Origin: Myxococcota bacterium | Lineage (GTDB): Bacteria > Myxococcota_A > UBA9160 > UBA4427 | Reading direction: 5' to 3' | DNA length: 64,000 nt | Assembly: GCA_030748735.1 (NCBI GenBank) | Contig: JASMLK010000137.1 | Span: 399 to 64,398 of the forward strand | Shown: positions 1 to 64,000 of the stretch, one piece after another | Layout: each line of letters begins with the position of its first letter | Numbering within the stretch: position 1 is the stretch's first letter | Made by a program: the position numbers and the translations under genes | Notes under the pieces: model-generated | Database searches by the model: none | What the model saw: the letters and a program-made list of their open reading frames with translations, nothing else | What the model was told of the DNA's origin: nothing

Positions 1-713
1 CGGTCGAAGAAGCCGAGCTGGCGCTGGCGCGCAACGACATCGCGCAGGCGAATCGCTTGTTCGACCGTGCGCTCGAAAGCGCTCCGCGAAACGGCCGCGC
101 GCTCGTCGGCAGCGCGCGCGCCAGGCTCGCGGCGGAACGCGGCGAACCCGCCCTGGCTCGCTTCGACAGCTATCGCGAAGTCGGCGGCCCCTGGCGACGG
201 GCTGAACAGTACGACCACTGCAGTGCGCTGGCTCTTGCGGGCGAGCAGGTGCTCGAAGCGGGTTCGCGACCCGATCGTGCTCACGCACTCGCCGAACGTC
301 TCGCCGCCACCCGATGTGAAGAGCACCCCGCAGACGAATTGCTGTTGCGAAGTGGCTTGCAGCTCGCCGATCGCGAGATTGAGGCGGGTCGCCACGCGAG
401 CGCACTCCCGCTCTATCTCGCGATCATCGACGATCGCGACGCTGCGAATCGGTCGAACGTGCGCGCGGTCACTGAGACGACCGTGCGCTACGACGATCCT
501 CATCTGGCCCGTGCATATCTCTCGGCGAGCCGGCTACTACTCGCGGATGATCGACGAGACGAGGCGCTGGCGTTGTTGTCGAGAGGCCTCGACGAGCTTC
601 CCGGCAATCGCGACCTGGTTCATCTCATGGTGACCGTACTCGCCGAGGGCTCGAACGTGGTGTTTCCGCGTGAGAAGCCCCCCGGATCTCAGGCGCCAGC
701 CGCACCGCGCTGA
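1..713 (+). CDS. hypothetical protein with helical TPR-like repeats, C-terminal part (5' end outside window)
   Basis: Frame 3 is open from the window edge to the TGA at 711-713. The translation is Ala/Arg/Leu-rich helical repeat (AELALARNDIAQANRLFDRALESAP...). No specific family recognised. Confidence 0.4.
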   Translation, partial: VEEAELALARNDIAQANRLFDRALESAPRNGRALVGSARARLAAERGEPALARFDSYREVGGPWRRAEQYDHCSALALAGEQVLEAGSRPDRAHALAERLAATRCEEHPADELLLRSGLQLADREIEAGRHASALPLYLAIIDDRDAANRSNVRAVTETTVRYDDPHLARAYLSASRLLLADDRRDEALALLSRGLDELPGNRDLVHLMVTVLAEGSNVVFPREKPPGSQAPAAPR

Positions 714-952
714 GCGTAAGTGAAAAAAAGTGGGCACCAGGGAACGCGTCGCAGTGACCAAGTCGGTGTCGAACAATCAGCAATCTTGCACGACAGTTGC
801 GGGTCATGGGCGGAACCCCCATCATCTGGCCCCTTGGGTGGGATCGGGGCACAGGCCAGGCGCAATTGCGCGGTGCATTCGACCATCAAACGGATCAAAC
901 GCATGCGAATTCAAACCGGAAGTCGCGAAGACAGAGGAACAACGAGGGAACC

Positions 953-1450
953 ATGACGAAACGATTCATTGCGCTTACGGCCGCAACCTTTGGCCTGCTG
1001 TTCCTGGTGGCATGCCAAACCACCCCGGAACCGGCCGAACCCGTTGAAGAAGCTCCGGATACCGGCAGCGAATTCAGCCAGGGCGAAACGCCCGTCGAGC
1101 CGGTGCGCGATCGCCTGGCAGACCTGCGGCTCGTCGCGGCCTACTTCGACTACGACCGCTCGGAAATTCGCGACGACATGCGCGACGTCCTCAAGGCCAA
1201 CGCCGAAGGGCTGAAGGAAGCGGGCGTCGTGGTCGTGATCGAAGGTCACGCGGACGAGCGTGGTTCCGAGGAATACAACCTGGCCCTCGGTGAGCGTCGT
1301 GCCGAATCGGTCCGCCGCTACCTGTCGGCGCTCGGCGTTGACGATTCGCAGATGCGCATCGTGAGCTACGGCGAATCGAAGCCCGCCGCGATGGGCCACG
1401 ACGAATCGGCATGGCGGCTCAACCGCCGGGCGGAGTTCCGCGCGCGCTGA
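953..1450 (+). CDS. pal: peptidoglycan-associated lipoprotein (OmpA-like C-terminal domain)
   Basis: ATG 953 follows GAGGGAA. Signal peptide ends in the lipobox LLFLVAC. OmpA-type peptidoglycan-binding motifs are present (IEGHADERGSEEYNLALGERRAESVRRYL, NRRAEF). The track start at 797 is judged too far upstream. Confidence 0.9.
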   Translation: MTKRFIALTAATFGLLFLVACQTTPEPAEPVEEAPDTGSEFSQGETPVEPVRDRLADLRLVAAYFDYDRSEIRDDMRDVLKANAEGLKEAGVVVVIEGHADERGSEEYNLALGERRAESVRRYLSALGVDDSQMRIVSYGESKPAAMGHDESAWRLNRRAEFRAR

Positions 1451-1489
1451 TTCGAAAGACATCGATTCGCCGAAAGGCGAGTGATCGAG

Positions 1490-1529
1490 ACGGGGCGGCT
1501 TCCAGCACGGAGTCGCCCCGTTTCGTTTG
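1490..1529 (+). terminator. intrinsic terminator after pal
   Basis: Stem ACGGGGCG (1490-1497) pairs with CGCCCCGT (1514-1521) and is followed by TTCGTTTGC. It lies 40 nt after the pal stop. Confidence 0.6.
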
Positions 1530-1785
1530 CGAGGCTCGCGTGATCCTCTCTAGAGGTCCGGCCGGACCTCTAGCCGCTGCGCGGTGATGTGTACGCTTCG
1601 GGCGCGCATTGGTTGCGGGTTTCGCGATGCGTCGCGGGGGTGCGGGGGTGTATTGCGGTTGATACCGTGATTCGGCACTGCGAGTGCCGGGATTTCCATC
1701 GAGCGCTATCCGCGCACAGCCCGCCCCGGTCGTATCTCTCCCACCGTCTCACCCGACCGCAATCGGTCCAACGAAAGGAATCCCC

Positions 1786-3432
1786 ATGCCGTTTTCCGGA
1801 GGACAGCTCGCCGCGAAGGCCCTGAAAGAGGCCGGCGTCGAAGTCATCTTCACCCTGTCGGGTGGACACATCATGCCGCTGTTCGAAGGTTGCCTCGACG
1901 AAGGGATCAAGATCGTCGACGTGCGCCACGAGCAGGCTGCCGTGCATGCAGCCGATGCCTGGGCGCGCTGCAACCCCGGCAAGGTGGGCGTTGCGGCCAT
2001 TACGGCGGGCCCCGGTGTGACGGACGGTGTGACGGGTGTCGCGAACGCATGGCGCGCCAACTCGCCGATCCTCGTCTTTGGCGGCCAGGGGCCGTTCAAC
2101 AACCTGCGCCGCGGTTCGCTGCAGGAAATGGATCACATCGGCGTGATGCGGCCGATCACCAAGTACGCCGACGCGTGCTACGAGAGCTATCGCATTCCCG
2201 AGTACATCGAGCTGGCGGTCCGTCACGCGATTTCGGGGACCCCGGGGCCGGCCTTCCTCGAGATTCCGATGGACATCTTCATGGGGCAGGTCGCCGACGA
2301 AGAGGTCGTCGTACCGCGTATCCGCACCACGGCGCCGCGCATTTCGCCCGACCGCACGGAAGTGCGCAGCGCCCTCGAAGAGCTCTCGAGGGCCGAGCGC
2401 CCGATGCTCATGGCGGGTACGTCGGTGAAGTGGTCCGAAGGTGAAGCGGCGATGAACAGCTTCATCGACGAGATCCACCTCCCCACCTACTGCAACGGCA
2501 TGGGCCGGGGCACGGTGCCGTGGGAATCGCCGCAGTTCCTGAACCGCTCACGCAGAGACGCGCTCGCCAAGACGGACTGCATCCTGCTCGCAGGTACGCT
2601 GCTCGACTTCCGCATGCGCTTCGGCAAGGCGATCCCCGAAGACGCCAAGGTGATCCAGCTCGACATGGACAACATCTTGATGGGCCAAAACCGTCAGACC
2701 GACGTGCCGCTGGTGGGCAACGTCGGCTGCTCGTTCGAGATGCTCTCCGAAGAGATGAAGAACCAGGGCCTGCAGCTCGACTTCACCGCGTGGCGCGACG
2801 AGCTTCGCGAGATCGAGAACGAAGCCGAAGCCAAGGTGCAGTCGGCGCTCAACAGCGACGAGACTCCTGTCGACCCCCAGCGCATGTGCAAGGAAGTACG
2901 CGACTGGCTCGACACCCTCGATAGCCCGATCGTGATCGGCGACGGCGGCGACATCGTGGCGACCGCGGCCAAAATCATCCCCGTGAAGGGGCCGGGCGCC
3001 TGGATGGATCCGGGTCCGCTCGGCACGTTGGGTGTCGGCATGCCGTTCGCGTTGGCTGCGCAGCTCGCGCACCCCGACAAGCGCGTGGTCATCGTCTACG
3101 GCGACGGTTCGTTCGGCCTCAATGGTTTCGAATACGACACCGCGGTTCGCTTCAACCTGCCGATCATCGGCATCGTGGGGAACGACGGAGCCTGGGGACA
3201 GATGATGCGACCCCAGGGCGCGATGATGGGTTGGGACCGCCTCGACGGCGCACTCTTGAACCGCACGCGTTACGACAAGGTCGTCGAAGCTCTCGGCGGC
3301 CACGGCGAGTTGGTCGAGAGCCCCGACGAACTCCAGCCCGCACTCGAGCGTGCGGCGGCTTCGGGCAAGCCGGCGCTCATCAACGTGATGATCCGCCAGG
3401 ACCGCGAATTCAAGGGCGGTATCTACGTCTAG
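1786..3432 (+). CDS. thiamine-diphosphate-dependent enzyme (acetolactate synthase large subunit / oxalyl-CoA decarboxylase superfamily)
   Basis: ATG 1786 follows AAAGGAA. N-terminal Pyr domain motifs are present (RHEQAAVHAADAWAR, ITAGPGVTDGVTGVANA), as is the C-terminal TPP-binding motif GDGSFG...GNDGAWG. Substrate cannot be assigned from sequence alone. Confidence 0.85.
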   Translation: MPFSGGQLAAKALKEAGVEVIFTLSGGHIMPLFEGCLDEGIKIVDVRHEQAAVHAADAWARCNPGKVGVAAITAGPGVTDGVTGVANAWRANSPILVFGGQGPFNNLRRGSLQEMDHIGVMRPITKYADACYESYRIPEYIELAVRHAISGTPGPAFLEIPMDIFMGQVADEEVVVPRIRTTAPRISPDRTEVRSALEELSRAERPMLMAGTSVKWSEGEAAMNSFIDEIHLPTYCNGMGRGTVPWESPQFLNRSRRDALAKTDCILLAGTLLDFRMRFGKAIPEDAKVIQLDMDNILMGQNRQTDVPLVGNVGCSFEMLSEEMKNQGLQLDFTAWRDELREIENEAEAKVQSALNSDETPVDPQRMCKEVRDWLDTLDSPIVIGDGGDIVATAAKIIPVKGPGAWMDPGPLGTLGVGMPFALAAQLAHPDKRVVIVYGDGSFGLNGFEYDTAVRFNLPIIGIVGNDGAWGQMMRPQGAMMGWDRLDGALLNRTRYDKVVEALGGHGELVESPDELQPALERAAASGKPALINVMIRQDREFKGGIYV

Positions 3433-3463
3433 AACCACGCGCTACGGCGCTGCTCGAAAACTC

Positions 3464-3507
3464 GAACCGGGACTCGCGCTTCATGCCGAGCCCCGGTTCT
3501 TGTTTCT
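3464..3507 (+). terminator. intrinsic terminator after the TPP-enzyme gene
   Basis: GAACCGGGACTCG pairs with CGAGCCCCGGTTC (12 of 13 positions) and is followed by TTGTTTCTG. Confidence 0.65.
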
Positions 3508-3627
3508 GACTCCGGGTCGCGTCGATCGCGCGCGAACGCAGTTCGCCCCCTTCTGACCCAGGCGAACTCCCGCCCGTGGCAGCGCGCCCCTCAGTTCACA
3601 TGTACCGATCATGTGTTTGGTCTGTGC

Positions 3628-3643
3628 AGGCACGGAACTTGCT
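3628..3643 (+). promoter_or_regulatory. sigma-54 (-24/-12) type promoter
   Basis: aGGCACGgaacTTGCT matches TGGCACG-N4-TTGCW. GG is at 3629-3630 and GC at 3641-3642, exactly 10 nt apart. It lies about 50 nt upstream of the CDS start at 3694. Confidence 0.6.
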
Positions 3644-3693
3644 CCGGCTCTGCACTGCGCCCGCGACCTCGCGACCCCTCGAATGGAGATTTC

Positions 3694-4575
3694 ATGACCA
3701 ACTTTCTTGACGCCTATTCGATCCAGTACTGGCTCGAATCCTGCCCTCAGGGCTACCTCGAACAGACCGAATTTGGTCATGAAGCGGGCCAGAAGGAGCC
3801 CGACGCCCTGCTCTCGGATCCGTTGCTGCGCGAGCAGGCGATCCGAGTGACCTGTCAGCTCGTGTCCGGTGAGCGGGCAGCCTTGGCGGCGAGTTCGGGC
3901 CTCATCAACGCGGCGCCCGACGAAGCGAGCAAGCGCTTTCTCGCGACCCAGACCCTCGACGAAGCGCGTCACGTCGAGATCTTCACCCAGCGTCTGTACG
4001 ACCTCGGCGTAAAGAAGGACGAACTCGAAAGCGTCCTCGCCGACAAGACGAACCCGAACCTCGCGCAGTTCGCCGAGATCCTGCTCGAAAAGGTCGACAA
4101 AAAGGACTTCGTCTCGGGTGTCGTGGGGCAGAACATCGTGCTCGAAGGCATGGCGTTCACCGTCTTCGAAATGTTGGAAGCCTCCAACAAGGCACTCAAC
4201 CCGAAGTTTGCGAAGATCCTTTCGGGCACGATCGCGGACGAACGGCGACACGTCGGTTTCGGTGAAAACCGCATCGGCGCGCTGATCAGTCAGCATCCCG
4301 AGAAGAAGCCCGAAGTCGAAGCCATGCAGCGCGACATGTCGTACTTCATGCTCGCGACCTTTGCGGACCAGTTCCGGAACCCGGAGATGCGCGAAGAGAT
4401 CAAGGCCTCGCGCGAAAAGGCAGGCGAGGAACAGCAGGCCAGCTGGCAAGGTGCGAAGCTCGGTGACATGGAGCCCGAAGAACTCGAGAACCTGCTCGCC
4501 GACACCGTGCTCGGCGAATTCAAGCAGCGACTGTCGCGAGTGGGCATCGACTATCAGACGCCCGCACGGCCCTAG
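3694..4575 (+). CDS. ferritin-like di-iron carboxylate protein (R2/PaaA-like four-helix bundle), paralog A
   Basis: ATG 3694 follows GGAGAT. Ligand pattern is E ... ExxH ... E ... ExxH (GERAALAAS; LDEARHVEIF; VLEGMAFTVFE; ADERRHVGFGEN). Confidence 0.75.
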   Translation: MTNFLDAYSIQYWLESCPQGYLEQTEFGHEAGQKEPDALLSDPLLREQAIRVTCQLVSGERAALAASSGLINAAPDEASKRFLATQTLDEARHVEIFTQRLYDLGVKKDELESVLADKTNPNLAQFAEILLEKVDKKDFVSGVVGQNIVLEGMAFTVFEMLEASNKALNPKFAKILSGTIADERRHVGFGENRIGALISQHPEKKPEVEAMQRDMSYFMLATFADQFRNPEMREEIKASREKAGEEQQASWQGAKLGDMEPEELENLLADTVLGEFKQRLSRVGIDYQTPARP

Positions 4576-4588
4576 CAGGAGGTGTCGC

Positions 4589-5359
4589 GTGTCGGAGGTG
4601 GGTGAAGTTCACGACCTCGATCCGGAGGTGTTCGAACGAGAGGTTCGAACCTTCGATCATTGGTTTGGTGCGGTGCAGGACTATCTGTCCGATCTCGAGC
4701 ATGGGCACCGGGCCGACATCGCCAGTGAGGAATTGGCGGCCGACGAGGTCGATCGCCTGACCACGGCGCTTTGCAACTACGCCGTGGCGGAAACAGCTGC
4801 CCTCGAGGCGTCAAGCGGCCTGGTCCGCTTGGCGCCGAACCACGCGAGCAAGATCTTCCTGGCCACGCAGGCGGTCGACGAAGCGCGTCACGTCGAAGTC
4901 ATCCTGCAGCGCCTGGAGGACATCGGTGTCGAGGATCCCGCCGCCGAGATCGAACGGCGTGCCAACCCGGCGGTCCGCGAGTTCAAGAACCGCCTGCTGT
5001 ACCTCGTCGATTCGAATCAGTGGGATCTCGCGATCTTCGCCCAGAACGTTTCGCTCGAAGCGATGGAGTTCTCGGCGTTTCGCGCGCACGCGACGGTGGG
5101 TGATCCCGTGACCTGCGACATGCTCGAGCGAATGTTGCGCGACGAGCGGCGTCACCTCGGGTTTGGTGAGAACGAAATCGCGAGATGCCTGCGCACCGAT
5201 CCGTCGCGTGGCGCACAGATCGCATCGGTGAAGAACGAACTCGAAAGCCTCGCGATCAACACGTTCGAGTACACGGCCAAGGAACTCGAGGTGGAGTCGG
5301 ACACCATCACGAAGCTCGGGCGTGACTACCGAGACGCGGTCGAGAGGCTGGGGTTGTAA
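4589..5359 (+). CDS. ferritin-like di-iron carboxylate protein, paralog B
   Basis: GTG 4589 lies 6 nt after AGGAGG (4577-4582). Same ligand pattern as the upstream gene (AETAALEAS; VDEARHVEVIL; SLEAMEFSAF; RDERRHLGFGEN). The track ORF start at 4361 overlaps the upstream gene and is not used. Confidence 0.75.
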   Translation: MSEVGEVHDLDPEVFEREVRTFDHWFGAVQDYLSDLEHGHRADIASEELAADEVDRLTTALCNYAVAETAALEASSGLVRLAPNHASKIFLATQAVDEARHVEVILQRLEDIGVEDPAAEIERRANPAVREFKNRLLYLVDSNQWDLAIFAQNVSLEAMEFSAFRAHATVGDPVTCDMLERMLRDERRHLGFGENEIARCLRTDPSRGAQIASVKNELESLAINTFEYTAKELEVESDTITKLGRDYRDAVERLGL

Positions 5360-5396
5360 TCATGTTGACCAGCATTGCGGCGAAGTCGAGGCGACG

Positions 5397-5717
5397 ATGA
5401 GCGGGAGCAGCCATGCCGCCGCCGAGGCGGGCGATTCGCCGGGGAAGATCAAAGAAACGAAGCCACGGCGTCGCTACGAACTCGACGATCGCGGCTTCGA
5501 CGAAGTCCCCCGCAAGTACCGCAAGTACTACCGGAAGTGGGAAGGCCCGGACGACGAGCTCGCCCCCAACGAAGCGCTGTGCCCCGTGTGCAAGATCGTG
5601 ATGCGCTCCGTGCGTGAGCTTCGCGACGGCGACCAGCTCTACTGCATGGCGTGCATGACCCGTGTACGGATCGTAAGCGGCGAGAACGGCCGGCTCGAGA
5701 CCCGCGTCACCTACTGA
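5397..5717 (+). CDS. small zinc-ribbon / rubredoxin-like CxxC...CxxC protein with basic N-terminus
   Basis: CPVC-X17-CMAC near the C-terminus and an Arg/Lys/Tyr-rich N-terminal half. It lies 38 nt after paralog B on the same strand. Confidence 0.55.
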   Translation: MSGSSHAAAEAGDSPGKIKETKPRRRYELDDRGFDEVPRKYRKYYRKWEGPDDELAPNEALCPVCKIVMRSVRELRDGDQLYCMACMTRVRIVSGENGRLETRVTY

Positions 5718-5896
5718 TCTCGCGTGTCCGTCCAACGCCCCGAACGGTGCTGCATCGGTGGGTACAGGCGAGTACAGTGGGTGGTCGTCCGTTCAACCCG
5801 AGCCGCCGTCGCTGCCTGAGTGCGCCCGCTGTGCCACCGCGGCCACGACGGGCCGCGCCCGGATCGCTGAGTTCCCGAGCCTTTGCCCTTGCCCAG

Positions 5897-6072
5897 CCCG
5901 CATGTCTCACCAGGTCTCTACTGCGACGGCACATCTCCGCACTCCGTCGGCACAAATCGACATCCACGTGCTCGACGTGGCTACGGCCACGCCTCCGCGC
6001 GTGAATGCCGATTTCCACCGACGGAGCACGAATCTGCACCGTCTCGCAACGAGACCTGGTGAGACATGCGGG
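5897..6072. repeat. 176-bp imperfect palindromic intergenic repeat, copy A
   Basis: Perfect 22-bp terminal inverted repeat: CCCGCATGTCTCACCAGGTCTC ... GAGACCTGGTGAGACATGCGGG. The interior is also self-complementary. A second copy lies at 25591-25768. Confidence 0.85.
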
Positions 6073-8927
6073 TTGGTCCCCCCGCCGCCGAGGGTTTCGC
6101 GCTGCGTCCCAGCAGCAGCGCCGAACTTGGGTTCGACCCGGCGTGGCTGCGGGCTCTCGTCGAACGCACGGGTCCCCTCGCCGTCGTAGACCTCGAAACG
6201 ACGGGTCTCCCGCGCGACCCGCGCGCCGAGGTCCTCGAACTCGGTGTTCTCACATTCGATCTCGCGCAGGACGACCCGGACACCGTGGAGGCGGCCGCGC
6301 TTTCTGGGCTCGTGAGGCCGAGTGAGCCCCTGCCGCCCGACATCCAGCGGATCACCGGGCTGCGAGACCGCGACGTCACCTCGGCCCCGCGGCTCGAAGA
6401 CGTGCGCTACCGCGTCCTCGAAGCCTTGAAGGGGCGCGTCATCATCGCCCACAACGCGGAGTTCGAGCGCACCTTCCTGTCGGGTTTCTTGTCGCCCGAT
6501 TTCAAGCGTGCGGTGTTTCTCGACACCCAGGACCTGCTGGCGCTGACCCACCCCGACGCTTCCGACCTGCGCCTCGCCACCTTCGTGAGAGAACTCCTCG
6601 GGCGTGAAGAACGACATCGCGCGCTGCAGGACGCGGTCGACACGGCGGCCGTACTTGCCGAGGTCGCTGCCGGAGCAGACCGCGGCGAGTCGCGCTACGT
6701 GAATGCCCGCCGGGCACTCGATCGCTACGAACCCGTATCGCCCTGGCTCGAGGTCCTGCGCGGCCCGCTCCTCGTCGACGAAGAACCCGCAGTCGAAGAC
6801 CCGGCCGCGCAGTTCATCGAGATCGGCAGCTGCGACGATGCTCCGGTCCCCTTCGACGAAGATGCGATCGTCGCTGCGCTGCGTGACGAAGCGCGCGGGC
6901 GTCGCCACTTTCCCGGCTACCGCGTGCGCGACGAACAGATCGAACTCGCGCGCTACTTCGTGCGACATCTGCGCGACGGCAAGACGCTGTTGCTCGAGGG
7001 TGGGACCGGTGTTGGGAAGTCACTCGCCTATCTCGCGGCGGCGATTCCGTTTGCGCGTGAGCGTCGCGAGCGCGGTGAACGCGGCCCGGTCGTGATCTCG
7101 ACGCGAACGAAACTCCTGCAGGACCAGCTGCTGCGCAAAGACATCGGCGCCGCGGCGCGCTTTCTCGGCTACCCGCAGTTGCGCGCGCTTTCGATCAAGG
7201 GTCGTGCGAATTACGCCTGTGAAAGAAGGCTCGATCAGGTGCTCGAAGAGGGACGCAACCTCGATGTCTTCCCCGACGAGCGGATGGCCTATGGCGTCCT
7301 GCTCGCGTGCGCGCGCACGCGTCCCCACGCCGAGATCGGCGACCTGCCCGCCGCCTTGATGCGCCGGTATCCGCGATTGCGCGATTTGCGAACACGTTCC
7401 GTTGCTGGGCGCGCCGAACACTGCAGCCGAGAAGCCTGTGCAAAAACACCGGGTTGCCCATTCGGTGCCAGGCGCGCGGCGCTCGCGAAGGCCGACCTCG
7501 TGGTGGCCAACCACGACCTGCTGCTGCGCTGGCCCTCCGACTATCCGCGGTTGTCCCACGTGATCTGCGACGAGGCGCACGAGCTTGCGGGCGTCGCGGA
7601 CAACGTCTACGCCCAGGTGATCCAGCCCGACGAGGTGCTCGAGCGCATCGACGAGATCTTCGGCCGCCCGGGCGATCGCGGCGAGGCGCGACTGCTTCCC
7701 GTCGAGCTGCGAAGACGCGTCGCGGTCGACGTCGTCGACTGGCGCCGCGAGATCGACCTCGCTTTCGCGGGGCTCGCCAAGAGCGTCGCGGGCTTCGCGA
7801 ACGAGTTCGGAGAGCTGCAGCTTCCGACCGAGCCCGACGTTCATCTCCCTGACGCTGCGCGATTCGCGCGCGAAGCGGCGAGTCGTCTCGACGGTGTTGC
7901 GCACGGTGCAGAAGTGCTCGCCGCCGAGCGTTCGAAGGTCGAAGACAGCGACGATCCACTGATGCGGGGGATCGGCGACTTGTACGACGCCGCCGACGGT
8001 TTGCGCATGGCGTTCAGCGACCTGCCGAGCCATGTCTCGTCGTTCGAAGGGCTCGGTCGTTCGGGGTCGCGCTTTCGTCTTTCGATACGACCGGTGAGTC
8101 CCGCGTCTTCGTATCACGCGGGTTTCATGGACGGGCTCGAAAGCTTCGCCGCGGTGTCGGCGAGTTTGTTCGTTGCCGACGATGCGTTCGCGGCGCTCGG
8201 CGAACTCGAAATCGAAGAGCGCGGCGGTGATCTCGTGGAACGCGTGCGCGTCGCAAGCCCGTTTCCCTACCGCGCCAACATGCGGGCCGTTGCGCTTTCG
8301 CGTGTTCGTGACCCGGTCGCCGACACCGCAAGCGTGCTCGAAGTCCTCGCGCGCGAACTCGGCGGACGCACGCTCGGCCTGTTCACCAGCCTGCGCCGCA
8401 TGCATGAAGTCGCGACAGTGCTTTCGAGCGCGCTCGACAACACGGGGATCGAAGTCCTCGCTCCCGTGCGAGCCCACGACGACCCGGCCGCCCTGGTCGA
8501 TCGTTTTGCGAACAGCAGGACGGGGGCCGTCCTGCTCGGCGCCAGGACCTTCTGGCAGGGGCTCGATCTCCCGGGCGATGGCCTGCAGGCGGTGGTGATC
8601 GAAAAACTGCCCTTCGAGGTGCCGACCGAGCTGCGCCGCCGCCGTGAAGAGCGGGTTCGCGAAGCCGGCGAAGACCCGTTTTCCCGCCTGGCCCTGGGCA
8701 AGATGAAGCTCCATCTGAAGCAGATGACCGGCCGCTTGATCCGCAGCGAAACCGATCGCGGAGTCGCGGTGATCGTCGACGCCCGTGCAGACCGCCCCTA
8801 CTTCAGGACGTTGGGAGATGCCTTCCCCGGAGGGACGGAGATTCGGCTGGTGGAGATCGACGGGCTTGCCGGGGTGCTCGAAGAGGTCGGCCTCGGAAGC
8901 CGATCTGCCCCTCGGGGACAGGGGTAA
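6066..8927 (+). CDS. dinG: DinG-family ATP-dependent helicase with N-terminal DnaQ-type 3'-5' exonuclease domain
   Basis: Exonuclease motifs VVDLETTGL and IIAHNAEFERTFL. Walker A GGTGVGKS. DEAH box CDEAHEL. Four-Cys insertion (YACERR, HCSREACAKTPGCPF) as in Fe-S helicases. The only in-frame ATG/GTG/TTG start (6066) lies inside the repeat terminus. Confidence 0.85.
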   Translation: MRVGPPAAEGFALRPSSSAELGFDPAWLRALVERTGPLAVVDLETTGLPRDPRAEVLELGVLTFDLAQDDPDTVEAAALSGLVRPSEPLPPDIQRITGLRDRDVTSAPRLEDVRYRVLEALKGRVIIAHNAEFERTFLSGFLSPDFKRAVFLDTQDLLALTHPDASDLRLATFVRELLGREERHRALQDAVDTAAVLAEVAAGADRGESRYVNARRALDRYEPVSPWLEVLRGPLLVDEEPAVEDPAAQFIEIGSCDDAPVPFDEDAIVAALRDEARGRRHFPGYRVRDEQIELARYFVRHLRDGKTLLLEGGTGVGKSLAYLAAAIPFARERRERGERGPVVISTRTKLLQDQLLRKDIGAAARFLGYPQLRALSIKGRANYACERRLDQVLEEGRNLDVFPDERMAYGVLLACARTRPHAEIGDLPAALMRRYPRLRDLRTRSVAGRAEHCSREACAKTPGCPFGARRAALAKADLVVANHDLLLRWPSDYPRLSHVICDEAHELAGVADNVYAQVIQPDEVLERIDEIFGRPGDRGEARLLPVELRRRVAVDVVDWRREIDLAFAGLAKSVAGFANEFGELQLPTEPDVHLPDAARFAREAASRLDGVAHGAEVLAAERSKVEDSDDPLMRGIGDLYDAADGLRMAFSDLPSHVSSFEGLGRSGSRFRLSIRPVSPASSYHAGFMDGLESFAAVSASLFVADDAFAALGELEIEERGGDLVERVRVASPFPYRANMRAVALSRVRDPVADTASVLEVLARELGGRTLGLFTSLRRMHEVATVLSSALDNTGIEVLAPVRAHDDPAALVDRFANSRTGAVLLGARTFWQGLDLPGDGLQAVVIEKLPFEVPTELRRRREERVREAGEDPFSRLALGKMKLHLKQMTGRLIRSETDRGVAVIVDARADRPYFRTLGDAFPGGTEIRLVEIDGLAGVLEEVGLGSRSAPRGQG

Positions 8928-9289
8928 GCCGAATCTCACATGGTAAGCTTCCGCCTCCCCAGCGACGCGATGCGCTGTCCATGCGCACTGCCTGCGTCCA
9001 CTTTGCTCCCAGCGACCGCCCCCCGCGATCCAACCAGCAAGATCGAACCGCGCAGGGGCGCGACCGAGTTCAAAACCAAAAACACATTGAGAGCGCGGGG
9101 TTTTGCATCACATTTGCAAAGCGACTCGCAGTTCCAAGCTAGCTTGTGCGTTCATTGAGCCACGGTGACGTGGTTGGAGTGGCCCCTCTTGTCGATGCTC
9201 ATGCCGAAGATGAAGTTCGCGCGCGAAAAGGGTGACTCTGAGTATCAGTATCCGGTGAATCCGCGTGCAGCGTCCGAGAGGGCCGCGAC

Positions 9290-10300
9290 TTGAGTCTTCA
9301 ACTCCACGCGGTTGGTCACTACCACCCGTCCAACGAGATCACCAACGCGTTTCTCGAGTCGCTCGACATCGAGACGAGCGATGAGTGGATCATGGATCGG
9401 GTGGGCATTCGTTCGCGCCGCACGGGTCTGCCGCTCGACTACATCGTGCAGACGAAGAATCGCGATCCGCGTGAAGGGATCGAGATTGCCGAAGTGTCGA
9501 ACGCCGAGATGGGCGCGAAAGCGGCCGAAATGGCGCTCGAACGGGCCGGTATCGAGGCAAGCCAGATCGGCATGGTGATCGGCGGCGGTTGTGCGCCCGA
9601 CTATGCGATCCCCGCGGAAGGCGCGCGCGTGGCCGACCTGCTCGGCATCGAAGCACCCGCGTTCGACATCGCTTCCGCGTGCACGAGCTACTTCGCCTCG
9701 GTGCGGACGCTTTCGATGATGGACGCCGCACAGCTTCCGGACTTCATCCTGGTCGTCGTGGCCGAAGCCATGACACGCACGATCGACTACACGGATCGCA
9801 ACTCGGCAGTGCTCTGGGGAGATGGCGCTGCTGCGGCCGTCTTCTCGACCCGCATCCCGGGTGCTGCAACGATCATGGGTAGCGACCTCGCTTCGAATCC
9901 AGCGGGGCAGGGCAAGGTCGTGATTCCGCGACTCGGCTTCTTCGAACAAGAAGGTCGCACGGTGCAGATGTTCGCGATCAAGAAGACGATCGCGGGTTAT
10001 CGCGCTCTCGAAGAGGAACACGGGGAAGACGCCCGACGTCTCAACTTCGTCGGCCACCAGGCGAACCTCCGCATGCTCGAAAACGTTTGCGGCAAGTGCG
10101 ACATTTCCGACGACCGTCATCACTTCAACGTGGACTGGTACGGCAACACCGGAGCTGCGAGCGGGGTTTCGGTCGTGTCGCAGAACTGGGAGAAGTGGAA
10201 ACCCGACGACGACATCGCCTGTGTGGGCGTTGGGTCGGGTCTTACCTGGGGACGATATCTGCTGCGCATGAATGCGGCGCCGGCAGGGGGCGGAGCGTGA
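9290..10300 (+). CDS. fabH: 3-oxoacyl-ACP synthase III (KAS III)
   Basis: TTG start. Cys-His-Asn triad contexts are present: DIASACTSY, FVGHQANLRML, YGNTGAAS. Confidence 0.85.
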   Translation: MSLQLHAVGHYHPSNEITNAFLESLDIETSDEWIMDRVGIRSRRTGLPLDYIVQTKNRDPREGIEIAEVSNAEMGAKAAEMALERAGIEASQIGMVIGGGCAPDYAIPAEGARVADLLGIEAPAFDIASACTSYFASVRTLSMMDAAQLPDFILVVVAEAMTRTIDYTDRNSAVLWGDGAAAAVFSTRIPGAATIMGSDLASNPAGQGKVVIPRLGFFEQEGRTVQMFAIKKTIAGYRALEEEHGEDARRLNFVGHQANLRMLENVCGKCDISDDRHHFNVDWYGNTGAASGVSVVSQNWEKWKPDDDIACVGVGSGLTWGRYLLRMNAAPAGGGA

Positions 10301-10899
10301 CGAGTCAACTGACCTACGACGAATTTCGCGGGCGCGATCACTTCGAGCGCGACGAGCTATTGGCCTTTGCTTATGGACGCCTCGTGAAGGACCCGCCCGA
10401 ATCGTTTCGCGCGCGGCTCCCCACCCCGCCGATGATGATGTTCCACCGCGTGACCGCGATCGAAGCCAACAAGGCGCGCGGTCGCATCGTTGCCGAAGCC
10501 GACGTCGGTCTCGACGATTGGTTCTTTCATTGCCACTTCAATGGCGACCCCGTGCAACCCGGTTGCCTCGGCCTCGACGCCGTATGGCAATTGCTCGGCT
10601 TCTACTGCGTGTGGCGTGGCGGCCCGGGCACCGGCCGTGCGTTGGGGGTCGGCGAAGTCGACTTCATGGGCCAGATCCGCCCCCACGACAAGCTCGTGCG
10701 CTACGAGATCGATGTGCGGCGCTACACCGAACTCGAAACCCAGGGCGCTTCGATGGTGGTCGGCAACGCGACGGTCCTCGTCGACGACCAGGAGATCTAC
10801 CGCATCGAAAAAGCGCGAGTGGGCACCTTCACCGGAATCGCGTATTCCGACTATCCCCTGGCGTCCGAGAACGCGCACGGCGGGAGGAACCAAGAATGA
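10297..10899 (+). CDS. fabA: 3-hydroxyacyl-ACP dehydratase / trans-2-decenoyl-ACP isomerase
   Basis: FabA signature FFHCHFNGDPVQPGCLGLDAVWQLLGFY. GTG 10297 overlaps the fabH stop (GTGA). Confidence 0.9.
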   Translation: MTSQLTYDEFRGRDHFERDELLAFAYGRLVKDPPESFRARLPTPPMMMFHRVTAIEANKARGRIVAEADVGLDDWFFHCHFNGDPVQPGCLGLDAVWQLLGFYCVWRGGPGTGRALGVGEVDFMGQIRPHDKLVRYEIDVRRYTELETQGASMVVGNATVLVDDQEIYRIEKARVGTFTGIAYSDYPLASENAHGGRNQE

Positions 10900-11624
10900 G
10901 CGAAACCCCCGTGGCACTCGTAACGGGTGGTGGGACTGGTATCGGTGCGGCGTGCTGTCGACGTCTCGCGGCCGAAGGCTTTCGTGTTGGCGTCCACTAT
11001 CGCTCGAGCGAGGAGAAGGCGAAGAAGCTCATCGCCGAATTGCCCGACGGCTTCGGTGTGCGGGCGGATCTCTCGGATTCCGAATCGATCGACGCGATGG
11101 TGAAGGAATTGAAGGAAGTCGCAGGCCGCGTAGACACCCTGGTGAACAACGCCGGCTACAACGTCAACGCACCCATGCTGACGATGAGCCTCGACCAATA
11201 CGATTCAGTGGCGTCGGTGGCGCGCGGTACCTGGTACCTGTCGAAGATGATCTTGCGTCGTTTCATGATGCGCAAGGGTACGGGCCGCATCGTGAACATC
11301 TCGAGCGTCGTGGGTCACACCGGGAACCCCGGCCAGGTGCCCTACACGATGGTCAAGGCGGGCCTCGACGCCTTCACGAAGTCGCTCGCGCAAGAACTCG
11401 CGGGCCGCGAGATTCTCGTGAACTCGGTCGCCCCCGGTTTCATCGATACCGACATGACGGAAGAGCTGCCCGAGGAAGTCAAAGAGCAGATCCTGTCCCG
11501 CATCCCGCAAGGTCGCATGGGGAGTGCGGACGAAGTGGCCGACGTCGTGGCGTATCTCGCAACGCGGGCCAGCTACGTCAACGGCACCGTCGTGCATGTG
11601 AATGGAGGAATGTACGGTGGGTGA
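10896..11624 (+). CDS. fabG: SDR-family 3-oxoacyl-ACP reductase
   Basis: TGGGTGIG cofactor motif, NNAG, and the YxxxK context (PYTMVKAG). ATG 10896 overlaps the fabA stop (ATGA) and follows GGGAGGAA. Confidence 0.85.
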   Translation: MSETPVALVTGGGTGIGAACCRRLAAEGFRVGVHYRSSEEKAKKLIAELPDGFGVRADLSDSESIDAMVKELKEVAGRVDTLVNNAGYNVNAPMLTMSLDQYDSVASVARGTWYLSKMILRRFMMRKGTGRIVNISSVVGHTGNPGQVPYTMVKAGLDAFTKSLAQELAGREILVNSVAPGFIDTDMTEELPEEVKEQILSRIPQGRMGSADEVADVVAYLATRASYVNGTVVHVNGGMYGG

Positions 11625-12075
11625 TCTGCTGAGCCGCGAAGACGTGCTCGCCCGGGTTCCCCAACAGGAGCCCTTCCGCTTCATCGACGAGATCGTCGAA
11701 CTCGACGTCGATCACATCGTGGCGCGCTACACGTTTCGCGAAGACCAGGACTTCTACCGCGGCCACTTTCCCGGCAACCCCGTGACGCCCGGTGTGATCT
11801 TGATCGAGACGATGGCCCAGGCGGGCGTCGTGGCGTACGGCATCTATCTCTATGCCGCCGAGACCTCGGCCGAAGAGGTGGAGAAACTCGTTACGGTTTT
11901 CACCGACGCGCAGGTCGACTTTTCCGGCATGGTCAAGCCGGGCGATCGCGTCACGACCACCGCACGCAAGGTCTTCTTTCGCCGCAAGAAGCTTCGCTGC
12001 GAACTGGAAATGACGCTCGATGACGGAACAGTCGTGTGTTCGGGAGTGTTGTCGGGCATGGGAGTTCCACGATGA
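11617..12075 (+). CDS. FabZ-like hot-dog 3-hydroxyacyl-ACP dehydratase
   Basis: Motif FYRGHFPGNPVTPGVILIETMAQ. GTG 11617 lies 7 nt after GGAGGA. An alternative ATG is at 11602. Either start overlaps the fabG 3' end. Confidence 0.8.
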   Translation: MGDLLSREDVLARVPQQEPFRFIDEIVELDVDHIVARYTFREDQDFYRGHFPGNPVTPGVILIETMAQAGVVAYGIYLYAAETSAEEVEKLVTVFTDAQVDFSGMVKPGDRVTTTARKVFFRRKKLRCELEMTLDDGTVVCSGVLSGMGVPR

Positions 12076-13343
12076 GACGAGTCGTCATTACAGGGCTCGG
12101 TGTGATCGCACCGAACGGCAACGGGATCAGCGCCTTCGAAGCCGCGCTGCGCAAGGGACAGTCGGGTCTCCGTTATCAGGCCGTGATGGAAGATTCGAAG
12201 TTCGGTTGCCGTGTGGCGGGCACGCCCGAAGGTGTCGACGAACTCGCCGAAGCGACCTTTCGCGAAGACGAACTGCTCGCGATGAACATGAGCCACCGCT
12301 ACGCGAGCCTCGCGGCCGTCGAAGCGTGGCGCACGGCGGGTTTCGAAGTGCCGGAACTCGACAGCGGTGTCGATTGGGACACCGGCGCGATTCTCGGCAC
12401 CGGGATCGGGGGCATGGATACGACGGCCGAGAAGGTCGTTCCGCTCACGGACCAGAAGAAGATTCGGCGCCTCGGCTCGACCGCGGTCGAGCAGGTGATG
12501 GCCAGCGGCATCTCGGCACGCGTCTCGGGTCAGTTGGCATTGGGCAACCAGGTCACGACGAATTCGAGTGCATGTAGTACCGGGACCGAAGCGATTTCGA
12601 TGGGTGTCGAGCGCATTCGCGCCGGGCTCGCCGAACGGATGATCTGCGGTGGAGCCGAAGCGGCCAGCCACTACATCTGGGCCGGCTTCGATGCGATGCG
12701 CGTTCTGTGCCGCAACTTCAACGACGAACCCGAAAAGGCATCACGCCCGATGAGCGCTTCTGCGGGCGGCTTCATCCCGGGCTCGGGCGCTGGCATGTTG
12801 CTGCTCGAAAGCCTCGAAAGCGCCGAAGCGCGCGGTGCCACGATCCACGCCGAAGTGCTCGGCACGGCACTCAACTGCGGCGGACATCGCACCGGCGGAA
12901 GCATGACGGCGCCGAACCCCGAAAGCGTCGGGCGCTGCATTCAATCGGCACTCGCCGACGCAAAGATCGACGGTTCGCAGGTCGACGCCATCAACGGTCA
13001 CCTGACCGCAACGGGCGCAGATCCCAAGGAAATCGGTTCCTGGTCGCGCGGACTCGATCGCGCACCCGACGACTTCCCGGTCATCACGGCGACGAAATCG
13101 CTGGTGGGGCATGCGCTCGGCGCGGCCGGCGGGATCGAGTCGGTGGCTTCGGTCTTGATGCTGAAGGGCGGCTTCGTTCAGCCCGCCATCAACTGCGAAG
13201 ACGTACACGAAGAGATCCAGCCGTTCGCCGGGTCGATCCCTCACGAGGGGGGCGACATGCCGGACATGAAGATTCTCGCGAAGGCGAGCTTCGGCTTCGG
13301 GGACGTGAACGCCTGCGCGATCTTCAAGAAGTGGGATTCATAG
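12072..13343 (+). CDS. 3-oxoacyl-ACP synthase I/II (FabB/FabF type)
   Basis: Active-site Cys in NSSACSTG, and two His contexts (INGHLTATGADP, KSLVGHALGAAGG). ATG 12072 overlaps the preceding stop (ATGA). Confidence 0.9.
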   Translation: MRRVVITGLGVIAPNGNGISAFEAALRKGQSGLRYQAVMEDSKFGCRVAGTPEGVDELAEATFREDELLAMNMSHRYASLAAVEAWRTAGFEVPELDSGVDWDTGAILGTGIGGMDTTAEKVVPLTDQKKIRRLGSTAVEQVMASGISARVSGQLALGNQVTTNSSACSTGTEAISMGVERIRAGLAERMICGGAEAASHYIWAGFDAMRVLCRNFNDEPEKASRPMSASAGGFIPGSGAGMLLLESLESAEARGATIHAEVLGTALNCGGHRTGGSMTAPNPESVGRCIQSALADAKIDGSQVDAINGHLTATGADPKEIGSWSRGLDRAPDDFPVITATKSLVGHALGAAGGIESVASVLMLKGGFVQPAINCEDVHEEIQPFAGSIPHEGGDMPDMKILAKASFGFGDVNACAIFKKWDS

Positions 13344-13383
13344 CTACAACATTTTGAAGAACGTTCTGCAAAAGGGAGGAATC

Positions 13384-13632
13384 ATGGAACAGTCGGAAGT
13401 GATGGAAGGTGTCGTGAAGATCCTGACGCCGTGGGTCAAGAACGAAGACGCACTCGCGTCGGTCTCGATGGAGACGAACATCCTCGAAGATCTCAAGGTC
13501 AACTCGGCACGTCTGGTAGACGTCGTCATCGCGTTCGAAGATGAATTCGACATCGAGATCGCAGACGAAGACGTCGATTCGGTGAACACGGTTGGCGACG
13601 CGGTCACCCTGATCGCCGCGAAGCTCGGCTGA
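13384..13632 (+). CDS. acyl carrier protein (non-canonical NS instead of DS at the phosphopantetheine site)
   Basis: 82 aa, acidic. Motif LEDLKVNSARLVDVVIAFEDEFDIEI. ATG follows AGGGAGGAA. Confidence 0.85.
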   Translation: MEQSEVMEGVVKILTPWVKNEDALASVSMETNILEDLKVNSARLVDVVIAFEDEFDIEIADEDVDSVNTVGDAVTLIAAKLG

Positions 13633-13669
13633 TCGCAGCCCATCATCGCCAGGGTCGTTGGAGGCTCGC

Positions 13670-14434
13670 GTGAGCAAGGCGGCACCAGCAGGACTTTCCC
13701 GTCGCATGCGTTTCAAGCATGTGTTCCAGCGCGAGGTCGGTCGCTTGATCGTTCCGTTCTGGGTCGGTCCGATCGTCTTCTTCTTGCGTTTCGTGCTCGG
13801 CTATCGCATCGAGAACGCGGCCGAGCTGAGGGCGCGGTACCGGGCGCTGCGCGAGGAGAGCGACGCGCCCCTGCTGATCTGCCCCAACCACCTCACCCTG
13901 ATCGATTCGTTGATCGTCGCCTGGGCGTTGGCGCCGTGGTGGTACTACACGCTCCACTACGACGCGCTCCCGTGGAACACACCCGAACGCAAGAATTTCG
14001 GGCGCACAGCGGTGACGAGGTCTCTCATCTTCGTTGCGAAGTGCATCGCGATATCGCGCGGTGGAGAGCGATCCGAGGTGGGGCAGGTGTTGTCTCGCGT
14101 CACCCACCTGCTGACCCACGGTGAAGTCGCAATGGTGTTCCCCGAAGGCACGCGAAGCCGCACTGGCCGCGTGACGGGAGAATCGATCGCGTGGGGGGTC
14201 GGGCGCATCATCAGTTCGACGTCGGGCTGTCGCGTTCTGTGTGTGTACGCGCGCGGCGACACGCAGGAGAGCTGGGGGAGCATCCCGAACATGGGTGACA
14301 GCTTCCACGTCGAGCTCGACTGCTTCGAGCCCAAGTCCGATGCGAAAGGCGCGCGCCGTTCGCTCGACATCACGAAACAGGTGCTGGGTCGGATCGCGGC
14401 GATGGAAGAGGCCTACTTCGATGGTCGGCAATGA
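13670..14434 (+). CDS. PlsC/LPLAT-family acyltransferase (1-acyl-sn-glycerol-3-phosphate acyltransferase-like)
   Basis: HX4D block (CPNHLTLIDS) and VFPEGTRSRTG block. GTG 13670 lies 5 nt after GGAGG. An alternative TTG is at 13658. Confidence 0.8.
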   Translation: MSKAAPAGLSRRMRFKHVFQREVGRLIVPFWVGPIVFFLRFVLGYRIENAAELRARYRALREESDAPLLICPNHLTLIDSLIVAWALAPWWYYTLHYDALPWNTPERKNFGRTAVTRSLIFVAKCIAISRGGERSEVGQVLSRVTHLLTHGEVAMVFPEGTRSRTGRVTGESIAWGVGRIISSTSGCRVLCVYARGDTQESWGSIPNMGDSFHVELDCFEPKSDAKGARRSLDITKQVLGRIAAMEEAYFDGRQ

Positions 14435-15023
14435 TGTCGTCGACTTGCACGATGTCGACGCCGACATCGCGACCTATCGCGATCGCTTCGACGAGCGGGT
14501 GTTTCGCGACGAAGAGCGCGAGGGGATCGCATGCGACGAACTGGGTCGAAGTACGCGTTGGCAGTACTGGGCCGCCAAAGAGGCCTGTTACAAGGTCGCG
14601 AAACAGGAAGACCCGAGCACCGTCTTTTCCCCCCGAGCCTTCGAGGTCCATTCGGATCTACGCTGGGCCGAAGTCTTCATGCCAGTGCAGCACACGAGTG
14701 GACAGTTCATGGTGATCCTGGAACCCGCTAACGACCGTGTTCACGCGCTTGCGGCCCGAAATACAGGTGACTTCGCGCACGTCGTGCGTGGAGTCGCGCC
14801 CTGTGATCCGCCGGCCCAGGCCGGAAGTGAAGTGAGGAGGCTCGCTCGCGAAGCCGTTGCGAAGCACCTCGACGTGGGCGTCGACCGCGTCGAGATCACG
14901 CGTGACGAGCGGATACCGAAGCTTTGCTTCGACGGCGAACGCCTCGATGCAAGCCTGTCCCTTTCGCATCACGGTCGCTGGGTCGCCTACGCGTGTGACA
15001 TGAAGGGGCTTGCGAATGGCTGA
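14421..15023 (+). CDS. 4'-phosphopantetheinyl transferase
   Basis: GNDVVDL near the N-terminus, WAAKEACYK motif, SLSHHG near the C-terminus. Overlaps the acyltransferase 3' end by 14 nt. Confidence 0.7.
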   Translation: MVGNDVVDLHDVDADIATYRDRFDERVFRDEEREGIACDELGRSTRWQYWAAKEACYKVAKQEDPSTVFSPRAFEVHSDLRWAEVFMPVQHTSGQFMVILEPANDRVHALAARNTGDFAHVVRGVAPCDPPAQAGSEVRRLAREAVAKHLDVGVDRVEITRDERIPKLCFDGERLDASLSLSHHGRWVAYACDMKGLANG

Positions 15024-18000
15024 GATCAAGCGGCTTGCGATCGTGAACCGCGGCGAAGCCGCGATGCGTTGCGTGCGCGCGGTCAAGACCCTGCGCGCCC
15101 ACGAACGAAGCGACCTCGAGGTCGTTGCGCTCTTCACCCAGCCCGATCGCGAAGCGCCCTTCGTTCGCCAGGCCGATCGCGCGATCGAGATTTCCCATCC
15201 AGGCGGCGCCGTTTCGGCGTATCTGGACCACGACGGCGTGCTGGCTGCACTGAAGCAGGTCGAGGCCGACGCGGTCTGGCCCGGCTGGGGCTTCGTCGCC
15301 GAAAGCCCGGACTTCGTCGACCGCCTCGCCGAAGCCGGGATCACCTTCCTCGGCCCCACTGCGGACGCGATGCGTTCGCTGGGAGACAAGATCACCTCGA
15401 AGCTCGCGGCCGAAGAAGCTTCGGTTCCCGTTTCGCCCTGGAGCGGTGGCGAACTCAAGGACGAACACGACGCTCTCGAGCACGCGCGCAGCATCGGCTT
15501 CCCGATCGTCATCAAGGCGACTGCGGGCGGCGGCGGCCGCGGCATCCGCATGATCGATGGCGAAGAGGAACTCGCCGAGGGCTTCCGCTCGGCGGCCGCC
15601 GAAGCCAAGGGCGCGTTCGGTGACGACCGCCTCTTTCTCGAAAAGCGCGTCGAAAACGGACGTCACATCGAGGTGCAGATCGCCGCGGACCTCCACGGCA
15701 ACGTCGTCGCGATCGGTTCGCGCGATTGTTCGGTACAGCGGCGACACCAGAAGGTGCTCGAAGAAGCCCCGCCCCCGGATCTTTCGGCGAGCCTGCGTGG
15801 CGACATCGAAGCGGCGGCGGTTCGCATCGCTTCACACGTCGACTACTCCGGCGTCGGCACCGTCGAATTCCTGCTGCAAGGCGACGCCTTCTACTTCCTC
15901 GAAGTGAACCCGCGCCTGCAGGTCGAGCACGGGATCACGGAAGAGATCACGGGCATCGACCTCGTGCAGCTCCAGGTTCGCATCGCACGCGGGGAGTCGA
16001 TCAAGGGCATCGAAGTGGCGGAACGCGGCGTGGCGATCGAAGCGCGCCTCTGCGCCGAAGACCCCGACCAGGGCTTCCTGCCTTCGCCCGGCAAGATCGT
16101 TCGCTTCGAACCGCCCATGGGCCCACGCGTTCGAATCGATTCGGGCGTGGTCGCGGGCAGTACCGTTCCCCCCGATTTCGATTCCCTGGTCACCAAGTTG
16201 ATTGCGGTCGGCAAGGATCGCGACGACGCGCTCGCGCGTCTCGAGTGCGTCCTCGAAGACCTCGAAGTCGTGATCGAGGGCGGTGCGACGAATCGCGGCT
16301 ACCTGCTCGAAGTGCTCGGGAGCGAGGAATACCGCGGTGGTGCGGTCGACACGGGTTGGCTCGATCGTCGCGAGCGGCAGACTTCTGCGGCGACCGGACC
16401 GCTGGCGCAGGATTCGTTCGTGGCCGCGTCGATCCTCGCCTACCAACGCCGCCGCGCAGCTTCACGGCTCAACTTCTATTCCGACGTTTCGCGTATCGCG
16501 CCGGAACGCATTCCGGCTTCGCGCGGTCAGCAGATCGACGTGAGCTACGAGGGCGAGAGCTATCGGACCACGGTGTACGCCACCGGGGCCTGGCGTTATC
16601 GCGTGCACCTCGACGGTTGCGTGGTCGGCGCATACATGCGCGAAGAAGGTGACAACCGGGCGCGCCTCCAGATCGACGACCGCGTCCGCCGCCTGCTCTA
16701 CGACGCTTCGGACCTCGGGTTGCGCATCGAGATCGACGGCCACCCGTATCGCTATAGCTGGCAGACAGCGGGGCAGGTGCTTTCGGGTACGCCCGCCATG
16801 GTGGTCGCGGTCCACGCGAAGGAAGGCGACACCGTCCAGGCCGGAACCCCGCTCGGCCTCGTCGAAGCGATGAAGATGGAGATCGCCTTCCACGCTCCGG
16901 TGTCGGGTGTCGTGACGGAAGTGCGCGTACGACCCGGACAGCAGGTGAGCGCCGGCGAAGTCCTGCTCGTGATCGATCCCGTGAAGTCCGAAGGGGACGC
17001 GGCCGCGCCGAGCGCACGGCTCGCGCTGCCGGAGCAGGTGGACGCCCTGGCGGTTCTCTTCCAGCCGGATGGAGGCGATCCGCTCGGCACTCCCGACCTG
17101 CTCGCCGCCGATCGCGCGGAACGCCCCGCGCGCCGGGCCGCCATCGACGCCGTGCTCGAGGAAGTGCGCCGTGTCCTGCTCGGCTTCGACGCGAACCCCG
17201 AGCGCAGCGAACGTCTCGTCGCCTTTCTCGAAGCCCCGGTTCCCGAAGGCGTTTCACTCGGCTTCCTCGAACAGCTCTCGCGCATTCGCGACGCGCTTTC
17301 GAGCTTCGTCGACACGGAAGAGTTGTTCATCAACGCGCCGCAGGCTTCGATCTCGGGAGAGGTGGGCCCCTCGAACGCCGCGCGCTTCCGCATGTTCGTA
17401 AGACGCCTTCGCGCGTCGGGCGCGGGCATTGCCGAAGAGTTCCTCGACCTCGTGCGTCGTGCTCTCGCGCACTACGACGTGAAGCAGCTCGAGCCGAGCG
17501 ACGCCCTCGAGCGCGCCGTGCTGCGCTTGTTCGCCTCGCAGGTCGAGAGCGAACTTCGCCTGCGGCTCGTGCTCGCGGTCGTGCATCACCTGACGGCGCT
17601 GGCCGAAGCGGGCATCGAGTTCGACAAGGACGCGAAGCTCTCGGGTACGTTGATCCGAATTACGCGCATGCGGGGCCGGCTCTCGGACACGATTGCGGAC
17701 GCCTCCCAAGAGGCGAACTACGTCTTGTACGAAAAGCGCGAAGTCGACAAGGCCGCCGAACAGCGGTCTCGCGACCTCGAAGCCTGGTTGCGCGAAAGTG
17801 AGAGCAAGCCCACCGAGCCTTCGGCGGGCGTCATGCTCGAAGTGGCCGCCGCGGCCAAGCGCGTCTTCGATCGCGTTGGCAATTGGCTGGCCGCCACCGA
17901 CCCGAGCCTGCGTGAGATCGCACTCGCGGCCCACGTTCAGCGCGTCTACTCGCCCGCCATCCCAGCGGCGCGCAGTTTCATGAAGCGCGACGGCGTTCGG

Positions 18001-20658
18001 GTGCTCTGCTTCGAGTATCCGGACGTGGGGCTCGTGGTTGCGGCAACACCGGGCGAGCGAGACAAGCCCGTCGCTGTCACCAAGGCCCTCATCGCTGCAA
18101 CCGAGCGGCTCATACGAGCCGACCAGAAGCCGGCCCATTCGATGGAGCTTCTGATCTCGATTGGCGAAGGAGACGATCCCGAAGCGGTGGTGGCCGAGGT
18201 CGCGGCCGAAGTCCGCAGCGCCGCACTTCCCTGTCGCCTGGTCGTCGGGCTGATCCTCGATGACGGCGACGATCACTGCAAGACCTTCGAAGCGAAGGGC
18301 GATGAGGGTGTCGGCTTCGTCGAGAACCCCGACTACCTCGAACTCCATCCCGAGACCGCCGAGCGGATTTCGCTGGGGCGACTCGGCAACTTCGAACTCG
18401 AGCGTCTGCCAGGGGAAGAAGGCATCTACGCCTTCTACGGTCGCAGTCGTCAGGAGCCCGGTGACGAGCGCGTCTTCGTGCTCGCCGACGCGCGCGATCG
18501 CACGCCCGGCGCCACGGCCGATGCGGACAAGCGCACCCCGGCGTTCGTTCGCATTTTTCATCGCGCCGCGCGCAGCTTGCGCACGGTGTTGCAGGCGCGC
18601 GACCCGCGCCGCCGCCTGCAGTGGAATCGCATCGCGATCTCGGTCGCGCCGGCGATCCTGCTCGACCGCGAAACGGCGGCCAAGCTTGCCCGGCGCCTGC
18701 TCCCCGCAACGCGCCACCTCGGCCTCGAAAAGGTGACCGTACGACTCTCGCGCCTCGATCCCGAATCGCCAGACACGCCCGCACAGCCCCTCGAAGTGGT
18801 GATCACCGATACCGGTCCGCAGATGGAAATCTCCTGGCGCGAACCTCACGACGAGCCGCTGCAGCCTGCGGGCGACTACGAACGCAAGGTGGTCGCCGCG
18901 CGCAGGCGCCGTCGTGTCTATCCCTACGAGATCATCAGCATGTTGACCTCGGGTGGCGAAGGCCGACTCGCGGACGAGATGACGGAAGACGTCGCGCGCA
19001 CCACCGGCCGCGTGAGTGGTCAGCCGGGTGTGCCGCGCGGGACCTTCGAGGAGTACGACCTCGATGACTCGGTGTCACCGCCGCGAGCAACTCCGATCGA
19101 TCGCGAACCGGGACGCAACACTGCGGCGGTCGTCTTCGGCGTGATCTCGACGCCCACCGACAAGCATCCCGAGGGCATGAAGCGCGTGCTCGCGCTCTCC
19201 GACCCCACTCTGGGGATGGGGGCGTTGTCGATCCCTGAATGCGATCGCCTCGTCGCGGGCCTCGGCCTCGCCGAACGGCTCGGTGTGCCCTTCGAATGGG
19301 TGCCGGTTTCGAGTGGCGCGAAGATCGCCATGGACAGCGGCACCGAAAACCTCGACGCCACCGCGCGTGTCGTGCGACGCATCGTGAACTTCACCCAGGC
19401 GGGTGGTGAGATCAACGTGATCGTGCAGGGCACCAACGTGGGTGCCCAGAGTTACTTCGACGCCCTGGCCACCATGTTGATGCACACCCGGGGTGCGCTC
19501 ATCATGACACCGCGCGCGTCGATGGTGTTGACGGGACGTGCGGCTCTCGAAGCTTCGGGTGCTGTCGCTGCCGAAGACGAAGAAGCGATCGGGGGCTACG
19601 AGCGCATCATGGGCCCCAACGGCCAGGCGCAGTACTACGCGCGCAACCTCGCCGAGGCCTACCAAACCCTCTTCGACTACTACCGCTACACCTATGTCGC
19701 ACCGGGCGAGTCGCGTCCCCGTATGTTCGAAACCGAAGACGCCGACGATCGATCGGTCTGTGATGTCGAGCTCGCGAGCGAAGAGAGCTTCGACTTCAAG
19801 ACCGTGGGCGAGATCTTCGACGACAAAACGAATCCGGGCCGCAAGCGGCCGTTCGACATGCGTTCGGTGATGGCCGCGGTGGTCGATCAGGACGGCGGTC
19901 ACCTCGAACGTTGGCGGCAGATGGTCGGTGCCGAAACCGCGATCGTGTGGGACGCCCATCTCGGTGGTCTCCCCACGACGGTGATCGGCATCGAGAGCCG
20001 CAACATTCCGCGCGACGGCTACCGACCCTTCGACGGACCCGAATCGTGGACCGGCGGAACGCTCTTCCCCTTGTCGTCGAAGAAGGTCGCCCGCGCGATC
20101 AACGCCGCCAGCGGACGACGACCGGTCGTCGTCCTCGCAAACCTGTCGGGCTTCGACGGTTCACCCGAAAGCCTCCGCAAGCTGCAGCTCGAATACGGCG
20201 CCGAAATCGCAACCGCGGTCGTGAACTTCGACGGGCCGCTGCTCTTCCAGGTGATCTCGCGCTACCACGGCGGTGCGTACGTGGTCTTCTCGCAGGAACT
20301 CAACGACTCGATGAAGGCCTTCGCGCTTTCGGGTTCGTATGCATCGGTGATCGGTGGCGGGCCGGCGGCCAAGGTCGTGTTCGCGCGTGACGTTCGCGTG
20401 CGCGTGCTGGCCGACGATCGCGTGAAGCGCTGCGAGCGAGAGCTTCGGGTGCGCGGTACCGAAGAGGCGCGCGAAGCCCTCGATTCGATGATCGAAAACG
20501 TGACCCTCGAAAAGCAGGCCGAACTCGCCAACGACTTCGACGAAGTCCACAGCGTGGAGCGTGCGCGCGAAGTCGGGTCCCTCGAGCGCATCATCGAACC
20601 CGACACGTTGCGCGAAACCCTGATCGGCGAGCTCCGCTCGATGCTGGGCAAGTCGTAG
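15016..20658 (+). CDS. single-chain multidomain acyl-CoA carboxylase (biotin carboxylase - BCCP - long central region - carboxyltransferase)
   Basis: N-terminal ATP-grasp biotin carboxylase (IVNRGEAAMRCVRA, KATAGGGGRGIR, EVNPRLQVEH). Biotinylation motif EAMKME, with the Lys codon at 16873-16875. C-terminal carboxyltransferase-like region from about 19000. ATG 15016 overlaps the PPTase stop by 8 nt. Confidence 0.85.
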   Translation: MAEIKRLAIVNRGEAAMRCVRAVKTLRAHERSDLEVVALFTQPDREAPFVRQADRAIEISHPGGAVSAYLDHDGVLAALKQVEADAVWPGWGFVAESPDFVDRLAEAGITFLGPTADAMRSLGDKITSKLAAEEASVPVSPWSGGELKDEHDALEHARSIGFPIVIKATAGGGGRGIRMIDGEEELAEGFRSAAAEAKGAFGDDRLFLEKRVENGRHIEVQIAADLHGNVVAIGSRDCSVQRRHQKVLEEAPPPDLSASLRGDIEAAAVRIASHVDYSGVGTVEFLLQGDAFYFLEVNPRLQVEHGITEEITGIDLVQLQVRIARGESIKGIEVAERGVAIEARLCAEDPDQGFLPSPGKIVRFEPPMGPRVRIDSGVVAGSTVPPDFDSLVTKLIAVGKDRDDALARLECVLEDLEVVIEGGATNRGYLLEVLGSEEYRGGAVDTGWLDRRERQTSAATGPLAQDSFVAASILAYQRRRAASRLNFYSDVSRIAPERIPASRGQQIDVSYEGESYRTTVYATGAWRYRVHLDGCVVGAYMREEGDNRARLQIDDRVRRLLYDASDLGLRIEIDGHPYRYSWQTAGQVLSGTPAMVVAVHAKEGDTVQAGTPLGLVEAMKMEIAFHAPVSGVVTEVRVRPGQQVSAGEVLLVIDPVKSEGDAAAPSARLALPEQVDALAVLFQPDGGDPLGTPDLLAADRAERPARRAAIDAVLEEVRRVLLGFDANPERSERLVAFLEAPVPEGVSLGFLEQLSRIRDALSSFVDTEELFINAPQASISGEVGPSNAARFRMFVRRLRASGAGIAEEFLDLVRRALAHYDVKQLEPSDALERAVLRLFASQVESELRLRLVLAVVHHLTALAEAGIEFDKDAKLSGTLIRITRMRGRLSDTIADASQEANYVLYEKREVDKAAEQRSRDLEAWLRESESKPTEPSAGVMLEVAAAAKRVFDRVGNWLAATDPSLREIALAAHVQRVYSPAIPAARSFMKRDGVRVLCFEYPDVGLVVAATPGERDKPVAVTKALIAATERLIRADQKPAHSMELLISIGEGDDPEAVVAEVAAEVRSAALPCRLVVGLILDDGDDHCKTFEAKGDEGVGFVENPDYLELHPETAERISLGRLGNFELERLPGEEGIYAFYGRSRQEPGDERVFVLADARDRTPGATADADKRTPAFVRIFHRAARSLRTVLQARDPRRRLQWNRIAISVAPAILLDRETAAKLARRLLPATRHLGLEKVTVRLSRLDPESPDTPAQPLEVVITDTGPQMEISWREPHDEPLQPAGDYERKVVAARRRRRVYPYEIISMLTSGGEGRLADEMTEDVARTTGRVSGQPGVPRGTFEEYDLDDSVSPPRATPIDREPGRNTAAVVFGVISTPTDKHPEGMKRVLALSDPTLGMGALSIPECDRLVAGLGLAERLGVPFEWVPVSSGAKIAMDSGTENLDATARVVRRIVNFTQAGGEINVIVQGTNVGAQSYFDALATMLMHTRGALIMTPRASMVLTGRAALEASGAVAAEDEEAIGGYERIMGPNGQAQYYARNLAEAYQTLFDYYRYTYVAPGESRPRMFETEDADDRSVCDVELASEESFDFKTVGEIFDDKTNPGRKRPFDMRSVMAAVVDQDGGHLERWRQMVGAETAIVWDAHLGGLPTTVIGIESRNIPRDGYRPFDGPESWTGGTLFPLSSKKVARAINAASGRRPVVVLANLSGFDGSPESLRKLQLEYGAEIATAVVNFDGPLLFQVISRYHGGAYVVFSQELNDSMKAFALSGSYASVIGGGPAAKVVFARDVRVRVLADDRVKRCERELRVRGTEEAREALDSMIENVTLEKQAELANDFDEVHSVERAREVGSLERIIEPDTLRETLIGELRSMLGKS

Positions 20659-20708
20659 TCGCAAGGCTGATCGCGGGTCGTCCGACATCGTCCCGCTGGA
20701 GTGCGTGT

Positions 20709-21107
20709 ATGTCGCAGGACGATCGCGAACGAGAACCCGACGTCATTCTTCTCGAAGGCATCGAGGTGCCCTCGGCCCTCGGTGTGAGCGCAGCCGAACG
20801 CCAGATGCGGCGCCCTGTGCGACTCGATCTCGAATTGGGGTTCGACCTCACGGCGGCCGGCCGTTCGGACGATCTCGCCCACACGATCGACTACGGTGAG
20901 GTGTACGAAGTCGTCGAAAAGGTCGCGGGCACGGGAGAGCACGAGTTGGTCGAGGCGCTGGGGCAGCGCATCGCCGATGCGCTCTTCGATCGTTTCGCGA
21001 TCGACTTCGTGAAACTCACGGTGCGCAAGGCGCGGCCGATCGCGGGTGTGCTCGACTGGACGGGTGTGAGGATCACAAGGATGCGCGGCGATCGCGGGAC
21101 GGCTTGA
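20709..21107 (+). CDS. folB: dihydroneopterin aldolase
   Basis: Motif GVSAAERQMRRPVRLDLEL...TIDYGEVY...LVEALGQRIADAL, typical of FolB. 132 aa. Confidence 0.8.
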   Translation: MSQDDREREPDVILLEGIEVPSALGVSAAERQMRRPVRLDLELGFDLTAAGRSDDLAHTIDYGEVYEVVEKVAGTGEHELVEALGQRIADALFDRFAIDFVKLTVRKARPIAGVLDWTGVRITRMRGDRGTA

Positions 21108-21146
21108 TCACCGGTCGGCGCTGGCGCGTTCTGGGGGCAGGGCGAA

Positions 21147-22118
21147 GTGGAGCGAATCGTCGACCGCATGATGGCCGCCATGCTGCGCGGCACACTCGAA
21201 GTGGTCGGTCGCCTGCCCGCGGACTTCGCCCGCGTGTTCTGCGCGACGCTGGCTCGGGGCTACGCGGTGCTCGGCGGGCCCCGTGTCGATGATGCGCGCA
21301 CCAACCTCGCGCTTGCCTTTCCCGAAGTCTCGCAGTCCGCTCGGCAAAAGATCCTGATCGCGAGCTTCGCGAACCTCGGTCGTAGCTTCGCCGAGCTGGC
21401 GCGCATGGTTGCAGCGTCCGACCGTGCGGGGTTCGAACGCGTGCGCATCGAGGGTCGCGAACACCTCGAAGCGCTCGAGCGAGCGCGGGGCAAGGGTGGT
21501 GCGTTGGTGGTGACCGCGCACTTCGGGTCGTGGGAGTTCTGCGCGGCCGCACTCGCCCATCACGGTCTTCCGGTGAGCGTGGTCCAGCACCCGCGGCGCA
21601 ACGTCGAAGTCGATCGCGTCGTGAATGGCTGGCGAGAAGCGAACGGTCTCGAAACGCTCTCGATCGGGCGGGCGGCGCTCGGTGTCTTTCGCGCCCTGGG
21701 ACGAGGTCGTTACGTCGCGCTGCTTCTCGACCAGAACGCCAGTGAGGAAGAGGGCATCTACGCTCCCTTCTTCGGAACCCCGGCCTGTACGCGCAGCGGC
21801 CCCGCGCAACTCGCCATGACGCGCGATGCGCCCGTCGTCCCCGTCTTCTTCTTTCGCGAGGGAACGAGCGGCAATCACACGGCCCGCATCGGCGCTCCCA
21901 TCGAAGTCGAACCCGAAGGGGAGGCGCCCGACAAGGCGCTCGCGGTGAACGTCGAGCGGATGAACGCCGCCATCGAAGCGGCGATTCGCCAAGCGCCCGA
22001 GCAGTGGATCTGGACCCACCGTCGCTTCAAGACACGGCCACGGGGGGCAGCGTCGATCTACCCCCCGCGCCGCGGTCTGCTACGGCGCTTTCGCCACGCC
22101 TTGCGGGGCGCGCGCTGA
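21147..22118 (+). CDS. LpxL/HtrB-family lipid A (Kdo2-lipid IVA) late acyltransferase-like protein
   Basis: Motif VVTAHFGSWEF (HX4E/D block of the LpxL family), LLDQN, PEQWIWTHRRFK tail. GTG start. Confidence 0.75.
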   Translation: MERIVDRMMAAMLRGTLEVVGRLPADFARVFCATLARGYAVLGGPRVDDARTNLALAFPEVSQSARQKILIASFANLGRSFAELARMVAASDRAGFERVRIEGREHLEALERARGKGGALVVTAHFGSWEFCAAALAHHGLPVSVVQHPRRNVEVDRVVNGWREANGLETLSIGRAALGVFRALGRGRYVALLLDQNASEEEGIYAPFFGTPACTRSGPAQLAMTRDAPVVPVFFFREGTSGNHTARIGAPIEVEPEGEAPDKALAVNVERMNAAIEAAIRQAPEQWIWTHRRFKTRPRGAASIYPPRRGLLRRFRHALRGAR

Positions 22119-22937
22119 ACGCCGCCGCGCGCCCATCAGCGCCAGGCCACAGGCGAGCAGCGCGCCGGTCCCCGGTTCGGGGACCGAGGTCAGGGAGTCG
22201 AACGCCACGTAGGTCGGCGTGTTGATCCCGAAGCCGCCCACGTCCGAAGACCCGAAGGTGAGGTCGAGTTCGTCCACGGTGCCGAGCGAAGTGAGGTCGA
22301 CCCACGTCCACGCGTCGACGATGTAGTCGTCCTGCGAATCGGCGAAGCGATAGTCGGCCAGGTAGAACACCACGCTACCCGTCGATGCACCGCCGAGCTT
22401 TCCTTCGATGGTGACGTTGAACCAGTCGGCATCGGTACCCGAGGCCCCGCCGAACTGCTTCGCGAAGCCGTCGCCATTGAGCATCGAGAGGGCGGCGTAC
22501 GTCGTGTTGGCGAGATAGACGCCGGTCACGTCCTGCGCGCTCGCGAGGGTGATGTCCGCCGTATCGGTGTAACCCACACCGAAGTTCCCCCCACCCCCGA
22601 CACCACCGCCCGCGTAGGAGCTGTACTGGTTGCCGAAGCCGGGTGTCGCGATGTCGCCGTGATTCGATACGGCCCAGCCGTCCCAACAGCAGCCTCCACC
22701 GAAGTCGGTGAAGTTGTTGGTAAACGTGCCTTTGCCGGATGCGAAGTCGCCAGCGAGATCGCTGCCGTTGTAGAAGCCGCTACCACCGACCGGAAAACTG
22801 TCGAAGTCGATGGTGGCCGCGTGAGCGGTCGCGGTCGCAAAGCCGAGCGCGCAGGCGATCGCCGTGGCGGCGATCACGCGTGTCGGACGCGAAGCGCGCT
22901 TTGGGGCGACGCACCCCGATCGAGCGTGGATGCTCAT
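22080..22937 (-). CDS. secreted PEP-CTERM sorting-domain protein (possibly DUF4465-like)
   Basis: ATG 22937 follows GAGGAG. Signal peptide IAATAIACALGFATATAHA. C-terminal VPEPGTGALLACGLALMGARRR matches PEP-CTERM. The 3' end overlaps the convergent gene by 39 nt. Confidence 0.8.
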   Translation of the reverse strand: MSIHARSGCVAPKRASRPTRVIAATAIACALGFATATAHAATIDFDSFPVGGSGFYNGSDLAGDFASGKGTFTNNFTDFGGGCCWDGWAVSNHGDIATPGFGNQYSSYAGGGVGGGGNFGVGYTDTADITLASAQDVTGVYLANTTYAALSMLNGDGFAKQFGGASGTDADWFNVTIEGKLGGASTGSVVFYLADYRFADSQDDYIVDAWTWVDLTSLGTVDELDLTFGSSDVGGFGINTPTYVAFDSLTSVPEPGTGALLACGLALMGARRRSARAPQGVAKAP

Positions 22938-23259
22938 GGTTGGTTGTTCTCCTCGTTTCCCCGAAGGCAAACAGCGCGGGTTGCCGCTCGTCGTTGGTGC
23001 GAGTCACGGACCGAATGCGCCGCAAGCGTCAACGCCGGAGAACGACCAGGAGAAAAAGCCGCCGAGGGGCCCGGTTGTGATCGCCTTCGTCGGTGTCGAT
23101 CCGTGTGATCGAACTCGACAAAGGCCGTGGGCCGCGGGCGGCTCGAAGCTCCTTCTCGGTCCCGGAGAAGAACGTCTACTTCGCTGGCTTGGCACCCACT
23201 CGGGTGCGTCCGCCGACCCAACGAACCCCGCTCGTGCGGAAGCTTCGAAGAGCGTTTAT

Positions 23260-23478
23260 GGACGATGGAAGGTCGGTCTTCTGGCTTCTGGATCGACCAA
23301 CATTCGACGCCTTCCCAATCCGTCTCGTGTTGCCATTCGCGTGGAACCCGCGAAACCCACGAACCGCGAACGATTCGCAGGAGCAACCCGGATCAGTGGC
23401 AATTTGTCGATGTTGTCCCCAGTTACAGCGACGGGCTCGCGCCGGACTTTCACCGGCTTCCCCAACGACCTCTCTCTC
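23260..23478 (-). promoter_or_regulatory. cobalamin (B12) riboswitch aptamer
   Basis: The minus strand reads GGUCGUUGGGGAAGCCGGUGAAAGUCCGGCGCGAGCCCGUCGCUGUAAC ... GCCACUG ... GGGAAGGCG ... AGCCAGAAGACCGACC (B12 box at 23271-23286), in canonical order. A long hairpin insertion lies between GCCACUG and GGGAAGGC. Confidence 0.85.
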
Positions 23479-23647
23479 GAATCACGCGACGAGCGGATGC
23501 CCGAAGCAGGCGCCCACTCGAAACGCGACGCGAACGAAGGATCGAACCCTTCCAGCGCATTTCGGTCCGGCCAAGCTACCGGAGCCCGGGTTGTGGTGTC
23601 AATTGGCAACGGCCCGGCGATTACGGTCTCGACGTCGGTCTCGAAAA

Positions 23648-25399
23648 CTACAAAGTCGTCTCTTCGATGTCGTCTTCGGCGACGACCACGCAGTCGCGCC
23701 CCGAAGCCTTGGCTCGATAGAGCGCGCGATCGGCATCGCCGAAGAGCCGCTTGCGGTCGCCGCGATAGAGCGCGACTCCGATCGAAACCGTGACACGCTG
23801 GTGCTCGCTCGGGGGGGCGATGAACAAACGCGTTTCGGAGATCGTCGCGCGCATCTTCTCGGCCAGTTGGGTCGCGCCTTCGAGCGCGGTACCGGGGGCC
23901 AGCAGGGCGAATTCTTCGCCGCCGTAGCGCGCCAACAAGTCGGTGCTGCGCAGGAGCGTCTGCATGACTTCCGCCACCCGACGCAGGATCTCGTCTCCCG
24001 CGGCGTGACCGAGGCGATCATTCCACGCCTTGAAGTGATCGATGTCGATGAGCACGAGCGACAGCGGTTCGCCGGTGCGGTCGACGCGCTTGGCTTCGCG
24101 AATCAGCGTGTCCTGGAAATAGCGGTGGTTGTGCAGGCCCGTGAGTCCATCCGTCACCGACAGCTGGGCGAGGACTTCGTTGGCGCGATGCAGGTCGTCG
24201 TTGCGCTTGACGAGTTCGGTGTTGGCGCGCTCGACGTCCCTATGCGCTGCTTCGATTTCGCGCGCATGGGTCTCGATGCGGTTCGTCATCTCGGAAAACG
24301 CACGGGTCAGCACGGTGATCTCGTCGCCGCTTCCGCCCTCGGGAATCGAAACGTTCTTCTCACCGGCCGTGATGCGCCGCGCAGCGTCGGAAAGGGCTTC
24401 GATGGGCTTCACCATCTTCACGGCGAAGCGATAGGCAGCGAGCGCGAACAACGCCACGATCGCGAGGTTGATCCCGAGTACACGCCGCGTGGCCGACACC
24501 ACGCGCGCATACGCGCGCGAGTACTCTTCTTCGATCACGAGCGTCCAATCGTGTTGTGGTAACGCGATCGCGCTCACGATGAGTCGTTCGCCCTCGGGCC
24601 CGGTCGTATCGACGGTTTCGAGGGTTTCACCCGTGGCGGGGAGCTCGAGCTCGAAGAGTTCGGGGAGCGGGTCGCCCTGGCTGCTTGCGAGGAAGCGACG
24701 GTCGCCGTCGATGATCGAGATGCGTCCTTCGAGCAACCGACCGTGGATGTTCAAGATGTGGGTGAGGCTTTCGAGGTCGAAGATGAGATGAAGGCTCGCC
24801 GCTCCGGTTCCTGTACTGCCGAAGCGAACGCTCGCGATCTGAATGCCGTGTCCTTCCCAACGCTCGGCATGGCTGAACGCCTGGTCGCGCAAGCCGCGCT
24901 GCATCGCGACGGACAATTGCACCTTGGCTCCGCGCCAGAGCAGGGTGTTCCCCGCGGCGTCGACGATGAACGCGGCCTTGAACTCGTCACTTCCCGCAAG
25001 TCGTCGGTCCAACTGCTCGGCGATTTCTTCGCGCGCACGCCGGGCAAGTTGGCCGCCGAGTTGGAGGTCGTTCCAGTAGCTCGCGAGCACGGGGTCGTGC
25101 CGAAAGCGCTCGGCTTCTTCGCTGCGCGCCGCGTACCAGGTGTCGAGTTCGCTCGCGGTGCGCTCGAGCACCACGGGGAAGCTTTCCTGGGTCTTCTCTC
25201 GCAGGAAGGCGTCGGTCGTGTCGAGGGAGATCGCGGAAATCACGAGCGCCGTGCACAGCGTGACGCCGAGCACGAAGAAGCCCAAACGCGTCGGGAGGCT
25301 TCCGAGCGGTCTACGCCAGACCCCGTAGTCGTCCTCGCGGGAATCGTGCGCCGCGTGCGAATCGGGGGGCGTCGCACGATTGGGCACGTGGGTCGCCAT
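23648..25399 (-). CDS. membrane sensor diguanylate cyclase (periplasmic sensor - HAMP - GGDEF)
   Basis: Two TM segments flank a roughly 270-aa periplasmic region. HAMP-like linker present. GGDEF domain with RYGGEEFALL. Confidence 0.85.
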   Translation of the reverse strand: MATHVPNRATPPDSHAAHDSREDDYGVWRRPLGSLPTRLGFFVLGVTLCTALVISAISLDTTDAFLREKTQESFPVVLERTASELDTWYAARSEEAERFRHDPVLASYWNDLQLGGQLARRAREEIAEQLDRRLAGSDEFKAAFIVDAAGNTLLWRGAKVQLSVAMQRGLRDQAFSHAERWEGHGIQIASVRFGSTGTGAASLHLIFDLESLTHILNIHGRLLEGRISIIDGDRRFLASSQGDPLPELFELELPATGETLETVDTTGPEGERLIVSAIALPQHDWTLVIEEEYSRAYARVVSATRRVLGINLAIVALFALAAYRFAVKMVKPIEALSDAARRITAGEKNVSIPEGGSGDEITVLTRAFSEMTNRIETHAREIEAAHRDVERANTELVKRNDDLHRANEVLAQLSVTDGLTGLHNHRYFQDTLIREAKRVDRTGEPLSLVLIDIDHFKAWNDRLGHAAGDEILRRVAEVMQTLLRSTDLLARYGGEEFALLAPGTALEGATQLAEKMRATISETRLFIAPPSEHQRVTVSIGVALYRGDRKRLFGDADRALYRAKASGRDCVVVAEDDIEETTL

Positions 25400-25464
25400 A
25401 CATATTGAGTTTTCGGCGCATTCTCATGCCCGCTTGATCGCCGGTCGGGCGCGGCTGCGAGTCC

Positions 25465-25532
25465 GGCGGACAAAGGCGGACAAAACGCAGGGCGCACGCA
25501 GACCGTGCGCGACAAAGCCCGACAAAACGCAC
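25465..25532. repeat. phased GACAAA direct repeats flanking a GC palindrome
   Basis: GGCGGACAAA occurs twice in tandem (25465-25484). The palindrome GCGCACG-cagac-CGTGCGC follows. Then GACAAAGCCCGACAAAACGCA. The four GACAAA copies form two pairs, each pair spaced 10 bp. Confidence 0.7.
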
Positions 25533-25590
25533 TCATGTCCCTGCCGTGGCAGCGGAACCTGCGGGCCGGCTGCGTTCGTGCTGCAGGCCA

Positions 25591-25768
25591 GCCTGCATTC
25601 CTCACCAGGCCTCTACTGCGGCGGCACATCTCCGCACTCCGGCGGCAGAAATCGACCTCCGCGTGCTCGCCGTGGCTACGGCCACGCCTCCGCGCGCGAA
25701 TCCCGATTTCTGCCGCCGGAGCACGAATCTGCACCACCTCGCTACGAGGCCTGGTGAGAAATGCAGGC
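25591..25768. repeat. imperfect palindromic intergenic repeat, copy B
   Basis: Termini are GCCTGCATTCCTCACCAGGCCTC ... GAGGCCTGGTGAGAAATGCAGGC (one mismatch). The interior is collinear with copy A. The right end touches the dnaA stop codon (25768-25770). Confidence 0.85.
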
Positions 25769-27612
25769 TAGTCGGCGGTGTGGAGCGCTCGGTGGCCAAG
25801 CTCGCCGAGCCGCGCGATCAAGGCTTCGACCGTGTATCGCAGGCGCACGTTCTCCAGCAGGTCGCGCTCGATCTTGCGGATCGCGTTGGCGACCGAGGGA
25901 TGGTCGCGATTGAGCGCGCGACCGATGTCGGCGAGCGACGCGTCAGTGAAGCGACGACACAGGTACATCGCGATCTGACGTGGAACGAGCACGTCGCGCC
26001 GTCGCGATCGCGACGCCAGTGCTTCGGGCGAGGTCTTGAAGAAACCCGCGACCGTTTCGATCACCAGCTGTGTCGTCGCGGGTGTGCGAACGACGCGGAG
26101 CGATCGCGTACGACCTTCGAGGCTTTCGCGCGCGAGATCGAGATCGATCGAGCGCTTGAATAGCGATGCCATCGTGACGAGCTGGATCAGCGCACCTTCG
26201 AGTTCGCGGACGTTCCCCTCGACGCGGTCGGTCAGCAGATCGACGCAGTCGTCGGGAAGTCGCACACCGCCGTGGGCCGCCTTGGCACGAAGGATCTCGC
26301 GTCGCAGTCCTTCGTCGGGCGGTTCGAGTTCTGCCACGATGCCGCTCGAAATGCGCGCACGCACACGAGGGTCGAGGTGTGTGAGTTCCTGGGGGAAGCG
26401 ATCGCCGGTGAGGAGAACCCGCCCGCCCGCGTTGAGCACGTGCTGCATGGTGTGGAAGAACTCGAGCTGCGTTGCGTCCTTGCCCTCGAGGAACTGCACG
26501 TCGTCCATCACCAGCAGGTCGCATTCGCCGCGGTAGCGTCGCTTGAAGCCCTGCATCTTGTTGGCTCGTATCGCGCTGGTGAATTCGCTCGTAAAGGTTT
26601 CGGCGGTCGTGTAACGCGCTCGCGCGCCGATCGACCGTGCGCCCTCGACGACGGCCGCCCGGGCGAGATGCGTCTTGCCGAGCCCGGCACCCGAAACGAC
26701 GAACACCTGGTTGAGCCCGAGTGCCGCGCCGGCGCTCGGCGGTGAAGCAAGGGCCATCGCGGCTTCGCGCGCGAGCGCGTTGCCGGGACCGACCGTGAAG
26801 GAGTCGAAGGTGAGGGGAAAGGTGGGTTGCCGCGGGGTGATCATGGCACCCGAACCACCGCCGGCTGCCGCCACGGGGTGAACCGCCGCCGCTCGCGCGG
26901 CGACCGCACGACGCGTTCGCTCGGGCATCGCCTTCTTTCGAGCCGCCGGCTCGGGGGGCGTGGGCGTGGGCGCGGGCGTGGGCACAGGCACGGGCGTCGC
27001 TTTCACCGGAACCGACTTCGCTACGGCCGGGCACCCTTCCCGCTCTTCGCCTTCGGGCAAGCTCGCTGCTGCAGCGGCGGTGCCCGGCGCAGGCCCCGCG
27101 CCGCCCAGGATGGAACCGAGAGCGTCCCCGATCGGCAGGGTTTCAGAGCTGCGCTTTGGATCGGGCCGGGGAGCGCGGCGCTTACCGGGCGTCGGCCGCG
27201 CACCTCGCGAAGGGGCTTCCTCGACCGAGTGTGCAGCGGCTTTCCGATCATCCAGCATGGGAGCCGCTGACGAACCGGTGTCGTGGTCTGCGTCAGGCTG
27301 GTCGGCTGCGGCCTCGTCGATGACACCGACTCGAAGCGCGACACGTCGACCCAACTCGGCATGCAAGCAGTCGGCGATCTGCTTCAAGAAGAAGTCGCGC
27401 ACGCGCACTGCGTGAAACGATGACGGGCACTGAAGCTCGAAAGCCTCGTCACTCGAACTGCCACCTTCCGCGGGTTCGAGGTCACCGTCGAAGCCAACTG
27501 CGCCAGTTGGTTTCGCAACGATTTTCGAGATCCACATCTCGTAGGAGACAGGGGGGAGCTCATTTCGTAGGTGGCGCAGAACGCCATCCCAGACCTTGGG
27601 GGGGAAGGTCAT
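25768..27612 (-). CDS. dnaA: chromosomal replication initiator protein DnaA (with an unusually long Pro/Ala-rich linker)
   Basis: Walker A GAGLGKTHLARA. DnaA domain IV is present (SRSRRRDVLVPRQIAMYLCRRFT...IGRALNRDHPSVANAIRKI). 614 aa. Confidence 0.95.
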   Translation of the reverse strand: MTFPPKVWDGVLRHLRNELPPVSYEMWISKIVAKPTGAVGFDGDLEPAEGGSSSDEAFELQCPSSFHAVRVRDFFLKQIADCLHAELGRRVALRVGVIDEAAADQPDADHDTGSSAAPMLDDRKAAAHSVEEAPSRGARPTPGKRRAPRPDPKRSSETLPIGDALGSILGGAGPAPGTAAAAASLPEGEEREGCPAVAKSVPVKATPVPVPTPAPTPTPPEPAARKKAMPERTRRAVAARAAAVHPVAAAGGGSGAMITPRQPTFPLTFDSFTVGPGNALAREAAMALASPPSAGAALGLNQVFVVSGAGLGKTHLARAAVVEGARSIGARARYTTAETFTSEFTSAIRANKMQGFKRRYRGECDLLVMDDVQFLEGKDATQLEFFHTMQHVLNAGGRVLLTGDRFPQELTHLDPRVRARISSGIVAELEPPDEGLRREILRAKAAHGGVRLPDDCVDLLTDRVEGNVRELEGALIQLVTMASLFKRSIDLDLARESLEGRTRSLRVVRTPATTQLVIETVAGFFKTSPEALASRSRRRDVLVPRQIAMYLCRRFTDASLADIGRALNRDHPSVANAIRKIERDLLENVRLRYTVEALIARLGELGHRALHTAD

Positions 27613-28179
27613 GAGTCAGGATTGCCTCGGTGGCGAAGTCGTTTCGTAGGCGGCGTGGCCGGGGCGTGTTGGCTTTCTCTCTCTGCCTTTGTCTCTGCCG
27701 ATTGCGCTGGGGGCGCGTTCGACGGAGTCACGCGTCGGCTTGTCTCACTTCACACGTCACACGCTGCGTCGGAAGGGGAGGACGACCTCGCTCGCTGTTG
27801 ATTGAATCAGATCAAGATGAATCAGATGAGTGGCTGCGAATCGCTCGAGCGTGGGTCGCATTCAGTTCCCGAGCGGCGCGCAGTAAACCATGTGCGTGAC
27901 GTTTTTGCAAAGCAGAAACGCACCAATCATGTCGACCTGATTACACAGTTTCGAGTTGATAAGTCGAACGTCCCGCGGCCGCAGCACCAATGTTTGTTTC
28001 TTGGAACGTGCTGCGAATTCGAGGAGTTCCAATTCAAACTTGAGATGAGTTCGCCGATCGCGATCGCGTGTCACCCGCGCAATTCCGCCCGAAAACGGAA
28101 CTCAACGAAACGAAAAAAAACTTCGATTTCCTCGAAAATGCTCGAAAATTTGAAAACGCCGAATTCACGCTTGAATCGA
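27613..28179. other. untranslated region upstream of dnaA: dnaA promoter and candidate replication-origin/DNA-unwinding region
   Basis: No credible CDS. The window's most AT-rich stretch is at about 28095-28175 (CGAAAAAAAACTTCGATTTCCTCGAAAATGCTCGAAAATTTGAAAAC). Short direct repeats are TGAATCAGAT x2 (27803, 27818) and CTCGAAAAT x2. No perfect TTATCCACA box found. Confidence 0.4.
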
Positions 28180-28866
28180 CTACTGCAGCGTCTTCGAAGT
28201 CGCCGAACCGCGCGCGTTCAGCTCGGCGATCTTGAACTCGAGCACGGCCAGTACCCGTTCGAGTCGCGCGCGCGTGCCCGGGCATTCGAGCAAACACTGT
28301 TTATCTACCGTATCGATATCGAGAGATAGACAAACAGTGTTGACGTATACGTCGTCGGGGACGGAGTCGAAGTCTCGAGCGTGGAATGCGTCGACGTATT
28401 GCGGGGCCAACAAGCGGAGGGCGGCACCATAGCTGCGGTGGACTTCGACCCGCAAGCGATCGATCTCTTCCTGCTGTGCCGGTTGCGACACCGCTTCTTC
28501 GTCGAGCATGCGAACCCGGGCATCGCGGAAGAGACGCCCTTCGGGCTTGTCGATTTCACACTCGACTTCGAAACGCGCGATGCCTTCGAGGGCGATGTCC
28601 CAGGTACCGTCGGGCCGACGCTTGGCGCCGTCGATCAGACCGAGGCATCCGATTGGATGGATCTCGGGATCTCCCGCCATGGCCGTGCGACCCTCGGGCA
28701 GCACGGTCACCATGCCGATCACGCGCTCACCTTCGAGCGCGGCTTCGGTCATCTCGCGATAGCGCGGCTCGAAGATGTAGAGCGGCACGCGCACCGCGGG
28801 AAAGAGCGCGACGGTGGCGAGTGGAAAGAGCGGGATGGTGCGAAGGTGTTGGGCGGTTTCCGTCAC
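28180..28866 (-). CDS. LON N-terminal (substrate-binding) domain protein
   Basis: Motif IPLFPLATVALFPAVRVPLYIFEPRYREM, typical of the Lon N-terminal/PUA-like domain. No ATPase or protease domain. Confidence 0.75.
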   Translation of the reverse strand: MTETAQHLRTIPLFPLATVALFPAVRVPLYIFEPRYREMTEAALEGERVIGMVTVLPEGRTAMAGDPEIHPIGCLGLIDGAKRRPDGTWDIALEGIARFEVECEIDKPEGRLFRDARVRMLDEEAVSQPAQQEEIDRLRVEVHRSYGAALRLLAPQYVDAFHARDFDSVPDDVYVNTVCLSLDIDTVDKQCLLECPGTRARLERVLAVLEFKIAELNARGSATSKTLQ

Positions 28867-28920
28867 CGGTGAGTGCCGAGCGGCCGCGCGATGCCGGGCA
28901 ACGGGACAGCGCCGCCGGAT

Positions 28921-29121
28921 TCAGGAGCTGGCTTCGTCGTACTCTTCGAGGGTGTTGGGACCCGAGACGATCTTGACCGCGATGTCGTCACAGGCGACCG
29001 ACTTGTCGAGCAGTTCGCGAAGCAGGCCCTCGACCGTCAGCTCATCGTACTCATCGAACGCGTCCTCGAGACCGCTTTCGGTGATGCTGAATTCCACTTC
29101 GAGCTTGATCTTGACGTCCAT
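28921..29121 (-). CDS. small acidic hypothetical protein (66 aa)
   Basis: High GC3 in frame. ATG follows GAGGGGA. Same strand as the LON-domain gene and 55 nt upstream of it. Confidence 0.55.
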   Translation of the reverse strand: MDVKIKLEVEFSITESGLEDAFDEYDELTVEGLLRELLDKSVACDDIAVKIVSGPNTLEEYDEASS

Positions 29122-29533
29122 CGAGCGTTCCCCTCTGCCCTTCCTGCCTGGCTGGCCTGACTTGCTCCCGCTGGTCTCTTTCTCGCCGCTCTTCGCAATT
29201 GCTTGCGGTCATTTCCGCGCCGCACACACAAGCGACCGGTTACGATCCGCGAGGAATCGCGTAAGTACCTGAATTTAAAGCAATTTTTTGAAGCGACAGA
29301 TCATACAACACGGGCTCTGAATAGGCTACGGAATTCTCCCGCAGAATCGCGACTTTATGAGCCGGACCTGCGGTGCGGCGTTGGGTAGGGGATGAGATCG
29401 GGGGCCGCCCCCCTCGCCAGCGCGCAGGAATTGTGCGCCCGACAGGCAAGAAATCACTCAACTGCCCGGCCGGCGGCTCCGAAGAGTAAAGACAAGATCG
29501 GAGCCATCTCGGGGGGGGACAGGCTTCGATCGG

Positions 29534-29573
29534 ACGCCTCGGAATCGAAAGATTCCGAGGCGTTTCGCGTTTC
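29534..29573. terminator. 13-bp perfect hairpin immediately downstream of thiC
   Basis: ACGCCTCGGAATC-gaaa-GATTCCGAGGCGT. The T-rich tail (TTCGCGTTTC) is on the plus strand only. The hairpin starts 13 nt after the thiC stop on the minus strand. Confidence 0.6.
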
Positions 29574-29585
29574 AGGCCTCGCGTC

Positions 29586-31445
29586 TCAGGGCAGCTCGCT
29601 CGCCTCGAGTTCGGCCGCCTGTTTACGCACGGCGTGGGCTTCGTCGCGAATCGCGTGCTCCTGCATGCGCTGGGCTTCATCGCTCGGAGCCAGGTCGCTG
29701 TGACACGCGGCCCTGTCCCCTTCACCGGTTTCGCCCATTTCGAGCCGGGTCTTCGACGCCAGCCGGTGGAGTTCGCCGGGCGAAAGCACGCCGCGCTTCT
29801 GCAGGATCTCCTTCTGCGTGTCGGAAAGCGCTGCGGACACCTTCGGCTTGTCCCATGCGTATTCGACATCGCTGCCCGAGACGAAGGTCTGGATCTCCTT
29901 GCTGATCCGCACCGAGCACCAGTCGTGTCCGCACATCGCGCAGAAGTCGGTGTCGACGTCGAGATCTTCGTCGTGGAACGCGCGAGCAGTGTCGCTGTCG
30001 AAGGCCAGCTCGAAGTGCTTTTCCCAGTTGAGGGCGGCTCGCGCCCTGGTGAGGTCGTCGTCCCAGTCGCGGGTGCCGGGGATGCCGAGCGCGATGTCGG
30101 CCGCGTGCGCCGAGATGCGGTACGCGACGCAGCCCTGCTTCACGTCGTCCTTCTTGGGCAGGCCGAGGTGTTCCTTCGGCGTCACGTAGCAGAGCATCGA
30201 AGCGCCGTGGTAGGCCGCCGAAGTGGCACCGATGCAGCTCGTGATGTGGTCGTAGCCGGGGAAGACATCGGTGACGAGCGGCCCCAGCACGTAGAAGGGC
30301 GCGCCGTGGCAGAGCCTGCGCTGCGCCTTCATGTTGAATTCGATCTGATCGAAGGGGACGTGCCCGGGGCCTTCGACCATCACCTGCACGCCGTGTTGCC
30401 AGGCGCGCTCGGTGAGTTCGCCGAGCACCGAAAGCTCGCCCAGCTGTGCTTCGTCGGTCGCGTCGGCGAGCCCTCCGGGGCGAAGGCCGTCGCCGATCGA
30501 AAAGGTGACGTCGTAGCGGCGCATGACTGTGCAGATGTCATCCCACAGCGTGTACATCGGGTTCTCTTCGCCATGGTGGAGCATCCACTTGGCGAGCAGT
30601 GAGCCGCCGCGACTCACGATACCGATCAGTCGCTTGCTGACCATCGGCAGATGTTCCCGCAGTACACCCGCGTGAATCGTGAAGTAGTCGACGCCCTGGC
30701 TTGCCTGCTGTTCGAGCTGGTCGAGGATCAGCTTCTTGTCGAGGTCCTCGATCGTTCGGCCAATGATCATCGAGTAGATGGGCACGGTGCCGACCGGGAG
30801 CCGCGAGTTCTGGATGATGGCGGAGCGGGTGGCGTCGAGATCGCCGCCCGTCGACAGGTCCATCATCGTGTCGCTGCCCCACTTCTCGGCCCATTCGAGC
30901 TTTTCGACTTCGAGGTCGATCGTGCTCGCGACCGGCGAGGCGCCCATGTTGGCGTTGACCTTGGTCTTGCTCGCGCGGCCAATCGCCATGGCGTCGAGCT
31001 GGTAGCCGAGGTGCACCTTGTTGGCGGGGACCACCATGCGCCCGGCCGCGACCTCGTCGCGTACCTGCTCAGGGGTCAGGTGCGGTTCGCGTTCGCTCAC
31101 GCGCCGCATCTCGGGGGTGATCTCACCCAGGCGAGCGAACTCGAGCTGGGTGACGGGTTCGAACCCTTCGGGTGCCGACCAGCGACCGGCGGCTTCGTCG
31201 AAGGTCCAGTCGGCCGGCATGAAGTCCCAGGCGGTCTTGTCGCTCGGCTGGGGCATGCCGGGGGTGTCGGGAGAACTGAAGGTGCGCGCACCGCCGATGT
31301 CCGCCGGGTTGGCGAAGCTGCCGGGCGTGGTGCCCTCGCTCTCGCTGGAGGGGTTGCCGCCGCGCGGGGGAAGGGCGGCTTCCTGCCGCTTGCCCGTGGT
31401 CGCTTTCGCGGTGGGTCTCGACTGGTCGTGCGTAAGCGGGCACAT
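29586..31445 (-). CDS. thiC: phosphomethylpyrimidine synthase
   Basis: Conserved ThiC blocks VNANMGAS, DTMMDLSTGG, GIVSRGG and the C-terminal CAMCGHDWCS Fe-S motif. ATG 31445 follows GGGAG, and high GC3 begins there. The track start at 31490 is judged too long. Confidence 0.9.
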   Translation of the reverse strand: MCPLTHDQSRPTAKATTGKRQEAALPPRGGNPSSESEGTTPGSFANPADIGGARTFSSPDTPGMPQPSDKTAWDFMPADWTFDEAAGRWSAPEGFEPVTQLEFARLGEITPEMRRVSEREPHLTPEQVRDEVAAGRMVVPANKVHLGYQLDAMAIGRASKTKVNANMGASPVASTIDLEVEKLEWAEKWGSDTMMDLSTGGDLDATRSAIIQNSRLPVGTVPIYSMIIGRTIEDLDKKLILDQLEQQASQGVDYFTIHAGVLREHLPMVSKRLIGIVSRGGSLLAKWMLHHGEENPMYTLWDDICTVMRRYDVTFSIGDGLRPGGLADATDEAQLGELSVLGELTERAWQHGVQVMVEGPGHVPFDQIEFNMKAQRRLCHGAPFYVLGPLVTDVFPGYDHITSCIGATSAAYHGASMLCYVTPKEHLGLPKKDDVKQGCVAYRISAHAADIALGIPGTRDWDDDLTRARAALNWEKHFELAFDSDTARAFHDEDLDVDTDFCAMCGHDWCSVRISKEIQTFVSGSDVEYAWDKPKVSAALSDTQKEILQKRGVLSPGELHRLASKTRLEMGETGEGDRAACHSDLAPSDEAQRMQEHAIRDEAHAVRKQAAELEASELP

Positions 31446-31578
31446 GACAGAACTCCCGGGATGGACGCGCGTGGCGCTCGACCGTATCACGGATGCGCGC
31501 GCCTTTTCACCTCAATCACCTCGTGTTCGTGCGTACCTGGGATCGCGATTGCGCGCGAGCAGGCTACGGTTGGCCGCC

Positions 31579-32232
31579 ATGCTGAACCGGTTGCACGATC
31601 GAAGACCAGGCGGGAAGAAGACGGAGGCCCGCACCTCGTCGGCGACGACGTTGGCCTGGTGCCTGGTGCTCGTCTGCGCGACGGCGCTGGTCACTGGCTG
31701 CGACCGGGGCATCGGGCCGTACGATCCCGACGAACAGGCCTCGCAACCGAACCTCGATCGCATCTACCCCGAAGGTGCGCGTGCGGCGAAGGGCCCCGCC
31801 GCCGCCGGGCCGATGAATCCCGCGGCACCGGCAGGCCGCGGTGCACCGAGCCTCGAACCGTCGGGCGCCGGCGCGGGTGCTCCGCTCGGCGAGACGATTC
31901 GCGGCACGGTGACGATCGCGGACGAGTTCGCAGCCGGCGCGCCGCAGGGCGGCTTGCTCTTCGTGATCGCCCGCCGCCAGGGCCAGCCGAATGGCCCTCC
32001 GCTTGCAGTGGTGCGCGCGGAAAACCCGCGCTTCCCCTTCGACTTCGAGGTCGGCCAGGCGCAGGTGATGATTCCGAGCATGCGCTTCGAAGGCGAGATC
32101 GCGCTGTCCGCCCGCCTCGATGGCGACGGCAACGCGATGACGGAGCAGCCGGGTGACCTCGCGGGCGAGATCACGAACCCGCTTTCCCCCGGTTCGAGCG
32201 GCATCGATTTGACGCTCGACCAGAAGCTTTGA
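31579..32232 (+). CDS. lipoprotein, unknown function
   Basis: Lipobox LVTGC follows a hydrophobic segment (LAWCLVLVCATALVTGC). The C-terminal region (LLFVIARRQGQPNGPPLAVVR...PFDFEV) resembles the C-terminal domain seen in CcmI-type proteins. That resemblance is from memory and unverified. Confidence 0.6.
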   Translation: MLNRLHDRRPGGKKTEARTSSATTLAWCLVLVCATALVTGCDRGIGPYDPDEQASQPNLDRIYPEGARAAKGPAAAGPMNPAAPAGRGAPSLEPSGAGAGAPLGETIRGTVTIADEFAAGAPQGGLLFVIARRQGQPNGPPLAVVRAENPRFPFDFEVGQAQVMIPSMRFEGEIALSARLDGDGNAMTEQPGDLAGEITNPLSPGSSGIDLTLDQKL

Positions 32233-32266
32233 CGCGCGCCGTCGTGATGACGCAGTCTCGCGCGGT

Positions 32267-32671
32267 CTAACGCGGCGTCTCGAATTCTTCGAGCGATTCC
32301 CACTTGCCGGCGACGACCAGAGTGTCGCCTTCGCCGAGGACGTCGTCGGCGCCCGGCACCACGACTTCCTTGGCGCGGTTCGCGAGCTTTCGTGCGCGGC
32401 GTAGCAGCAGGACCTGCACGCCGGTGCGTTCGCGGATGGATCCCTTCGACAGCGACTGACACACCAGCGAACTGATGACGCAGGCCGTCATGAGTGCCGG
32501 GATGATGTCGATCGTCTGCGTCAATTCGAAGATGATGATGATCGCGCTGATGGGGGCGTGGGTGGTGGCGGCCACCAACGCACTCATCGTGACGAGCGCA
32601 TACGCACCCGAAGTCGCCGTCGCCTCGGGGAAGAAGGCATGGATGTGGGCGCGGCGGATGCTAACGCGCAA
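32267..32671 (-). pseudogene. 5'-truncated ClC chloride-channel remnant (last TM helices plus RCK_C/TrkA-C-like tail)
   Basis: The translation starts mid-domain: GAYALVTMSALVAATTHAPISAIIIIFELTQTIDIIPALMTACVI, then VVVPGADDVLGEGDTLVVAG. About 350 N-terminal residues of a normal ClC are missing. Only 27 nt separate it from the upstream gene. Confidence 0.5.
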
Positions 32672-32698
32672 CGGGAAACCGCGCGCCGCTGATTGGTT

Positions 32699-33064
32699 TC
32701 AGCGGGCTCGAGAAACGCGGTCGAGCACGGCGTCGATCACGCCGGGATGCACGCCGAGGGGGTCGCTCACGCGGATCGCGACCTCGGGATGTTCCCTCGC
32801 GATCTGCTCGACCATCCTGGGGATGTCCTCCTGCGTGTGGCGGCCGGGACCGAGAAAGTAAGGGTGCACGACGATCTCTCGCGCGCCGCTCTCGATGCAG
32901 GCGGCTACGGCCTGGGCGAGGTCGGGCTCGGCGAGTTCCATGTGGGCGCACGCGACCACGTCATCGGGGCAGCGTTGTCGGACTTCGGCCGCCACGGTTT
33001 CGAGCTGGGCGTTGGCTTCGGCGCGGCGACTGCCATGGTCGATCAGGACGATGGCCCGCTTCAC
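32699..33064 (-). CDS. cbiX: small CbiX-type sirohydrochlorin chelatase
   Basis: 121 aa. Motifs VLIDHGSRR and VVHPYFLGPGRHTQEDIP are typical of CbiX(S)/SirB. Confidence 0.75.
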   Translation of the reverse strand: MKRAIVLIDHGSRRAEANAQLETVAAEVRQRCPDDVVACAHMELAEPDLAQAVAACIESGAREIVVHPYFLGPGRHTQEDIPRMVEQIAREHPEVAIRVSDPLGVHPGVIDAVLDRVSRAR

Positions 33065-33071
33065 CGCAGCT

Positions 33072-33362
33072 TCACCAATACTGCGCCGTCACGACGAGGT
33101 TGCCCTTCACCTCGAGCTGACAGGAGAGACGCAGCTGCTCGTCGATGCGGTTCAGCCGCTTGAGGAGTGCTTCGTCCTCGGTTTCGCGGGCCAGGCTCGA
33201 TTCGCCCTCGAGGATCTCGAGCCCGCACAGCGCACACTGCTGCCCCGAGCCGCACCCAGCCGCGACCGGCAGCCCGGCCTGGCGAGTGGCGTCGAGGAGC
33301 ATCGTTCCAGCTGGGACGCTTACTTCTGTTCCCGAAGGCATGAAGCGAACCTGAAAATCCAT
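33072..33362 (-). CDS. 2Fe-2S ferredoxin
   Basis: Beta-grasp N-terminus (VRFMPSGTEVSVPAGTMLLDA). Cys cluster CGSGQQCALC plus a distal Cys (LSCQL). Confidence 0.75.
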   Translation of the reverse strand: MDFQVRFMPSGTEVSVPAGTMLLDATRQAGLPVAAGCGSGQQCALCGLEILEGESSLARETEDEALLKRLNRIDEQLRLSCQLEVKGNLVVTAQYW

Positions 33363-33482
33363 CGGGGCAGGTTATCGCGCTTGACCGGTGAATTGTCGAC
33401 CCTGTGAAACCTGGTTGACGGCGCGGGGTTGTGGCCCCTCGCCCCGGGTTTGGCGGGCAGGGGGCTTTGTTAGGCTAGCGGG

Positions 33483-34208
33483 ATGCCGACCGCGGGCTTC
33501 CTCGTCATCGGAAACGAAATTCTCTCGGGCAAGGTGGTGGACACCAACTCGCCCTTTCTCGCGAAGGAACTTCGCAAGATCGGCGTCGACCTGGAGCGGA
33601 TCCTGACGATCCCGGACGAGATCGACATCATCGCCGACGAGGTCCGCACGATGAGCGCGATCTACGACTACGTGATCACATCGGGAGGCATCGGCCCCAC
33701 CCACGACGACCTCACGATGGACGGTGTCGCCAAGGCCTTCGGCCTGCCGATGGTGCTCGACGAGGATCTCTGCAAACGCATCGAGGATGCGACGGGCGAT
33801 CACTTCAACGAGAGCATGCGCAAGATGGCGATCCTGCCCAAGGGCGCCGGGGTCCAGGAATCGGGCGACCTGTGGTTCCCGCTGATCTGCGTGAACAACG
33901 TGTACGTGCTGCCGGGGATCCCGCGGCTTTTCGAGGCGAAGTTTCCCTCGGTGGCCGAGCAGATGACGGGCATCCCAGTCCAGCTGAAGCGCGTCTATGT
34001 GAAGACGTTCGAGAGCGAGATCGCGTCGTACCTGCATGACCTGCTCGAGGACTTCGACGAGCTCATGCTGGGCTCGTACCCGCGCATGGGTGAGGAGCAC
34101 TACCGCGTATTGCTCACCCTCGAGTCGCGCGACATGGGCTATCTCGAGCGCGCCCTCGAAGCGCTCTTGTCTCGGCTGCCCGCCGAGATCGTGCACAAGG
34201 TCGAATAG
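33483..34208 (+). CDS. MoaB/Mog/CinA-type molybdopterin-binding domain protein
   Basis: Motifs IGNEILSGKVVDTNSPFLAKEL and ITSGGIGPTHDDLT. Confidence 0.75.
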   Translation: MPTAGFLVIGNEILSGKVVDTNSPFLAKELRKIGVDLERILTIPDEIDIIADEVRTMSAIYDYVITSGGIGPTHDDLTMDGVAKAFGLPMVLDEDLCKRIEDATGDHFNESMRKMAILPKGAGVQESGDLWFPLICVNNVYVLPGIPRLFEAKFPSVAEQMTGIPVQLKRVYVKTFESEIASYLHDLLEDFDELMLGSYPRMGEEHYRVLLTLESRDMGYLERALEALLSRLPAEIVHKVE

Positions 34209-34268
34209 CTGGACCCGACCGGCCATGACGCGACGGCCTGGTGGCTCGCCCACCTGCACCCGGCGTGG

Positions 34269-34652
34269 ATGACGCTCTGGCTCGGTGTGCTCTTCTACGT
34301 GCTGCGCCTCGGCACCAAGATGCGCAAGCGTCGGCTCGCGGAGCTGCCGCGCGAGGTGTCGCTCCTGAGGCTGCACCTGCGCCTCGCGAAACCCGCGGTG
34401 GTTTTCGCGATGTTGGGCTTCGTGGGTGGTGGGGCATCGGCCGTGTGGTTGCGTGGTTGGGGTGTGCTCGAGAGCTTCCACGGTCTGCTCGGCGGTGTCG
34501 CGGTCGTGTTGTTCGGCTTGACGGCGCTCTATGGGCGCACGGCTGCGCGAGGTGGCGAGGGGAGTGACGCCAATCTTCATGGCTTGCTTGGCGTCCTGGC
34601 GATGTTGGTGGCCGCGCTTTCCGCGATCGCGGGTTTCGTGCTTCTGCCCTGA
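34269..34652 (+). CDS. integral membrane protein, unknown function
   Basis: Three to four hydrophobic helices. The frame is open back to 34209, so the true start may be upstream or non-canonical. Confidence 0.5.
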   Translation: MTLWLGVLFYVLRLGTKMRKRRLAELPREVSLLRLHLRLAKPAVVFAMLGFVGGGASAVWLRGWGVLESFHGLLGGVAVVLFGLTALYGRTAARGGEGSDANLHGLLGVLAMLVAALSAIAGFVLLP

Positions 34653-34815
34653 CGCGAGCCTGGTCGCGACGACTCGCGGCGATCGGGTGTTTTCCGGAGA
34701 TCGCCCTCGCATAACCCGAGCCCCGCTCGAAAGCGTGGCTGTCCCCTGGCGCGCAACCGTACGCTGCAGCTGATCGCCTCCCCCCAGCGACAACGCGCAA
34801 GGGGGAGCCATCGAG

Positions 34816-35634
34816 ATGGCGGCACCTGGCGAAGCGGGTCCCTTCGACGACTCCAGGTTGGCGATGCTGATCGTCGACCCCGACGGTTCGATCTGCCGGG
34901 CGAACGCGCGCGCTCGAGAGCTTCTCGGTCTCGCCGCAGCTGCGTCGACGCAGACGCGGGACGCCAACTTGCACGACCTCGTGTGCGAACCGTCGGAAAT
35001 GGAGTTGGCCGAGCACCTCGCGTGCGCGTGCGGCATGGGGCGCTCGGATGCGAGCGACATGCTCATGCAACGCACCGACCGCACTTCGTTCTGGGCGCGC
35101 GTTCGCAGTCAGGTTGCCGGAGATGGCGACGAAGGAGCGGCCGACACCGCCGACAGCGTTCGAGTGCTGCTCATCATGGAAGCGATCGAAGATCCGATGG
35201 CCGACATGGAGCGCTTGTTCGCCAAAGACCCGGTGCAGGTTTTCCAGACGTCCTCGGTGCGCCGAACCCGGGTCATGATCGTCGACGACGACATCCCCGC
35301 GCTGGCCGAAAACACGGCTCTGCTCGAAAGCCTCGGCCACCAAGTCATGGGCTTCAGCGACCCCAAGCTCGCTCTCGAAGAGTTCGCTCTACGGGCGGCC
35401 GACTACGACGCGGTGATCGTCGACGACGAGATGCCGCCGATCGAAGGGCTGGTGCTCTGCCGTGCACTGCTCGAAGTTCGCTACGAGGTGCCGGTGCTGC
35501 TCGTGTCGAGCGAAGGCTCGAAGGTCGACGTCGCGAGTGCGATCGCGGTTGGCGTCGACCAGGTGCTCGCGAAACCGCTCGAAAGCGACGAACTTTCGCA
35601 GTGGTTGCGGGGTGCGGCGCGGGGTTCGCTCTAG
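34816..35634 (+). CDS. PAS-like sensor domain fused to response-regulator receiver domain
   Basis: N-terminal MLIVDPDGSICRANARARELLG. C-terminal receiver domain (RVMIVDDD ... AVIVDDEMPPIEG ... VLAKP). No output domain. Confidence 0.7.
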   Translation: MAAPGEAGPFDDSRLAMLIVDPDGSICRANARARELLGLAAAASTQTRDANLHDLVCEPSEMELAEHLACACGMGRSDASDMLMQRTDRTSFWARVRSQVAGDGDEGAADTADSVRVLLIMEAIEDPMADMERLFAKDPVQVFQTSSVRRTRVMIVDDDIPALAENTALLESLGHQVMGFSDPKLALEEFALRAADYDAVIVDDEMPPIEGLVLCRALLEVRYEVPVLLVSSEGSKVDVASAIAVGVDQVLAKPLESDELSQWLRGAARGSL

Positions 35635-35764
35635 CGCGCCGGTCCGTTCGTTCTCGCTGTACCCGGACACCACCGAATGTAGTGAATCAGCGAATGGCAG
35701 CGATTGACAGCCCGCCGCCGTTGGATGTTCAATTGCCGGGTTTCGCTCTCACCGGAGGCACTTC

Positions 35765-36514
35765 CTGGAACGCCCCGACCTCTACGTCTTCGCCATCTCC
35801 CATTACTGCGAGAAGGCGCGCTGGGCACTCGACTACCTCGGTATCGAGTACGAGCTTCGGCATCTCGCACCGGGGCGCCACATGGAGGTGGCGGCGCAAC
35901 TCGGTGCTCCCGGTTCGTCGCTTCCGTTGCTGGTTTCGGGCGAGCAGGTGGTTCAGGGATCCAGCGCGATCATCGACTGGGCCGAAGCCACGGCGGCGAC
36001 GCCTTCGAAGCGGCTCGACCCGGCCCTCGAGTTTGCAGCCGAGTGCCGGGCACTCGAGCGGCGACTCGACGATCTCGTCGGCGTGCACGGCCGCCGCTAC
36101 TACTACTCCGAAGCCCTGGTCGACTATCCCGACACGGTGCTGCCGATCTTCGCGCGTGATCTCGTGCCCGAAGAGCGCAGCCTGATCGAAGAGAATTGGG
36201 GAGTCACGCGTCAACTGATGATGGGGCTGATGGATCTGGGGCCGGAACAGTGGGAAGAGTCCCGTCGCATCGTGATCGACGAACTCGACTGGTTCGATGG
36301 GCTCATCGCTGATGGTCGTCGCTTTCTGGTCGGCGATCGGTTTTCGCGAGCGGACATCACTGCCGCGAGTATCCTGGCCGTGCTCGCACTGCCGAGTGAG
36401 CACCCCACCTACGCCGCGCTCGAGATTCCCCCCAACGCACGCGCGGATCTCGAACGGTGGAGTCAGCGCCCGGCGGTCGCGTGGGTGCGCGAGATCTACC
36501 GGGCGTATCGCTGA
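35765..36514 (+). CDS. glutathione S-transferase-family protein, probable CTG start
   Basis: The first ATG (35882) would remove the thioredoxin-like N-domain (DLYVFAISHYCEKARWALDYLGIEYEL), which is in frame upstream. CTG 35765 lies 6 nt after GGAGG (35754-35758). Confidence 0.6.
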   Translation: MERPDLYVFAISHYCEKARWALDYLGIEYELRHLAPGRHMEVAAQLGAPGSSLPLLVSGEQVVQGSSAIIDWAEATAATPSKRLDPALEFAAECRALERRLDDLVGVHGRRYYYSEALVDYPDTVLPIFARDLVPEERSLIEENWGVTRQLMMGLMDLGPEQWEESRRIVIDELDWFDGLIADGRRFLVGDRFSRADITAASILAVLALPSEHPTYAALEIPPNARADLERWSQRPAVAWVREIYRAYR

Positions 36515-36553
36515 AAACGCACTTCGATTCGGCTGGGCCGCAACGGGGGTGGA

Positions 36554-36949
36554 CTACGGCGTCCACAGGCGAAGCGCGGAATGCGCGGCGATCCGCCGGA
36601 AATCGCTGTCCGGGCTCAAGAGTTCGCTTCGGGTCCGAATGCACGCTTGCGCGATGATGCAGTCCACCGCGCCTCGAACCGTGATCCCCTCCCCACGGAG
36701 GTTGCGGAACAACCGCGCAGCTTCGACATGCCACTCCATCGGGGGGTCGATCACGGGCAACGCCGTCAGGACACGGCGAGCGCGCTGGAATCCGCTGTCG
36801 GTCCGGAACCCCTGGAGCACCTCGGTGACGATCAGCGGCACGACACCCAGGTCCTCCTCGCGCTCGAGCGCGAGATCCAGCCGATCCACATAGGCCGAAT
36901 CTGCCCCATTGAAAAAGTCGGCCCAGGTGTTCGAGTCGACGACGATCAC
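36554..36949 (-). CDS. vapC: PIN-domain toxin
   Basis: Starts MIVVDSN with conserved acidic residues. Its 4-nt start overlap (ATGA) joins it to the upstream antitoxin. Confidence 0.85.
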   Translation of the reverse strand: MIVVDSNTWADFFNGADSAYVDRLDLALEREEDLGVVPLIVTEVLQGFRTDSGFQRARRVLTALPVIDPPMEWHVEAARLFRNLRGEGITVRGAVDCIIAQACIRTRSELLSPDSDFRRIAAHSALRLWTP

Positions 36950-37158
36950 TTGCGCCCCGTGCGACTCCGCCTCGAAGCGTCGACATCACCATCCCACGCG
37001 AGCTTCCCCCGCATGCGGCGCATCGAGCGATAGAGGCTTCCCTTCTCTACCAGCCGGCGAAGGGCGATATCGACTGCCTCTCGCTTCGTCCTGGCCCCGG
37101 TGAGTTTCATCGCCTTGGCGATGAGGTCGTCGTCCAATTCGATGTTCGTTCTGGCCAT
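36946..37158 (-). CDS. vapB: VapB-type antitoxin
   Basis: MARTNIELDDDLIAKAMKLTGARTKREAVDIALRRL, 70 aa. ATG follows GGAGGC. Confidence 0.85.
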   Translation of the reverse strand: MARTNIELDDDLIAKAMKLTGARTKREAVDIALRRLVEKGSLYRSMRRMRGKLAWDGDVDASRRSRTGRK

Positions 37159-37264
37159 CCGTTCGCCTCCCGATTCCCTATACACCATTCTATCGGAAAA
37201 TGGTGTATCCAGCTTGAACGGGCCCAAACTGGCCGGTTCGCTGCGCGGGGCGCCCGCTCCCGGG

Positions 37265-38353
37265 CTAGGGCAGCACGTCGACCGCGCGTTGTCGCAGCCA
37301 GTCGTCGACCAGCACGAGACACGCCATGGCTTCGACGATGGGGACCGCGCGCGGCAAGACGCACGGGTCGTGACGGCCCCGCGCTTCCAGCGTGACCGCG
37401 TTGCCCTGGCGGTCGACGGTTTGCTGCGCGACACCGATCGTGGCCGTGGGTTTGAAGGCCACGTTGAACTCGATCGGTTGTCCGTTGCTGATGCCACCCT
37501 GGATGCCACCCGAGCGATTGCTCGACGTGTCGGGCACACCGTCTTTACCGGGAACGAACGGGTCGTTGTGTTCGCTGCCGTAGAGTTCGGTGCCCGCGAA
37601 GCCGCTGCCGACTTCGAAGCCCTTTACGGCGGGTAGGGAGAACATGGCGCCCGCGAGTTGCGCGGTGAGCTTTTCGAAGACGGGTTGGCCGAGCCCGGGA
37701 GGTGCGTTGCGGATGACGCACGACACCACGCCGCCGAGGGAATCCTTGCGGGTTCGCGCTTCGTCGATGCGCTCGACCATTTCCTGCGAGGCGCCGGCGT
37801 CGGGGCAGCGCACCATCGAGGCTTCGACCTGTTCGAGGGTGACCGAAGCCGTGTCGACCTTGGCCTGCACGGACTGCACACGACTCACCCAGGCGATCAC
37901 CTCGATGCCCGCGACCTGCTTCAAGATCTTGCGCGCGATCGCGCCCGCCGCGACGCGGCCGATGGTTTCGCGCGCGCTCGCGCGCCCGCCGCCCTGCCAG
38001 TTGCGCAGGCCGTACTTCGCCTCGTAGGTGAAGTCGGCGTGGGAGGGACGGAAGAGGTCCTTCATGTCGGTATAGGAAGAAGGTCGCGCGTCGGCGTTGC
38101 GCACCAGCATGGCGATCGGGGTGCCCAGCGTTTCGCCATCGAACACGCCCGAGAGGATCTCGACCTGGTCGGCTTCCGCGCGGGGCGTGGTGAGGCGGCT
38201 CTGGCCGGGCTTTCGGCGGTCGAGGTCGCGCTGGATCTCTTCGGGGCTGATTTCGAGGCGCGGCGGACAGCCGTCCACCACGACCCCCACGCCACCGCCG
38301 TGAGACTCGCCGAACGTTGCAATCTGAAAAATCTTCCCGAAAGTGCTCGACAC
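37265..38353 (-). CDS. aroC: chorismate synthase
   Basis: Motifs [24 protein letters not shown] and [14 protein letters not shown]. Confidence 0.95.
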
Positions 38354-38427
38354 GCTTAGCTCCGATCGCGGGGCAGCTTACACGAAAACGACTCGAATCG
38401 TCTGCGTGACACTCCGATGGAAGGGGC

Positions 38428-38880
38428 ATGCCGCGCCCCAACATCAAAGCGATCGATCTGAAGGAAGTGAAACCCCTGCGCGAGCGCTGGCTCGTCGAGC
38501 CGGGCTTGATGAGCGACGTCGAACTGCCGCTGGACCGCCAGCGCAGTGCCCACCACCTGGGTGCCATCATGAAGGGCAAGATCTTCGGCATCGTGACGAT
38601 CCACCACGAGCCGCGGCCCGCAATGGTGGAGCCGAAGGCATGGCGCATGCAGGCCATTGCGGTGGCGCCCGGTTTGCGGGGTGAGGGGATCGGCCGCCTG
38701 CTGGTGGAATGTGCGAGCCGCCACGTCGTGCGAAACGGTGGGAAGCTGCTGTGGGCCAACGTCCCGGTGGAGATCGTGGATTTCTACCGTGCGGTCGGCT
38801 TCGAGGTCGCGGGGGATCCCTTCGAGGGGGCCGACCGCGGCCCGCAGCACCGCGTGTTGATGAAGCCCAAGGCGCGGTAG
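38428..38880 (+). CDS. GNAT-family N-acetyltransferase
   Basis: Acetyl-CoA binding motif AIAVAPGLRGEGIGRLLV. 150 aa. Confidence 0.8.
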   Translation: MPRPNIKAIDLKEVKPLRERWLVEPGLMSDVELPLDRQRSAHHLGAIMKGKIFGIVTIHHEPRPAMVEPKAWRMQAIAVAPGLRGEGIGRLLVECASRHVVRNGGKLLWANVPVEIVDFYRAVGFEVAGDPFEGADRGPQHRVLMKPKAR

Positions 38881-38945
38881 CCGCAAGGACACCATGCGTC
38901 GTCGGTGAGGAACGCGCGGAAGCGTGGCTCGCTATCGTTGTCGGC

Positions 38946-39356
38946 ATGGCGCCGCCCAACGAAACCCCGAACGACGCACCGCCCGGCTTCTCGCTCGAAC
39001 GCAGGGTCGAGAGCTTCAGCTACGCGTTCGCGGGTATCGCGCACATGCTTCGCACCCAGCACAACGCCTGGATACACCTCGTGGTGTCGATTGCGGTCGT
39101 GGGGGTCGCTGTGCTCTTGCCGTTGTCCCGCTTGGAGTGGTGTGCGCTGGTGTTCGCGATCGGGCTGGTCTGGATCGCGGAAGGGTTCAACACGGCCCTC
39201 GAGTCGTTGGCAGACGCCGTGACGGAGGAATCGCACCCGCTCGTGGGGCGCGCGAAGGATGTTGCGGCGGGAGCGGTGTTGATCGCAGCCGCGGTGGCGG
39301 CCGGAGTGGGGTTGCTCGTCATGGGGCCGCATCTCGTCGCGCTGGTCTCGAACTGA
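38946..39356 (+). CDS. dgkA: diacylglycerol kinase
   Basis: Three TM helices. Motifs NAWIHL, EGFNTALESLAD and AKDVAAGAVLIAA. The track ORF start at 38709 is rejected. Confidence 0.85.
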   Translation: MAPPNETPNDAPPGFSLERRVESFSYAFAGIAHMLRTQHNAWIHLVVSIAVVGVAVLLPLSRLEWCALVFAIGLVWIAEGFNTALESLADAVTEESHPLVGRAKDVAAGAVLIAAAVAAGVGLLVMGPHLVALVSN

Positions 39357-39412
39357 AGCCCCTGCCTACGCCAATTGTGTTCGGTATCCGTTGAATCCGG
39401 AAAGGGCCTGAC

Positions 39413-40753
39413 ATGAAGCAGATCGAAGAGCCGGCGCGGACGACCGAGGTGCTCGCGGAAACCGATGTCCTGGTGGTGGGCGGCGGCCCGGGCGGTCTGG
39501 CCGCTGCGTTGGGAGCCGCTCGCGAGGGTGCCCGGGTGATGCTGGTCGACCGTTACGGCTGTTTCGGCGGGGTCATCGCCCAGTCGATGGTGGGGACGAT
39601 CGCCTGGTACCGAACCAGTGAAGACACCGTCGACGCCGGAGGGATCGGAACCGAGTTCGAGCAGCGCGCCAAAGCGATGAACGCCAGCCTCGAGGTCAAC
39701 CACTACGAGGTGCTCGACACCGAAGTCTTCAAGTACATCGCCGACGAGATGATCCAGGAAGCCGGCATTGAACCGCTACTTCATACCCAGATCGTCGATG
39801 TCCTGCTCGAAGACGGCGCGATCACGGGCGTCGTTACCGAGAGCAAGTCGGGACGACAGGCGATCCTCGCAAGACGCGTGATCGATGCCACTGGGGACGC
39901 CGACGTCGCCGCACGTGCCGGCGCTCCCTTTCGGATCGATCCGAAGGAAGAACTCGAGGGCGTGACGGTGAACTTTGGTTGCACGGGAATCGACCTGAAG
40001 AAGTTCATCGAGTACATCCTGAAGAAACCGAGTTCCATCAGCGATTGGGGTGACGAGTCGGGAGAAAAGGAATCGAACGAGTTCTCCACCTACCTGCGCG
40101 AGCCCTTCGACAAGGCGAAGGAAGCGGGCGAGATCCCGAAGGACGTGCGCATGGAGAGCTATTGGGGGAGCTTCACCGACGCCGGTGAGATCCCGAACAT
40201 GAACGCCATACACATGGCGGGCATCGACCCCACCGACGTGCGCGATCTCACGCGCGGCGAGATCGAAGGCCGCAAGCAGGTCATGTGGGCCGTGGACGCG
40301 CTCAAGAAGTACGCACCCGGCTTCGAGAACGCGCGCCTGCGAACCATTGGTGCTTCGCTTGGCTGCCGCGAATCGCGCAAGATCGTCGGCGATTACGACC
40401 TCACCGAGGACGATGTGCTCAACCAGGCGAAGTTCGACGACACGATCGGCATCTTCCCCGAGTTCCTCGACGGCAACGGGATCGCGATCATGCCTTCGAC
40501 GGGTCGGTACTTTCAGGTTCCGTACGGTGTGACGCTTCCGCAGAACGTCGAGAACCTGCTCGTGGCCGGTCGTTGTGTTGCGGGCGACAAGGTCTCGCAT
40601 GCCGCGACCCGGCAGATGATGTGCTGCACCGTCACGGGGCAGGGCGCCGGGGTGGCGGCGGCGGTTTCACTCGAGACGGACGTGACACCGCGCGAGGTCG
40701 ACATCGCGCGCGTGCAGGACGCGCTGCGCGAGCAGGGTGTTCGGCTCTCATAG
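39413..40753 (+). CDS. FAD-dependent oxidoreductase
   Basis: Dinucleotide-binding motif VLVVGGGPGGLAAAL near the N-terminus. 446 aa. Confidence 0.75.
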   Translation: MKQIEEPARTTEVLAETDVLVVGGGPGGLAAALGAAREGARVMLVDRYGCFGGVIAQSMVGTIAWYRTSEDTVDAGGIGTEFEQRAKAMNASLEVNHYEVLDTEVFKYIADEMIQEAGIEPLLHTQIVDVLLEDGAITGVVTESKSGRQAILARRVIDATGDADVAARAGAPFRIDPKEELEGVTVNFGCTGIDLKKFIEYILKKPSSISDWGDESGEKESNEFSTYLREPFDKAKEAGEIPKDVRMESYWGSFTDAGEIPNMNAIHMAGIDPTDVRDLTRGEIEGRKQVMWAVDALKKYAPGFENARLRTIGASLGCRESRKIVGDYDLTEDDVLNQAKFDDTIGIFPEFLDGNGIAIMPSTGRYFQVPYGVTLPQNVENLLVAGRCVAGDKVSHAATRQMMCCTVTGQGAGVAAAVSLETDVTPREVDIARVQDALREQGVRLS

Positions 40754-40780
40754 AACGAACTTCCTGCCGTGAGCGGATCG

Positions 40781-40993
40781 CTACCAGGCCTGGACTCGCG
40801 GCTTGCGCATGGGTCCGACGGAGATCGCGTCCTCGGGGCAGTCGAGTTCACAGAGGAAGCAGGTCTGACAATCGTTGCGGTGGGCGATCTCTACCAGGCG
40901 CTGCTCTGGGAGTCGGCGAAACACGTCGCATGGGCAGACGTTGAAGCAGATGTTGCAGCCGGTGCAGAGCTTCTCGTCGAGAACATCGATCAT
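40781..40993 (-). CDS. 2x[4Fe-4S] ferredoxin
   Basis: Two clusters, CTGCNICFNVCP and CQTCFLCELDCP. Its 4-nt start overlap (ATGA) joins it to the upstream flavoprotein gene. Confidence 0.8.
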   Translation of the reverse strand: MIDVLDEKLCTGCNICFNVCPCDVFRRLPEQRLVEIAHRNDCQTCFLCELDCPEDAISVGPMRKPRVQAW

Positions 40994-42687
40994 GACGGCA
41001 CCGTTTCCGCCCGAGGCTGAACCGGGTAGCGGTCGATGGGAACCTCTTCTCTCTCGAGCGACATCCCGCCCTCGTTGGATCGCCGAAGATTGATCCAGGC
41101 GAGCCAATGGTCGTTGTCGGCTACCGGGTGGTCCTCGCGGAAATGAGCACCACGCGATTCGCAGCGGGCCAGCGACGCTCGAAGGAACATCTCTGCGGAA
41201 AGCAGCATGTTGCGGGTCTCGTGGAGCTTCACCAGTTCGTGTTCATCTGCGGCCGTGAGTTCGGGGCCGGCTTCATCGCGCAGTGCTTCGATTTCCTTCA
41301 GAGCCTGCTCGAGGCTCCCACTGGACTTGAGGATGCTGACGTCGGGACGGAAGATCGTGCGATGCATTCGCTCGATGACCTCGTCGGGACGAAGCGCCGC
41401 TGTTGCGCTCGTCGAAAGCGGAAGAGTCGCCTGGTGTGCAAGCTCCGCGACCTCGTCTTCGCGGGGCTCGGCGGGTTCGGCGTCGCGCAGATACGCCGCC
41501 GCACCTCGACCGCTGCGTTCGCCGGACCCCATGGCGCGCATCGTCGACCAGCCGTTGAACAGGCCGGGATCCAGCGCCTCGGTCATCCCAGCAGCGAACA
41601 GCCCGGGTAGATCGGACTGCCCATCAGGCCCGACGCGCACTCCGCCGCGTAGTGACTGCACGGCGGGAACCCATTCTTGCGGTTCTTGCAGATCGATCCC
41701 CGCGTCCTCGAGTTTGGCGAGGTTGAGCGGCATGAAGCCACCAATCCCCCGCAGCGCTGGGCCGATGCGATTCGCCCAGGCGTCCCCCATTTCGATGTAG
41801 AAGGGCGGTCCCTTGCCCGCGCGCGCCTCGCGCGCCATGGCCTGAACGAGTTCATGTATCTCGGCCGCGTTGGCATCGGGGTGATGCTTCTCCATGAAGC
41901 TTTCGCGCTGCGCGTCGAGCAGGCGACCGCCCCACTTCAGCGCCACCCCGGTGCCTTCGAATCCGAAGTGGGGCGAACCCGTGTTGGTGCAGAGGAACTC
42001 CATGTTGGAAAGACGCACGCCCTGGTCGTAGGCCAGCCGGAACCCGTCACCCGTCGTGCCATCGGTGCAGACGTAGTTGCCGCGAAAGCTGCAGTCCGCG
42101 GTGGCGAGCAACACCGCTCTCGCGGCAAAGAGCTTGGGCTCCGCGGTACTGCGATCGATCGTGAGCGCACCGACCACGCGGCCGTCCCGCTGCAGCAGGT
42201 CGCTGACGAGCAGGCGAGGGTGCCGTGCGATTCCCCAACGGATTGCCTGGCGTCGCAGTGCCTCGATGACTGCCGAGCCCCCCACTTTGTCGCGGTAGCG
42301 GGGCATCACCATCATCTTCACGTGCTGGAAGCCGCGGGATGGAAGTCGCAGGTACTCGCCGCCGACAGCTTGGGGATACTGGACGCCCCACTGTTCGAGC
42401 TTGCGCAGTCGCTCGCCCGAGGTCTCGACGATCTCCTTCACCAGCGGCTGACGCGACAGGAATCCATTGGCCTCGACGATGTCTCGCAGCCAGACGTCGT
42501 CGTCGTCTTCCGGCAGGCAGTAGATCGTGGCCCCGGCGCATAGCCGCGATTGACTCGACATCGCGATGGACGCCTTGTCGACGACCGCCACGCGTTCCAC
42601 ACCGGCTTCGCGTGCACTGACCGCCGCCCAAAGCCCAGCGAAGCCACTGCCTACGATGAGCAGGTCCGTTTCGACCCGCTCGTCCAT
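40990..42687 (-). CDS. FAD-binding flavoprotein of the succinate dehydrogenase / fumarate reductase / AprA superfamily
   Basis: N-terminal LLIVGSGFAGLWAA. C-terminal ESRGAHFREDHP motif characteristic of this superfamily. Confidence 0.8.
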   Translation of the reverse strand: MDERVETDLLIVGSGFAGLWAAVSAREAGVERVAVVDKASIAMSSQSRLCAGATIYCLPEDDDDVWLRDIVEANGFLSRQPLVKEIVETSGERLRKLEQWGVQYPQAVGGEYLRLPSRGFQHVKMMVMPRYRDKVGGSAVIEALRRQAIRWGIARHPRLLVSDLLQRDGRVVGALTIDRSTAEPKLFAARAVLLATADCSFRGNYVCTDGTTGDGFRLAYDQGVRLSNMEFLCTNTGSPHFGFEGTGVALKWGGRLLDAQRESFMEKHHPDANAAEIHELVQAMAREARAGKGPPFYIEMGDAWANRIGPALRGIGGFMPLNLAKLEDAGIDLQEPQEWVPAVQSLRGGVRVGPDGQSDLPGLFAAGMTEALDPGLFNGWSTMRAMGSGERSGRGAAAYLRDAEPAEPREDEVAELAHQATLPLSTSATAALRPDEVIERMHRTIFRPDVSILKSSGSLEQALKEIEALRDEAGPELTAADEHELVKLHETRNMLLSAEMFLRASLARCESRGAHFREDHPVADNDHWLAWINLRRSNEGGMSLEREEVPIDRYPVQPRAETVPS

Positions 42688-43247
42688 CAGCCCTGCTTAT
42701 CCGCCAGGCGCTCGGCGAAGGCCTGCTTCCAGGTCTCCATCGTCTGGAAGTCCGGAGCGCTTCTGTACGTCGCCTCGGTCTGGGCCAGGATCTCTTCGTC
42801 GGTCAGCGACAGGTCGAGGGCGTCGACCACGGGCTGGCGAACGTGCCAGGGCGTGTCGACGAAGCACTCGATGCCGTTGCCCTCGGGATCGGGGAAATAG
42901 AGCGACCAACCGCGCCCATGAGAAATGGGCAAGAAGCGGCTGACGCCCCGCTTCTCGGCTGCGCTCTTCATCGCCCGCAGCTCCTCGAGACTTCCCAGGT
43001 GGAATGAGAGCTGGTTCACCACGCCGGACTCGATTCCGCCATCCTGGCGCCCCTCGACGAGCGCGATCTGGTGATGCTCCTCCGGATCGGCACTCAAGAA
43101 GACGATCTGAGGATCGCCGGGCAGCGGTAGCCTGCCGCGGTCGGTGACCTCGAGGCCGAGCAGTTCAGTGTAGAAGTCGACCATGGGTTCTATCTCGTGC
43201 ACGTGGATGCCGATGTGGCTGAAGTGAGCTCGGGGACTGTTGGCCAT
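42687..43247 (-). CDS. VOC-family (glyoxalase / extradiol dioxygenase fold) protein
   Basis: Motifs FSHIGIHVHEIEPMVDFYTELLGLEV and HHQIAL. Its stop overlaps the downstream start by 1 nt. Confidence 0.75.
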   Translation of the reverse strand: MANSPRAHFSHIGIHVHEIEPMVDFYTELLGLEVTDRGRLPLPGDPQIVFLSADPEEHHQIALVEGRQDGGIESGVVNQLSFHLGSLEELRAMKSAAEKRGVSRFLPISHGRGWSLYFPDPEGNGIECFVDTPWHVRQPVVDALDLSLTDEEILAQTEATYRSAPDFQTMETWKQAFAERLADKQG

Positions 43248-43301
43248 GTCTCTATTTCCTTTCGCCGGTAGGTCTTTCGATCGTCAGTCGGCGCGTATCG
43301 G

Positions 43302-43946
43302 TCACGGGAGTTCCAGCGGCATGTGAGCGATCTGCTCTGCCTCCTCGGGTGTGATGCCGAGACTTTGCAGCACCATCTCGGCGGTCGTCTCTGCGGCATC
43401 ATCGCCGAGCACTCCCTGGTTCCAGGCCGTGAGGACGCCGATCAGCGCACCGTCGACGAAGCTCCAGGTCGCGCGCAGGTCCGACACGCGGAACCGTCCG
43501 CTCGACATGCCCTGGTTCATGTCCTCGACGGGTGGTGCGCCCATGCCTTCGGCAAGCCGGCGGAAAGGCGTGCCCGATTGGAAGACGTACCAGTTCCAGA
43601 GTGGATCACCGGCGATCGCGCGCAGTGCTACGCGGATGCCCGTCGCGAGGCGCAGTGCGGGGTCCTGCTCACCGCGGGTCGCCTGATCCACTTGTGCGTG
43701 GACACGGTCGCCCAACCGCTCGATGACCGGGCGAAGCACCTCGCCCTTGGTCTCGAAGTGGAGATAGAAGGTGCCGTGCCCGATGTCCGCGGCGTCGGTG
43801 ATGTCCTGGATGGTGACGGACTCGACCCCGCGCTCTCGCATGAGCCGCTCGGCCACCTCGACGATTCGCGTCCGAGTGCCCGCGCGTCGCCGCTCGCTCC
43901 GGGTCGTCGGTGCTGTCTGCGCCGCTTCGCTGGTGTCTGCGTTCAC
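43302..43946 (-). CDS. TetR-family transcriptional regulator
   Basis: HTH region RIVEVAERLMRERGVESVTIQDITDAADIGHGTFYLHF. GTG start. Confidence 0.9.
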   Translation of the reverse strand: MNADTSEAAQTAPTTRSERRRAGTRTRIVEVAERLMRERGVESVTIQDITDAADIGHGTFYLHFETKGEVLRPVIERLGDRVHAQVDQATRGEQDPALRLATGIRVALRAIAGDPLWNWYVFQSGTPFRRLAEGMGAPPVEDMNQGMSSGRFRVSDLRATWSFVDGALIGVLTAWNQGVLGDDAAETTAEMVLQSLGITPEEAEQIAHMPLELP

Positions 43947-43957
43947 GCTCTCTATTA

Positions 43958-44002
43958 TGACTCAGATCAAATTTGACTCAAGTCATTAAATGACTACAGT
44001 CA
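43958..44002. promoter_or_regulatory. three tandem TGACT-N2-AGTCA operator-like palindromes
   Basis: TGACTCAGATCA (43958), TGACTCAAGTCA (43974) and TGACTACAGTCA (43991), spaced 16-17 bp. They lie between the divergent tetR gene and the 44033 gene. Confidence 0.7.
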
Positions 44003-44032
44003 GAACGATCCCACGACCGAGGAGATCCTTCC

Positions 44033-45199
44033 ATGAAGCTCGAAGACGTCGTCCCCGCAGCTCGTGCGCTCCTGCCCGCCACCCTGGAGCGCGCCGAGAA
44101 AACCGAAACGCAACGCAAGCTCCTCCCGGAGGCGGTACGCGACCTCCGCGACGCGGGGATGTTCAAGTTGGTCCAGCCGCGCCGTTACGGCGGCTTCGAA
44201 TTGGATCCCGCGGCGATGGTTCGGGCGAGTTCGGAACTCGCACGCAGCTGTGGCTCGACCGGTTGGTGCCTCGGGGTGCTGTCGGTCCACAACTGGATGT
44301 TGGGACTCTACGAAGAGAGGGCCCAGGAAGACGTCTGGGGTGAGGACCCGGAAGTCCTGCTGGCCGCCTCGTTCGCGCCGACCGGCGAAGCAGAGCGCGT
44401 GGCCGACGGCATCCGGGTGAGCGGTCGCTGGTCGTTCGCCAGTGGCTGTGACGCATCGAACTGGATGATGGTCGGAGCCGTGGTGCCGTCGTCGGGGCCC
44501 ATTCCGGATCTGCGTCTCTTCCTCGTCCCGGATAGCGAGTACACAGTCGACGACAATTGGCATGTGAGCGGCCTCGCGGGAACGGGCAGCAAGGACATCG
44601 TGATCGAGGGTGCAGTGGTCCCCGAACATCGATCCCTTTCTCTCGTCGAAGCCATGGCGGGCCGTTCACCCGGACAGGAACTCTACGCCGACAGCCCGCT
44701 CTACCGCGTTCCCTTCGGAACCATGCTGCTCTTCGCGCTGGTGGGCCCGGCTCTCGGACTCGCGCGCAGCGCCTACGCTTCGTTTCTCGAGCGCGCGCGA
44801 ACCCGGCAGATCACCTACAGCGCCGAGAAGCAATCCGAACAGACTCCCGTCCATGTGTTGTTGGGCGAGGCGACCTATCAGCTGGACGCGGTGGAGTTGC
44901 TGTGGGAACGCGATCTGGCCGAGATTGCCCGACGCACGCGAGACAAGCACGAGTTCACCCTGGAAGAGCGTGCTCGCTACAAGCGCGATGTCGGTCAAGG
45001 CCTGCGCGCGTGTCAGGAGGTGATCGCAAAGCTCTCCGGAGCGAGCGGTGCACACGGCATCTTCAATTCGAGCCCCATGCAGCGCGCGTTCCGAGACTCC
45101 CACGCGATGACGACACACGCTGCGCTGGATCCCACCCAGGCGGCCCGTACCATGGGGCGGGTGGAACTCGATCTCGATCCCTCTACGGCGATTCTCTGA
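44033..45199 (+). CDS. acyl-CoA dehydrogenase-fold flavin-dependent monooxygenase (HsaA/DszC/HpaB-C2-like)
   Basis: Motif FKLVQPRRYGGFELDP...SCGSTGWCLGV is typical of this group. 388 aa. ATG follows GAGGAG. Confidence 0.75.
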   Translation: MKLEDVVPAARALLPATLERAEKTETQRKLLPEAVRDLRDAGMFKLVQPRRYGGFELDPAAMVRASSELARSCGSTGWCLGVLSVHNWMLGLYEERAQEDVWGEDPEVLLAASFAPTGEAERVADGIRVSGRWSFASGCDASNWMMVGAVVPSSGPIPDLRLFLVPDSEYTVDDNWHVSGLAGTGSKDIVIEGAVVPEHRSLSLVEAMAGRSPGQELYADSPLYRVPFGTMLLFALVGPALGLARSAYASFLERARTRQITYSAEKQSEQTPVHVLLGEATYQLDAVELLWERDLAEIARRTRDKHEFTLEERARYKRDVGQGLRACQEVIAKLSGASGAHGIFNSSPMQRAFRDSHAMTTHAALDPTQAARTMGRVELDLDPSTAIL

Positions 45200-45223
45200 G
45201 CTACCGCCTGCGGGTCGGGCGGG

Positions 45224-46321
45224 CTACTGCAGCAACTCGAACGCCTTGCGTGCAAGTGTCGAGACCGGGAGGTCGTCGAAGCGGTCGGGGGCGATCCACT
45301 GGTGTGCCTGATGCCCGCCGTTTCGCACTCTCCCCTCAGCGCCTGCTGTCCGGAACAGGTGCAGCTGCATCTTCAGGTGTGTGAACACATGCTCGACAGT
45401 CCCTGCATAGGTGGGGCTCAGGAGCGAGAGCCCGACTCTTTCGCGCACGATCTGTTCGACATGATCCTTCGCTTCTGCCTTCGGTGGTAGTTCGCCACCG
45501 GGTAGCTCCCATAGATTCGCGAGCAGCCCGGTTTCCGGGCGCTGCACCGTGAGGATTCGCTCGCGGCGCGGGATCCAGACTGCGACGGCTTCGACGGGGC
45601 GTGGTTTCTTGTTCTTCGGTTTGTTGGGCAGCGACTCGACATCGCCTTTTGCGTAGCTGTGGCACATGCGAACGAGTGGACATGTCGGTTTGCAGCGCGG
45701 CGACCTCGGCGTGCAGACCGTCGCGCCGAGTTCCATCAACGCCTGGTTGAAATCGCCGGGGCGCTCTCCGAGCGCGAGTGCGCCTGCTTCGTGCCATAGG
45801 CGTTCGACGACGTTCTTCTGCGCGACGTCCGAACGAATGTCGAGCAAGCGCGTCAGCACGCGGATCACGTTTCCATCGACGACCGCTTCGGGTTGTCCGT
45901 ACGCGATCGAAGCCACCGCACCGGCGGTATAGCGACCGACACCTGGAAGCTTCTTCAGGTCTTCCGCCTGTTCGGGGACGCGGCCTTCGAAGTCGCCCAC
46001 CATCATCTGCGCAGCGTTGTGGAGATTGCGCGCGCGCGAGTAGTAGCCGAGGCCCGCCCAGTGTTCGTAGACATCGTCGCGGTCTGCGGTCGCAAGACTC
46101 TCGATGTCGGGGAAGCGGGCCAGGAAGCGTTCGTAGTAGGGGATCACGGTTTCGACGCGCGTTTGCTGGAGCATCGTTTCCGAAATCCAGATCGCGTACG
46201 GGTCGCGCGACCTTCGCCACGGCAGATCGCGGTGGTTGGTGTCGTACCAGCCGAGAAGCTTCTCGCGCAGGCGGCGGATGCGAGCGCGCGAGGTAGGTGG
46301 GCCGAGTTCGAGGCTGGTCAC
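45224..46321 (-). CDS. mutY: A/G-specific adenine DNA glycosylase
   Basis: Motifs ISETMLQQTRV, GLGYYSRARNL and LPGVGRYTAGAV, a 4-Cys cluster (CTPRSPRCKPTCPLVRMC), and a NUDIX-like C-terminus. GTG 46321 overlaps the sfsA stop (GTGA). Confidence 0.9.
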   Translation of the reverse strand: MTSLELGPPTSRARIRRLREKLLGWYDTNHRDLPWRRSRDPYAIWISETMLQQTRVETVIPYYERFLARFPDIESLATADRDDVYEHWAGLGYYSRARNLHNAAQMMVGDFEGRVPEQAEDLKKLPGVGRYTAGAVASIAYGQPEAVVDGNVIRVLTRLLDIRSDVAQKNVVERLWHEAGALALGERPGDFNQALMELGATVCTPRSPRCKPTCPLVRMCHSYAKGDVESLPNKPKNKKPRPVEAVAVWIPRRERILTVQRPETGLLANLWELPGGELPPKAEAKDHVEQIVRERVGLSLLSPTYAGTVEHVFTHLKMQLHLFRTAGAEGRVRNGGHQAHQWIAPDRFDDLPVSTLARKAFELLQ

Positions 46322-47031
46322 AGCCGAATGGGTAGCCTGTCTTCGAGGGTGATCCCACGGGCGCGCACCCGCGCGCGTACCGCGATGGCTTCGACGCCGT
46401 TCTTGCAGGCTTCGCGAAGGGCTTCGCTGTAGGCGGGATCGATCGCGTCGGCGGGTTCGAAGTACGCGCAGTCGACGCGTTGCACGACGAAGAGCACGAC
46501 GGCCCGTGCCCCCTCGCGCTTCAACCGTTCGAGGGTTTCCATGTGACGCTTGCCGCGCGACGTCACCGCGTCGGGGAAGCGTGCGATGCCCTCGTCCTCG
46601 AGGGTGACGCTCTTCACTTCGACATACGCCGGCGCCTGCTTCCGCGCGTGCCCGTCGAGCATGAAGTCGAGTCGCGACCCGCCCAGAACCCCGACCTCTG
46701 GCCGCACGTCGCGATATCCCTCGAGCCCCTCGATCGCGCCTGCGCCCAGGGCCGCCGCTGCGAGCCGGTTCGCGTGCATCGGCTGCAGCCCCACCCAGCT
46801 TCGCCCGACACGAATCATCTCGAGCGAATGCTCGAGCTTGCGCTTCGGGTTGTTGCTCGTCGAGCAGCGCACGAGCGCCCCCGGCGTCGAGCACCCCTTC
46901 ATCGAACCCGGGTTCGCGCAGTGGACGGTGAGTTCGCGTCCGTCCGGGGTTTCGACATCGGCGAGGAAGCGTTTGTAGCGGCGCAGCAGACGCGCTTCGA
47001 GGTCGGCGCGCAGGGGGATGGTGATGCTCAT
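46318..47031 (-). CDS. sfsA: sugar fermentation stimulation protein A (DNA/RNA nuclease SfsA)
   Basis: Motifs LLRRYKRFLADV, HCANPGSM and the VEVKSVTL block. Confidence 0.85.
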   Translation of the reverse strand: MSITIPLRADLEARLLRRYKRFLADVETPDGRELTVHCANPGSMKGCSTPGALVRCSTSNNPKRKLEHSLEMIRVGRSWVGLQPMHANRLAAAALGAGAIEGLEGYRDVRPEVGVLGGSRLDFMLDGHARKQAPAYVEVKSVTLEDEGIARFPDAVTSRGKRHMETLERLKREGARAVVLFVVQRVDCAYFEPADAIDPAYSEALREACKNGVEAIAVRARVRARGITLEDRLPIRL

Positions 47032-47041
47032 CCGCGCGATG

Positions 47042-48409
47042 CTATCGCCCCGCGGCAGCCAACTTCACCTCGATGTGGCTCTGGATCCATCGCGCGTCCC
47101 ACCATTCCAGCGGATCCACGTACGTTCCACCCACCAGGATCGCGAAGTGCAGGTGGTCGCCGCCCGCGAGCCCCGTCGCGCCGGTTCGTCCGAGCGACTG
47201 CCCGCGCTCCACCATGTCGCCCGCCTTCACCGCGAAATCGGTGAGATGGCCGTATAGCGACGTGATCCCCATGCCGTGGTCGACGAGCACGCAGTTGCCG
47301 TAGATGCCGAGGTCGTCGGCAAAGATGACGCGACCGCTGTTTGCCGCGGTCACGGGTGCGGCGGCGCGGCTCGCGAGGTCGAAGCCATAGTGGGTCGCTT
47401 GCGAAATCTCGTTGCCACTCTCGAAGTAACGCCGCTGTTCCGCAAAGCGGCTCATCACCTTCGAGTTCGGAAGCTGGGTGAATGTTTCGCTCCAATATCG
47501 CTGGGGGTCGCTCTCGGCAACCAGCTCCTGGATGCGCGCTTCGTCGCGTGCGCGAATGTCGCGGTTGATCACCTGGAAGGCTTCGACGTTGTTTGGCTTG
47601 GTGACTCCCGTGTGCTCGGCGAGCGACGGAACCACGCGATCGAAGAAGCGCTTCGAGAGATTCAGGTGCTCTTCCGAAAACCGGCGTTCGTTCAGACGTA
47701 CGTTGAGCGATGCCGTCGCAACGTTGCCCGCCGCGTCCTCGGCCTCGAGACGGATCTCGGGGTCGCGGGGTGCGTGGACTTCGACAGCGAAGAAAGCCAC
47801 GCGATCGCCCGTTCCGCCGAGGTTCCCCGGCGCCGGATAGCCGGGGTAGAAGCGGTCGCCCACGCGTACGCCGTCGCGCGCGGTGTTTTCATCCACGCGA
47901 TACGTCGCCGCCGCCGCACCACCTCGATAGATGTACGTGAGCCCGGTCGTCGTCTGGATGCGGGGCGGCTTCGTGTCGACATCGAGCTGCACTGTGATCT
48001 CGCTGCGGTTGCCCGCACCCGCGTCGCGCCACGACCAGTCGCGCGCGGTCACGATCAGGGTAGAAGTGCCGTCGGCGAGTGAAAGGGCACGTGGGTCGAG
48101 GGGGATCGCTACGCGAGTGCTGCCCGAATCGACGGCGCCGGTGATGAGATTGCCCGCGTAGGTCTCGTCGTAGACGGTCTGCCCCCCGCCTCCCGACACG
48201 ATGCGCACCTGCAGGCTGCGAAGACCGGTTCCGGTGTCGAGAGCTTCGAGTTCGAGCTCGTGCCCCGCAGTGCCGAGCGCCACCGCCTCCGGACCCGAAA
48301 GTGTCGGTCCGGTGCTCTCGAGCCGCGGCATCGAAAACACGGCGATCACCAGCGCGCCAACGACGAGCGCGATGGTCGACCAGCCCTTCCAGTTCAGTGC
48401 ACTACTCAT
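47042..48409 (-). CDS. M23-family metallopeptidase with N-terminal membrane anchor
   Basis: Motif VLVDHGMGITSLYGHL...GATGLAGGDHLHF. N-terminal TM segment. Confidence 0.85.
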   Translation of the reverse strand: MSSALNWKGWSTIALVVGALVIAVFSMPRLESTGPTLSGPEAVALGTAGHELELEALDTGTGLRSLQVRIVSGGGGQTVYDETYAGNLITGAVDSGSTRVAIPLDPRALSLADGTSTLIVTARDWSWRDAGAGNRSEITVQLDVDTKPPRIQTTTGLTYIYRGGAAAATYRVDENTARDGVRVGDRFYPGYPAPGNLGGTGDRVAFFAVEVHAPRDPEIRLEAEDAAGNVATASLNVRLNERRFSEEHLNLSKRFFDRVVPSLAEHTGVTKPNNVEAFQVINRDIRARDEARIQELVAESDPQRYWSETFTQLPNSKVMSRFAEQRRYFESGNEISQATHYGFDLASRAAAPVTAANSGRVIFADDLGIYGNCVLVDHGMGITSLYGHLTDFAVKAGDMVERGQSLGRTGATGLAGGDHLHFAILVGGTYVDPLEWWDARWIQSHIEVKLAAAGR

Positions 48410-48727
48410 CTGTTTCGCCCCCGAAAAGTCGCGACTCCGGGCGGTGTGAGACGGGAGCGCGGGCGAGCGCGTGCTCGACCCCTGCCCGCAAAGTCGACCC
48501 CCACGCGCCCCCGCGTGGGATTGACGCGCGCGATGCGCTTGCCGACCTTCGCCTCCACCCCCCAGTGCAGACGCGACGAGTCTACCGGGTGTCGGTTGCT
48601 CTCGTCACGTCGTTCTGCCGATCCCTCGCCCGGTTCCCCGGTTTCGAGTACGAGACACCGCGCGCCAGGCCGGCGTTCGCAGCACCCCGCAGGTCGGCCG
48701 CGCATGAAGTGAGGAGAAGACCGACCG

Positions 48728-49324
48728 ATGTCGAGCATCGAACGCATCGTTCTCGTGCGACACGGCGAAACGGTCGGGCAGTCGAGCATCCGCTACTACG
48801 GCGCGACGGATGTCGCCCTATCCGGGCTCGGCGCCGATCAGGCCGCAGCCGCAGCAAGCGCGATCGCGAGGGTCAGCGGCAGCGTCGCCTTCGACTGCGT
48901 CGTCGCGAGCCCGCTCCAGCGGGCGTGGCGTTCCGCGACGATCATCGCGCCGCAAAGCCGCGTCCGCCTCGAAGCCGGCTTTCGCGAGATCGACTTCGGG
49001 CATTGGGAAGGCCTCACCCGGGAAGAGATCGAGGCGCGTGACCCCGAAGCCTACGCGCAGTGGCAGCGTGAGGGCATCGAATTCGACTTCCCGGGCGGCG
49101 AGCGTCGCAATGACTTTCGCGCCCGCGTGGTCGAGGGGCTCGAACGCGTGATGACGCTACCGGTGCGAAGCGTCCTGCTTGTTGCCCACAAGGGCATCGT
49201 GCGAACCGTCGCGGAGCGGCTTTCGGGGGAAACCCTGGGCAGCGAGCATCCCGAGCTCGGGGCCGTCTACGAAGTCGCGCGACAAGGGGCGGCGGACTGG
49301 AAGCTCGACCGGTTGCCCGACTAG
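48728..49324 (+). CDS. histidine phosphatase family protein (phosphoglycerate mutase / CobC-like)
   Basis: RHG motif (LVRHGETVGQS) and a downstream H in LLVAHKGIVR. Confidence 0.8.
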   Translation: MSSIERIVLVRHGETVGQSSIRYYGATDVALSGLGADQAAAAASAIARVSGSVAFDCVVASPLQRAWRSATIIAPQSRVRLEAGFREIDFGHWEGLTREEIEARDPEAYAQWQREGIEFDFPGGERRNDFRARVVEGLERVMTLPVRSVLLVAHKGIVRTVAERLSGETLGSEHPELGAVYEVARQGAADWKLDRLPD

Positions 49325-49477
49325 CCGCCTCGCGTCGCGCTTTCTGGCTTCGGCCGATTGCTTCTCATACAGTTGGCCTGCCTTCGAGCCCAGCCAACGG
49401 CTCGTTCTTTCCGCGCGCAGTGCGCGGCCTCTCGATCGCCAGTCCCGTAGTGCGACCCAAGCGGAGTGCAACCCACC

Positions 49478-50794
49478 ATGGCCGACGCCCCGAACACGTT
49501 TCTCGCCGAACTCGAGTGGCGTGGTTTGCTGCATCAGACGGCGGGGCCGGGCATCGAAGAGCATCTCGCCGGCGGCCCGCGCATCGGCTATTGCGGTTTC
49601 GATCCCACCGCGGACAGCCTCGGTGTTGGCAACCTGGTCGCGCTCTCGATCTTGCGTCACTTCCAGAGAGCTGGACATCGTCCCATCGTGTTGCAGGGCG
49701 GTGCAACGGGGCTGATCGGCGACCCCAGTGGCAAGGACGCCGAGCGCAACCTGCTCACCGAAGACGAAGTGCGTCACAACGTCGACTGCCAGGCGAAGAT
49801 CATTCGGCCGCTCTTTACCTGGGAAGACGAAGACCCCAGGTGTGGGGCGAAGCTCGTCAACAATCTCGATTGGTGGGGCGGGCTCGGTTACATCGAAGTG
49901 CTGCGCGACGTGGGCAAGCACTTTTCGGTGAACGCCATGATCCAGCGAGACTCGGTGCGCGACCGCCTGCACAACCGCGACCAGGGCATCAGCTACACCG
50001 AGTTTTCGTACATGCTCCTGCAGGCCTACGACTTCCTGCACCTGCATCGCAACCATGGTTGTACATTGCAGATGTCGGGTTCGGATCAGTACGGAAACAT
50101 CGTGAGCGGCATGGACCTGATCCGCCGCGACGCGGCCGCGCGCGACGCCGAAGCCGAGAGCTTCGCGGTCACCACGCCGCTCATGCTGAAAGCCGACGGC
50201 AAGAAGTTCGGCAAGACGGAAAGCGGCAACATCTGGCTTTCGAAAGAGCGCACGAGCCCGTACGCGTTCTTCCAGTTCTGGATCAACGCGAGCGACGACG
50301 ATGTCGGACGCTTCCTGCGCACCTTCACGCTCTTCGACCGCGAGGAGATCGAGGGCATCGAAGCCGAGCACGCGAAGGCTCCGCATCAGCGCATCGCACA
50401 GAACCGCCTCGCGGCGGATGTCACCCGTGCGGTCCATGGTGCAGACGAACTCGCGCGCGTCGAAGCCGCGACTCAGGTGTTGTTTGGCAAGGGTGAGCTT
50501 CGCGATCTCGATGCTGAAATGCTGCGTGACGTGTTCGCCGACGTTCCACATTCCACGCATGCAAAGTCGAGCCTCGAAAGAGAAGGCGTGGCTCTCGCGG
50601 ACTTCCTGCCCGAAACCACCCTCGCGAAATCGAAGCGCGAAGCGCGCGAGTTCCTGGGCAACGGCGCAATCTCGATCAACGGCGAAAAGGTCGCAGCCGA
50701 CGCAAGCCTGACGACGCGCGACCTGCTCCACGGCGGAACGATCCTGATCAAGCGCGGCAAGAAGCTCTGGCACGCCGCGCTGTGGCGCGACTGA
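49478..50794 (+). CDS. tyrS: tyrosine--tRNA ligase
   Basis: Motifs GFDPTADSL, GGATGLIGDPSGK, KMSKS-equivalent KFGKTESG, and a C-terminal S4 domain. ATG 49478 is preferred to the track start at 49466. Confidence 0.9.
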   Translation: MADAPNTFLAELEWRGLLHQTAGPGIEEHLAGGPRIGYCGFDPTADSLGVGNLVALSILRHFQRAGHRPIVLQGGATGLIGDPSGKDAERNLLTEDEVRHNVDCQAKIIRPLFTWEDEDPRCGAKLVNNLDWWGGLGYIEVLRDVGKHFSVNAMIQRDSVRDRLHNRDQGISYTEFSYMLLQAYDFLHLHRNHGCTLQMSGSDQYGNIVSGMDLIRRDAAARDAEAESFAVTTPLMLKADGKKFGKTESGNIWLSKERTSPYAFFQFWINASDDDVGRFLRTFTLFDREEIEGIEAEHAKAPHQRIAQNRLAADVTRAVHGADELARVEAATQVLFGKGELRDLDAEMLRDVFADVPHSTHAKSSLEREGVALADFLPETTLAKSKREAREFLGNGAISINGEKVAADASLTTRDLLHGGTILIKRGKKLWHAALWRD

Positions 50795-50824
50795 GCAGTC
50801 TTGACGTCTTCTAGCCTGGAGTTC

Positions 50825-52078
50825 TCACCAGGCCTGCCCCAGCTCCTCTTCCTCCGGAGCGAGTTCGTTTAGCTCCTTTGCAACTCGAACCAACGTACTC
50901 TTGTCCTCGTCGGCAACGAGGCGAAGGCGAACCTGGTGCCGGCCTTCGGGAAGTTCGATCTCGAACGCGTATCGCTTACCCAACGCCTGATCGGCCGCGG
51001 TCCAGGATTTCGACTTTCGAACGGGGTGATCGTGCCACTTCATTGGGATCCCATCGACCGAGGCCTCGACTGCGTAGCGTCCGGGTGTCGCCTCGGGGTC
51101 GACCATCACGCGCGAGGCCACGCGGAGTCGCACGGGACCACTCAGGTCGATTTCTGTGGAACTGCCGTCGTCGAGGCGCCACCAGCGTTGCTCTTCCTGC
51201 TCCTGTGACGTAATGCGGACGGAGTTCAGGTCGAGCAACTCGAGTGATTCCCACTCGGTTGGCCTGGGTTCTGCTTCGAGAAGATTGGCGGCGACGAGAC
51301 TCAAGGTCGCCACAGACGCAGCCATCGCCACACCTCGAGCGAATCGACGTGGCCAGGATTGACCGCGCCGGTTCGCACGGATCGCGGGCCAGACGACCTT
51401 GCGCGCGCGATCGAGGTCGAAGGGGAAGTCGATCTCACCCCATGGAATGCCGTGAATATCGACAGGCTTCAACGGGACTTCGGACGCGATTTCGGAAACC
51501 GCCGAGCTCAGCCAATCGTTTTCGCCGCCACCCTCGATCACCTTGTTCGCCAACTCGAACAATCGACGTGCGGTTCGAGCCTGGAACTTCAGGACGCCCA
51601 CGTTCTCTCCCGACACCTCACTCTCGGGGAGCGACTTGCTCATGGCCGTGAGCATGCCGTCTTCGATGTGCAGCTTCATCTGCTCAGCCGCTTCCCCCGA
51701 ACTCGAGTCATACGCGATGGCGTCGCCGTCGGTCTTGAGGAGAGATTCGATGATCTTGGGGTCGATCAGCAGGTCGCTGTTCAACACCAGCACAGGACCG
51801 TCGACCCAATCTCGAGCCGTCCAGAAGGAGTACAGGCTGTTGGTGTTTCGCCAGGCGGTGTTCTCGATGAACTCTGCGCGGAAGCCCACGACTTCGCGAA
51901 TCTCGTCGGCGCAGTACCCGACGACGATTCCGACGGGACCGACGCCGCAGTCGGCGAGGGTTTCCAGTTGGTGCTCGATCAGGGCTTTGCCTCCGACCTG
52001 CAGCAGGCACTTCGGCTGCTCTGCGGTCTTCTCGCCCATGCGACTTCCGCGGCCCGCGGCCAGGATCAATGCTTTCAT
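50825..52078 (-). CDS. nucleotidyltransferase (LicC/cytidylyltransferase-like) fused to a TM segment and a C-terminal domain of unknown function
   Basis: N-terminal ILAAGRGSRMG...PKCLL and NTNSLYS motifs. Hydrophobic segment GVAMAASVATLSLVAANLL. A further roughly 150 aa with no recognisable motif. Confidence 0.75.
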   Translation of the reverse strand: MKALILAAGRGSRMGEKTAEQPKCLLQVGGKALIEHQLETLADCGVGPVGIVVGYCADEIREVVGFRAEFIENTAWRNTNSLYSFWTARDWVDGPVLVLNSDLLIDPKIIESLLKTDGDAIAYDSSSGEAAEQMKLHIEDGMLTAMSKSLPESEVSGENVGVLKFQARTARRLFELANKVIEGGGENDWLSSAVSEIASEVPLKPVDIHGIPWGEIDFPFDLDRARKVVWPAIRANRRGQSWPRRFARGVAMAASVATLSLVAANLLEAEPRPTEWESLELLDLNSVRITSQEQEEQRWWRLDDGSSTEIDLSGPVRLRVASRVMVDPEATPGRYAVEASVDGIPMKWHDHPVRKSKSWTAADQALGKRYAFEIELPEGRHQVRLRLVADEDKSTLVRVAKELNELAPEEEELGQAW

Positions 52079-52108
52079 CGGGACATCCTTTCGTGTTGTG
52101 CTTCGCGG

Positions 52109-53848
52109 CTACGCGGCACTCTTCCGTTCTTTCCAGTCGCACGGCGACCCGTCGAACACCACCTGACCACGTCGCATGACGATGACCTGGTCGAACGCCT
52201 GGAGATCAACGACACGCGCCATCGAGACCACGACGGTTCGCTGACCCGCGCGGTCGAGGATCACCTTCAGGCGGCGTTGGGCGTACTTCTTCGAAATTCC
52301 TTCGAGCACACCGTCGAGGACCCAGACCGACGAATCGTCTGCCATCAAGAGGTGGCTCAATGCGAGTGAACGCGCCTCGCGAAACGTGAGTTCGAGTGAG
52401 CTCACGCGGGTCGACAAGCGTCGAGACACCCGTCGTGCAACTTGCCATCCCCCGATTCCCCGGAGCTCTTCCTTCAAGGCAAGGTCCGGCTTGGTCTTAC
52501 TCGGCAGTCCGAGGTGCTTCCACAGTTTTCGGCGGGGCAAGGTCGGTGACTCGGGCAGGTAGCCGACTCTCATGCGTAGCGGGCTGTCTTCGGGTCCGAT
52601 CGAGGTGCCGTCCCACAAGATCTGCCCATCCGCTTCGGGTTCTCGTCCGGCAATCAAGCGCAGCAAACTCGACTTGCCGGAACCGATGGGCCCGATCACT
52701 GCGGTGCGCGACCCGGCCGGAAATTCGAGGGTAGAGCAAACGAGCCGAGGCCCGCGCTCTTCGGAGGAGATCTCGACGTCGTTGAGCTGGAGTGATTCGA
52801 TGAGAGGTTTCGCGGGCGGCGCGATGCGAGTGGTGGCTTCGTCTGCTTGTGCAGCGAGGGAACCGAGGCGGTTCGTCGATGCGACGAGCTTGCCGGTCCT
52901 CGCCACCTGGCGTCCGACCTGCACCATGCGTCGATGTACGGTGAGCGCGTACGCGACGAACAGAAACAGTTCGCCGCCCGAGACCCCTCCACTGCGGACC
53001 TCGTGGACGCCCAACCAGAGCCCCCAACTCATCGTCGCGCCGATCAGGCCGTGCATCGTCCAGGTCGCGAGCGTCATGATCCGAGTCGATCGCAGCTCCT
53101 TGCGATCAGCCGATCCCTTGTTGAGCTCGCGTGGTTCGTAGAAGGCTTCGCGCTCGATCTTCTCGCGCAGGCGTGCCGCGTACTTCCCTTCCTTCTGACG
53201 TTGCTTGCGAGCGCTCCGCTCGATCATGCGCGACGCAACGAAGCCGATCGTGAGCGCAATGACGCCGGCAACGAGGAAGATGTATCCGAACGCACGGGAA
53301 ACCACGAACATGATCGCGGTGACTGCGATGAAGAGAATGGCGTTCGTCGAGCCGTTGAGAACGATTCCCGACAGCTCCGACCGCACCCGGGCACTGTCGC
53401 CGATCACGCGTACGCTGAGGTCGCCAGTGCCGTTCCGTGTTTCGGGACCGAAGCGCGCGCTCCCCCGAACAGCGGCCGCCCGTAGGTCTTCGGTCAGGTG
53501 TGCAGTGAATCGACCGAGATTCAGGCGTTGGACGAACTCGGAACCACCCAATGCGAGCGCAATCGCGGTGTAGGCGGACACGACCGACAGAAGGAACGCG
53601 TCATCTCCCAGGGACGCCCCCTCCGCGGGGCTCGGGAGCTGCGCGGCTTCGAGCACCCAGCGAAGCGGCCAGGGCATTGCAAGACGACACGCCGCGATGC
53701 CGACCGAACCCAGGATTCCGATTGCAAACCAGGATCGATGCGCTCGCCCGAAGTCCCGCAGCGATGCAAAGGCGCGCCGGTACGTTCGCTTTCTGGCCTG
53801 CGTCGCGGGTTCTGGACTCACGCGTCCGGGCCCGAGCGAAAAGCGCAA
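52109..53848 (-). CDS. ABC exporter, fused permease and ATP-binding domains (degenerate signature and Walker B)
   Basis: Six predicted TM helices. Walker A GPIGSGKS. The LSGGQ position reads LSTRV, and Walker B reads VWVLDGVLEG (no catalytic Glu). Confidence 0.75.
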   Translation of the reverse strand: MRFSLGPGRVSPEPATQARKRTYRRAFASLRDFGRAHRSWFAIGILGSVGIAACRLAMPWPLRWVLEAAQLPSPAEGASLGDDAFLLSVVSAYTAIALALGGSEFVQRLNLGRFTAHLTEDLRAAAVRGSARFGPETRNGTGDLSVRVIGDSARVRSELSGIVLNGSTNAILFIAVTAIMFVVSRAFGYIFLVAGVIALTIGFVASRMIERSARKQRQKEGKYAARLREKIEREAFYEPRELNKGSADRKELRSTRIMTLATWTMHGLIGATMSWGLWLGVHEVRSGGVSGGELFLFVAYALTVHRRMVQVGRQVARTGKLVASTNRLGSLAAQADEATTRIAPPAKPLIESLQLNDVEISSEERGPRLVCSTLEFPAGSRTAVIGPIGSGKSSLLRLIAGREPEADGQILWDGTSIGPEDSPLRMRVGYLPESPTLPRRKLWKHLGLPSKTKPDLALKEELRGIGGWQVARRVSRRLSTRVSSLELTFREARSLALSHLLMADDSSVWVLDGVLEGISKKYAQRRLKVILDRAGQRTVVVSMARVVDLQAFDQVIVMRRGQVVFDGSPCDWKERKSAA

Positions 53849-53863
53849 GTGCGACCTGTCGTA

Positions 53864-54976
53864 TCAGTCGGTCGACACACGCTCGACGTCCTCGGGAAGT
53901 GAGGGTTCGAGCCCCGCTGCGTGTCGGACGACCTTGGCGATACGCTCACTCGCGGCTCCCGGCCGGTGAAACAGATGTTCCGCCGCCTGTCTTCGAATCG
54001 CAGCTTCGGTACTCGGGTCTGCGAGGCTCGACTCCACCGCTTCGACTATGGATTCGGGCCCTTCGACGATCTTGCCGAGCTTTCGGCCATAGGTCTCGAG
54101 GTCGAGCGCCGGCGCGCGCTTCTTGAGCTTCTCGAAGAGCTTCGGCGTGTCGAGGAAGATCATCGGTCGATCGAGCAGCGTGTACTCGAGTGCGACCGAC
54201 GACGCATCGGTCAGCAGCAGATCGGCCGAGGCGAGTGCCGGGGCGATGTCGAAGTCGTGCAACAACTTCATGCGCGGACCTTCGCGGCTGGCGAGCTTCG
54301 AGAACCAGTTGGTGTCGCGCTTGGGGTGGTCGTGTGGCTTGACCATCAGGTTCCAGCGGCCGTCTCCCACCAATGCGTCGATGACAGCCTTGCCCATGAT
54401 CTCGAGGGAGTTGTGCTTGTCACCCGTGGGCGCGAAGAGCAGGGTCGGGAGCGCGGGATCGAGGCCGAGGTTCTCGACGAGCTGCCGCGGCTGATCCTTC
54501 AAGGCCATCAGCAGATCCGTCTTGGGGAAACCCGTGAGCAGTGCCGTCGAGGCGTCCGAGCGAATCAGCCCCTGTTTGCGGTACTGCTCGGCGTGATACT
54601 GACCGGGGAGGCAGAGGTAGTCGTACCGAAGTGCCTTCTCGCGGACCGCGAGGTTCTTGAACGAAACACCGTGGAAGATCTGCACCGTACGGTTTGCCGA
54701 ACGTGGAAAGAGGGCGTCCGACAGGTGAGCGCAGACCAGGACGTCGAAGTCCATGTTCTTCGTCTCTGCCGCCGACAGCACCTTCGAATGATCGACGTCG
54801 AAGTCGTCGTAGAAGCCGTCGACCGAGAACGAGACATCGTCACCGTCTGTCGACTTGAAACCACCGGACAGGTAGATGTCGATCTCGGGATCGTTGCGGA
54901 GTTGCTGGTACACCGGGAAGAAGCAGACGAAGTGAACCTTCGCGTAGCCCGAGAACAGGATGCGTTTCTTGGTCAT
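53864..54976 (-). CDS. CDP-glycerol glycerophosphotransferase family (TagB/TagF-like) protein
   Basis: Motifs LLFAPTGDKHNS and LLLTDASSVALEYTLLDRPMIFL match the Glyphos_transf family pattern. Confidence 0.75.
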   Translation of the reverse strand: MTKKRILFSGYAKVHFVCFFPVYQQLRNDPEIDIYLSGGFKSTDGDDVSFSVDGFYDDFDVDHSKVLSAAETKNMDFDVLVCAHLSDALFPRSANRTVQIFHGVSFKNLAVREKALRYDYLCLPGQYHAEQYRKQGLIRSDASTALLTGFPKTDLLMALKDQPRQLVENLGLDPALPTLLFAPTGDKHNSLEIMGKAVIDALVGDGRWNLMVKPHDHPKRDTNWFSKLASREGPRMKLLHDFDIAPALASADLLLTDASSVALEYTLLDRPMIFLDTPKLFEKLKKRAPALDLETYGRKLGKIVEGPESIVEAVESSLADPSTEAAIRRQAAEHLFHRPGAASERIAKVVRHAAGLEPSLPEDVERVSTD

Positions 54977-55020
54977 GGCGATTCCTCTTCAGTTCAGGTC
55001 GAAGCTGGGGTGAGTTGGAG

Positions 55021-56253
55021 TTAGAACCGGGTGCCGACCGAGACCCGCACCAGGGTGCTCTGCTTTTCCGAATCCTCGTCGCCGAGCAACGAGGCGTCGC
55101 GGTTCGTATTGCGGAAGGCGAGTTCAGTCTCGGCGCTTGCAACCCATCGTTTGGCAAACTTCCAGCTCACGCCGGCGCCGACGGCATGTACCTGATCACG
55201 TCGGCCGCGATGCGACAGGTCCATGTCCTCGTTCGATTCGTAGTCGAGCAACCGAAAGTCGTAAGACACCCACGACTTCACGCGATCGAAGGGCTTGACC
55301 TTCATGGTCATCCCGATCTTGTGCTCGTTCCTCGACCGATCGATCTTCACGTCGTCGCGGACGTTGTCGTCGTTGCTGTCGAAGTCACCGTTCAGGTCGA
55401 TACCGAGGTCGGGCTCGTCGAGCAGCACCGCCTCACGGTCGCCCCGAGCGAAGAGCATCGCGAAGCGATAACCGAGTTCGAGGTCGACGAAGCGTCCCAT
55501 GTCCGCGCCGAGAGATGCCTTGGCGTTCCAGGTGTCGGAATCGCGATTCGAGAAGTGCTTCCTGAATCGCCGCTGCCCATACTCGCTCTTGAGCTTGCCT
55601 TCGAGTTCCATCGGCCATATCAGGGTCTTCTTGGCCTTCTTGCGGTGCTTCTTGCTGCCCTTCCACAGGCGTCGTTCGTACTCGACGCGAATGTCCCAAT
55701 CGTCGTAGCGCCCGGTCCGATAGATGCGGTCCGCTTTGTCGATGACGCCGGTACCAACGGAGTCGTCGAAGTAGTTGCGCTTGAACACGCCGATCGCGCC
55801 ATCTGCCCTCAGAGAGACCGAGGAATGCCCGGGGAGGTTCTGGCGGAGGGTCACGCCGAGTTCCGGATAACTCAGTGCCGGATTCATCGTGTACTGATGG
55901 TAGGAGGCGGTCGGCTCGATCGAGAAACGACCAAGCGGCGTCTTCCGGCTGGCGACGACCTTGACCTCTGGAACGACGGCAAAGTCGTCGATCGAGTCCA
56001 TGTTCTTCAGGCGGCCGTTGTCGATGTTCGTTTGAGATTGGGTCTCGACGCGGCCCTTTCCCGAGGTCGTCAGGCCGAAGACGTTGGTTTCGTACTCGCT
56101 CGCGAGTTCACTCTCGATGTGCCAGCGCCAGGTGTTCTTTTTTCCCTTCTCCTTCGCACCCGCGGTGGCGGGAATGAAGAGAACGAAGACCAATAAGGCT
56201 CCGATAGAGCAGCGGACGATGGATCCGAGGGGGGGCATGGGGGGGGGCTCCAT
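55021..56253 (-). CDS. outer-membrane beta-barrel protein, unknown function
   Basis: Signal peptide SIGALLVFVLFIPATAGA. Alternating beta-strand pattern. C-terminal ...VRVSVGTRF ends in Phe. Alternative ATG at 56238. Confidence 0.7.
   Translation of the reverse strand: MEPPPMPPLGSIVRCSIGALLVFVLFIPATAGAKEKGKKNTWRWHIESELASEYETNVFGLTTSGKGRVETQSQTNIDNGRLKNMDSIDDFAVVPEVKVVASRKTPLGRFSIEPTASYHQYTMNPALSYPELGVTLRQNLPGHSSVSLRADGAIGVFKRNYFDDSVGTGVIDKADRIYRTGRYDDWDIRVEYERRLWKGSKKHRKKAKKTLIWPMELEGKLKSEYGQRRFRKHFSNRDSDTWNAKASLGADMGRFVDLELGYRFAMLFARGDREAVLLDEPDLGIDLNGDFDSNDDNVRDDVKIDRSRNEHKIGMTMKVKPFDRVKSWVSYDFRLLDYESNEDMDLSHRGRRDQVHAVGAGVSWKFAKRWVASAETELAFRNTNRDASLLGDEDSEKQSTLVRVSVGTRF
56229..56247. repeat. 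homopolymeric G7 and G9 tracts (C7/C9 on the coding strand) bracketing the second ATG of the OMP gene
   Basis: G7 is at 56229-56235 and G9 at 56239-56247. The coding strand reads ATG GAG CCCCCCCCC ATG CCCCCCC TC. Confidence 0.9.
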
Positions 56254-56797
56254 GTGCAGTTGCACACAATTTTTTCGTCGCACTTCATCGGACCTCCGCG
56301 AGATTTCATTACCAGAAATACGTCGAATTCGTCGACAGAGTCGGAGTCGGAACTCGAGTCGACCGTTCTGCGTGCACCCTGCGAACCGGTTCCCGGCCGG
56401 GGAACCGAAGCTGCTTCTGCGCGAAGCGGTTCGAGCAAGCTGCGGCCCACCTGCGGTGGTGGACGGTCCTGGTTGTGGAGCGGAGTCAAGACTCTCGCGA
56501 TCGCGCTGTTCACCGTGCTGATCATCACGCTGCTGTGACGCTGGAATCGCAAATGATGCCGGTGAACTGCACGTTCCCTCGGGGTCGAGGCGTTGCTCAG
56601 ACAACGATCAAAGAAGGTGCTGTGGTGCGGGGGTAGTTTCTCGCCGTTCGGGCAATGGATGCCCGGCTGCGATCGGCAGGCCCGGACCTCGGGTACTGCG
56701 TCATTTGTCGGATGGCAGCCCTACGTTCGAAGCGGTCAATTGACCTGGCGAATGTAGAATCCCTGCGCGCCATGCCCCGGAGGTCAGCCAGATCGCG

Positions 56798-57982
56798 ATG
56801 TCGACCGGTGAAAACGAAGCCCCTTGTTCGAACTCAACCCGCACCAGCGACCACTCGCCCCGAGCCGCACGGACGTCGTCGGCGCTCCTGACGGCGTTCA
56901 TCGTCGCAGGGGTATCGACGATCCCCTTCGTCGCCACCACCGACGACTCGCCCGAGCCTGGCCGGGCGCTGTTCGAAGAACGCTGCGCCCTGTGCCACGG
57001 ACTCGACGGGAAGGGAGCTCCTGAGAACACGGGGATCGTGGTGCCCCGCCCCGACTTCACCGACTGCGCGTTCGCGAGCCGTGAAGCGGACGCCGACTGG
57101 GGAGCCGTGGCCACCGACGGAGGTCCCGCGCGTGGCTTCAGTCCCCTGATGCCCGCACATCGCGACCTGCTGACGCCGGAGCAGATCCAGCTCGTGCTCG
57201 ATCACGTGCGCGGCTTTTGTAGCGACGACCGTTGGCCCCGCGGTGAATTGAACCTGCCTCGACCGATGTTCACCGAGAAGGCATTCCCGGAAGACGAAGC
57301 GGTCATCACGACCGTGGGCGATGTGAACCGGACGGCCGACGAGGTTTCGACGGAGCTCCTGTTCGAAAAGCGCATCGGACCGCGTGCCATGGTGGAAATC
57401 GCGTTGCCAATCGAATCCACCGACGTCCCGACTTCCAGCGGCGGCGAGAAGAGGGAAACGGGGATCGGCGACCTCGGGCTTGGCGCGAAGTACGCTTTCT
57501 ACCATGACCTCGAAGCGGGTTTCATCTCGAGCCTCGGCAGCGAGTTCAAGTTCCCGACCGGCGACGACGCCCGGGGGCTCGGCAAGGGGAGCGTGGTCTA
57601 CGAGCCGTATCTTGCACTCGGCCAGATCGTTGCCAGCGATGGCTTCGCGCAAGTCCAACTACTCGGCGAGATCCCGACGGATCGCGACCTCTCTGACGAA
57701 GTGCAGCTACGTACCGCACTCGGCTGGACCTTCACCCCGACCCCGCATGGCCGCGTCTTCGCACCCATGGTCGAGATCATCGGCGCATGGGAGCTGCAGG
57801 GTAAAGACGAAGCGAGCTGGGACATCGCACCGCAGATCCAGATTCCCTTGAACCGCCGCCAACATGTGCGGTTGAACGTCGGTGCACGCATCCCCCTGAC
57901 CGACTCCGACACCCGCCCGACGCGTGTCGGCGGCTACCTCCTGTGGGACTGGTACGACGGCGGGCTGTTCGACGGTTGGTGA
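56798..57982 (+). CDS. c-type cytochrome domain fused to an outer-membrane transporter-like beta-barrel domain
   Basis: Haem motif CALCH in FEERCALCHGLDGKG. The C-terminal 250 aa has a beta-barrel-like alternating pattern (GIGDLGLGAKYAFY, GSEFKFPTGD) resembling MetA-pathway OMPs; that resemblance is from memory. Start uncertain. Confidence 0.65.
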   Translation: MSTGENEAPCSNSTRTSDHSPRAARTSSALLTAFIVAGVSTIPFVATTDDSPEPGRALFEERCALCHGLDGKGAPENTGIVVPRPDFTDCAFASREADADWGAVATDGGPARGFSPLMPAHRDLLTPEQIQLVLDHVRGFCSDDRWPRGELNLPRPMFTEKAFPEDEAVITTVGDVNRTADEVSTELLFEKRIGPRAMVEIALPIESTDVPTSSGGEKRETGIGDLGLGAKYAFYHDLEAGFISSLGSEFKFPTGDDARGLGKGSVVYEPYLALGQIVASDGFAQVQLLGEIPTDRDLSDEVQLRTALGWTFTPTPHGRVFAPMVEIIGAWELQGKDEASWDIAPQIQIPLNRRQHVRLNVGARIPLTDSDTRPTRVGGYLLWDWYDGGLFDGW

Positions 57983-57995
57983 GAAGCGCGGGCCT

Positions 57996-59954
57996 CTAAT
58001 CTTCGTCGCTCTCCCGCAGCTTCGCGAGCACGGTGAAGTCCTCGAGGGTCGACGTATCGCCGGCGGTTTCCTTGCCCGCAGCCACGTCGCGCAAGAGGCG
58101 GCGCATGATCTTGCCCGAACGGGTCTTCGGCAGCGCGTCGGTGAAGCGGATCTCGGCGGGTCTTGCGATCGCGCCGATCTCCTTGCTCACGTGTGCGCGC
58201 AGCGTCTGCTTGAGCTTGTCGCTGGCGTCCGTGCCACCAACGGGGCTCACGAAGGCAACGATCGCGGTGCCGGTGATCTCGTCGGGGCGTCCCACGACCG
58301 CTGCTTCGGCAACGTCGTGATGGGAGACCAGTGCGCTTTCGACTTCCATGGTGCCGATGCGATGACCCGAGATGTTCATCACGTCGTCGATGCGACCCAT
58401 GATCCAGAAGTAGCCCTGTTTGTCGCGATGGGCGCCGTCACCTGCGAAGTAGATGTCCTTGCCGTAGCGATCCCAGTACTGCTCCCGGTAGCGCTTCTTG
58501 TCACCCCAGATCCCGCGCAGCATGCCGGGCCACGGTTGGCGCACGACGAGCAGGCCACCGTTCGGCGGCTTCGCGACGTGGCCGTCGTCGTCGTAGATCT
58601 CGGCGTCGATGCCGGGGAAGGGCAGCGTTCCCGAACCGGGCTTCGTGGCGACCGCACCCGGAAGCGGCGAGATCATGATCCCGCCCGTTTCGGTCTGCCA
58701 CCAGGTGTCGACGATGGGGCAGCGCTTGCCGCCGATCACCTTGTGGTACCACATCCACGCTTCGGGATTGATGGGCTCTCCCACCGTGCCGAGTAGACGC
58801 AGCGAACTGAGATCGTGCGCCTTCGGGTGTTCGTCACCGAGGCGAATGAAGGTACGGATCGCGGTCGGGGCCGTGTAGAAGATGTTGACGCCCCACTTCG
58901 CGATCAACGACCACCAGCGGTCGGGGCCCGGGTGTACGGGCACGCCCTCGTACATCATCGTGGTCGCGCCGTTCGCGAGCGGGCCATAGACCACGTACGA
59001 ATGCCCGGTGATCCAACCGATGTCGGCGGTGCACCAGTAGACGTCTTCGTCCTTGATGTCGAAGATCGCCTTGAAGGTGGTGGTGACGTGGGTGAGGTAG
59101 CCGCCCGTCGTATGCAGGATGCCCTTGGGCTTTCCCGTACTCCCGCTCGTGTAGAGAATGAACAGGGGATGCTCGCTGTCGAGCTTCGCGGGGGCGCACT
59201 TCGGACTCGCGTCTTCCATGAGTTCGTGCCACCACTGATCGCGGCCTTCCTTCATGGTGACGTCTTGCTTCGTGCGCTCGACCACGATCACGTGCTCGAC
59301 GATGTCCGTCATGGCAAGCGCGTCATCGACCGCCTGCTTGAGGGGGAACCCGGCCCCCTTGCGGTAGCCGCCGTCGGCCGTGATGACCATCTTCGCGCCG
59401 GCGTCGTTGATGCGATCGCGTAGTGCGTCCGCGGAAAAGCCTCCGAACACGATGCTGTGCGGCGCACCGATGCGCGTGCAGGCGAGCATCGCGATCGCGA
59501 GCTCGGGAACCATCGGCATGTAGAGAACGACGCGATCGCCCTTCTTGACGCCCTGGCTCTTCAGCACGTTCGCGAACTTGCAGACTTCGCGGTGCAGCTC
59601 TGCGTAGGTGATGACGCGCGTATCGCCGGGTTCACCTTCCCAGATGATGGCCGCCTTGTTGCGTCGCTGGGCGCCCGGTCCTTCGACGTGCCGATCGAGG
59701 CAGTTGTAACTGACGTTCAACTTGCCGCCGACGAACCACTTCGCGAACGGCGGCTTCCAGTCGAGCACCTTCTTCCACGGCGTGAACCAGGTGATGTTCT
59801 CTTTGGCGCGCGCAGCCCAGAACTTCTTCGGGTTGTCGGCCCCCGCCTTGCGGTATTCGGCGGCCGTCTTCTTGTTCCAATTGGCTTGCTTCGAAAACGC
59901 CGGGTCGGGTTTGAAGCTGCGCGTTTCTTTGAGCAGGGATTCGATATCGGACAC
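57996..59954 (-). CDS. acs: acetate--CoA ligase (acetyl-CoA synthetase)
   Basis: Motifs [19 protein letters not shown] and [11 protein letters not shown]. 652 aa. Confidence 0.95.
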
Positions 59955-59965
59955 GGGGGCGACTC

Positions 59966-61258
59966 CTACTTCATCCAGGCTTCGACTTCGTCGGGCTCTT
60001 TCGGGATGGCGAGGTTGAGGTTTTCGATGCCGTCTTCGGTGACGACGACATCGTCTTCGATACGGACTCCGATACCACGCAGGTGTTCGGGTGCGTTTTC
60101 GTCGTCGGGCGAGATGTAGATACCGGGTTCGATGGTGAACACCATGCCGGGATCGAGTGTGCGAGGCTTGCCCGCCGTGGTGTAGCTACCGACGTCATGC
60201 ACGTCGAGACCGAGCCAGTGGCTCGTCCCATGCATGTAATAGGTGCGATACGCCTCACTCTTGACGAGTTCGTCTACCGTTCCCTTCAAGAGCCCCAACG
60301 ACACCATGCCTTCGACGAGTGCCCGCACCGTGAGGTCGTGGATCGTGGGGAGCGTCGTCCCGGGTGCGCACGCTTCGAGGGCCTTCTTCTGCGCCGAGAG
60401 CACCACTTCGTAGACCGCCCGCTCGGAACCCTCGAAGCGGCCTCCCACGGGATAGCTGCGCGTCACGTCCGACGCGTAGCACTCGACTTCGGCACCGGCG
60501 TCGATCAGGCAGAGGTTTCCGCCGCGCAGCACGTCCTGGTTGGTGATGTAGTGAAGGATGGTCGCGTTGCCCCCGCCGCCCACGATCGAGCCATCGGCCG
60601 GGCCACTTCCCCCGAGTCTGCGAAACGCGTACTCGAGCGCAGCTTGCAGTTCGTATTCGAACCGGCCGTCGCGACAGAGCTTTGCGGCTTCCTGATGGGC
60701 GACCGCCGAGATCTCCGCCGCGCGTCGCATCAACTCGATCTCTGCGGGCGACTTCGTGAGGCGCATCTCGTGCAGCAGGTCGCGCGGGTCCTTGATCTCG
60801 CTCGGCGGTTCGAAGCCGAGCTTGCTGCGGCCACGGAGTGACTCCATCGTCGAAACCACCGTGCGGTCGAGCTGCTCGTCGCGACCGAGGGTGTGGAACA
60901 AACGAGAGACGCGCTCGAGCTGTTTGGGCAGCTCGTCGAGTAGCGCGTCGATCGGATACGCTTCGTCTGCTCCGTAGTCGGCCTTCGCACCGTCGGTCCC
61001 GGGGCGGTAACCCGTCCAGGTTTCCGCCGCCTTGTCGCGCGGCTGGACGAACAGCGTGAAGGGCGGGCCGTCGCCGCCGGTGCGGAACAACGCGACTGCG
61101 CACGGATGATCGAAGCCCGTGAGGTAGTGGAAGTCGCTGTCCTGGCGGAAGGGGAACTCGGTGTCTGCGGAGCGGGTGGCGAGCCGGTGGCCCACGACGA
61201 TCGCCGCGGCGTCCTCCCCCATGGCTTCGAGCAACCGCTGGCGTCTCTCGGCAAACAC
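59966..61258 (-). CDS. pepP: Xaa-Pro aminopeptidase (M24B)
   Basis: Motifs [26 protein letters not shown] and IEPGIY...[10 protein letters not shown]. Confidence 0.9.
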
Positions 61259-61541
61259 GCGCGCAGTCTATCGCGATGCAGCCGATCTGAAGGTGCCACC
61301 TGCGTTTGCACCGGGGAAAGCCTGCATCATTTGTTTCCGTCCGGCGAGAAAGGCTCGCAAGATCGGGGCTTTCCGACTCGGGCCGCATGTCGCGTCTCGC
61401 TTCGACCCGCCTTGACTCGAAGTCGATGCATCAATGGGCGTCGGATCTTTTCGAGATTCTTTTCGGCCGCGACTTCCAGGGAAACTCGAAAAACGTTGGA
61501 ATGGCCGGAACTTGCAGAAACTCGCTGCACTTGGGCGAACT

Positions 61542-61557
61542 TGGCACATAACGTGCT
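61542..61557 (+). promoter_or_regulatory. sigma-54 (-24/-12) type promoter without a coding target
   Basis: TGGCACataacGTGCT, with GG at 61543-61544 and GC at 61555-61556, 10 nt apart. A near-copy of the 3628 promoter (TGGCCGGAACTTGCA, 61502-61516) has 9-nt spacing. Confidence 0.5.
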
Positions 61558-61784
61558 CTTACAGTGAACCAAGCAAGATCCGACGGTGACAGATTGGATG
61601 TTTCGGGCGCGTTCATCCAGTCCAAACCATCACTCGGAGCGAAGACATCCACGAGGCGCTTTCCCCCAAGAACAGCACCCCCGAAGATGCATGTCGCCCC
61701 TGGTGATCGGATTAGGAAGTGGGCCCCCCGGACCGATGGCCGGACCGGGGGGCCAATCCTCCGAAATGAATTCTGTGTCTCTCC

Positions 61785-61820
61785 AAGACTGTAAGACTGT
61801 AAGACTGTAAGTAAGACGGT
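61785..61820. repeat. tandem octamer AAGACTGT x3 plus a degenerate fourth unit
   Basis: AAGACTGTAAGACTGTAAGACTGT (61785-61808) is followed by AAGTAAGACGGT. Confidence 0.9.
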
Positions 61821-61886
61821 AGTTCTGGCGCCGTCCGTCCCAGAGGCGGCGACCAACAGCAAGAACAAGCATTGCTCGTAGCTCGC

Positions 61887-61932
61887 AAAACGAACCGGGC
61901 CCTCGACGAAAGTCGGGGGCCCGGTTTCGTTT
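61887..61932. terminator. bidirectional intrinsic terminator (downstream of rnd; also closes the sigma-54 transcript)
   Basis: AAAACGAACCGGGCCC - loop - GGGCCCGGTTTCGTTT, with A-run and T-run flanks on both sides. Confidence 0.7.
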
Positions 61933-61988
61933 CGGGCAAAGGGGCAGCGGGGCAAAGGGGCAATGGGACAGAGCCCGTCTCTCGCGGC

Positions 61989-63227
61989 TCAGCCCTTGCG
62001 CGCCTGCGACTTGCGCCCGCTCTTCTTCTTCGGGCCTGAACCGCCGCCGCCGCTCTTGCCGTGGCTCTTCGCCCGCTCGGCTGCTTCGCGCAGGGTCTGC
62101 GCGACTTCGTCGCCGAACTCGCGCTTGAACCAGGGCTTCAGTTCAGTGACATCGGCGAGGTCGGCGCCGGTTTCCGGGTTGCACCACGCGATGGCTTCGA
62201 GCGCTGCGTTTGGGCACAGGACCCCGGGGTCGAGTGAAAGGTCTTCGGCGCGGCCCGTGCGCCAGACCTTGAGGTCGTTCACGCGTCGTTCCGTCTTGCG
62301 GTCCATGCGCCGGCGACCGCTGCCGTTGCCGAGGTTCTTGGGGATCGGCGGATGTTCGACGTCGCGGCCCTTGTTGACCGCGGCCAGGATGTCTTCGCCC
62401 ATGCGCCGAACCAGCAGGTCCGTAATGCCCTTGATCGACTTGAGCTGGCTGTTGCGCGTCGGCTTGGCGGTCGCGACTTCGAGCAGCGTGCGATTGCCCA
62501 GCACCTTGAAGGGCGGGCGGTCGATTTCGCGCGCACGCGCGTCGCGCATCAGGAAGAGTTCCTTGAGCACGCTCAAGCTCTTCGGCTCGAGCTTGCGCGC
62601 GCCCTTGATGCGCAGGTAGCCCCGGCGGTCGAAGGTGCGATCGGGCCATTCGCGTGCACACAGGGTGTCGAATTCTTCCTGTGCCCACTCGAGGCGACCC
62701 GCCTTCTTGAGTTCGCGTTCGAGCTTCTTGGCCAGGCGGGCGAGGTAGAGCACGTCGCCGACCGCGTAATTGAGCTGCTTTTCGGTGAGCGGGCGTCGCG
62801 ACCAGTCGGAGCGCTGCTCGTCCTTCGGGACCTTCACGTCAAAGTGGTGCTCGATCATCGCGGCCAGCCCGATCGAGCGATATCCCAGCAACTGCGCGGA
62901 AATCATCGTGTCGAAGACGTTTGCGAACGTGTACCCGTAGTCGCGCTTGAGCACGTAGATGTCGTACTCGGCGGCGTGGAAGAGCACGCGCACGTTGGGC
63001 GAAGCGCAAATGCGCCCGAACGGCTCCATGGCGTCGGGGCCCTCGAACGCCAGGGTGTCGATCAGGTAGGCGTGCTTCGGCGTGGCGACCTGCACGAGAC
63101 AGGTCTTGTCGAAGTAGTGATAGAAGCTGTCGGCTTCCGTATCGACAGCGATCACTTTCTCGTCGAGCCACTCGTTGGAGAGCTCTTCGAGCCGCTCTGC
63201 GGCGTCGACGAATTCGAAATCAGCCAA
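61989..63227 (-). CDS. rnd: ribonuclease D with Lys/Gly-rich C-terminal tail
   Basis: DEDD exonuclease motifs AVDTEADSF, HAAEYDIYVL and FDTMISAQLL. HRDC-like region. TTG 63227 lies 6 nt after AGAGG and matches the usual N-terminus. Upstream codons to 63356/63584 have low GC3. Confidence 0.8.
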   Translation of the reverse strand: MADFEFVDAAERLEELSNEWLDEKVIAVDTEADSFYHYFDKTCLVQVATPKHAYLIDTLAFEGPDAMEPFGRICASPNVRVLFHAAEYDIYVLKRDYGYTFANVFDTMISAQLLGYRSIGLAAMIEHHFDVKVPKDEQRSDWSRRPLTEKQLNYAVGDVLYLARLAKKLERELKKAGRLEWAQEEFDTLCAREWPDRTFDRRGYLRIKGARKLEPKSLSVLKELFLMRDARAREIDRPPFKVLGNRTLLEVATAKPTRNSQLKSIKGITDLLVRRMGEDILAAVNKGRDVEHPPIPKNLGNGSGRRRMDRKTERRVNDLKVWRTGRAEDLSLDPGVLCPNAALEAIAWCNPETGADLADVTELKPWFKREFGDEVAQTLREAAERAKSHGKSGGGGSGPKKKSGRKSQARKG

Positions 63228-63432
63228 GTCCGACCTCTGGTCCGGGGCAACGGGCGATCGGTGAAGTACCGATCTCGAAGGGACACCGGGGCATGGATTG
63301 AAAATCTGCCGGGGGTGGGTTGCCGAACCAGGGTTGGGGGCACCGCAAGACTTCATCCTAGCCGACCCCCCCTTGGCGGGAAATGCCACATTGCCCCAGA
63401 TACTCGATTTTGCGCAGGTTCTCGCGGCTTCA

Positions 63433-64000
63433 ATGGGCCGCCGGCTCACGTATGCTGCGCGCGTCATGCAGCAGGGCCTGGGATTTTCGAGTGCGATCAG
63501 GGGCGAGGCGGCGGCGCGGGAGGCGGTCGTCGCGGCGCGGGTCTCGTTGGGCACCGCGCCCGAACACGCACTCGTGTTTGCCACCGGGGCCTTCGGGCTG
63601 GCGATCGACGACGTGCTCGACGCGGTCGAAGCCGAACTCGGCGGTGTGCCGGTCCACGGAGGGTTGTTTTCGGGCGTCTTCGCTGCCGGTGGGGCCGCGG
63701 TCGAAAACCCGGGCCTCGCCGTGGCGTTGCTCGCCGGGGCCGAACTGCACGCGGTGTTGCTGGACGAACTTCCGATCGACGACCCCCACGCTGCCGAAGA
63801 AGTGCACGATCACCTGGGCGTCGCGCTCGGCGAACGAGACCTGCTGTTCGTGGCCGCCGACTTCGCGCACCACGATGCTTCGGCGTTCTTCGCTTCGCTC
63901 GCGAAGCACGCGGGGGAGGGCGTCCGGGCACTCGGAGCGGGTTGCGTGGCGGCGGGAGAAGGTGCGTCGATGGTGTGGTCCCATGGGCGGCGCAGCGCGG
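63433..64000 (+). CDS. FIST-domain signal-transduction protein, N-terminal part (3' end outside window)
   Basis: My own translation of the open frame: MGRRLTYAARVMQQGLGFSSAIRGEAAAREAVVAARVSLGTAPEHALVFATGAFG... High GC3. It is absent from the ORF track because it runs off the window. Confidence 0.6.
   Translation, partial: MGRRLTYAARVMQQGLGFSSAIRGEAAAREAVVAARVSLGTAPEHALVFATGAFGLAIDDVLDAVEAELGGVPVHGGLFSGVFAAGGAAVENPGLAVALLAGAELHAVLLDELPIDDPHAAEEVHDHLGVALGERDLLFVAADFAHHDASAFFASLAKHAGEGVRALGAGCVAAGEGASMVWSHGRRSA

Follow-up and report, generated by a model that had tools for sequence, protein, structure and literature searches.

Within the 64-kb stretch of DNA analysed here (referred to as the window), the gene for a DinG-like exonuclease-helicase and the dnaA gene are each adjoined by one copy of the same hairpin-forming element, copy A at the start of dinG and copy B at the end of dnaA (Table 1). 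The closest named homologues of the flanking genes come from Myxococcota MAGs. A repeat search delimited the two copies at 5893-6078 and 25588-25773, the only two-copy direct repeat of this kind in the window; over these 186 nt they are collinear, free of gaps and 88% identical. Two additional candidate termini in the window (50811-50836 and 57971-57993) were non-significant with nhmmer and were dropped.

Table 1. Coordinates of the element copies, their parts and the neighbouring genes in the window
Feature	Coordinates	Strand	Remarks
Genes upstream of dinG			di-iron oxygenase-like and TPP-enzyme genes
Frame of the ancestral TTG (5889-5891)	5889..6062	+	57 codons across the whole element, stop TGA 6060-6062
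Copy A, hairpin element	5893..6076	S strand (-)	nhmmer arm5 6075-6034(-), arm3 5934-5894(-); S strand (better-folding) reads 5'-...CTCACCAGGTCTCGTTGCGAG...
Copy A, core	5897-6072		flanking 4-mers CCAG (5893-5896) and TTGG (6073-6076)
Outward cassette GGTGAGACATG	6058..6068	+	SD-like GGTGA 6058-6062, TGA 6060-6062, one codon, ATG 6066-6068
dinG, DinG-like exonuclease-helicase	6066..8927	+	953 aa; Pfam RNase_T, DEAD, Helicase_C_2
GGDEF protein gene (flanking gene)	23648-25399	-	
Terminator-like stem and T-run	25492..25510	-	downstream of dnaA, beyond copy B
Copy B, hairpin element	25588..25771	S strand (-), as dnaA	nhmmer arm5 25771-25729(-), arm3 25629-25589(-)
Copy B, core	25592-25767		flanking 4-mers CCAG (25588-25591) and CTAG (25768-25771)
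dnaA	25768..27612	-	Pfam Bac_DnaA, Bac_DnaA_C

A preliminary description of this DNA had singled out positions 5897-6072 as a long imperfect palindrome with terminal inverted repeats and without a transposase gene, and had proposed folding as a check; on all of these points it is borne out. The interval is the 176-nt palindromic core of copy A, and both copies are near-complete palindromes, their terminal inverted repeats being perfect over 22 nt in copy A (5897-5918 and 6051-6072) and matching at 21 of 22 positions in copy B. Pairing runs on past these termini, with about 80 base pairs possible per copy. The single strands have predicted folding energies of -117 to -149 kcal/mol, corresponding to z-scores of -12.8 to -16.9 against dinucleotide shuffles. 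The tip-loop motifs, C(UNCG)G on one strand and C-GNA-G on the other, fit both an RNA and a DNA reading. With a size of 184-186 nt, the element has no coding capacity for a transposase, and no long frame crosses it other than the 57-codon one opened by the old TTG of dinG. Six-frame translations of both copies, used as protein queries, found no relatives among 5.8 billion proteins, and a search within the element found neither a promoter nor a terminator. In Rfam, searched at gathering and at permissive thresholds, no family reached its gathering score for either copy, the only matches being sub-threshold hits to generic miRNA hairpins.

Insertion of the two copies at the ends of dinG and dnaA

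Both sites are found empty in related bacteria. At dinG, the syntenic relative L119 (DinG 91% identical) reads gcccTTGcctgattcccccgccgccgag, or at greater length ...gcccTTGcctgattcccccgccgccgagggtttc; in the window, the TTG at 5889-5891 is followed two codons on by copy A, and the homologous ...ccccgccgccgagggtttc resumes beyond the element. At dnaA, three relatives (L124, 90% identical; L125, 85%; L126, 65%) all read gccgacTGAgctgcagca, within the context ...gccgac TGA gctgcagca, and the filled site of the window reads ...gccgac TAG CCTGCAT...[element]...ATGCAGG CTGG cctgcagca. The net gain is 180 nt at each of the two sites. At the level of sequence, these comparisons demonstrate that both copies are insertions later than the split of this lineage from its closest sequenced relatives. 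The sequences on either side of A show no relationship to those around B, so that the two insertions are independent and a segmental duplication is rejected. A composite transposon bounded by A and B was likewise rejected, since the dinG-to-dnaA interval is syntenic and similarly spaced in a relative that does not have these copies.

The junctions are less straightforward to read as target-site duplications. The empty sites have C|TGA, and the filled sites have CCAG...TTGG for copy A and CCAG...CTAG for copy B; in the subfamily of the window, these flanking 4-mers behave as an inverted repeat, and hence as part of the element and not as a direct duplication. When models with a duplication of 2, 3 or 4 nt, or with none, were compared, no model suited both junctions without extra substitutions, and the fewest substitutions were needed by insertion after CT without duplication. 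Arithmetically, the 180-nt gain equals a 178-nt element plus a 2-nt duplication.

At dinG, the ancestral start is of the form TTG CCY GA. and is conserved in the relatives L119, L120 and L121. As read from the filled and empty sites, the comparison shows that copy A landed after codon 2 of dinG and severed the gene from this conserved TTG. It had been proposed from the sequence that the ATG at 6066, inside the right terminus of the element, is the only conventional in-frame start of the gene, and this proves correct: it is the sole canonical in-frame start and it replaces the ancestral TTG, the next canonical start being a GTG at codon 74, past the exonuclease motif. Codons 1 to 4, the ATG included (M R V G), derive from the element or its junction, with the result that the N-terminus reads MRVGPPAAEGF in the window, compared with MPDSPAAEGF or MPETPAAEAF in homologues.

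The 180 nt gained are divisible by three, which leaves the old TTG and the new ATG in a common reading frame; the TGA that closes the frame of the old start lies 3 nt ahead of the new ATG, in the same frame. GGTGA is complementary to UCACC near the 3' end of 16S rRNA. In the dinG mRNA, this GGTGA and the AUG would both be paired in the basal stem of a hairpin predicted at about -118 kcal/mol. Ribosomes would begin at the old TTG, pass through the element, terminate at the TGA and then initiate anew at the AUG three bases further on. On this model, translation of dinG probably depends on termination-reinitiation from the upstream frame.

The preliminary description was right about the donation of the dinG start, but it overlooked that a stop codon is donated to dnaA at the other site and that one strand of the element folds better than the other. 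The dnaA stop TAG (25768-25770 on the plus strand, where it is read as CTA) lies in the CTAG at the end of the element, and in element-less relatives dnaA ends with GAC TGA. These alignments show that copy B inserted at the stop codon of dnaA, whose TAG now comes from the element. The surroundings of the terminator-like site are conserved in relatives, and as this site lies beyond copy B, the copy sits within the dnaA 3' untranslated region, in S orientation (see below for the S strand). In another assembly of this organism, a Logan contig breaks off 48 nt inside copy B, as a multi-copy repeat would lead one to expect. The organism is present in SRR25584963.

Paired changes, strand polarity and relatives of the element

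Copies A and B differ at 23 positions. Twelve of these form six pairs in which both partners have changed and pairing is intact, and three of the six pairs are interior, more than 30 nt from the ends; at five further differences, pairing is retained through G.U. Only four pairs are broken, compared with a simulation mean of 12 (P=7.5e-5), and six or more compensated pairs were reached in 0 of 200,000 simulations of 23 independent substitutions (P<5e-6). When the 3' partner columns were shifted by 1-3 positions, no compensated pair remained. These figures derive from a single pairwise comparison, only two copies of this subfamily having been retrieved, complemented by analogy across subfamilies: gamma-type copies show two more compensated changes, one at the same C-G/T-A position and one elsewhere. 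The three compensations noticed at the outset (CAGGTCTC/GAGACCTG versus CAGGCCTC/GAGGCCTG, CCGTCGG/CCGACGG versus CCGGCGG/CCGCCGG, and CATG/CATG versus CATT/AATG) are all real, and three compensated pairs come in addition to them, which makes the observation stronger than first stated. The proposal that the structure is maintained by selection stands in so far as covariation is far above chance; however, covariation alone does not establish host-level selection on an RNA or a cruciform, because selection on the propagation of the element or templated correction between the arms would give the same pattern.

The two strands of the element are not equivalent. The strand designated S, 5'-...CTCACCAGGCCTC-GTAGCGAG...CCGCAGTAG-AGGGCTGGTGAG...-3', has the better fold of the two strands in each of the 18 elements tested, under RNA as well as DNA parameters, although in one element (L066) the difference with DNA parameters is negligible (-91.6 vs -91.3 kcal/mol). 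In the window copies, S has 10-11 G.U pairs and its complement 2; eight G.U positions, two tandem UG/GU motifs among them, are unchanged from A to B, and wobble pairs summed over five subfamilies are biased toward one strand by about 32:15. Near the base of the hairpin, an asymmetric internal loop, GU(A/C/U)GCGA x GCAG(U/C)A, is conserved in all subfamilies, whereas the stems differ. With respect to adjoining genes, S has no fixed orientation, being antisense at dinG, sense at dnaA and either of the two elsewhere. Its orientation also varies along a Pseudomonadales chromosome, and in the window GC skew was uninformative for placing the origin relative to the two copies. Such mixed orientation fits neither a role as host RNA nor a strict replication-coupled single-strand mechanism.

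A terminus pattern with 16 specified bases, applied to species-representative genomes, gave at least 117 loci, most of the 117 listed being chance matches; genuine members were separated from these with nhmmer, blastn and regex matching. At least 14 genomes, from four phyla or more, contain hairpins of about 80-340 nt whose bounding arms are those of the window copies (44 nt, CTAGCCCGCATTTCTCACCAGG...). The nhmmer profiles of the two arms place a single arm5 (CTAGCCCGCATTTCTCACCAGGCCTCGTAGCGAGGGCGACGAGG) and a single arm3 (...CGTCGTCCGCAGTAGAGGGCTGGTGAGAAATGCGGGCTAG) on one and the same strand of each complete element; these arms of about 44 nt are conserved but non-identical and pair as the hairpin base, and the interiors between them, highly variable in sequence and length, are also self-complementary. 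Family members lie on the complete chromosome of a Pseudomonadales MAG (OZ220737.1; at least eight loci) and in two sponge-associated gammaproteobacterial MAGs, other Gammaproteobacteria, an Alphaproteobacteria MAG, Eisenbacteria, a deltaproteobacterial MAG and three classes of Acidobacteriota (Terriglobia, Thermoanaerobaculia and Acanthopleuribacter). Over 35-44 nt, the arms are near-identical in Gammaproteobacteria, Alphaproteobacteria, Myxococcota, Acidobacteriota and Eisenbacteria; for instance, the right terminus of copy B matches a terminus in a sponge gammaproteobacterium at 35 of 35 positions. CTAG...CTAG flanks are usual in the family and are present in nearly all young gamma-type copies, which fits a duplication of 2 to 4 nt; in the window CTAG is scarce (12 observed vs 50-209 expected).

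A count of copies in this genome and its relatives had been suggested as a check. It yielded related elements with the same termini in many genomes, but only the two window copies of their own subfamily: a metagenome scan with the conserved centre gave one locus, of the sister type seen in L120, and no further copy of the window subfamily. Viral contigs gave 0 matches to the element, blastn against plasmids and phages returned nothing meaningful, and a literature search by terminal sequence retrieved unrelated primers only. With a description found neither in Rfam, the plasmid, phage and viral collections and the protein database nor by the sequence-string literature search, the element is undescribed in these sources.

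The outward-facing arrangement of stop codon, SD-like sequence and ATG seen at dinG is a recurrent feature of the termini. Its family consensus is TGG TGA GAA ATG CGG GCT AG, directed outward at both ends of members, and its use was surveyed at about 13 independent loci where a co-directional gene adjoins a terminus. Besides dinG, the genes for LigD, an SDR protein and a TPR lipoprotein have the element ATG as their earliest available start. For LigD this applies to three related gamma genomes, and residue 6 of the protein is aligned with residue 7 of the phosphoesterase domain of P. aeruginosa LigD; in the SDR protein, position 1 of the Pfam profile falls at residue 4, and in the TPR lipoprotein the signal peptide starts at this ATG. 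For a thymidylate kinase, it is a possible start, with a GTG at codon 5 as the alternative. This recurrent donation of ATG may be an adaptation, or may reflect a mere filter on the insertions that survive.

Maintenance of the hairpin and mode of spread

The comparisons presented above establish, as far as sequence can, that the element is mobile, that it belongs to a family, that its arms evolve in a correlated manner, that its strands are polar and that it donates start and stop codons. We consider it likely that copies A and B are members of a non-autonomous, mobile family of hairpins similar in kind to MITEs and REPINs, in which the hairpin would be kept by selection on the propagation of the element itself: lineages whose arms are complementary on the S strand would be those that get copied, and the differences between A and B would represent divergence between active lineages and not decay in place. 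If so, the compensated differences would mostly be older than the two insertions. A transposase supplied in trans would mobilise the element. The CTAG flanks may point to an IS630/Tc1-like enzyme targeting TA within CTAG, whereas the strand asymmetry may point instead to a single-stranded intermediate. No autonomous element with the same termini was found in 126 loci, plasmids, phages and viral contigs, a limited search space; in the retrieved loci, no terminus pairs more than about 600 nt apart and no transposase-like ORFs beside solo termini were seen, and six-frame translations contained no IS630-type SPxLNPIE motif. A phmmer search of six-frame ORFs for a Y1/RAYT gene, with approximate IS200 TnpA and YafM queries, gave nothing below E=0.69, at low sensitivity and in an incomplete genome.

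Arms that match one another could also result from a neutral DNA process, by quasipalindrome template switching or arm-to-arm gene conversion, with no selection on structure. Quasipalindrome correction is an established mutational mechanism, and a pattern in which both arms are changed and pairing is kept is precisely the output of templated correction; the symmetric interior losses and gains that distinguish the 78-, 101-, 185-, 208- and 303-nt versions moreover fit hairpin slippage. Yet such correction should make mismatches vanish, and the internal loop persists across phyla; the eight G.U positions are the same in A and B despite 12% divergence, and a wobble bias toward one strand is not expected of a strand-blind process. 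With these three observations against it, we find a purely neutral origin very doubtful. The bias in G.U pairs (10-11 on the minus strand versus 2 on the plus strand, including tandem 5'-UG/GU-3') is, in turn, the classic signature of an RNA strand, and the hairpin might be kept by host selection at each locus as a structured RNA, be it a hairpin that stabilises the mRNA or is processed by RNase III, an attenuator or the precursor of an sRNA. DNA parameters, however, favour the same strand. Copy B, placed in the dnaA 3' UTR in the well-folding orientation and upstream of a native terminator-like site, would suit such a role, and regulatory MITE transcripts are documented for Correia (RNase III) and ERIC (RNase E) elements (PMC10969869); but copy A is opposite to both flanking genes, so that the mRNA bears the poorer strand, and orientation to adjacent genes is mixed across the family. 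No Rfam family is matched, no promoter or terminator lies inside the element, and relatives keep both genes without it, which implies that no locus-specific function is required. A host RNA as the reason for the hairpin therefore appears highly improbable, though copy B taken alone may still have such a role.

The third alternative concerns the enzyme and the substrate. Movement as single-stranded DNA, as in REPINs, would involve an HUH/Y1 enzyme (RAYT, IS200/IS605-type) with the S hairpin as its substrate, no true target duplication and no DDE cut-and-paste. Inverted conserved ends, a variable hairpin spacer and frequent compensation match REPINs (PMC3116915), and the strand polarity and the G.T-tolerant pairing hold with DNA parameters. 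A GTAG occurs in the conserved internal loop of both S-strand arms. The junctions too are slightly better fitted by insertion after CT, as the left junction at dnaA, gaCT|AGCC, directly creates the TAG with no extra mutation. Against this, no Y1/RAYT gene was seen in the window or in the retrieved loci, although the probes were weak; REP/RAYT systems are lineage-specific and vertically inherited, whereas the arms described here are near-identical across phyla; the arms are not clear REP palindromes, with a 5-bp local stem in arm5 only; and orientation is mixed along the one complete chromosome, though the weight of this point depends on where its origin lies. We regard strictly REPIN-like movement as unlikely and favour a mobile hairpin family selected for its own propagation and mobilised in trans.

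A bolder proposal would combine several of these features into a new mechanism for a cross-phylum element, in which a strand-specific hairpin intermediate would be recognised at the asymmetric loop and both termini would have evolved a portable stop-SD-ATG cassette, sparing genes hit in their first codons or between the genes of an operon. Such a cassette would explain why the ATG serves as the start of dinG, ligD, the SDR gene and the lipoprotein gene in unrelated bacteria; nonetheless, we think it very unlikely that the whole scheme is right. Should the cassette be an adaptation, it would represent a novel means by which a transposon reduces the burden on its host. Nothing established is overturned by these results. 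They do provide a clean and datable case of a mobile repeat rewriting gene ends, the start of a repair helicase and the stop of the replication initiator, with both genes intact. Such loci are easily mishandled, since contigs break in the repeat and gene callers mis-assign start sites. As an unannotated family found in several phyla, the element also offers a test case for whether hairpin repeats are kept for their own transposition or for a function as host RNA.

Comparison with known hairpin repeats

Features typical of MITEs are found in the element: it is small and non-coding, has terminal inverted repeats and shows presence/absence at orthologous sites. Its copies may also be numerous and dispersed within a genome, with two in 64 kb, a contig break in copy B and at least eight loci on the Pseudomonadales chromosome. 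The preliminary description had likened it to ERIC-, REP- or MITE-type elements. The likeness in behaviour, to MITEs and REPINs, is upheld; by sequence, the element is neither ERIC nor REP. ERIC was excluded because there is no sequence or Rfam match. Two other kinds of hairpin-bearing sequence were considered and rejected: integron attC sites, since the termini read CTAGCCCGCAT... where attC has R''/R' core sites (GTTRRRY) and the neighbours are housekeeping genes in conserved synteny, not a cassette array beside intI, and retron msr/msd, since there is no RT among the neighbours (dinG, dnaA, the GGDEF gene and the di-iron oxygenase-like genes) and copies occur at several unrelated loci.

Titles among the references of PMC2170065 give TA within 5'-CTAG-3' as the target of IS630. 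MITEs of the IS630/Tc1-mariner group, such as the pneumococcal RUP, resemble the element in being small and non-coding, with terminal inverted repeats, probably dispersed copies and, in most family members, CTAG flanks. They differ in that no IS630-family transposase or full-length IS accompanies the element in the data searched and that the C|TGA sites of the window lack a clean TA duplication. The element is, furthermore, all hairpin, with interior compensation and strand polarity, none of which is needed by double-strand cut-and-paste. REPINs have conserved inverted ends, a variable spacer that forms a hairpin and common compensatory changes, and a single-stranded intermediate has been proposed for them (PMC3116915). 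The element similarly consists of two inverted conserved units and a hairpin spacer with compensatory changes; unlike REPINs, no RAYT was found with it, its arms are shared across phyla, and it is longer (about 80-340 nt), is flanked by CTAG and has an ATG cassette that faces outward.

Correia elements are associated with a TA duplication. Like these elements of roughly 100-160 bp, the element described here is hairpin-forming and TA-associated, with no known transposase; there is, however, no sequence similarity, and Correia elements give promoters or RNase III sites to their surroundings, whereas this element gives start and stop codons. In Neisseria, Correia elements (NEMIS) are co-transcribed hairpin MITEs that alter the expression of neighbouring genes (PMC10969869). 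The same source describes ERIC as a full-length imperfect palindrome that is transcribed from intergenic regions, and RPE as an element inserted in frame into genes that survive (PMC10969869). An imperfect palindrome over the whole length is shared with ERIC, and insertion without destruction of the gene with RPE; in contrast to RPE, the element is not carried as an insert in the encoded protein, but cuts off the old N-terminus and restarts the gene from its own ATG. The element is thus best filed, by behaviour, as a known kind, MITE/REPIN-like, which by sequence belongs to none of Correia, RUP, ERIC, RPE and REPIN. Less usual for such an element are its occurrence in several phyla, the polarity of its arms and the stop-SD-ATG terminus that faces outward.

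Insertions at ku-ligD and beside other genes

The hairpin element, a mobile palindromic repeat of about 180 bp, occupies the same site between the divergent genes ku and ligD in three related gammaproteobacterial genomes, and in all three (loci L072, L069 and L007) the apparent start codon of ligD is the ATG that lies inside the outward-facing terminus of the element. The L007 copy measures 303 nt versus 185 nt, because extra mini-hairpins have been added at its tip. Several insertions, in the window and in related loci, adjoin genes of DNA replication or repair (dinG, dnaA, ligD-ku and tmk); given the few loci, this proximity may be coincidental.

Coordinates of the features discussed (L-numbers are loci from other genomes)
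Feature	Position	Strand	Remarks
Element between divergent ku and ligD	L072 4052-4236; L069 4503-4687; L007 4843-5145		
Tip/module loops	L065 6223-6430; L056 3793-4000; L031 3480-3687; L007 4843-5145; window 5975-5990		
Tight element clusters	L033 166-570; L044 5988-7602; L023 6172-6955		three each within 0.4-1.6 kb
Sister palindromic family	L120 9819-9988; L123 1472-1633		termini unlike those of window copies
Solo-terminus-like stretches CTAGCCTGGAGTTCTCACCAGGCCTG and GGTGAGAAGCGCGGGC	window 50811-50836 and 57971-57993		both short, at gene ends
Cobalamin riboswitch aptamer	window 23275-23462	-	Rfam RF00174, 73 bits, E=3.8e-16
Motif pair GCGTTTTGTCGGGCTTTGTCGCG + GCGTTTTGTCCGCCTTTGTCCGCC	window 25440-25535	read on -	
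Direct repeat, 134 nt	window 3877-4010 and 4796-4929		70% identity

Loops at the hairpin tips

On S', the complement of the better-folding strand S, the hairpin tips and the inserted modules terminate in loops of the form C(UUCG)G or C(UACG)G, which are stable motifs in RNA; on S the same tips read C-GAA-G or C-GTA-G, which are stable in DNA. The loops therefore do not discriminate between RNA and DNA as the functional form.

Other features of the window

The cobalamin aptamer is the sole Rfam match at gathering score within the window. The direct repeat bears no relation to the hairpin element and exists because two di-iron oxygenase-like genes (PaaA_PaaC / Phenol_Hydrox matches) are paralogous. 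The GCGTTTTGTCGGGCTTTGTCGCG/GCGTTTTGTCCGCCTTTGTCCGCC pair has the GGDEF gene on one side and element copy B, followed by dnaA, on the other; it is kept in L124-L126, the relatives whose dnaA site is empty, and may serve to bind a regulator or have a role in replication. The two solo-terminus-like stretches, neither of them significant as a terminus in the arm-profile search, may be chance matches or old remnants.

CTAG flanks, clustered copies and a sister family

CTAG, the usual flank of family members, is strongly depleted across the window: base composition predicts 209 sites and a Markov model 50, but the observed count is 12, which includes the junction of the element with dnaA (25768). 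In some genomes, elements that share the outer 15-17 nt (GCCCGCATTTCTCAC) are clustered, and the clusters of three are as expected if new copies inserted into the CTAG at the ends of older ones. CTAG-like 4-mers also flank the sister palindromic family, the termini of which read (C)TAG-AGCAGTGCATTGAAGA... and CAGCCCGTTGAAGAACCC...; its copy in L120, an 83%-identical relative, stands immediately 5' of the TTG start of dinG, and the family has a 23-nt centre, TGGCTACGSCCACGCYTCCGCGC, in common with window copies A and B.

Follow-up and report, generated by a model that had tools for sequence, protein, structure and literature searches.

The FabA and FabZ dehydratases are the ordinary pair of E. 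coli-type fatty acid synthesis (FAS), the FAS-II operon of mycobacteria has the order fabD-acpM-kasA-kasB-accD6, and type II PKS clusters contain a dedicated ACP and KS and borrow FabD and the reductases. In rhizobia, the acpXL-fabZXL-fabF2XL-fabF1XL-(adhA2XL)-lpxXL cluster is responsible for the very-long-chain fatty acid in lipid A and encodes a dedicated ACP, a FabZ-like dehydratase, FabF paralogues and LpxXL without FabD, FabG or FabI (PMC5613085). A homodimeric, multidomain "eukaryote-like" acetyl-CoA carboxylase (ACC), SACE_4237, was described in Saccharopolyspora erythraea (PMC6491548). Positions 9290-20658 of the DNA analyzed here (a 64-kb stretch of a Myxococcota genome, hereafter the window) are a genuine, tightly packed fatty-acid operon that includes a carrier protein of its own and an ACC of eukaryotic style. 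We favor, with confidence slightly above even, the reading of this operon as a dedicated second FAS that hands acyl chains to lipids via clade-specific acyltransferases.

The nine same-strand genes reported by the initial annotation were all recovered with the functions assigned to them, based on Pfam and NCBIfam. They are given below with the flanking features; the starts of the ACP and acyltransferase genes are those of independent gene callers (start sites from three other assemblies of the same DNA).

8928 to 9289, plus strand: intergenic region (363-nt gap) from the DinG-like helicase gene to the KASIII gene
9290 to 10300, plus strand: KASIII, FabH-like initiating ketosynthase, 336 aa (PF08545 and PF08541)
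10297 to 10899, plus strand: FabA-type 3-hydroxyacyl-ACP dehydratase/trans-2,cis-3 isomerase, 200 aa (NF003509)
10896 to 11624, plus strand: SDR, FabG-like 3-ketoacyl-ACP reductase (KR) with Y-x3-K, 242 aa (adh_short_C2, 197 bits)
11617 to 12075, plus strand: FabZ-like dehydratase, 152 aa, or 157 aa from ATG 11602 (PF07977)
12072 to 13343, plus strand: elongating ketosynthase (KS), FabB/FabF-like, Cys-His-His, 423 aa (PF00109 and PF02801)
13384 to 13632, plus strand: dedicated ACP, 82 aa (PF00550)
13706 to 14434, plus strand: PlsC/GPAT-superfamily acyltransferase (AT), 242 aa (PF01553, 47 bits)
14421 to 15023, plus strand: PPTase, 200 aa (PF01648)
15016 to 20658, plus strand: single-chain eukaryote-type ACC, 1880 aa (Pfam BC, BCCP, weak ACC_central and CT), with BC at about 15016-16395, BCCP at about 16801-16983 (EAMKM), the central region at about 17083-18975 and CT at about 19180-20640
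20709 to 21107, plus strand: folB, dihydroneopterin aldolase (PF02152; TIGR00525, 85 bits against a cut-off of 72)
21147 to 22118, plus strand: LpxL-family (lipid A-type secondary) acyltransferase, 323 aa (PF03279, 181 bits)

Reading of the sequence bore out the overlap of six of the eight junctions: GTGA at KASIII/FabA (10297-10300), ATGA at FabA/KR (10896-10899) and at FabZ-like/KS (12072-12075), 14 nt at AT/PPTase (14421-14434), 8 nt at PPTase/ACC (15016-15023) and 23 nt at KR/FabZ-like, or 8 nt with GTG 11617 as the start, which has GGAGGA 6 nt ahead of it. At the two remaining junctions the genes lie apart, by 40 nt (KS/ACP) and 73 nt (ACP/AT). The intergenic region at 8928-9289 is presumed to be the promoter region; no match to the sigma-70 consensus was found in it.

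The operon is conserved throughout a class of uncultured Myxococcota from marine and soil habitats; all carriers of the cluster are uncultured Myxococcota, some of them UBA4427 (class UBA9160). Counts refer to 61 fully covered species loci, to 68 species loci or, for the FabD search, to 85 related loci. The core KASIII, FabZ-like, KS, ACP, AT and ACC genes keep the same order in 55 of the 61 fully covered loci, the locus is conserved between the DinG-like gene and dnaA (a few kb from the latter), and ACC is the last core gene in all related clusters. Since gene order is kept in dozens of species at median protein identities of 38-85% (ACP, the best-conserved protein, 85%; KR 78%; KS 73%), the arrangement goes far beyond chance. 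Every FAS step but FabD is covered by the operon in 26 species; KR is absent from 13 of the 55 clusters, PPTase from 6 and FabA from 3, and in one species (L049) the ACC gene and the flanking synteny are kept and KASIII through PPTase are lost from the locus.

This distribution bears on the possible, though less probable, explanation that the operon is the main or only housekeeping FAS of this bacterial class, an unusually consolidated lipid super-operon (fabL-fabH-fabA-fabG-fabZ-fabB/F-acpP-plsC-acpS-acc-lpxL) with proteins drifted from the canonical families and with FabD and, in some lineages, FabG, FabI or AcpS encoded at other loci. Presence in 55 of 61 loci at a conserved DinG-like gene/dnaA position, the strong purifying selection indicated by the median identities and completeness bar FabD in 26 species speak for it; indeed, class-wide conservation, dnaA proximity and very high identity would be equally expected of a sole essential FAS. 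The inclusion of PlsC-like, AcpS-like and ACC functions, with folB embedded, points the same way, as these functions are typical of primary metabolism. Conversely, the repeated loss of KR, enoyl reductase (ER), PPTase and FabA and the core loss in L049 are unexpected for a sole essential pathway, although the genes may have been relocated.

A further argument against the housekeeping explanation is that divergence is limited to the FAS proteins. Five of six neighboring housekeeping proteins pass their own NCBIfam equivalog cut-offs (AroC 475 bits against 321, TyrS 353 against 114, ThiC 606 against 410, FolB 85 against 72 and SfsA 225 against 126), whereas every FAS protein but FabA falls far under its own. 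FabA (NF003509, 207 bits against 124) is the sole cluster protein over an equivalog cut-off; KASIII scores 175 bits against 292 (TIGR00747; 29% identity to E. coli FabH), KR 252 against 298 (TIGR01830; 43% identity to E. coli FabG), the FabZ-like protein 75 against 155 (TIGR01750), KS 288 against 494 (TIGR03150) and 245 against 630 (FabB model), and ACP 47 against 70 (TIGR00517; 37% identity to E. coli AcpP). KS is equidistant from FabF and FabB structures, at about 184 bits each. The catalytic residues of both ketosynthases are intact, as had been claimed, with Cys-His-Asn in KASIII (SACTS, HQAN and GNTGAA, conserved in 62 orthologues) and Cys-His-His in KS, the unusual gating loop of which, FGFGD, reads FGFGDVN in 67 of 67 orthologues. 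The YTMVK-type motif of KR occurs in 49 of 49 orthologues. The FabA active-site stretch CHFNGDPVQPGCLGLDA has both His and Asp, and the motif CHF..DPVQPGCLG.D is kept across the clade; the FabZ-like stretch GHFPGNPVTPGVILIE contains His and Glu, and GHFPGNP.TPGV...E is conserved among its orthologues.

The replacement of DS by NS at the ACP attachment site was confirmed (LKVNSARL), VNSARLVDV being invariant in 70 orthologues. N and R take the places of E. coli D35 and D38, and in its altered form the recognition helix does not vary within the clade. The DSL site is near-universal in housekeeping AcpP; its replacement, together with the 37% identity to E. coli AcpP, argues against a housekeeping role. 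The PPTase (TIGR00516, 21 bits against 60) consists of one AcpS-like lobe with the catalytic motifs GNDVVD and WAAKEA plus a second, extra lobe; the top Foldseek match of its AlphaFold model (pLDDT 94) was E. coli AcpS (5xuh, TM 0.69 over 119 columns), and its family (465 hits) is clade-restricted. Altogether, the sub-cut-off scores, the ACP helix, the clade-restricted AT and PPTase and the steps supplied in trans (see below) indirectly support the earlier interpretation of a dedicated rather than canonical housekeeping system; the product that had been suggested with it was not supported.

The "giant carboxylase" of the initial annotation is a carboxylase indeed, more precisely a eukaryote-type ACC with a central region that matches the central domain of yeast ACC. 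Fungal ACC was hit by the CT and by the C-terminal half of the central part, and a model of the central region (pLDDT 77) matched AC1-AC5, the central domain of yeast and human ACC, in Foldseek (E 1e-19), the top 30 hits being eukaryotic ACC throughout; the BC domain is nearer bacterial BC than eukaryotic ACC. EAMKM is found in 68 of 77 orthologue segments, and relatives of the protein comprise 616 representative clusters at E<=1e-30. The same ACC stands alone, without the FAS cluster, in other Myxococcota MAGs and is thus probably a general ACC, which favors the housekeeping explanation, as does the fact that the actinobacterial relative SACE_4237 is an essential housekeeping ACC (PMC6491548).

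The claim that FabD and an enoyl reductase are missing held across the 64-kb window, in which tblastn detected no FabD homologue or ER-type SDR, and in Pfam scans of the cluster and main flanking ORFs, which detected neither FabD nor ER. FabD occurs in 0 of 85 related loci. Conversely, a FabL-like ER with Y-x6-K (FabL being its top NCBIfam match and second-best PDB match) is encoded just upstream of KASIII in 39 of 55 clusters, at the position of the 8928-9289 region, where no ER gene remnant was found by tblastn. The absence of ER here is therefore a loss from the operon in this sublineage and not a feature of the pathway, which includes enoyl reduction; the suggestion that two dehydratases without a reductase yield an unsaturated or hydroxy product is not supported on this ground, FabA plus FabZ being ordinary. 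Since KR, ER and PPTase are absent from some clusters and FabD from all, those steps must come in trans from genes that sit elsewhere, and a canonical fab set would supply them. Nor can the operon be called "self-contained", as FabD never belongs to it. An improbable alternative is a FabD-independent synthase, in which the KASIII homologue acts as transacylase or the ACC carboxyltransferase acts on ACP-bound acetyl. It would explain why FabD is in none of the 85 loci while nearly all other functions, including ACC and PPTase, are in the operon, where ACC invariably closes the core and is coupled in translation to the PPTase gene; however, no positive evidence was found for it, the KASIII triad is the ordinary Cys-His-Asn, the CT and central domain of ACC are of ordinary eukaryote type in a protein that also occurs alone in genomes without the cluster, and accessory ACP systems borrow FabD as a known rule.

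The AT (TIGR00530, 27 bits against 103) has the motifs NHLTLID (HX4D) and FPEGTR (PEGxR) and a hydrophobic N-terminus, and is presumed to be the off-loading enzyme that transfers chains from acyl-ACP to a lipid acceptor. Its top NCBIfam match is the Aas-type acyl-ACP:phospholipid acyltransferase, the family profile matched GPAT1 in PDB only marginally, and the family, of which a set of 5.8 billion proteins includes only 951 members (E<=1e-5), is clade-restricted. The LpxL-type gene (TIGR02207, 137 bits against 298) had been placed 500 bp downstream of the operon; it is at 21147-22118, but the supposed gap holds folB, which is found there, following the ACC gene, in 21 of 68 species loci and is probably a passenger housekeeping gene outside the lipid pathway. 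An LpxL-family gene follows the ACC gene on the same strand in 44 of 68 species loci, with a gap under about 640 nt in 39 of those 44, with or without folB; it probably ends the transcription unit and gives the acyl-ACP a second outlet. As a sub-case of the favored reading, the adjacent LpxL-type enzyme could put a special (e.g., very long or unsaturated) chain on lipid A, in a system like rhizobial AcpXL/LpxXL. We regard this as unlikely: the 44 of 68 loci and the same logic in the acpXL cluster (PMC5613085) support it, but the LpxL-type gene is not adjacent in about one third of the species, among them every member of the most divergent group, may be merely the housekeeping copy and contrasts with the invariant PlsC-type acyltransferase; moreover, the presence of one KS instead of two, of a KASIII for initiation and of FabA points to de novo synthesis that includes cis-unsaturation and not to elongation only.

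PlsC-type and LpxL-type acyltransferases also occur in aryl-polyene/flexirubin-type clusters, the FabZ-like protein has ApeI-like and ApeP-like Pfam matches, and KR scores 195 bits with the FlxB model for flexirubin. That the locus is such a cluster, for a pigment or secondary metabolite, is nevertheless very improbable, as the FlxB score is far under the cut-off of 340, a true FabA and the ER of most clusters point to reduced chains, and the window and related loci contain no KS/CLF pair, aryl-activating enzyme, ammonia lyase, thioesterase or exporter.

We thus return to the dedicated second FAS: a lineage-specific type II FAS probably works beside a canonical FAS in the uncultured Myxococcota of the UBA9160/UBA4427 group. 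That these genomes encode a canonical FAS elsewhere, the central premise, we infer; no canonical fabD, acpP or fabF set occurs in the 64-kb window or in the approximately 20-kb loci, to the extent read. In the proposed pathway, malonyl-CoA would come from the single-chain ACC, the domains of which are evident and the activity predicted, and would be loaded by a FabD encoded elsewhere onto the NS-type ACP, presumably made holo by the AcpS-like PPTase. KASIII would start chains from an acyl-CoA primer and the single FabB/F-like KS would elongate them, with the FabG-like KR and the FabZ-like dehydratase running the cycle, FabA introducing, as in E. coli, the cis double bond when the chain has reached C10, and the FabL-like reductase, in the operon in most species and from elsewhere in the genome in this sublineage, carrying out enoyl reduction. 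Saturated or cis-monounsaturated acyl-ACP would then be passed to membrane lipid acceptors by the clade-specific PlsC-superfamily AT, and probably also by the LpxL-type enzyme. The altered, invariant ACP recognition helix and the private PPTase may prevent mixing of this acyl pool with that of housekeeping synthesis; should the ACP surface be truly orthogonal, there is tension with the need for borrowed FabD, FabG or FabI to accept that ACP.

Compared with the dissociated E. coli-type FAS II (FabA/FabB anaerobic branch), the locus has the same discrete KASIII, KR, FabZ, FabA, KS and ACP, with intact catalytic motifs and a FabA that passes the NF003509 cut-off; it differs in that the components other than FabA are only 29-43% identical and under equivalog cut-offs, one KS replaces FabB and FabF, the ACP has NS and not DS, FabD is not at the locus, and ACC, PPTase and acyltransferases are in the same operon. 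Mycobacterial FAS-II is likewise a second FAS that has an ACP and ketosynthases of its own, and its operon includes a carboxylase component for malonyl-CoA. It differs in encoding FabD and only the carboxyltransferase subunit; the present operon lacks FabD and encodes a complete ACC as a single 1880-aa chain. The two taxa are unrelated, and their proteins are not closely related.

SACE_4237, likened here by description, is also one bacterial polypeptide of about 200 kDa, comprising BC, CT and a central region otherwise known from eukaryotic ACC only (PMC6491548), and the ACC of this locus has the order BC-BCCP-central-CT (Pfam), a central fold recognized by Foldseek (E 1e-19) and a CT closest to eukaryotic CT; it belongs to another phylum, its gene lies inside a FAS operon and its BC is nearer bacterial BC. 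Finally, the rhizobial acpXL cluster differs from this locus, which has an initiating KASIII, FabA, a single KS, a PlsC-type acyltransferase, a PPTase, a complete ACC and an LpxL-type gene that is not always linked; shared features are the dedicated ACP, a dehydratase and KS proper to the cluster and, at its end, an LpxL-family acyltransferase, and both systems borrow FabD, with the reductases also borrowed in some of the species studied here.

The nine plus-strand genes listed by the initial annotation were recovered with exactly the domains given there (Pfam, NCBIfam), within a window of 65% G+C from an uncultured Myxococcota MAG, and independent gene calls in three other assemblies of the same DNA are concordant with them. 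The same-strand LpxL-family acyltransferase gene reported downstream was likewise found.

Features of the window (window coordinates, strand, description)
1684-5717, plus: gene group for a TPP-dependent enzyme, then two ferritin-like di-iron proteins and a small ORF
6066-8927, plus: DinG-like helicase with an N-terminal RNase T-type exonuclease domain
9290-20658, plus: nine-gene cluster in the order KASIII, FabA, SDR ketoreductase (KR), FabZ-like dehydratase, FabB/F-like ketosynthase (KS; 12072-13343), ACP, PF01553 acyltransferase (AT), PPTase and 1880-aa carboxylase (ACC)
20709-21107, plus: folB, downstream of the ACC gene and before the LpxL-type gene
21147-22118, plus: LpxL-family acyltransferase
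22080-22970, minus: DUF4465 protein with a PEP-CTERM anchor
23275-23462, minus: cobalamin riboswitch RF00174
25768-27612, minus: long DnaA (614 aa)
32267-32671, minus: 134-aa ORF

The overlapping junctions reported for the cluster were confirmed in the junction sequence, with four-base GTGA/ATGA overlaps at 10297, 10896 and 12072 and further overlaps of 8 or 23 nt between KR and FabZ, 14 nt between AT and PPTase and 8 nt between PPTase and ACC. Gaps occur only on either side of the ACP gene, for which a separate ribosome-binding site (GGGAGGA) is present; the gene-caller starts are 13384 for ACP (82 aa), 13706 for AT (242 aa) and 15016 for the carboxylase. Scanning of 8800-22400 for promoter and terminator consensus sequences gave no signal exceeding that of shuffled controls. 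Recent horizontal transfer of the cluster is unsupported, as its G+C and third-position G+C match those of the flanks, and no report of this gene order or of a multidomain ACC in Myxococcota was found in the literature.

The lipid locus is bracketed by the DinG-like helicase and dnaA genes, and only a few kb separate the operon from dnaA, in the window as in a complete 6.25-Mb chromosome. The folB product passes TIGR00525; some members of the clade have this housekeeping folate gene inside the lipid operon, and the others lack it at that position. Upstream of the DinG-like gene, the di-iron proteins show weak matches to PaaA/PaaC, phenol hydroxylase and aldehyde decarbonylase, and their gene group is not beside the cluster in the complete genome of a related species (L004). 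On the minus strand the riboswitch (73 bits; gathering score 31.5) stands directly 5' of the DUF4465 gene, which suggests B12-regulated expression of this surface protein. The 134-aa ORF matches a TrkA_C domain and, of the CLC chloride-channel domain, only the last 60 positions; it is probably what remains of a truncated gene, or a gene with a frameshift.

Catalytic residues, which had been reported as intact in both ketosynthases, are intact in all the enzymes of the cluster according to motif reading and orthologue alignments. KS (Cys-His-His) and KASIII (Cys-His-Asn) are discrete condensing enzymes by their Pfam domains, with motifs kept in 62-67 orthologues, and KR is a Y-x3-K SDR (YTMVK in the window) whose classical spacing is found in 49/49 orthologues. 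The dehydratases carry GHFP...E (FabZ-like) and CHF...D (FabA) in the window as well as in orthologues. FabA contains the active-site His and an Asp, not the Glu of FabZ, and scores 207 bits against NF003509 (cut-off 124) and 176 bits against a second model, TIGR01749, below its cut-off of 238; based on equivalog similarity and motif, it is predicted to be a bifunctional dehydratase/isomerase. Near its C-terminus KS has FGFGD, in the window and in 67/67 orthologues, at the normally invariant GFGG gating loop.

All FAS proteins other than FabA fall far below the NCBIfam equivalog cut-offs (score/cut-off: fabH 175/292, fabG 252/298, fabZ 75/155, fabF 288/494, acpP 47/70, and acpS, TIGR00516, 21/60) and lie outside the canonical housekeeping fab families. 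AroC, TyrS, ThiC, FolB and SfsA, encoded in the same window, pass their own cut-offs, with DnaA borderline, evidencing that the divergence belongs to the cluster and not to the organism.

Divergence also marks the carrier protein, which is 37% identical to E. coli AcpP. Its attachment site, LKVNSARL, is of the NS type initially read, and VNSARLVDV stands at the start of the recognition helix in 70/70 orthologues, with the phosphopantetheine Ser kept and with N and R standing in for E. coli D35 and D38; the Asp-Ser-Leu site and acidic helix II start of a housekeeping AcpP are thus both altered. The PPTase was modeled with a pLDDT of 94 (200 aa) as an AcpS-like lobe containing the catalytic motifs plus a second lobe. 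A sequence search of the PDB gave no match for this protein, and its fold likeness came from the structure search, in which the AcpS-like lobe superposes on AcpS 5xuh (TM 0.69); the order of the motifs is AcpS-like. As modeled, it would correspond to canonical AcpS no more than to canonical Sfp, and to neither of them. AT displays HX4D and (F/V)PEGTR motifs, with 27 bits against TIGR00530 (cut-off 103); its best NCBIfam match is the Aas-type acyl-ACP:phospholipid acyltransferase, and its family profile gave only a marginal GPAT1 match in the PDB. Among 5.8 billion proteins the AT family has 951 matches and the PPTase family 465, and both are essentially confined to the clade.

The carboxylase has a 100% identical counterpart in NCBI, encoded on a 78.5-kb MAG contig, and presents the order BC-BCCP-central-CT in one chain (Pfam; the ACC_central match is weak) and an EAMKM biotinylation motif. 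Its BC domain has its nearest relatives among bacterial biotin carboxylases, and the sequence matches of CT and of the C-terminal half of the 680-residue middle region are solely to eukaryotic ACC structures, and weak. An AlphaFold model of residues 690-1320 (pLDDT 77) retrieved only yeast, Chaetomium or human ACC central domains among the top 30 Foldseek matches in the PDB, the best being 5csa (E 1e-19, ~670 aligned columns), with moderate TM-scores (0.4-0.5), as expected of a multi-lobed domain; the predicted fold identifies the middle region as the non-catalytic central domain (AC1-AC5). Altogether, the domain order, the CT and middle-region matches, the Foldseek result and the EAMKM motif indicate a eukaryote-type single-chain ACC, which would carboxylate acetyl-CoA to malonyl-CoA, its CT being closest to that of eukaryotic ACC. 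A bacterial enzyme of this type, SACE_4237, is essential in Saccharopolyspora (PMC6491548). Identity as an LCC was discarded, since an LCC lacks the central domain and has its domains arranged differently (PMC6491548). The central and CT regions have 616 representative relatives (E<=1e-30), most of 1750-1900 aa and from uncultured bacteria. In four MAGs labelled Polyangiaceae (L073, L081, L084 and L085) a eukaryote-type ACC of 1850-1960 aa, 53-55% identical, occurs solitary at ~7.9-13.5 kb, next to genes for a phosphate-binding protein, two-component regulators, a methyltransferase and an AraC regulator; no fab genes flank it in these four species, the flanks consisting of unrelated genes. The solitary occurrence in unrelated contexts suggests that the ACC is older or wider than the FAS cluster.

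When one genome per GTDB species was scanned with an alignment of the carboxylase central region, at least 119 species-level relatives encoding this marker were detected, and the best 80 of 119 loci were fetched. They come exclusively from MAGs whose labels are Myxococcota, Deltaproteobacteria or the like, UBA4427, TMED72 and TMED88 among them, and no cultured organism was present in the GTDB species scan. According to a 2026 preprint, UBA4427 is a genus of class UBA9160 ('Vahlivitia') in the GTDB phylum Myxococcota_A; the supplementary tables of a paper on the class contain no fab or KEGG fatty-acid entries. Based on tblastn with the window proteins, KASIII, FabZ-like, KS, ACP, AT and ACC are collinear in 55 of the 61 species loci having complete upstream sequence.

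Gene content of the 61 species loci with complete upstream sequence
Window's nine genes plus an extra SDR immediately 5' of KASIII: 26 loci
Window's nine genes exactly: 11 loci
Extra SDR present, KR absent: 9 loci
Without SDR, KR and PPTase: 3 loci
Without SDR and PPTase: 2 loci
Without FabA (one also without KR): 3 loci
PPTase with a partial match only: 1 locus
ACC alone in unrelated contexts: 4 loci
KR and ACC only, synteny otherwise kept: 1 locus (L049)
KASIII and ACC only: 1 locus (L075)

Median identity to the window protein is highest for ACP (85%), followed by KR (78%), FabZ-like (75%), KS (73%), FabA (67%), ACC and KASIII (60% each), AT (52%), LpxL-type (41%) and PPTase (38%). The LpxL-type gene lies downstream of the ACC gene in 44/68 loci, with folB between them in 21/68, and in two long contigs, one of them the complete chromosome, the block is located between the DinG-like gene and dnaA, as in the window. 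In the complete chromosome OZ252299.1 the cluster spans ~4.754-4.780 Mb. In the locus L049 (CAWAPH010000008.1, 3.5-20.5 kb) the DinG-like gene, ACC, folB, a GGDEF gene, a radical-SAM pair and dnaA are kept, only two SDR genes stand between DinG and ACC, and the stretch from KASIII to PPTase is missing from the locus, a naturally occurring deletion or relocation of the cluster core.

Class-wide conservation, a position adjoining dnaA, strong purifying selection and a housekeeping-like content (PlsC-like, AcpS-like and ACC functions plus the embedded folB) are fully as expected of a sole essential FAS, and the solitary ACC elsewhere points the same way. That the operon is the sole FAS of the class is the less probable reading. 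Consistent with the initial annotation, neither a FabD homologue nor an ER-type SDR was found in the operon or elsewhere in the 64-kb window (Pfam, tblastn). With E. coli FabD as query (tblastn, E<=1e-3) no match was obtained in the window or in 85 related loci, and Pfam scans of the cluster and the main flanking ORFs contained no Acyl_transf_1 domain.

The missing enoyl reductase (ER) can be accounted for by the relatives. A FabL-like SDR is present in 39/55 orthologous clusters of other species; FabL is its best NCBIfam match (109 bits; cut-off 328), B. subtilis FabL its second-best PDB match, and the Y-x6-K spacing of FabI/FabL enoyl reductases is found in 40/40 of its orthologues, suggesting that the pathway includes enoyl reduction. 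As the most divergent subgroups have this gene, the best explanation for the window lacking it is that the gene was lost in the window's sublineage; the 363-nt spacer between DinG and KASIII contains no remnant of it. The proposal that the want of a reductase would yield an unsaturated or hydroxy product has consequently lost its basis, FabA and FabZ being, moreover, the E. coli pair. An aryl-polyene/flexirubin cluster was also rejected: there is a single KS, no CLF, adenylating enzyme, ammonia lyase or exporter occurs in the window or related loci, and FabA is present, as is an ER in most orthologous clusters.

The absence of FabD at 85/85 loci, the loss of KR, ER, PPTase or FabA from the operon in some lineages and the coreless locus L049 suggest that other loci supply these functions. 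Together with the FAS proteins below cut-off, the altered ACP helix, invariant among the orthologues, and the clade-confined AT and PPTase, these trans-supplied steps constitute indirect evidence that favours a dedicated over a housekeeping system, and we incline slightly towards the operon being a dedicated second FAS. It seems improbable that the membrane lipids of the class derive from the operon alone, with its non-DSL ACP, private two-lobed PPTase, eukaryote-type ACC and no FabD in the operon, by an undescribed route of malonyl loading or carboxylation (for example via the KASIII homologue, or on ACP-bound acetyl).

For a dedicated second FAS, the gene content, motifs, folds and conservation observed allow a scheme to be proposed in which every activity is a prediction, as are the enzymes acting in trans, the product and the acceptors. 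ACC would produce malonyl-CoA, which FabD, acting in trans, would load onto the NS-type ACP activated by the private PPTase. KASIII would prime chain synthesis and elongation would proceed through KS, KR, the FabZ-like dehydratase and ER (in trans in the window's organism), FabA introducing a cis double bond. The PlsC-superfamily AT may then off-load acyl-ACP to a lipid acceptor, and the LpxL-type enzyme may provide a second outlet, possibly to lipid A.

A conserved, uncharacterized lipid-synthesis module marks a large uncultured lineage, which has been sampled in marine and soil settings as well as in sediment and wastewater. Its notable features are that the FAS-like operon extends through a whole class, that its ACP is atypical, that the PPTase and AT families are specific to the clade and that a eukaryote-type ACC occurs in a group with no cultured member. 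Single-chain ACCs of the eukaryotic type with a genuine central domain extend to Myxococcota-related bacteria, well beyond Actinobacteria, and here are physically coupled to a FAS operon. The altered-helix ACP with its own PPTase and AT is a natural example that could be put to use in engineering as a ready-made, orthogonal acyl-carrier system. If the cluster were the only FAS, the assumed universality of DSL-type AcpP and of FabD linkage would be challenged.

In its proposed working scheme the cluster follows the E. coli-type FAS II with a FabA branch. The mycobacterial FAS-II operon includes a carboxylase component, and in this feature lies its likeness to the cluster. The rhizobial acpXL-lpxXL system, an accessory ACP system that borrows FabD and reductases (PMC5613085), has a similar logic. 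The cluster belongs to none of these three types, as its scores lie below the cut-offs and its gene set differs. In contrast to the AcpXL/LpxXL set (acpXL, fabZXL, two fabF paralogues and lpxXL), it has one KS only, and KASIII, FabA, a PlsC-type AT and ACC are additional, with an LpxL-type gene linked in a large part of the loci; its tie to that system is one of analogy, not of membership.

Follow-up and report, generated by a model that had tools for sequence, protein, structure and literature searches.

The minus strand of the 64-kb stretch of DNA analysed here (the window), from a Myxococcota-like environmental bacterium, probably carries a self-contained B12-scavenging unit, in which a dedicated promoter is followed by a cobalamin riboswitch, a long leader and one BtuJ-like (DUF4465) gene. 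At low intracellular cobalamin, the mRNA would be translated and the pre-protein would be exported via Sec. The C-terminal PEP-CTERM signal of the pre-protein would then be a substrate for an exosortase whose gene lies elsewhere in the genome, and the β-jellyroll domain would reach the cell surface or the exopolysaccharide layer. There, it would bind corrinoids tightly and hand them on to a TonB-dependent transporter of the BtuB type, whose gene would likewise lie elsewhere. Plentiful cobalamin would bind the aptamer and switch expression off. The DUF4465/BtuJ family and its control by B12 are already known from experiments of 2024-2026, and the arrangement of riboswitch and gene is common, which makes the locus a fairly ordinary one.

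Cobalamin riboswitch aptamer

The aptamer was located on the minus strand at 23270..23471, based on the Rfam model RF00174, on reading of the sequence, and on alignment with the aptamers of the three closest relatives (L001-L003). The RF00174 core covered 23462..23275 with 73.2 bits (E = 3.8e-16), more than twice the gathering score of 31.5, and was the sole Rfam match across the window. A B12 aptamer had been placed here in a preliminary description of this DNA, and the motifs quoted there were all present. The core elements followed the canonical order, i.e. GGGAAGCCGGUGAAAGUCCGG..., J3/4 GGGAA, the P4 hairpin, the C-rich L5, GCCACUG, GGGAAGGCG, and the B12 box AGCCAGAAGACC, the last located at 23275..23286 (minus strand) from the sequence and the RF00174 match. 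The match was local, comprising model positions 46-168 of 189, with any outer helices P1/P2 outside it; the aptamers of L001-L003 spanned the whole model (positions 1-189). By eye, only a P3-type closing helix, AGGUCG (23471-23466) paired with CGACCU (23275-23270), was spotted, and the P6 arm contained a 68-nt peripheral insertion. The C-rich loop L5 (GAGCCCGU, 23431..23438, minus strand, taken from the Rfam structure line) was identical among the Myxococcota relatives. It is a candidate kissing-loop donor, and by analogy with well-established cobalamin riboswitches it would engage in a kissing interaction.

Promoter-like block, leader and expression platform

Downstream of the stop codon of a GGDEF gene (23648) and upstream of the aptamer, we observed a promoter-like block at 23573..23602 (minus strand), consisting of TTGACA (23602-23597), an 18-nt spacer, and TAGCTT (23578-23573). 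The pattern TTGACA-N17/18-TAG..T was conserved in the window, L001, L002, L003, and L091, with diverging flanks. A generic sigma-70 scan missed the block because its -10 element is weak. The block would serve as the promoter of the unit.

The leader extended over 332 nt from the aptamer end (23270) to the ATG (22937); the long leader of the preliminary description was therefore retained, with its length corrected from about 320 nt. It is unusually long and contains window-specific insertions. Within it we found two L13-type hairpins, whose G-rich loops are complementary to the C-rich L5. The first, P13a (23144..23183, minus strand), reads CGAAG-UAGAC-GUUCUUCUC[CGGGACC]GAGAAGGAG-CUUCG, and the CGGG of its loop is complementary to the CCCG of L5. 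Ten distinct sequences retained P13a, and two of its eight pairs showed compensatory double changes. Its 3′ arm looks like a ribosome-binding site, yet no start codon follows. A small upstream ORF after P13a was considered and discarded, as no conserved start codon was present within 15 nt in the window, L001, L002, and L003. The second hairpin, P13b (22946..22972, minus strand), reads GUUUGCCUU[CGGGGAAAC]GAGGAGAAC. Its 3′ arm (22954-22946) is the real Shine-Dalgarno sequence, located 8 nt before ATG 22937, and in the local minimum-free-energy fold (-9.7 kcal/mol) the whole Shine-Dalgarno sequence was paired. The P13b architecture was also found in L001, L091, and L083. It was preferred over a UUCG-tetraloop alternative at the Shine-Dalgarno region, which was not conserved in L002 or L091.

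The canonical L5-L13 kissing-loop cobalamin riboswitch, of the env8 or E. coli btuB type, masks the ribosome-binding site. The window shares with this type the core aptamer, the B12 box, the C-rich L5, and a downstream hairpin with a G-rich loop and a Shine-Dalgarno 3′ arm. The exact canonical layout was present in L011, where the counterpart of P13a is followed, 8 nt on, by the GTG start codon of the DUF4465 gene. In contrast to the canonical type, the window and its closest relatives have a first hairpin that lacks a start codon, and the Shine-Dalgarno sequence resides in the second, ~200 nt beyond P13a. Masking of the ribosome-binding site, rather than intrinsic termination, is the most likely off-mechanism that these elements suggest.

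A pyrimidine tract, CUUUUUCUCCUGGUCGUUCUCCGG (23035..23058, minus strand), paired with the true ribosome-binding region in minimum-free-energy folds and is a possible anti-Shine-Dalgarno segment; UCUCC-type tracts were found at the equivalent place in the leaders of L001-L003. A relay may be imagined in which B12 locks P13a, and the pyrimidine tract thereby freed masks the real Shine-Dalgarno sequence. Constrained folding agreed with this idea in the window only, where the Shine-Dalgarno accessibility fell from 0.09 to 0.001. However, the Shine-Dalgarno sequence was already paired before the constraint in L001 and L091, and was about half open in all states in L002. In thermodynamic folds, the Shine-Dalgarno sequence of the window was predicted to be paired with or without P13a.

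Domain composition and fold of the DUF4465 protein

The next gene on the aptamer strand (22080..22937, minus strand) encodes 285 aa. As its start codon, ATG 22937 was preferred over TTG 22970 or GTG (the JGI gene call, P0001) because the Shine-Dalgarno sequence lies 8 nt upstream, the encoded n-region is basic, and the codon is conserved in L001. A predicted signal peptide, read from the sequence, occupies residues 1-40 (22937-22818) and consists of a basic n-region, a hydrophobic core, and AHA|A. It is followed by a DUF4465/BtuJ-type B12-binding β-jellyroll (residues 84-248, 22688-22194), by the PEP-CTERM sorting signal VPEPGTGALLACGLALMGARRR (residues 251-273, 22187-22119), and by a 12-residue tail that precedes the stop codon (22082-22080). 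The Pfam model DUF4465 (PF14717) matched the domain with 170.2 bits (E = 7.5e-50; gathering score 25) over profile positions 5-175 of 176, which confirmed the resemblance to DUF4465 noted in the preliminary description.

Among solved structures, the best sequence match was 9HMU (D5EK51 with B12; E = 1.6e-30), and further matches were BtuJ1 (9FCT/9QPM) and BtuJ2 (9I2L). The AlphaFold model (mean pLDDT 85), with helices at residues 18-36 and 257-274, adopted the augmented β-jellyroll fold (Foldseek TM up to 0.81). Its best PDB match was again 9HMU (E = 2.6e-19, TM 0.76-0.81, 36-37% identity), and all nine PDB matches at E ≤ 0.001 were DUF4465/BtuJ structures. The B12-binding core that the family preserves has been defined as two Tyr residues, one within the NTPAY motif of the HI loop and the other in the DE helix (PMC13398666). 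Both are present in the window protein, as Tyr243 (NTPTY) and Tyr147 (NTTYAALSM); they aligned with the corresponding residues of 9HMU and were invariant in 27 homologues. The window protein is thus predicted to bind corrinoids.

Sorting signal and predicted cellular location

The PEP-CTERM tail was recognised by PF07589 with 21.6 bits, marginal against the cut-off of 20.7, and by TIGR02595 with 21.1 bits (cut-off 16), a marginal score as well; the signal peptide and PEP-CTERM signal noted earlier for this gene were both found again. The tail comprises a PEP motif, a helix that is hydrophobic (257-274 in the AlphaFold model) and a basic Arg cluster, which is followed by 12 extra residues, likewise in close relatives. 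A PEP-CTERM-type tail terminated at least 112 of the 120 nearest homologues. Across the homologues the C-terminal module varied, comprising PEP-CTERM, a VPxP variant, a T9SS sorting domain and, in fusion proteins, a dockerin. The window protein has no lipobox; it carries the PEP-CTERM tail instead of an SPII anchor, and would be located at the cell surface. None of the DUF4465/BtuJ publications cited here mentions a PEP-CTERM anchor, and at the title and abstract level no paper linking PEP-CTERM with cobalamin was found.

Linkage and neighbourhood across relatives

Of 80 related genome loci, 73 had a B12 aptamer on the strand of the gene and upstream of it, 22 of them confirmed by Rfam and 51 by co-located nhmmer matches; nhmmer is less sensitive than Rfam and its negatives are unreliable, and of the seven remaining loci four had too little upstream DNA. 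Two nhmmer block profiles, calibrated on the first 12 Rfam-scanned loci (11/11 positives, no false match), were used for the locus scan, and ambiguous loci were then checked with Rfam. A covariance model planned from the first Rfam hits was dropped after the betaproteobacterial aptamers, with their long P4 insertions, had come out misaligned in MAFFT. The aptamer-linked loci came from Myxococcota, Burkholderiales, Verrucomicrobiota, Planctomycetota, Spirochaetes, and others. This tabulation of orthologs, which the preliminary description had proposed, sustained the linkage of the gene to B12, but not the rarity of the arrangement that had been implied: it occurs widely, and Bacteroides already has an established class of accessory proteins that bind B12 at the surface and are repressed by it.

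A TonB-dependent receptor was encoded within 6 kb in 37 of the 80 related loci (Plug and barrel domains confirmed in four), and a gene of a BtuH-like partner family, which is unnamed, has no Pfam model, and is referred to here as family X, within 6 kb in 59 of them. A weak similarity to HasA belongs to family X and is no property of the window protein. The window itself contained no TonB-dependent receptor, BtuH-like partner, exosortase, btuFCD or cob operon, and BtuG/H were absent from its 64 kb; for btuB, exosortase, and family X, this follows from Pfam scans of about 30 ORFs and from tblastn. We therefore assume, rather than locate, the acceptor and the sorting enzyme, neither of which is encoded in the window. 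The stand-alone gene arrangement is mildly unusual, being common only to the closest Myxococcota relatives.

Comparison with known B12-binding systems

DUF4465 (BtuJ) proteins were shown experimentally to bind B12, and crystal structures with B12 have been reported (PMC13398666; review PMC13616437). The protein closest to ours in sequence and fold is D5EK51 from Coraliomargarita akajimensis (DUF4465, 9HMU), with the same augmented β-jellyroll and the same Tyr motifs in the DE helix and HI loop. D5EK51 is likewise environmental and non-Bacteroidota, although it comes from Verrucomicrobiota and not from a Myxococcota-like organism. The crystallised D5EK51 chain ends with ...VPE, exactly where the PEP-CTERM motif begins in the window protein, which suggests that native D5EK51 perhaps has the same kind of tail. 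PEP-CTERM is not mentioned in PMC13398666, where non-lipoprotein members are treated as periplasm-targeted.

BtuJ1 and BtuJ2 of Bacteroides thetaiotaomicron (9FCT, 9QPM, 9I2L) share the Pfam family and fold with the window protein, at about 25% identity, and serve in extracellular high-affinity cobamide capture from B12-riboswitch-controlled loci (PMC13616437). BtuJ1 in particular is surface-exposed, has a Kd for B12 of ~1e-10 M, is needed when B12 is limiting (PMC13616437), and is encoded in riboswitch-controlled loci (PMC13616437, PMC13398666). The two differ from the window protein in their anchor, a Sec/SPII lipoprotein with the Bacteroidota export signal as opposed to a plain signal peptide and PEP-CTERM, and in their setting, since they reside in large btu operons with BtuB, BtuG, BtuH, and BtuFCD, whereas the window gene stands alone behind its own riboswitch. 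HasA-type hemophores with their receptor HasR provide a functional analogy only, i.e. secreted or surface capture of a scarce tetrapyrrole for a TonB-dependent receptor; HasA has an unrelated fold and another ligand, and is controlled by Fur or a sigma factor and not by a riboswitch.

Discussion

Two other accounts of the regulation must be weighed against masking of the ribosome-binding site. The riboswitch could act by premature transcription termination, as a consensus scan found a terminator-like hairpin followed by UUUUUC at 23056..23074 (minus strand), and planctomycete relatives (L022, L028, L034, L045) have obvious intrinsic terminators in their leaders, e.g. GCCGCCGUUCC...GGAGCGGCGGUUUUUUU. 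However, the stem in the window has only five pairs, one of them G-U, and the U-run begins 4 nt past it. The scan returned two such sites where shuffled sequences would give 1.7 by chance, and the segment is gapped in L001-L003, the closest three, in which the rest of the leader is kept; what the leaders conserve is the two L13-type hairpins and the Shine-Dalgarno sequence. The hairpin is probably not functional, and we consider it unlikely that termination is the main mechanism. More remote still is a scenario in which the aptamer is a decaying relic and the gene is driven, independently of B12, by a promoter within the leader. The length and window-specific insertions of the leader and the local RF00174 match would fit such decay. 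In addition, BtuJ1 of B. thetaiotaomicron is abundant whatever the B12 level (bioRxiv 10.1101/2025.07.01.662609) and so escapes B12 repression; an upstream riboswitch is therefore no guarantee of tight repression. Against decay, the high-scoring aptamer has all its core motifs intact, and relatives with 61-78% protein identity have kept it together with both hairpins and the promoter-like block. Scanning revealed no promoter-like site in the leader, although this kind of scan has little power in high-GC organisms.

As regards the protein, there is a small chance that it is not exposed at the surface, being held in the inner membrane by its C-terminal helix or acting as a periplasmic BtuF-like corrinoid binder or store. 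Little is established by experiment about what becomes of PEP-CTERM cargo, and the window offers no exosortase gene. Moreover, the non-lipoprotein DUF4465 members have been described as carrying signals for periplasmic targeting (PMC13398666). Nevertheless, PEP-CTERM, VPxP, T9SS, dockerin, and the Bacteroides lipoprotein anchor are all surface or extracellular display signals, and such a variety of modules points to display as a shared requirement; BtuJ1 on intact cells is accessible to proteinase K (PMC13616437). It appears less probable again that the domain binds cobinamide, another tetrapyrrole or some further ligand in place of complete cobamides, or that it has a primarily matrix or adhesion role with incidental B12 control. 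BtuJ1 does bind cobinamide too (bioRxiv 10.1101/2025.07.01.662609), the family shows strong variation in the N-terminal WX/YA loops, which shape one half of the pocket (PMC13398666), and a passage of PMC7726332 citing Haft 2006 ties PEP-CTERM proteins classically to exopolysaccharide and biofilm. On the other hand, the window protein has both Tyr residues and the motifs of the DE and HI loops, none of which varies within the subfamily; the closest solved structure is a complex with B12, and binding of B12 was seen for each of eight distant members (PMC13398666). That a B12 aptamer lies upstream almost universally argues for a role in the B12 economy. Extracellular corrinoid capture by a non-enzymatic protein, as first proposed for this gene, is thus supported by membership in a B12-binding family, by the sequence and predicted-fold match to 9HMU, and by the aptamer linkage, and would best describe the unit.

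More tentatively, and short of calling it probable, we propose that exosortase-type sorting, not lipoprotein anchoring, is the main means of displaying corrinoid-capture proteins outside Bacteroidota. Thousands of BtuJ-like (DUF4465) and family X proteins may carry PEP-CTERM or related tails, with the genes of both behind B12 riboswitches and often beside a TonB-dependent receptor. In the Myxococcota clade of the window, the BtuJ-like gene may have split from the transporter to form a riboswitch unit of its own, in which the L13-type hairpin is duplicated, and the window product might act as a matrix-embedded or released "corrinophore". If true, this would amount to an undescribed exosortase-dependent B12 relay, and the protein would be one of few PEP-CTERM cargoes with a defined molecular function.

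For riboswitch mechanism, the tandem L13-type hairpins are a small curiosity. There is also a gap in the literature cited here, in that non-Bacteroidota members are called periplasm-targeted, yet nearly all close relatives have PEP-CTERM-type tails. If surface sorting holds, the protein would provide the exosortase system, which is poorly understood, with a cargo of measurable function, a pink and tightly bound ligand, and the riboswitch would be a simple inducer of such cargo. The locus would add one B12-repressed BtuJ-type corrinoid catcher, in a Myxococcota-like environmental bacterium, and it backs the recent claim of dedicated extracellular B12 scavenging beyond gut Bacteroides.

Cobalamin riboswitch and its downstream gene

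The Rfam scan of the whole window at the gathering threshold returned a single match, a cobalamin riboswitch (RF00174) at 23462-23275 on the minus strand, scoring 73.2 bits (gathering score 31.5; E = 3.8e-16). The match was local, covering model positions 46-168 of 189, and the window aptamer carried a 68-nt insertion in the P6 arm. Aptamers of close relatives matched the full model, whereas the window copy matched without the outer P1/P2 helices; a closing helix between AGGUCG (23471-23466) and CGACCU (23275-23270) was spotted by eye. The B12 box, AGCCAGAAGACC, was read at 23286-23275 of the same strand. ThiC is very often under TPP-riboswitch control; upstream of the window ThiC gene (29586-31490, minus strand), no TPP riboswitch was detected at the Rfam gathering threshold.

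The next gene on the aptamer strand, 22937 (ATG) to 22080 (stop), codes for a protein of 285 residues. The N-terminus looks like a signal peptide: a hydrophobic core follows a basic n-region, and AHA|A occupies residues 38-41. Residues 84-248 matched Pfam DUF4465 (PF14717, E = 7.5e-50), and the C-terminal tail, VPEPGTGALLACGLALMGARRR, narrowly exceeded both curated PEP-CTERM cut-offs (PF07589, 21.6 bits vs 20.7; TIGR02595, 21.1 vs 16). The preliminary description, made from the sequence alone, had thus read this unit correctly: its aptamer motifs are present in canonical order, the signal peptide and the PEP-CTERM sorting signal were borne out, and the resemblance to DUF4465 that it noted was confirmed.

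A HAMP-GGDEF gene on the same strand ends upstream at 23648, and a lipid A acyltransferase-type gene (21147-22118, plus strand) converges from downstream, so the DUF4465 gene is monocistronic. We observed a promoter-like block on the minus strand, TTGACA (23602-23597) and TAGCTT (23578-23573) separated by 18 nt, in the interval from the GGDEF stop to the aptamer. The block was retained, between diverging flanks, in the four nearest relatives that had sufficient upstream sequence; a generic sigma-70 scan did not call it. We infer that it may serve as the unit's own promoter.

Elsewhere in the window, G+C falls from ~ 0.65 to 0.48 at 27650-28200, directly upstream of dnaA (27612-25768, minus strand), and this region may be a replication origin. 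In a giant ORF of 1882 aa (15010-20658, plus strand), biotin carboxylase and carboxyltransferase are fused with a biotinyl domain; the cluster around it (neighbours at 9290-14434) encodes FabH-like and FabA-like proteins, a ketosynthase, an ACP, an acyltransferase and a phosphopantetheinyl transferase.

Relationship to B12-binding proteins

The best PDB sequence match of the window protein was 9HMU, "DUF4465 domain containing protein D5EK" (E = 1.6e-30, residues 28-254), followed by 4JQR, 9QPM, 9FCT, 4E9K and 9I2L. The AlphaFold model, for which 27 homologues were aligned, had a mean pLDDT of 85, and all nine of its Foldseek matches in the PDB at E ≤ 0.001 were DUF4465/BtuJ structures. 9HMU was again at the top (E = 2.6e-19, TM 0.76-0.81, 36-37% identity). 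By all sequence and structure tests applied, the window protein belongs to the DUF4465 family.

Eight distant DUF4465 proteins have been reported to bind vitamin B12, and the D5EK51-B12 complex has been solved (PMC13398666, FEBS Open Bio 2026). According to the same authors, two tyrosines that bind the ligand are conserved: the first belongs to the NTPAY motif of the HI loop, which 97% of homologues keep, and the second to the DE helix (PMC13398666). The window protein has NTPTY (Y243) and NTTYAALSMLNGDGF (Y147), and both tyrosines are invariant in the 27-homologue alignment. The Bacteroides proteins BtuJ1 and BtuJ2, lipoproteins exposed on the surface, capture extracellular cobamides and hand them over to BtuH/BtuG-BtuB; BtuJ1 is required when B12 is limiting, and both are encoded at riboswitch-controlled loci (PMC13616437).

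Conservation of the riboswitch linkage and gene neighbourhoods

Searching 5.8 billion proteins, we obtained 2731 homologues at E ≤ 1e-10, and among the best 120 of these at least 112 ended in a PEP-CTERM-type tail. We compared 80 related loci, drawn from one-genome-per-species contigs of Myxococcota, Burkholderiales and other Betaproteobacteria, Verrucomicrobiota, Planctomycetota, Spirochaetes, Desulfobacterota and Saprospiraceae, and from a cyanobacterial plasmid. Of the first 12 loci, 11 had an Rfam match to RF00174 on the gene's strand and upstream of it, as did 11 of the 14 loci that a cheaper method had left ambiguous. For the remaining 54, we used two block profiles for nhmmer, calibrated against the Rfam results, and 51 showed co-located upstream matches. 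With an aptamer upstream of the DUF4465 gene in 73 of 80 loci, the linkage is strongly conserved across phyla. The tabulation of orthologs proposed in the preliminary description was therefore positive, and its suggestion of extracellular corrinoid capture is supported, by analogy, in that it agrees with the function since shown for the DUF4465 family.

Four of the seven loci lacking a detected aptamer had too little upstream DNA, two (L038 and L052) carried no aptamer, and L039, from a Desulfobacula MAG, had a c-di-GMP riboswitch instead. This c-di-GMP-I-GGC element (RF03167, L039:794-877, 64 bits vs a gathering score of 59) lies directly 5′ of the DUF4465 gene (start 901), in the usual place of the B12 riboswitch, and a distant member of the protein family described below (family X) comes next. 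In the window, a gene for a GGDEF diguanylate cyclase directly precedes the DUF4465 gene, perhaps by coincidence and perhaps not. In some loci, the DUF4465 gene has two cobalamin riboswitches no more than 6 kb away, as at L042:1962-2152 and 5417-5621; L029 (~ 11384-11506, minus strand) is a further such locus.

Across the 80 loci, the DUF4465 gene was mostly part of a small operon. A TonB-dependent receptor was found within 6 kb in 37 (four representatives have confirmed Plug and barrel domains), and a member of family X in 59, before the DUF4465 gene in Betaproteobacteria and after it in Planctomycetota and Verrucomicrobiota. Only 15 loci and the window had neither partner; the stand-alone gene is thus a minority state that characterises the window's Myxococcota clade. 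Among the 15 are L001-L003, the closest Myxococcota relatives (62-78% identity), which share the convergent acyltransferase neighbour with the window. No TonB-dependent receptor, family X member, exosortase, btuFCD or cob operon was found within the 64-kb window. A 121-aa CbiX-type chelatase-like gene adjoining a 2Fe-2S ferredoxin (32699-33362, minus strand) is the sole possible link to corrinoid or siroheme synthesis there.

Neither Pfam nor NCBIfam has a model for the ~ 230-aa core of family X. The family comprises at least 5018 proteins at E ≤ 1e-5, many of ~ 580 aa being fusions with DUF4465, and its C-terminal module varies between PEP-CTERM, dockerin, VPDSG-CTERM and T9SS tails. In related loci it stands behind the B12 riboswitch of DUF4465 (examples at L010:5071-5901, L014:5335-6135, L022:6946-8067 and L008:1340-2662). 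Fusions of ~ 580-630 aa occur in Planctomycetota and Sedimentisphaerales (P0155, P0170-P0177 and others; loci L051, L062, L071, L077 and L012), a link of the Rosetta-stone type. Profile matches in the PDB were weak, to HasA hemophores (E = 0.0011, by sequence only) and to residues 394-496 of 8BLW chain B (E = 0.089). For an AlphaFold model with pLDDT 68, the sole Foldseek match at E ≤ 0.001 was 8BLW_B (E = 3.6e-5). This chain is B. theta BtuG1, with a fused BtuH domain according to the BtuJ1 preprint (bioRxiv 10.1101/2025.07.01.662609), so the probable identity of family X is a BtuH-like domain.

Leader and proposed switching mechanism

The leader between aptamer and start codon is 332 nt long. 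Alignment with L001-L003 and a survey of other leaders revealed two conserved elements, the L13-type hairpins P13a and P13b. P13a (23183-23144, minus strand) consists of the arms GUUCUUCUC and GAGAAGGAG around the loop CGGGACC, extended by CGAAG/CUUCG. The CGGG of its loop is complementary to the CCCG of the aptamer loop L5 (GAGCCCGU, 23438-23431), and its 3′ arm resembles a Shine-Dalgarno sequence. All eight pairs were maintained across ten distinct sequences, with compensatory double changes at two of them (C-G/U-A and U-A/C-G). In the classical cobalamin riboswitch layout, a kissing loop masks the ribosome-binding site. The Myxococcales locus L011 fits this layout, as the GTG start of its DUF4465 gene follows the P13a-equivalent hairpin by 8 nt; no start codon follows P13a in the window, L001-L003 or the related locus L091.

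P13b (22972-22946, minus strand), with arms GUUUGCCUU and GAGGAGAAC and the G-rich loop CGGGGAAAC, repeats the P13a design. The real Shine-Dalgarno sequence is formed by its 3′ arm and precedes the ATG by 8 nt; when the hairpin was folded locally (-9.7 kcal/mol), this sequence was paired over its entire length. In global folds, a pyrimidine tract at 23058-23035 was able to pair with the same region. An intrinsic terminator at 23074-23056 was considered and rejected as the main mechanism: the hairpin is weak, within chance expectation, and the segment is missing from L001-L003. In Planctomycete relatives, by contrast, the leaders contain clear intrinsic terminators. With moderate confidence, we propose from these sequence features that control is translational: bound B12 would promote the L5-L13 contact, which would favour the state with a masked Shine-Dalgarno sequence and lower translation. 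As to the part played by P13a, relay, decoy and relic were all compatible with constrained folding.

Comparison with known BtuJ systems

By analogy, the window locus would resemble the Bacteroides BtuJ system as a B12-repressed, exported, high-affinity means of corrinoid capture. It differs in having a PEP-CTERM anchor instead of a lipoprotein signal and in lacking the co-encoded transporter. The window protein is not different in kind from D5EK51 and other environmental members shown to bind B12. The crystallised D5EK51 chain ends ...VPE, where the PEP motif of the window protein begins. Non-lipoprotein DUF4465 members were described as having periplasmic targeting signals (PMC13398666). PEP-CTERM is unmentioned in the three DUF4465/BtuJ publications searched for it (PMC13398666, PMC13616437, bioRxiv 10.1101/2025.07.01.662609), as is exosortase in the one also searched for that word, and a full-text literature search for PEP-CTERM with cobalamin, its matches judged mostly by title or abstract, gave nothing relevant. 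This anchoring mode of DUF4465 therefore appears undiscussed in print, though it is readable from domain databases. The C-terminal display module of homologues varies by lineage, with T9SS sorting domains in Saprospiraceae and VPxP-type PEP-CTERM variants in some Desulfobacterota (L049, L059, L069-L072, L078; L020, L039, L042, L061), which suggests that surface-anchoring signals were repeatedly swapped on the same B12-binding domain.

The function of the family and its riboswitch control are already published, which lowers the interest of the window locus; what remains of interest is that the protein carries a PEP-CTERM sorting signal, that its gene is an orphan and that the regulatory hairpin is duplicated. 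If family X is BtuH-like, the environmental operons of riboswitch, BtuH-like protein, BtuJ-like protein and TonB-dependent receptor would be exosortase-sorted counterparts of the Bacteroides surface relay.
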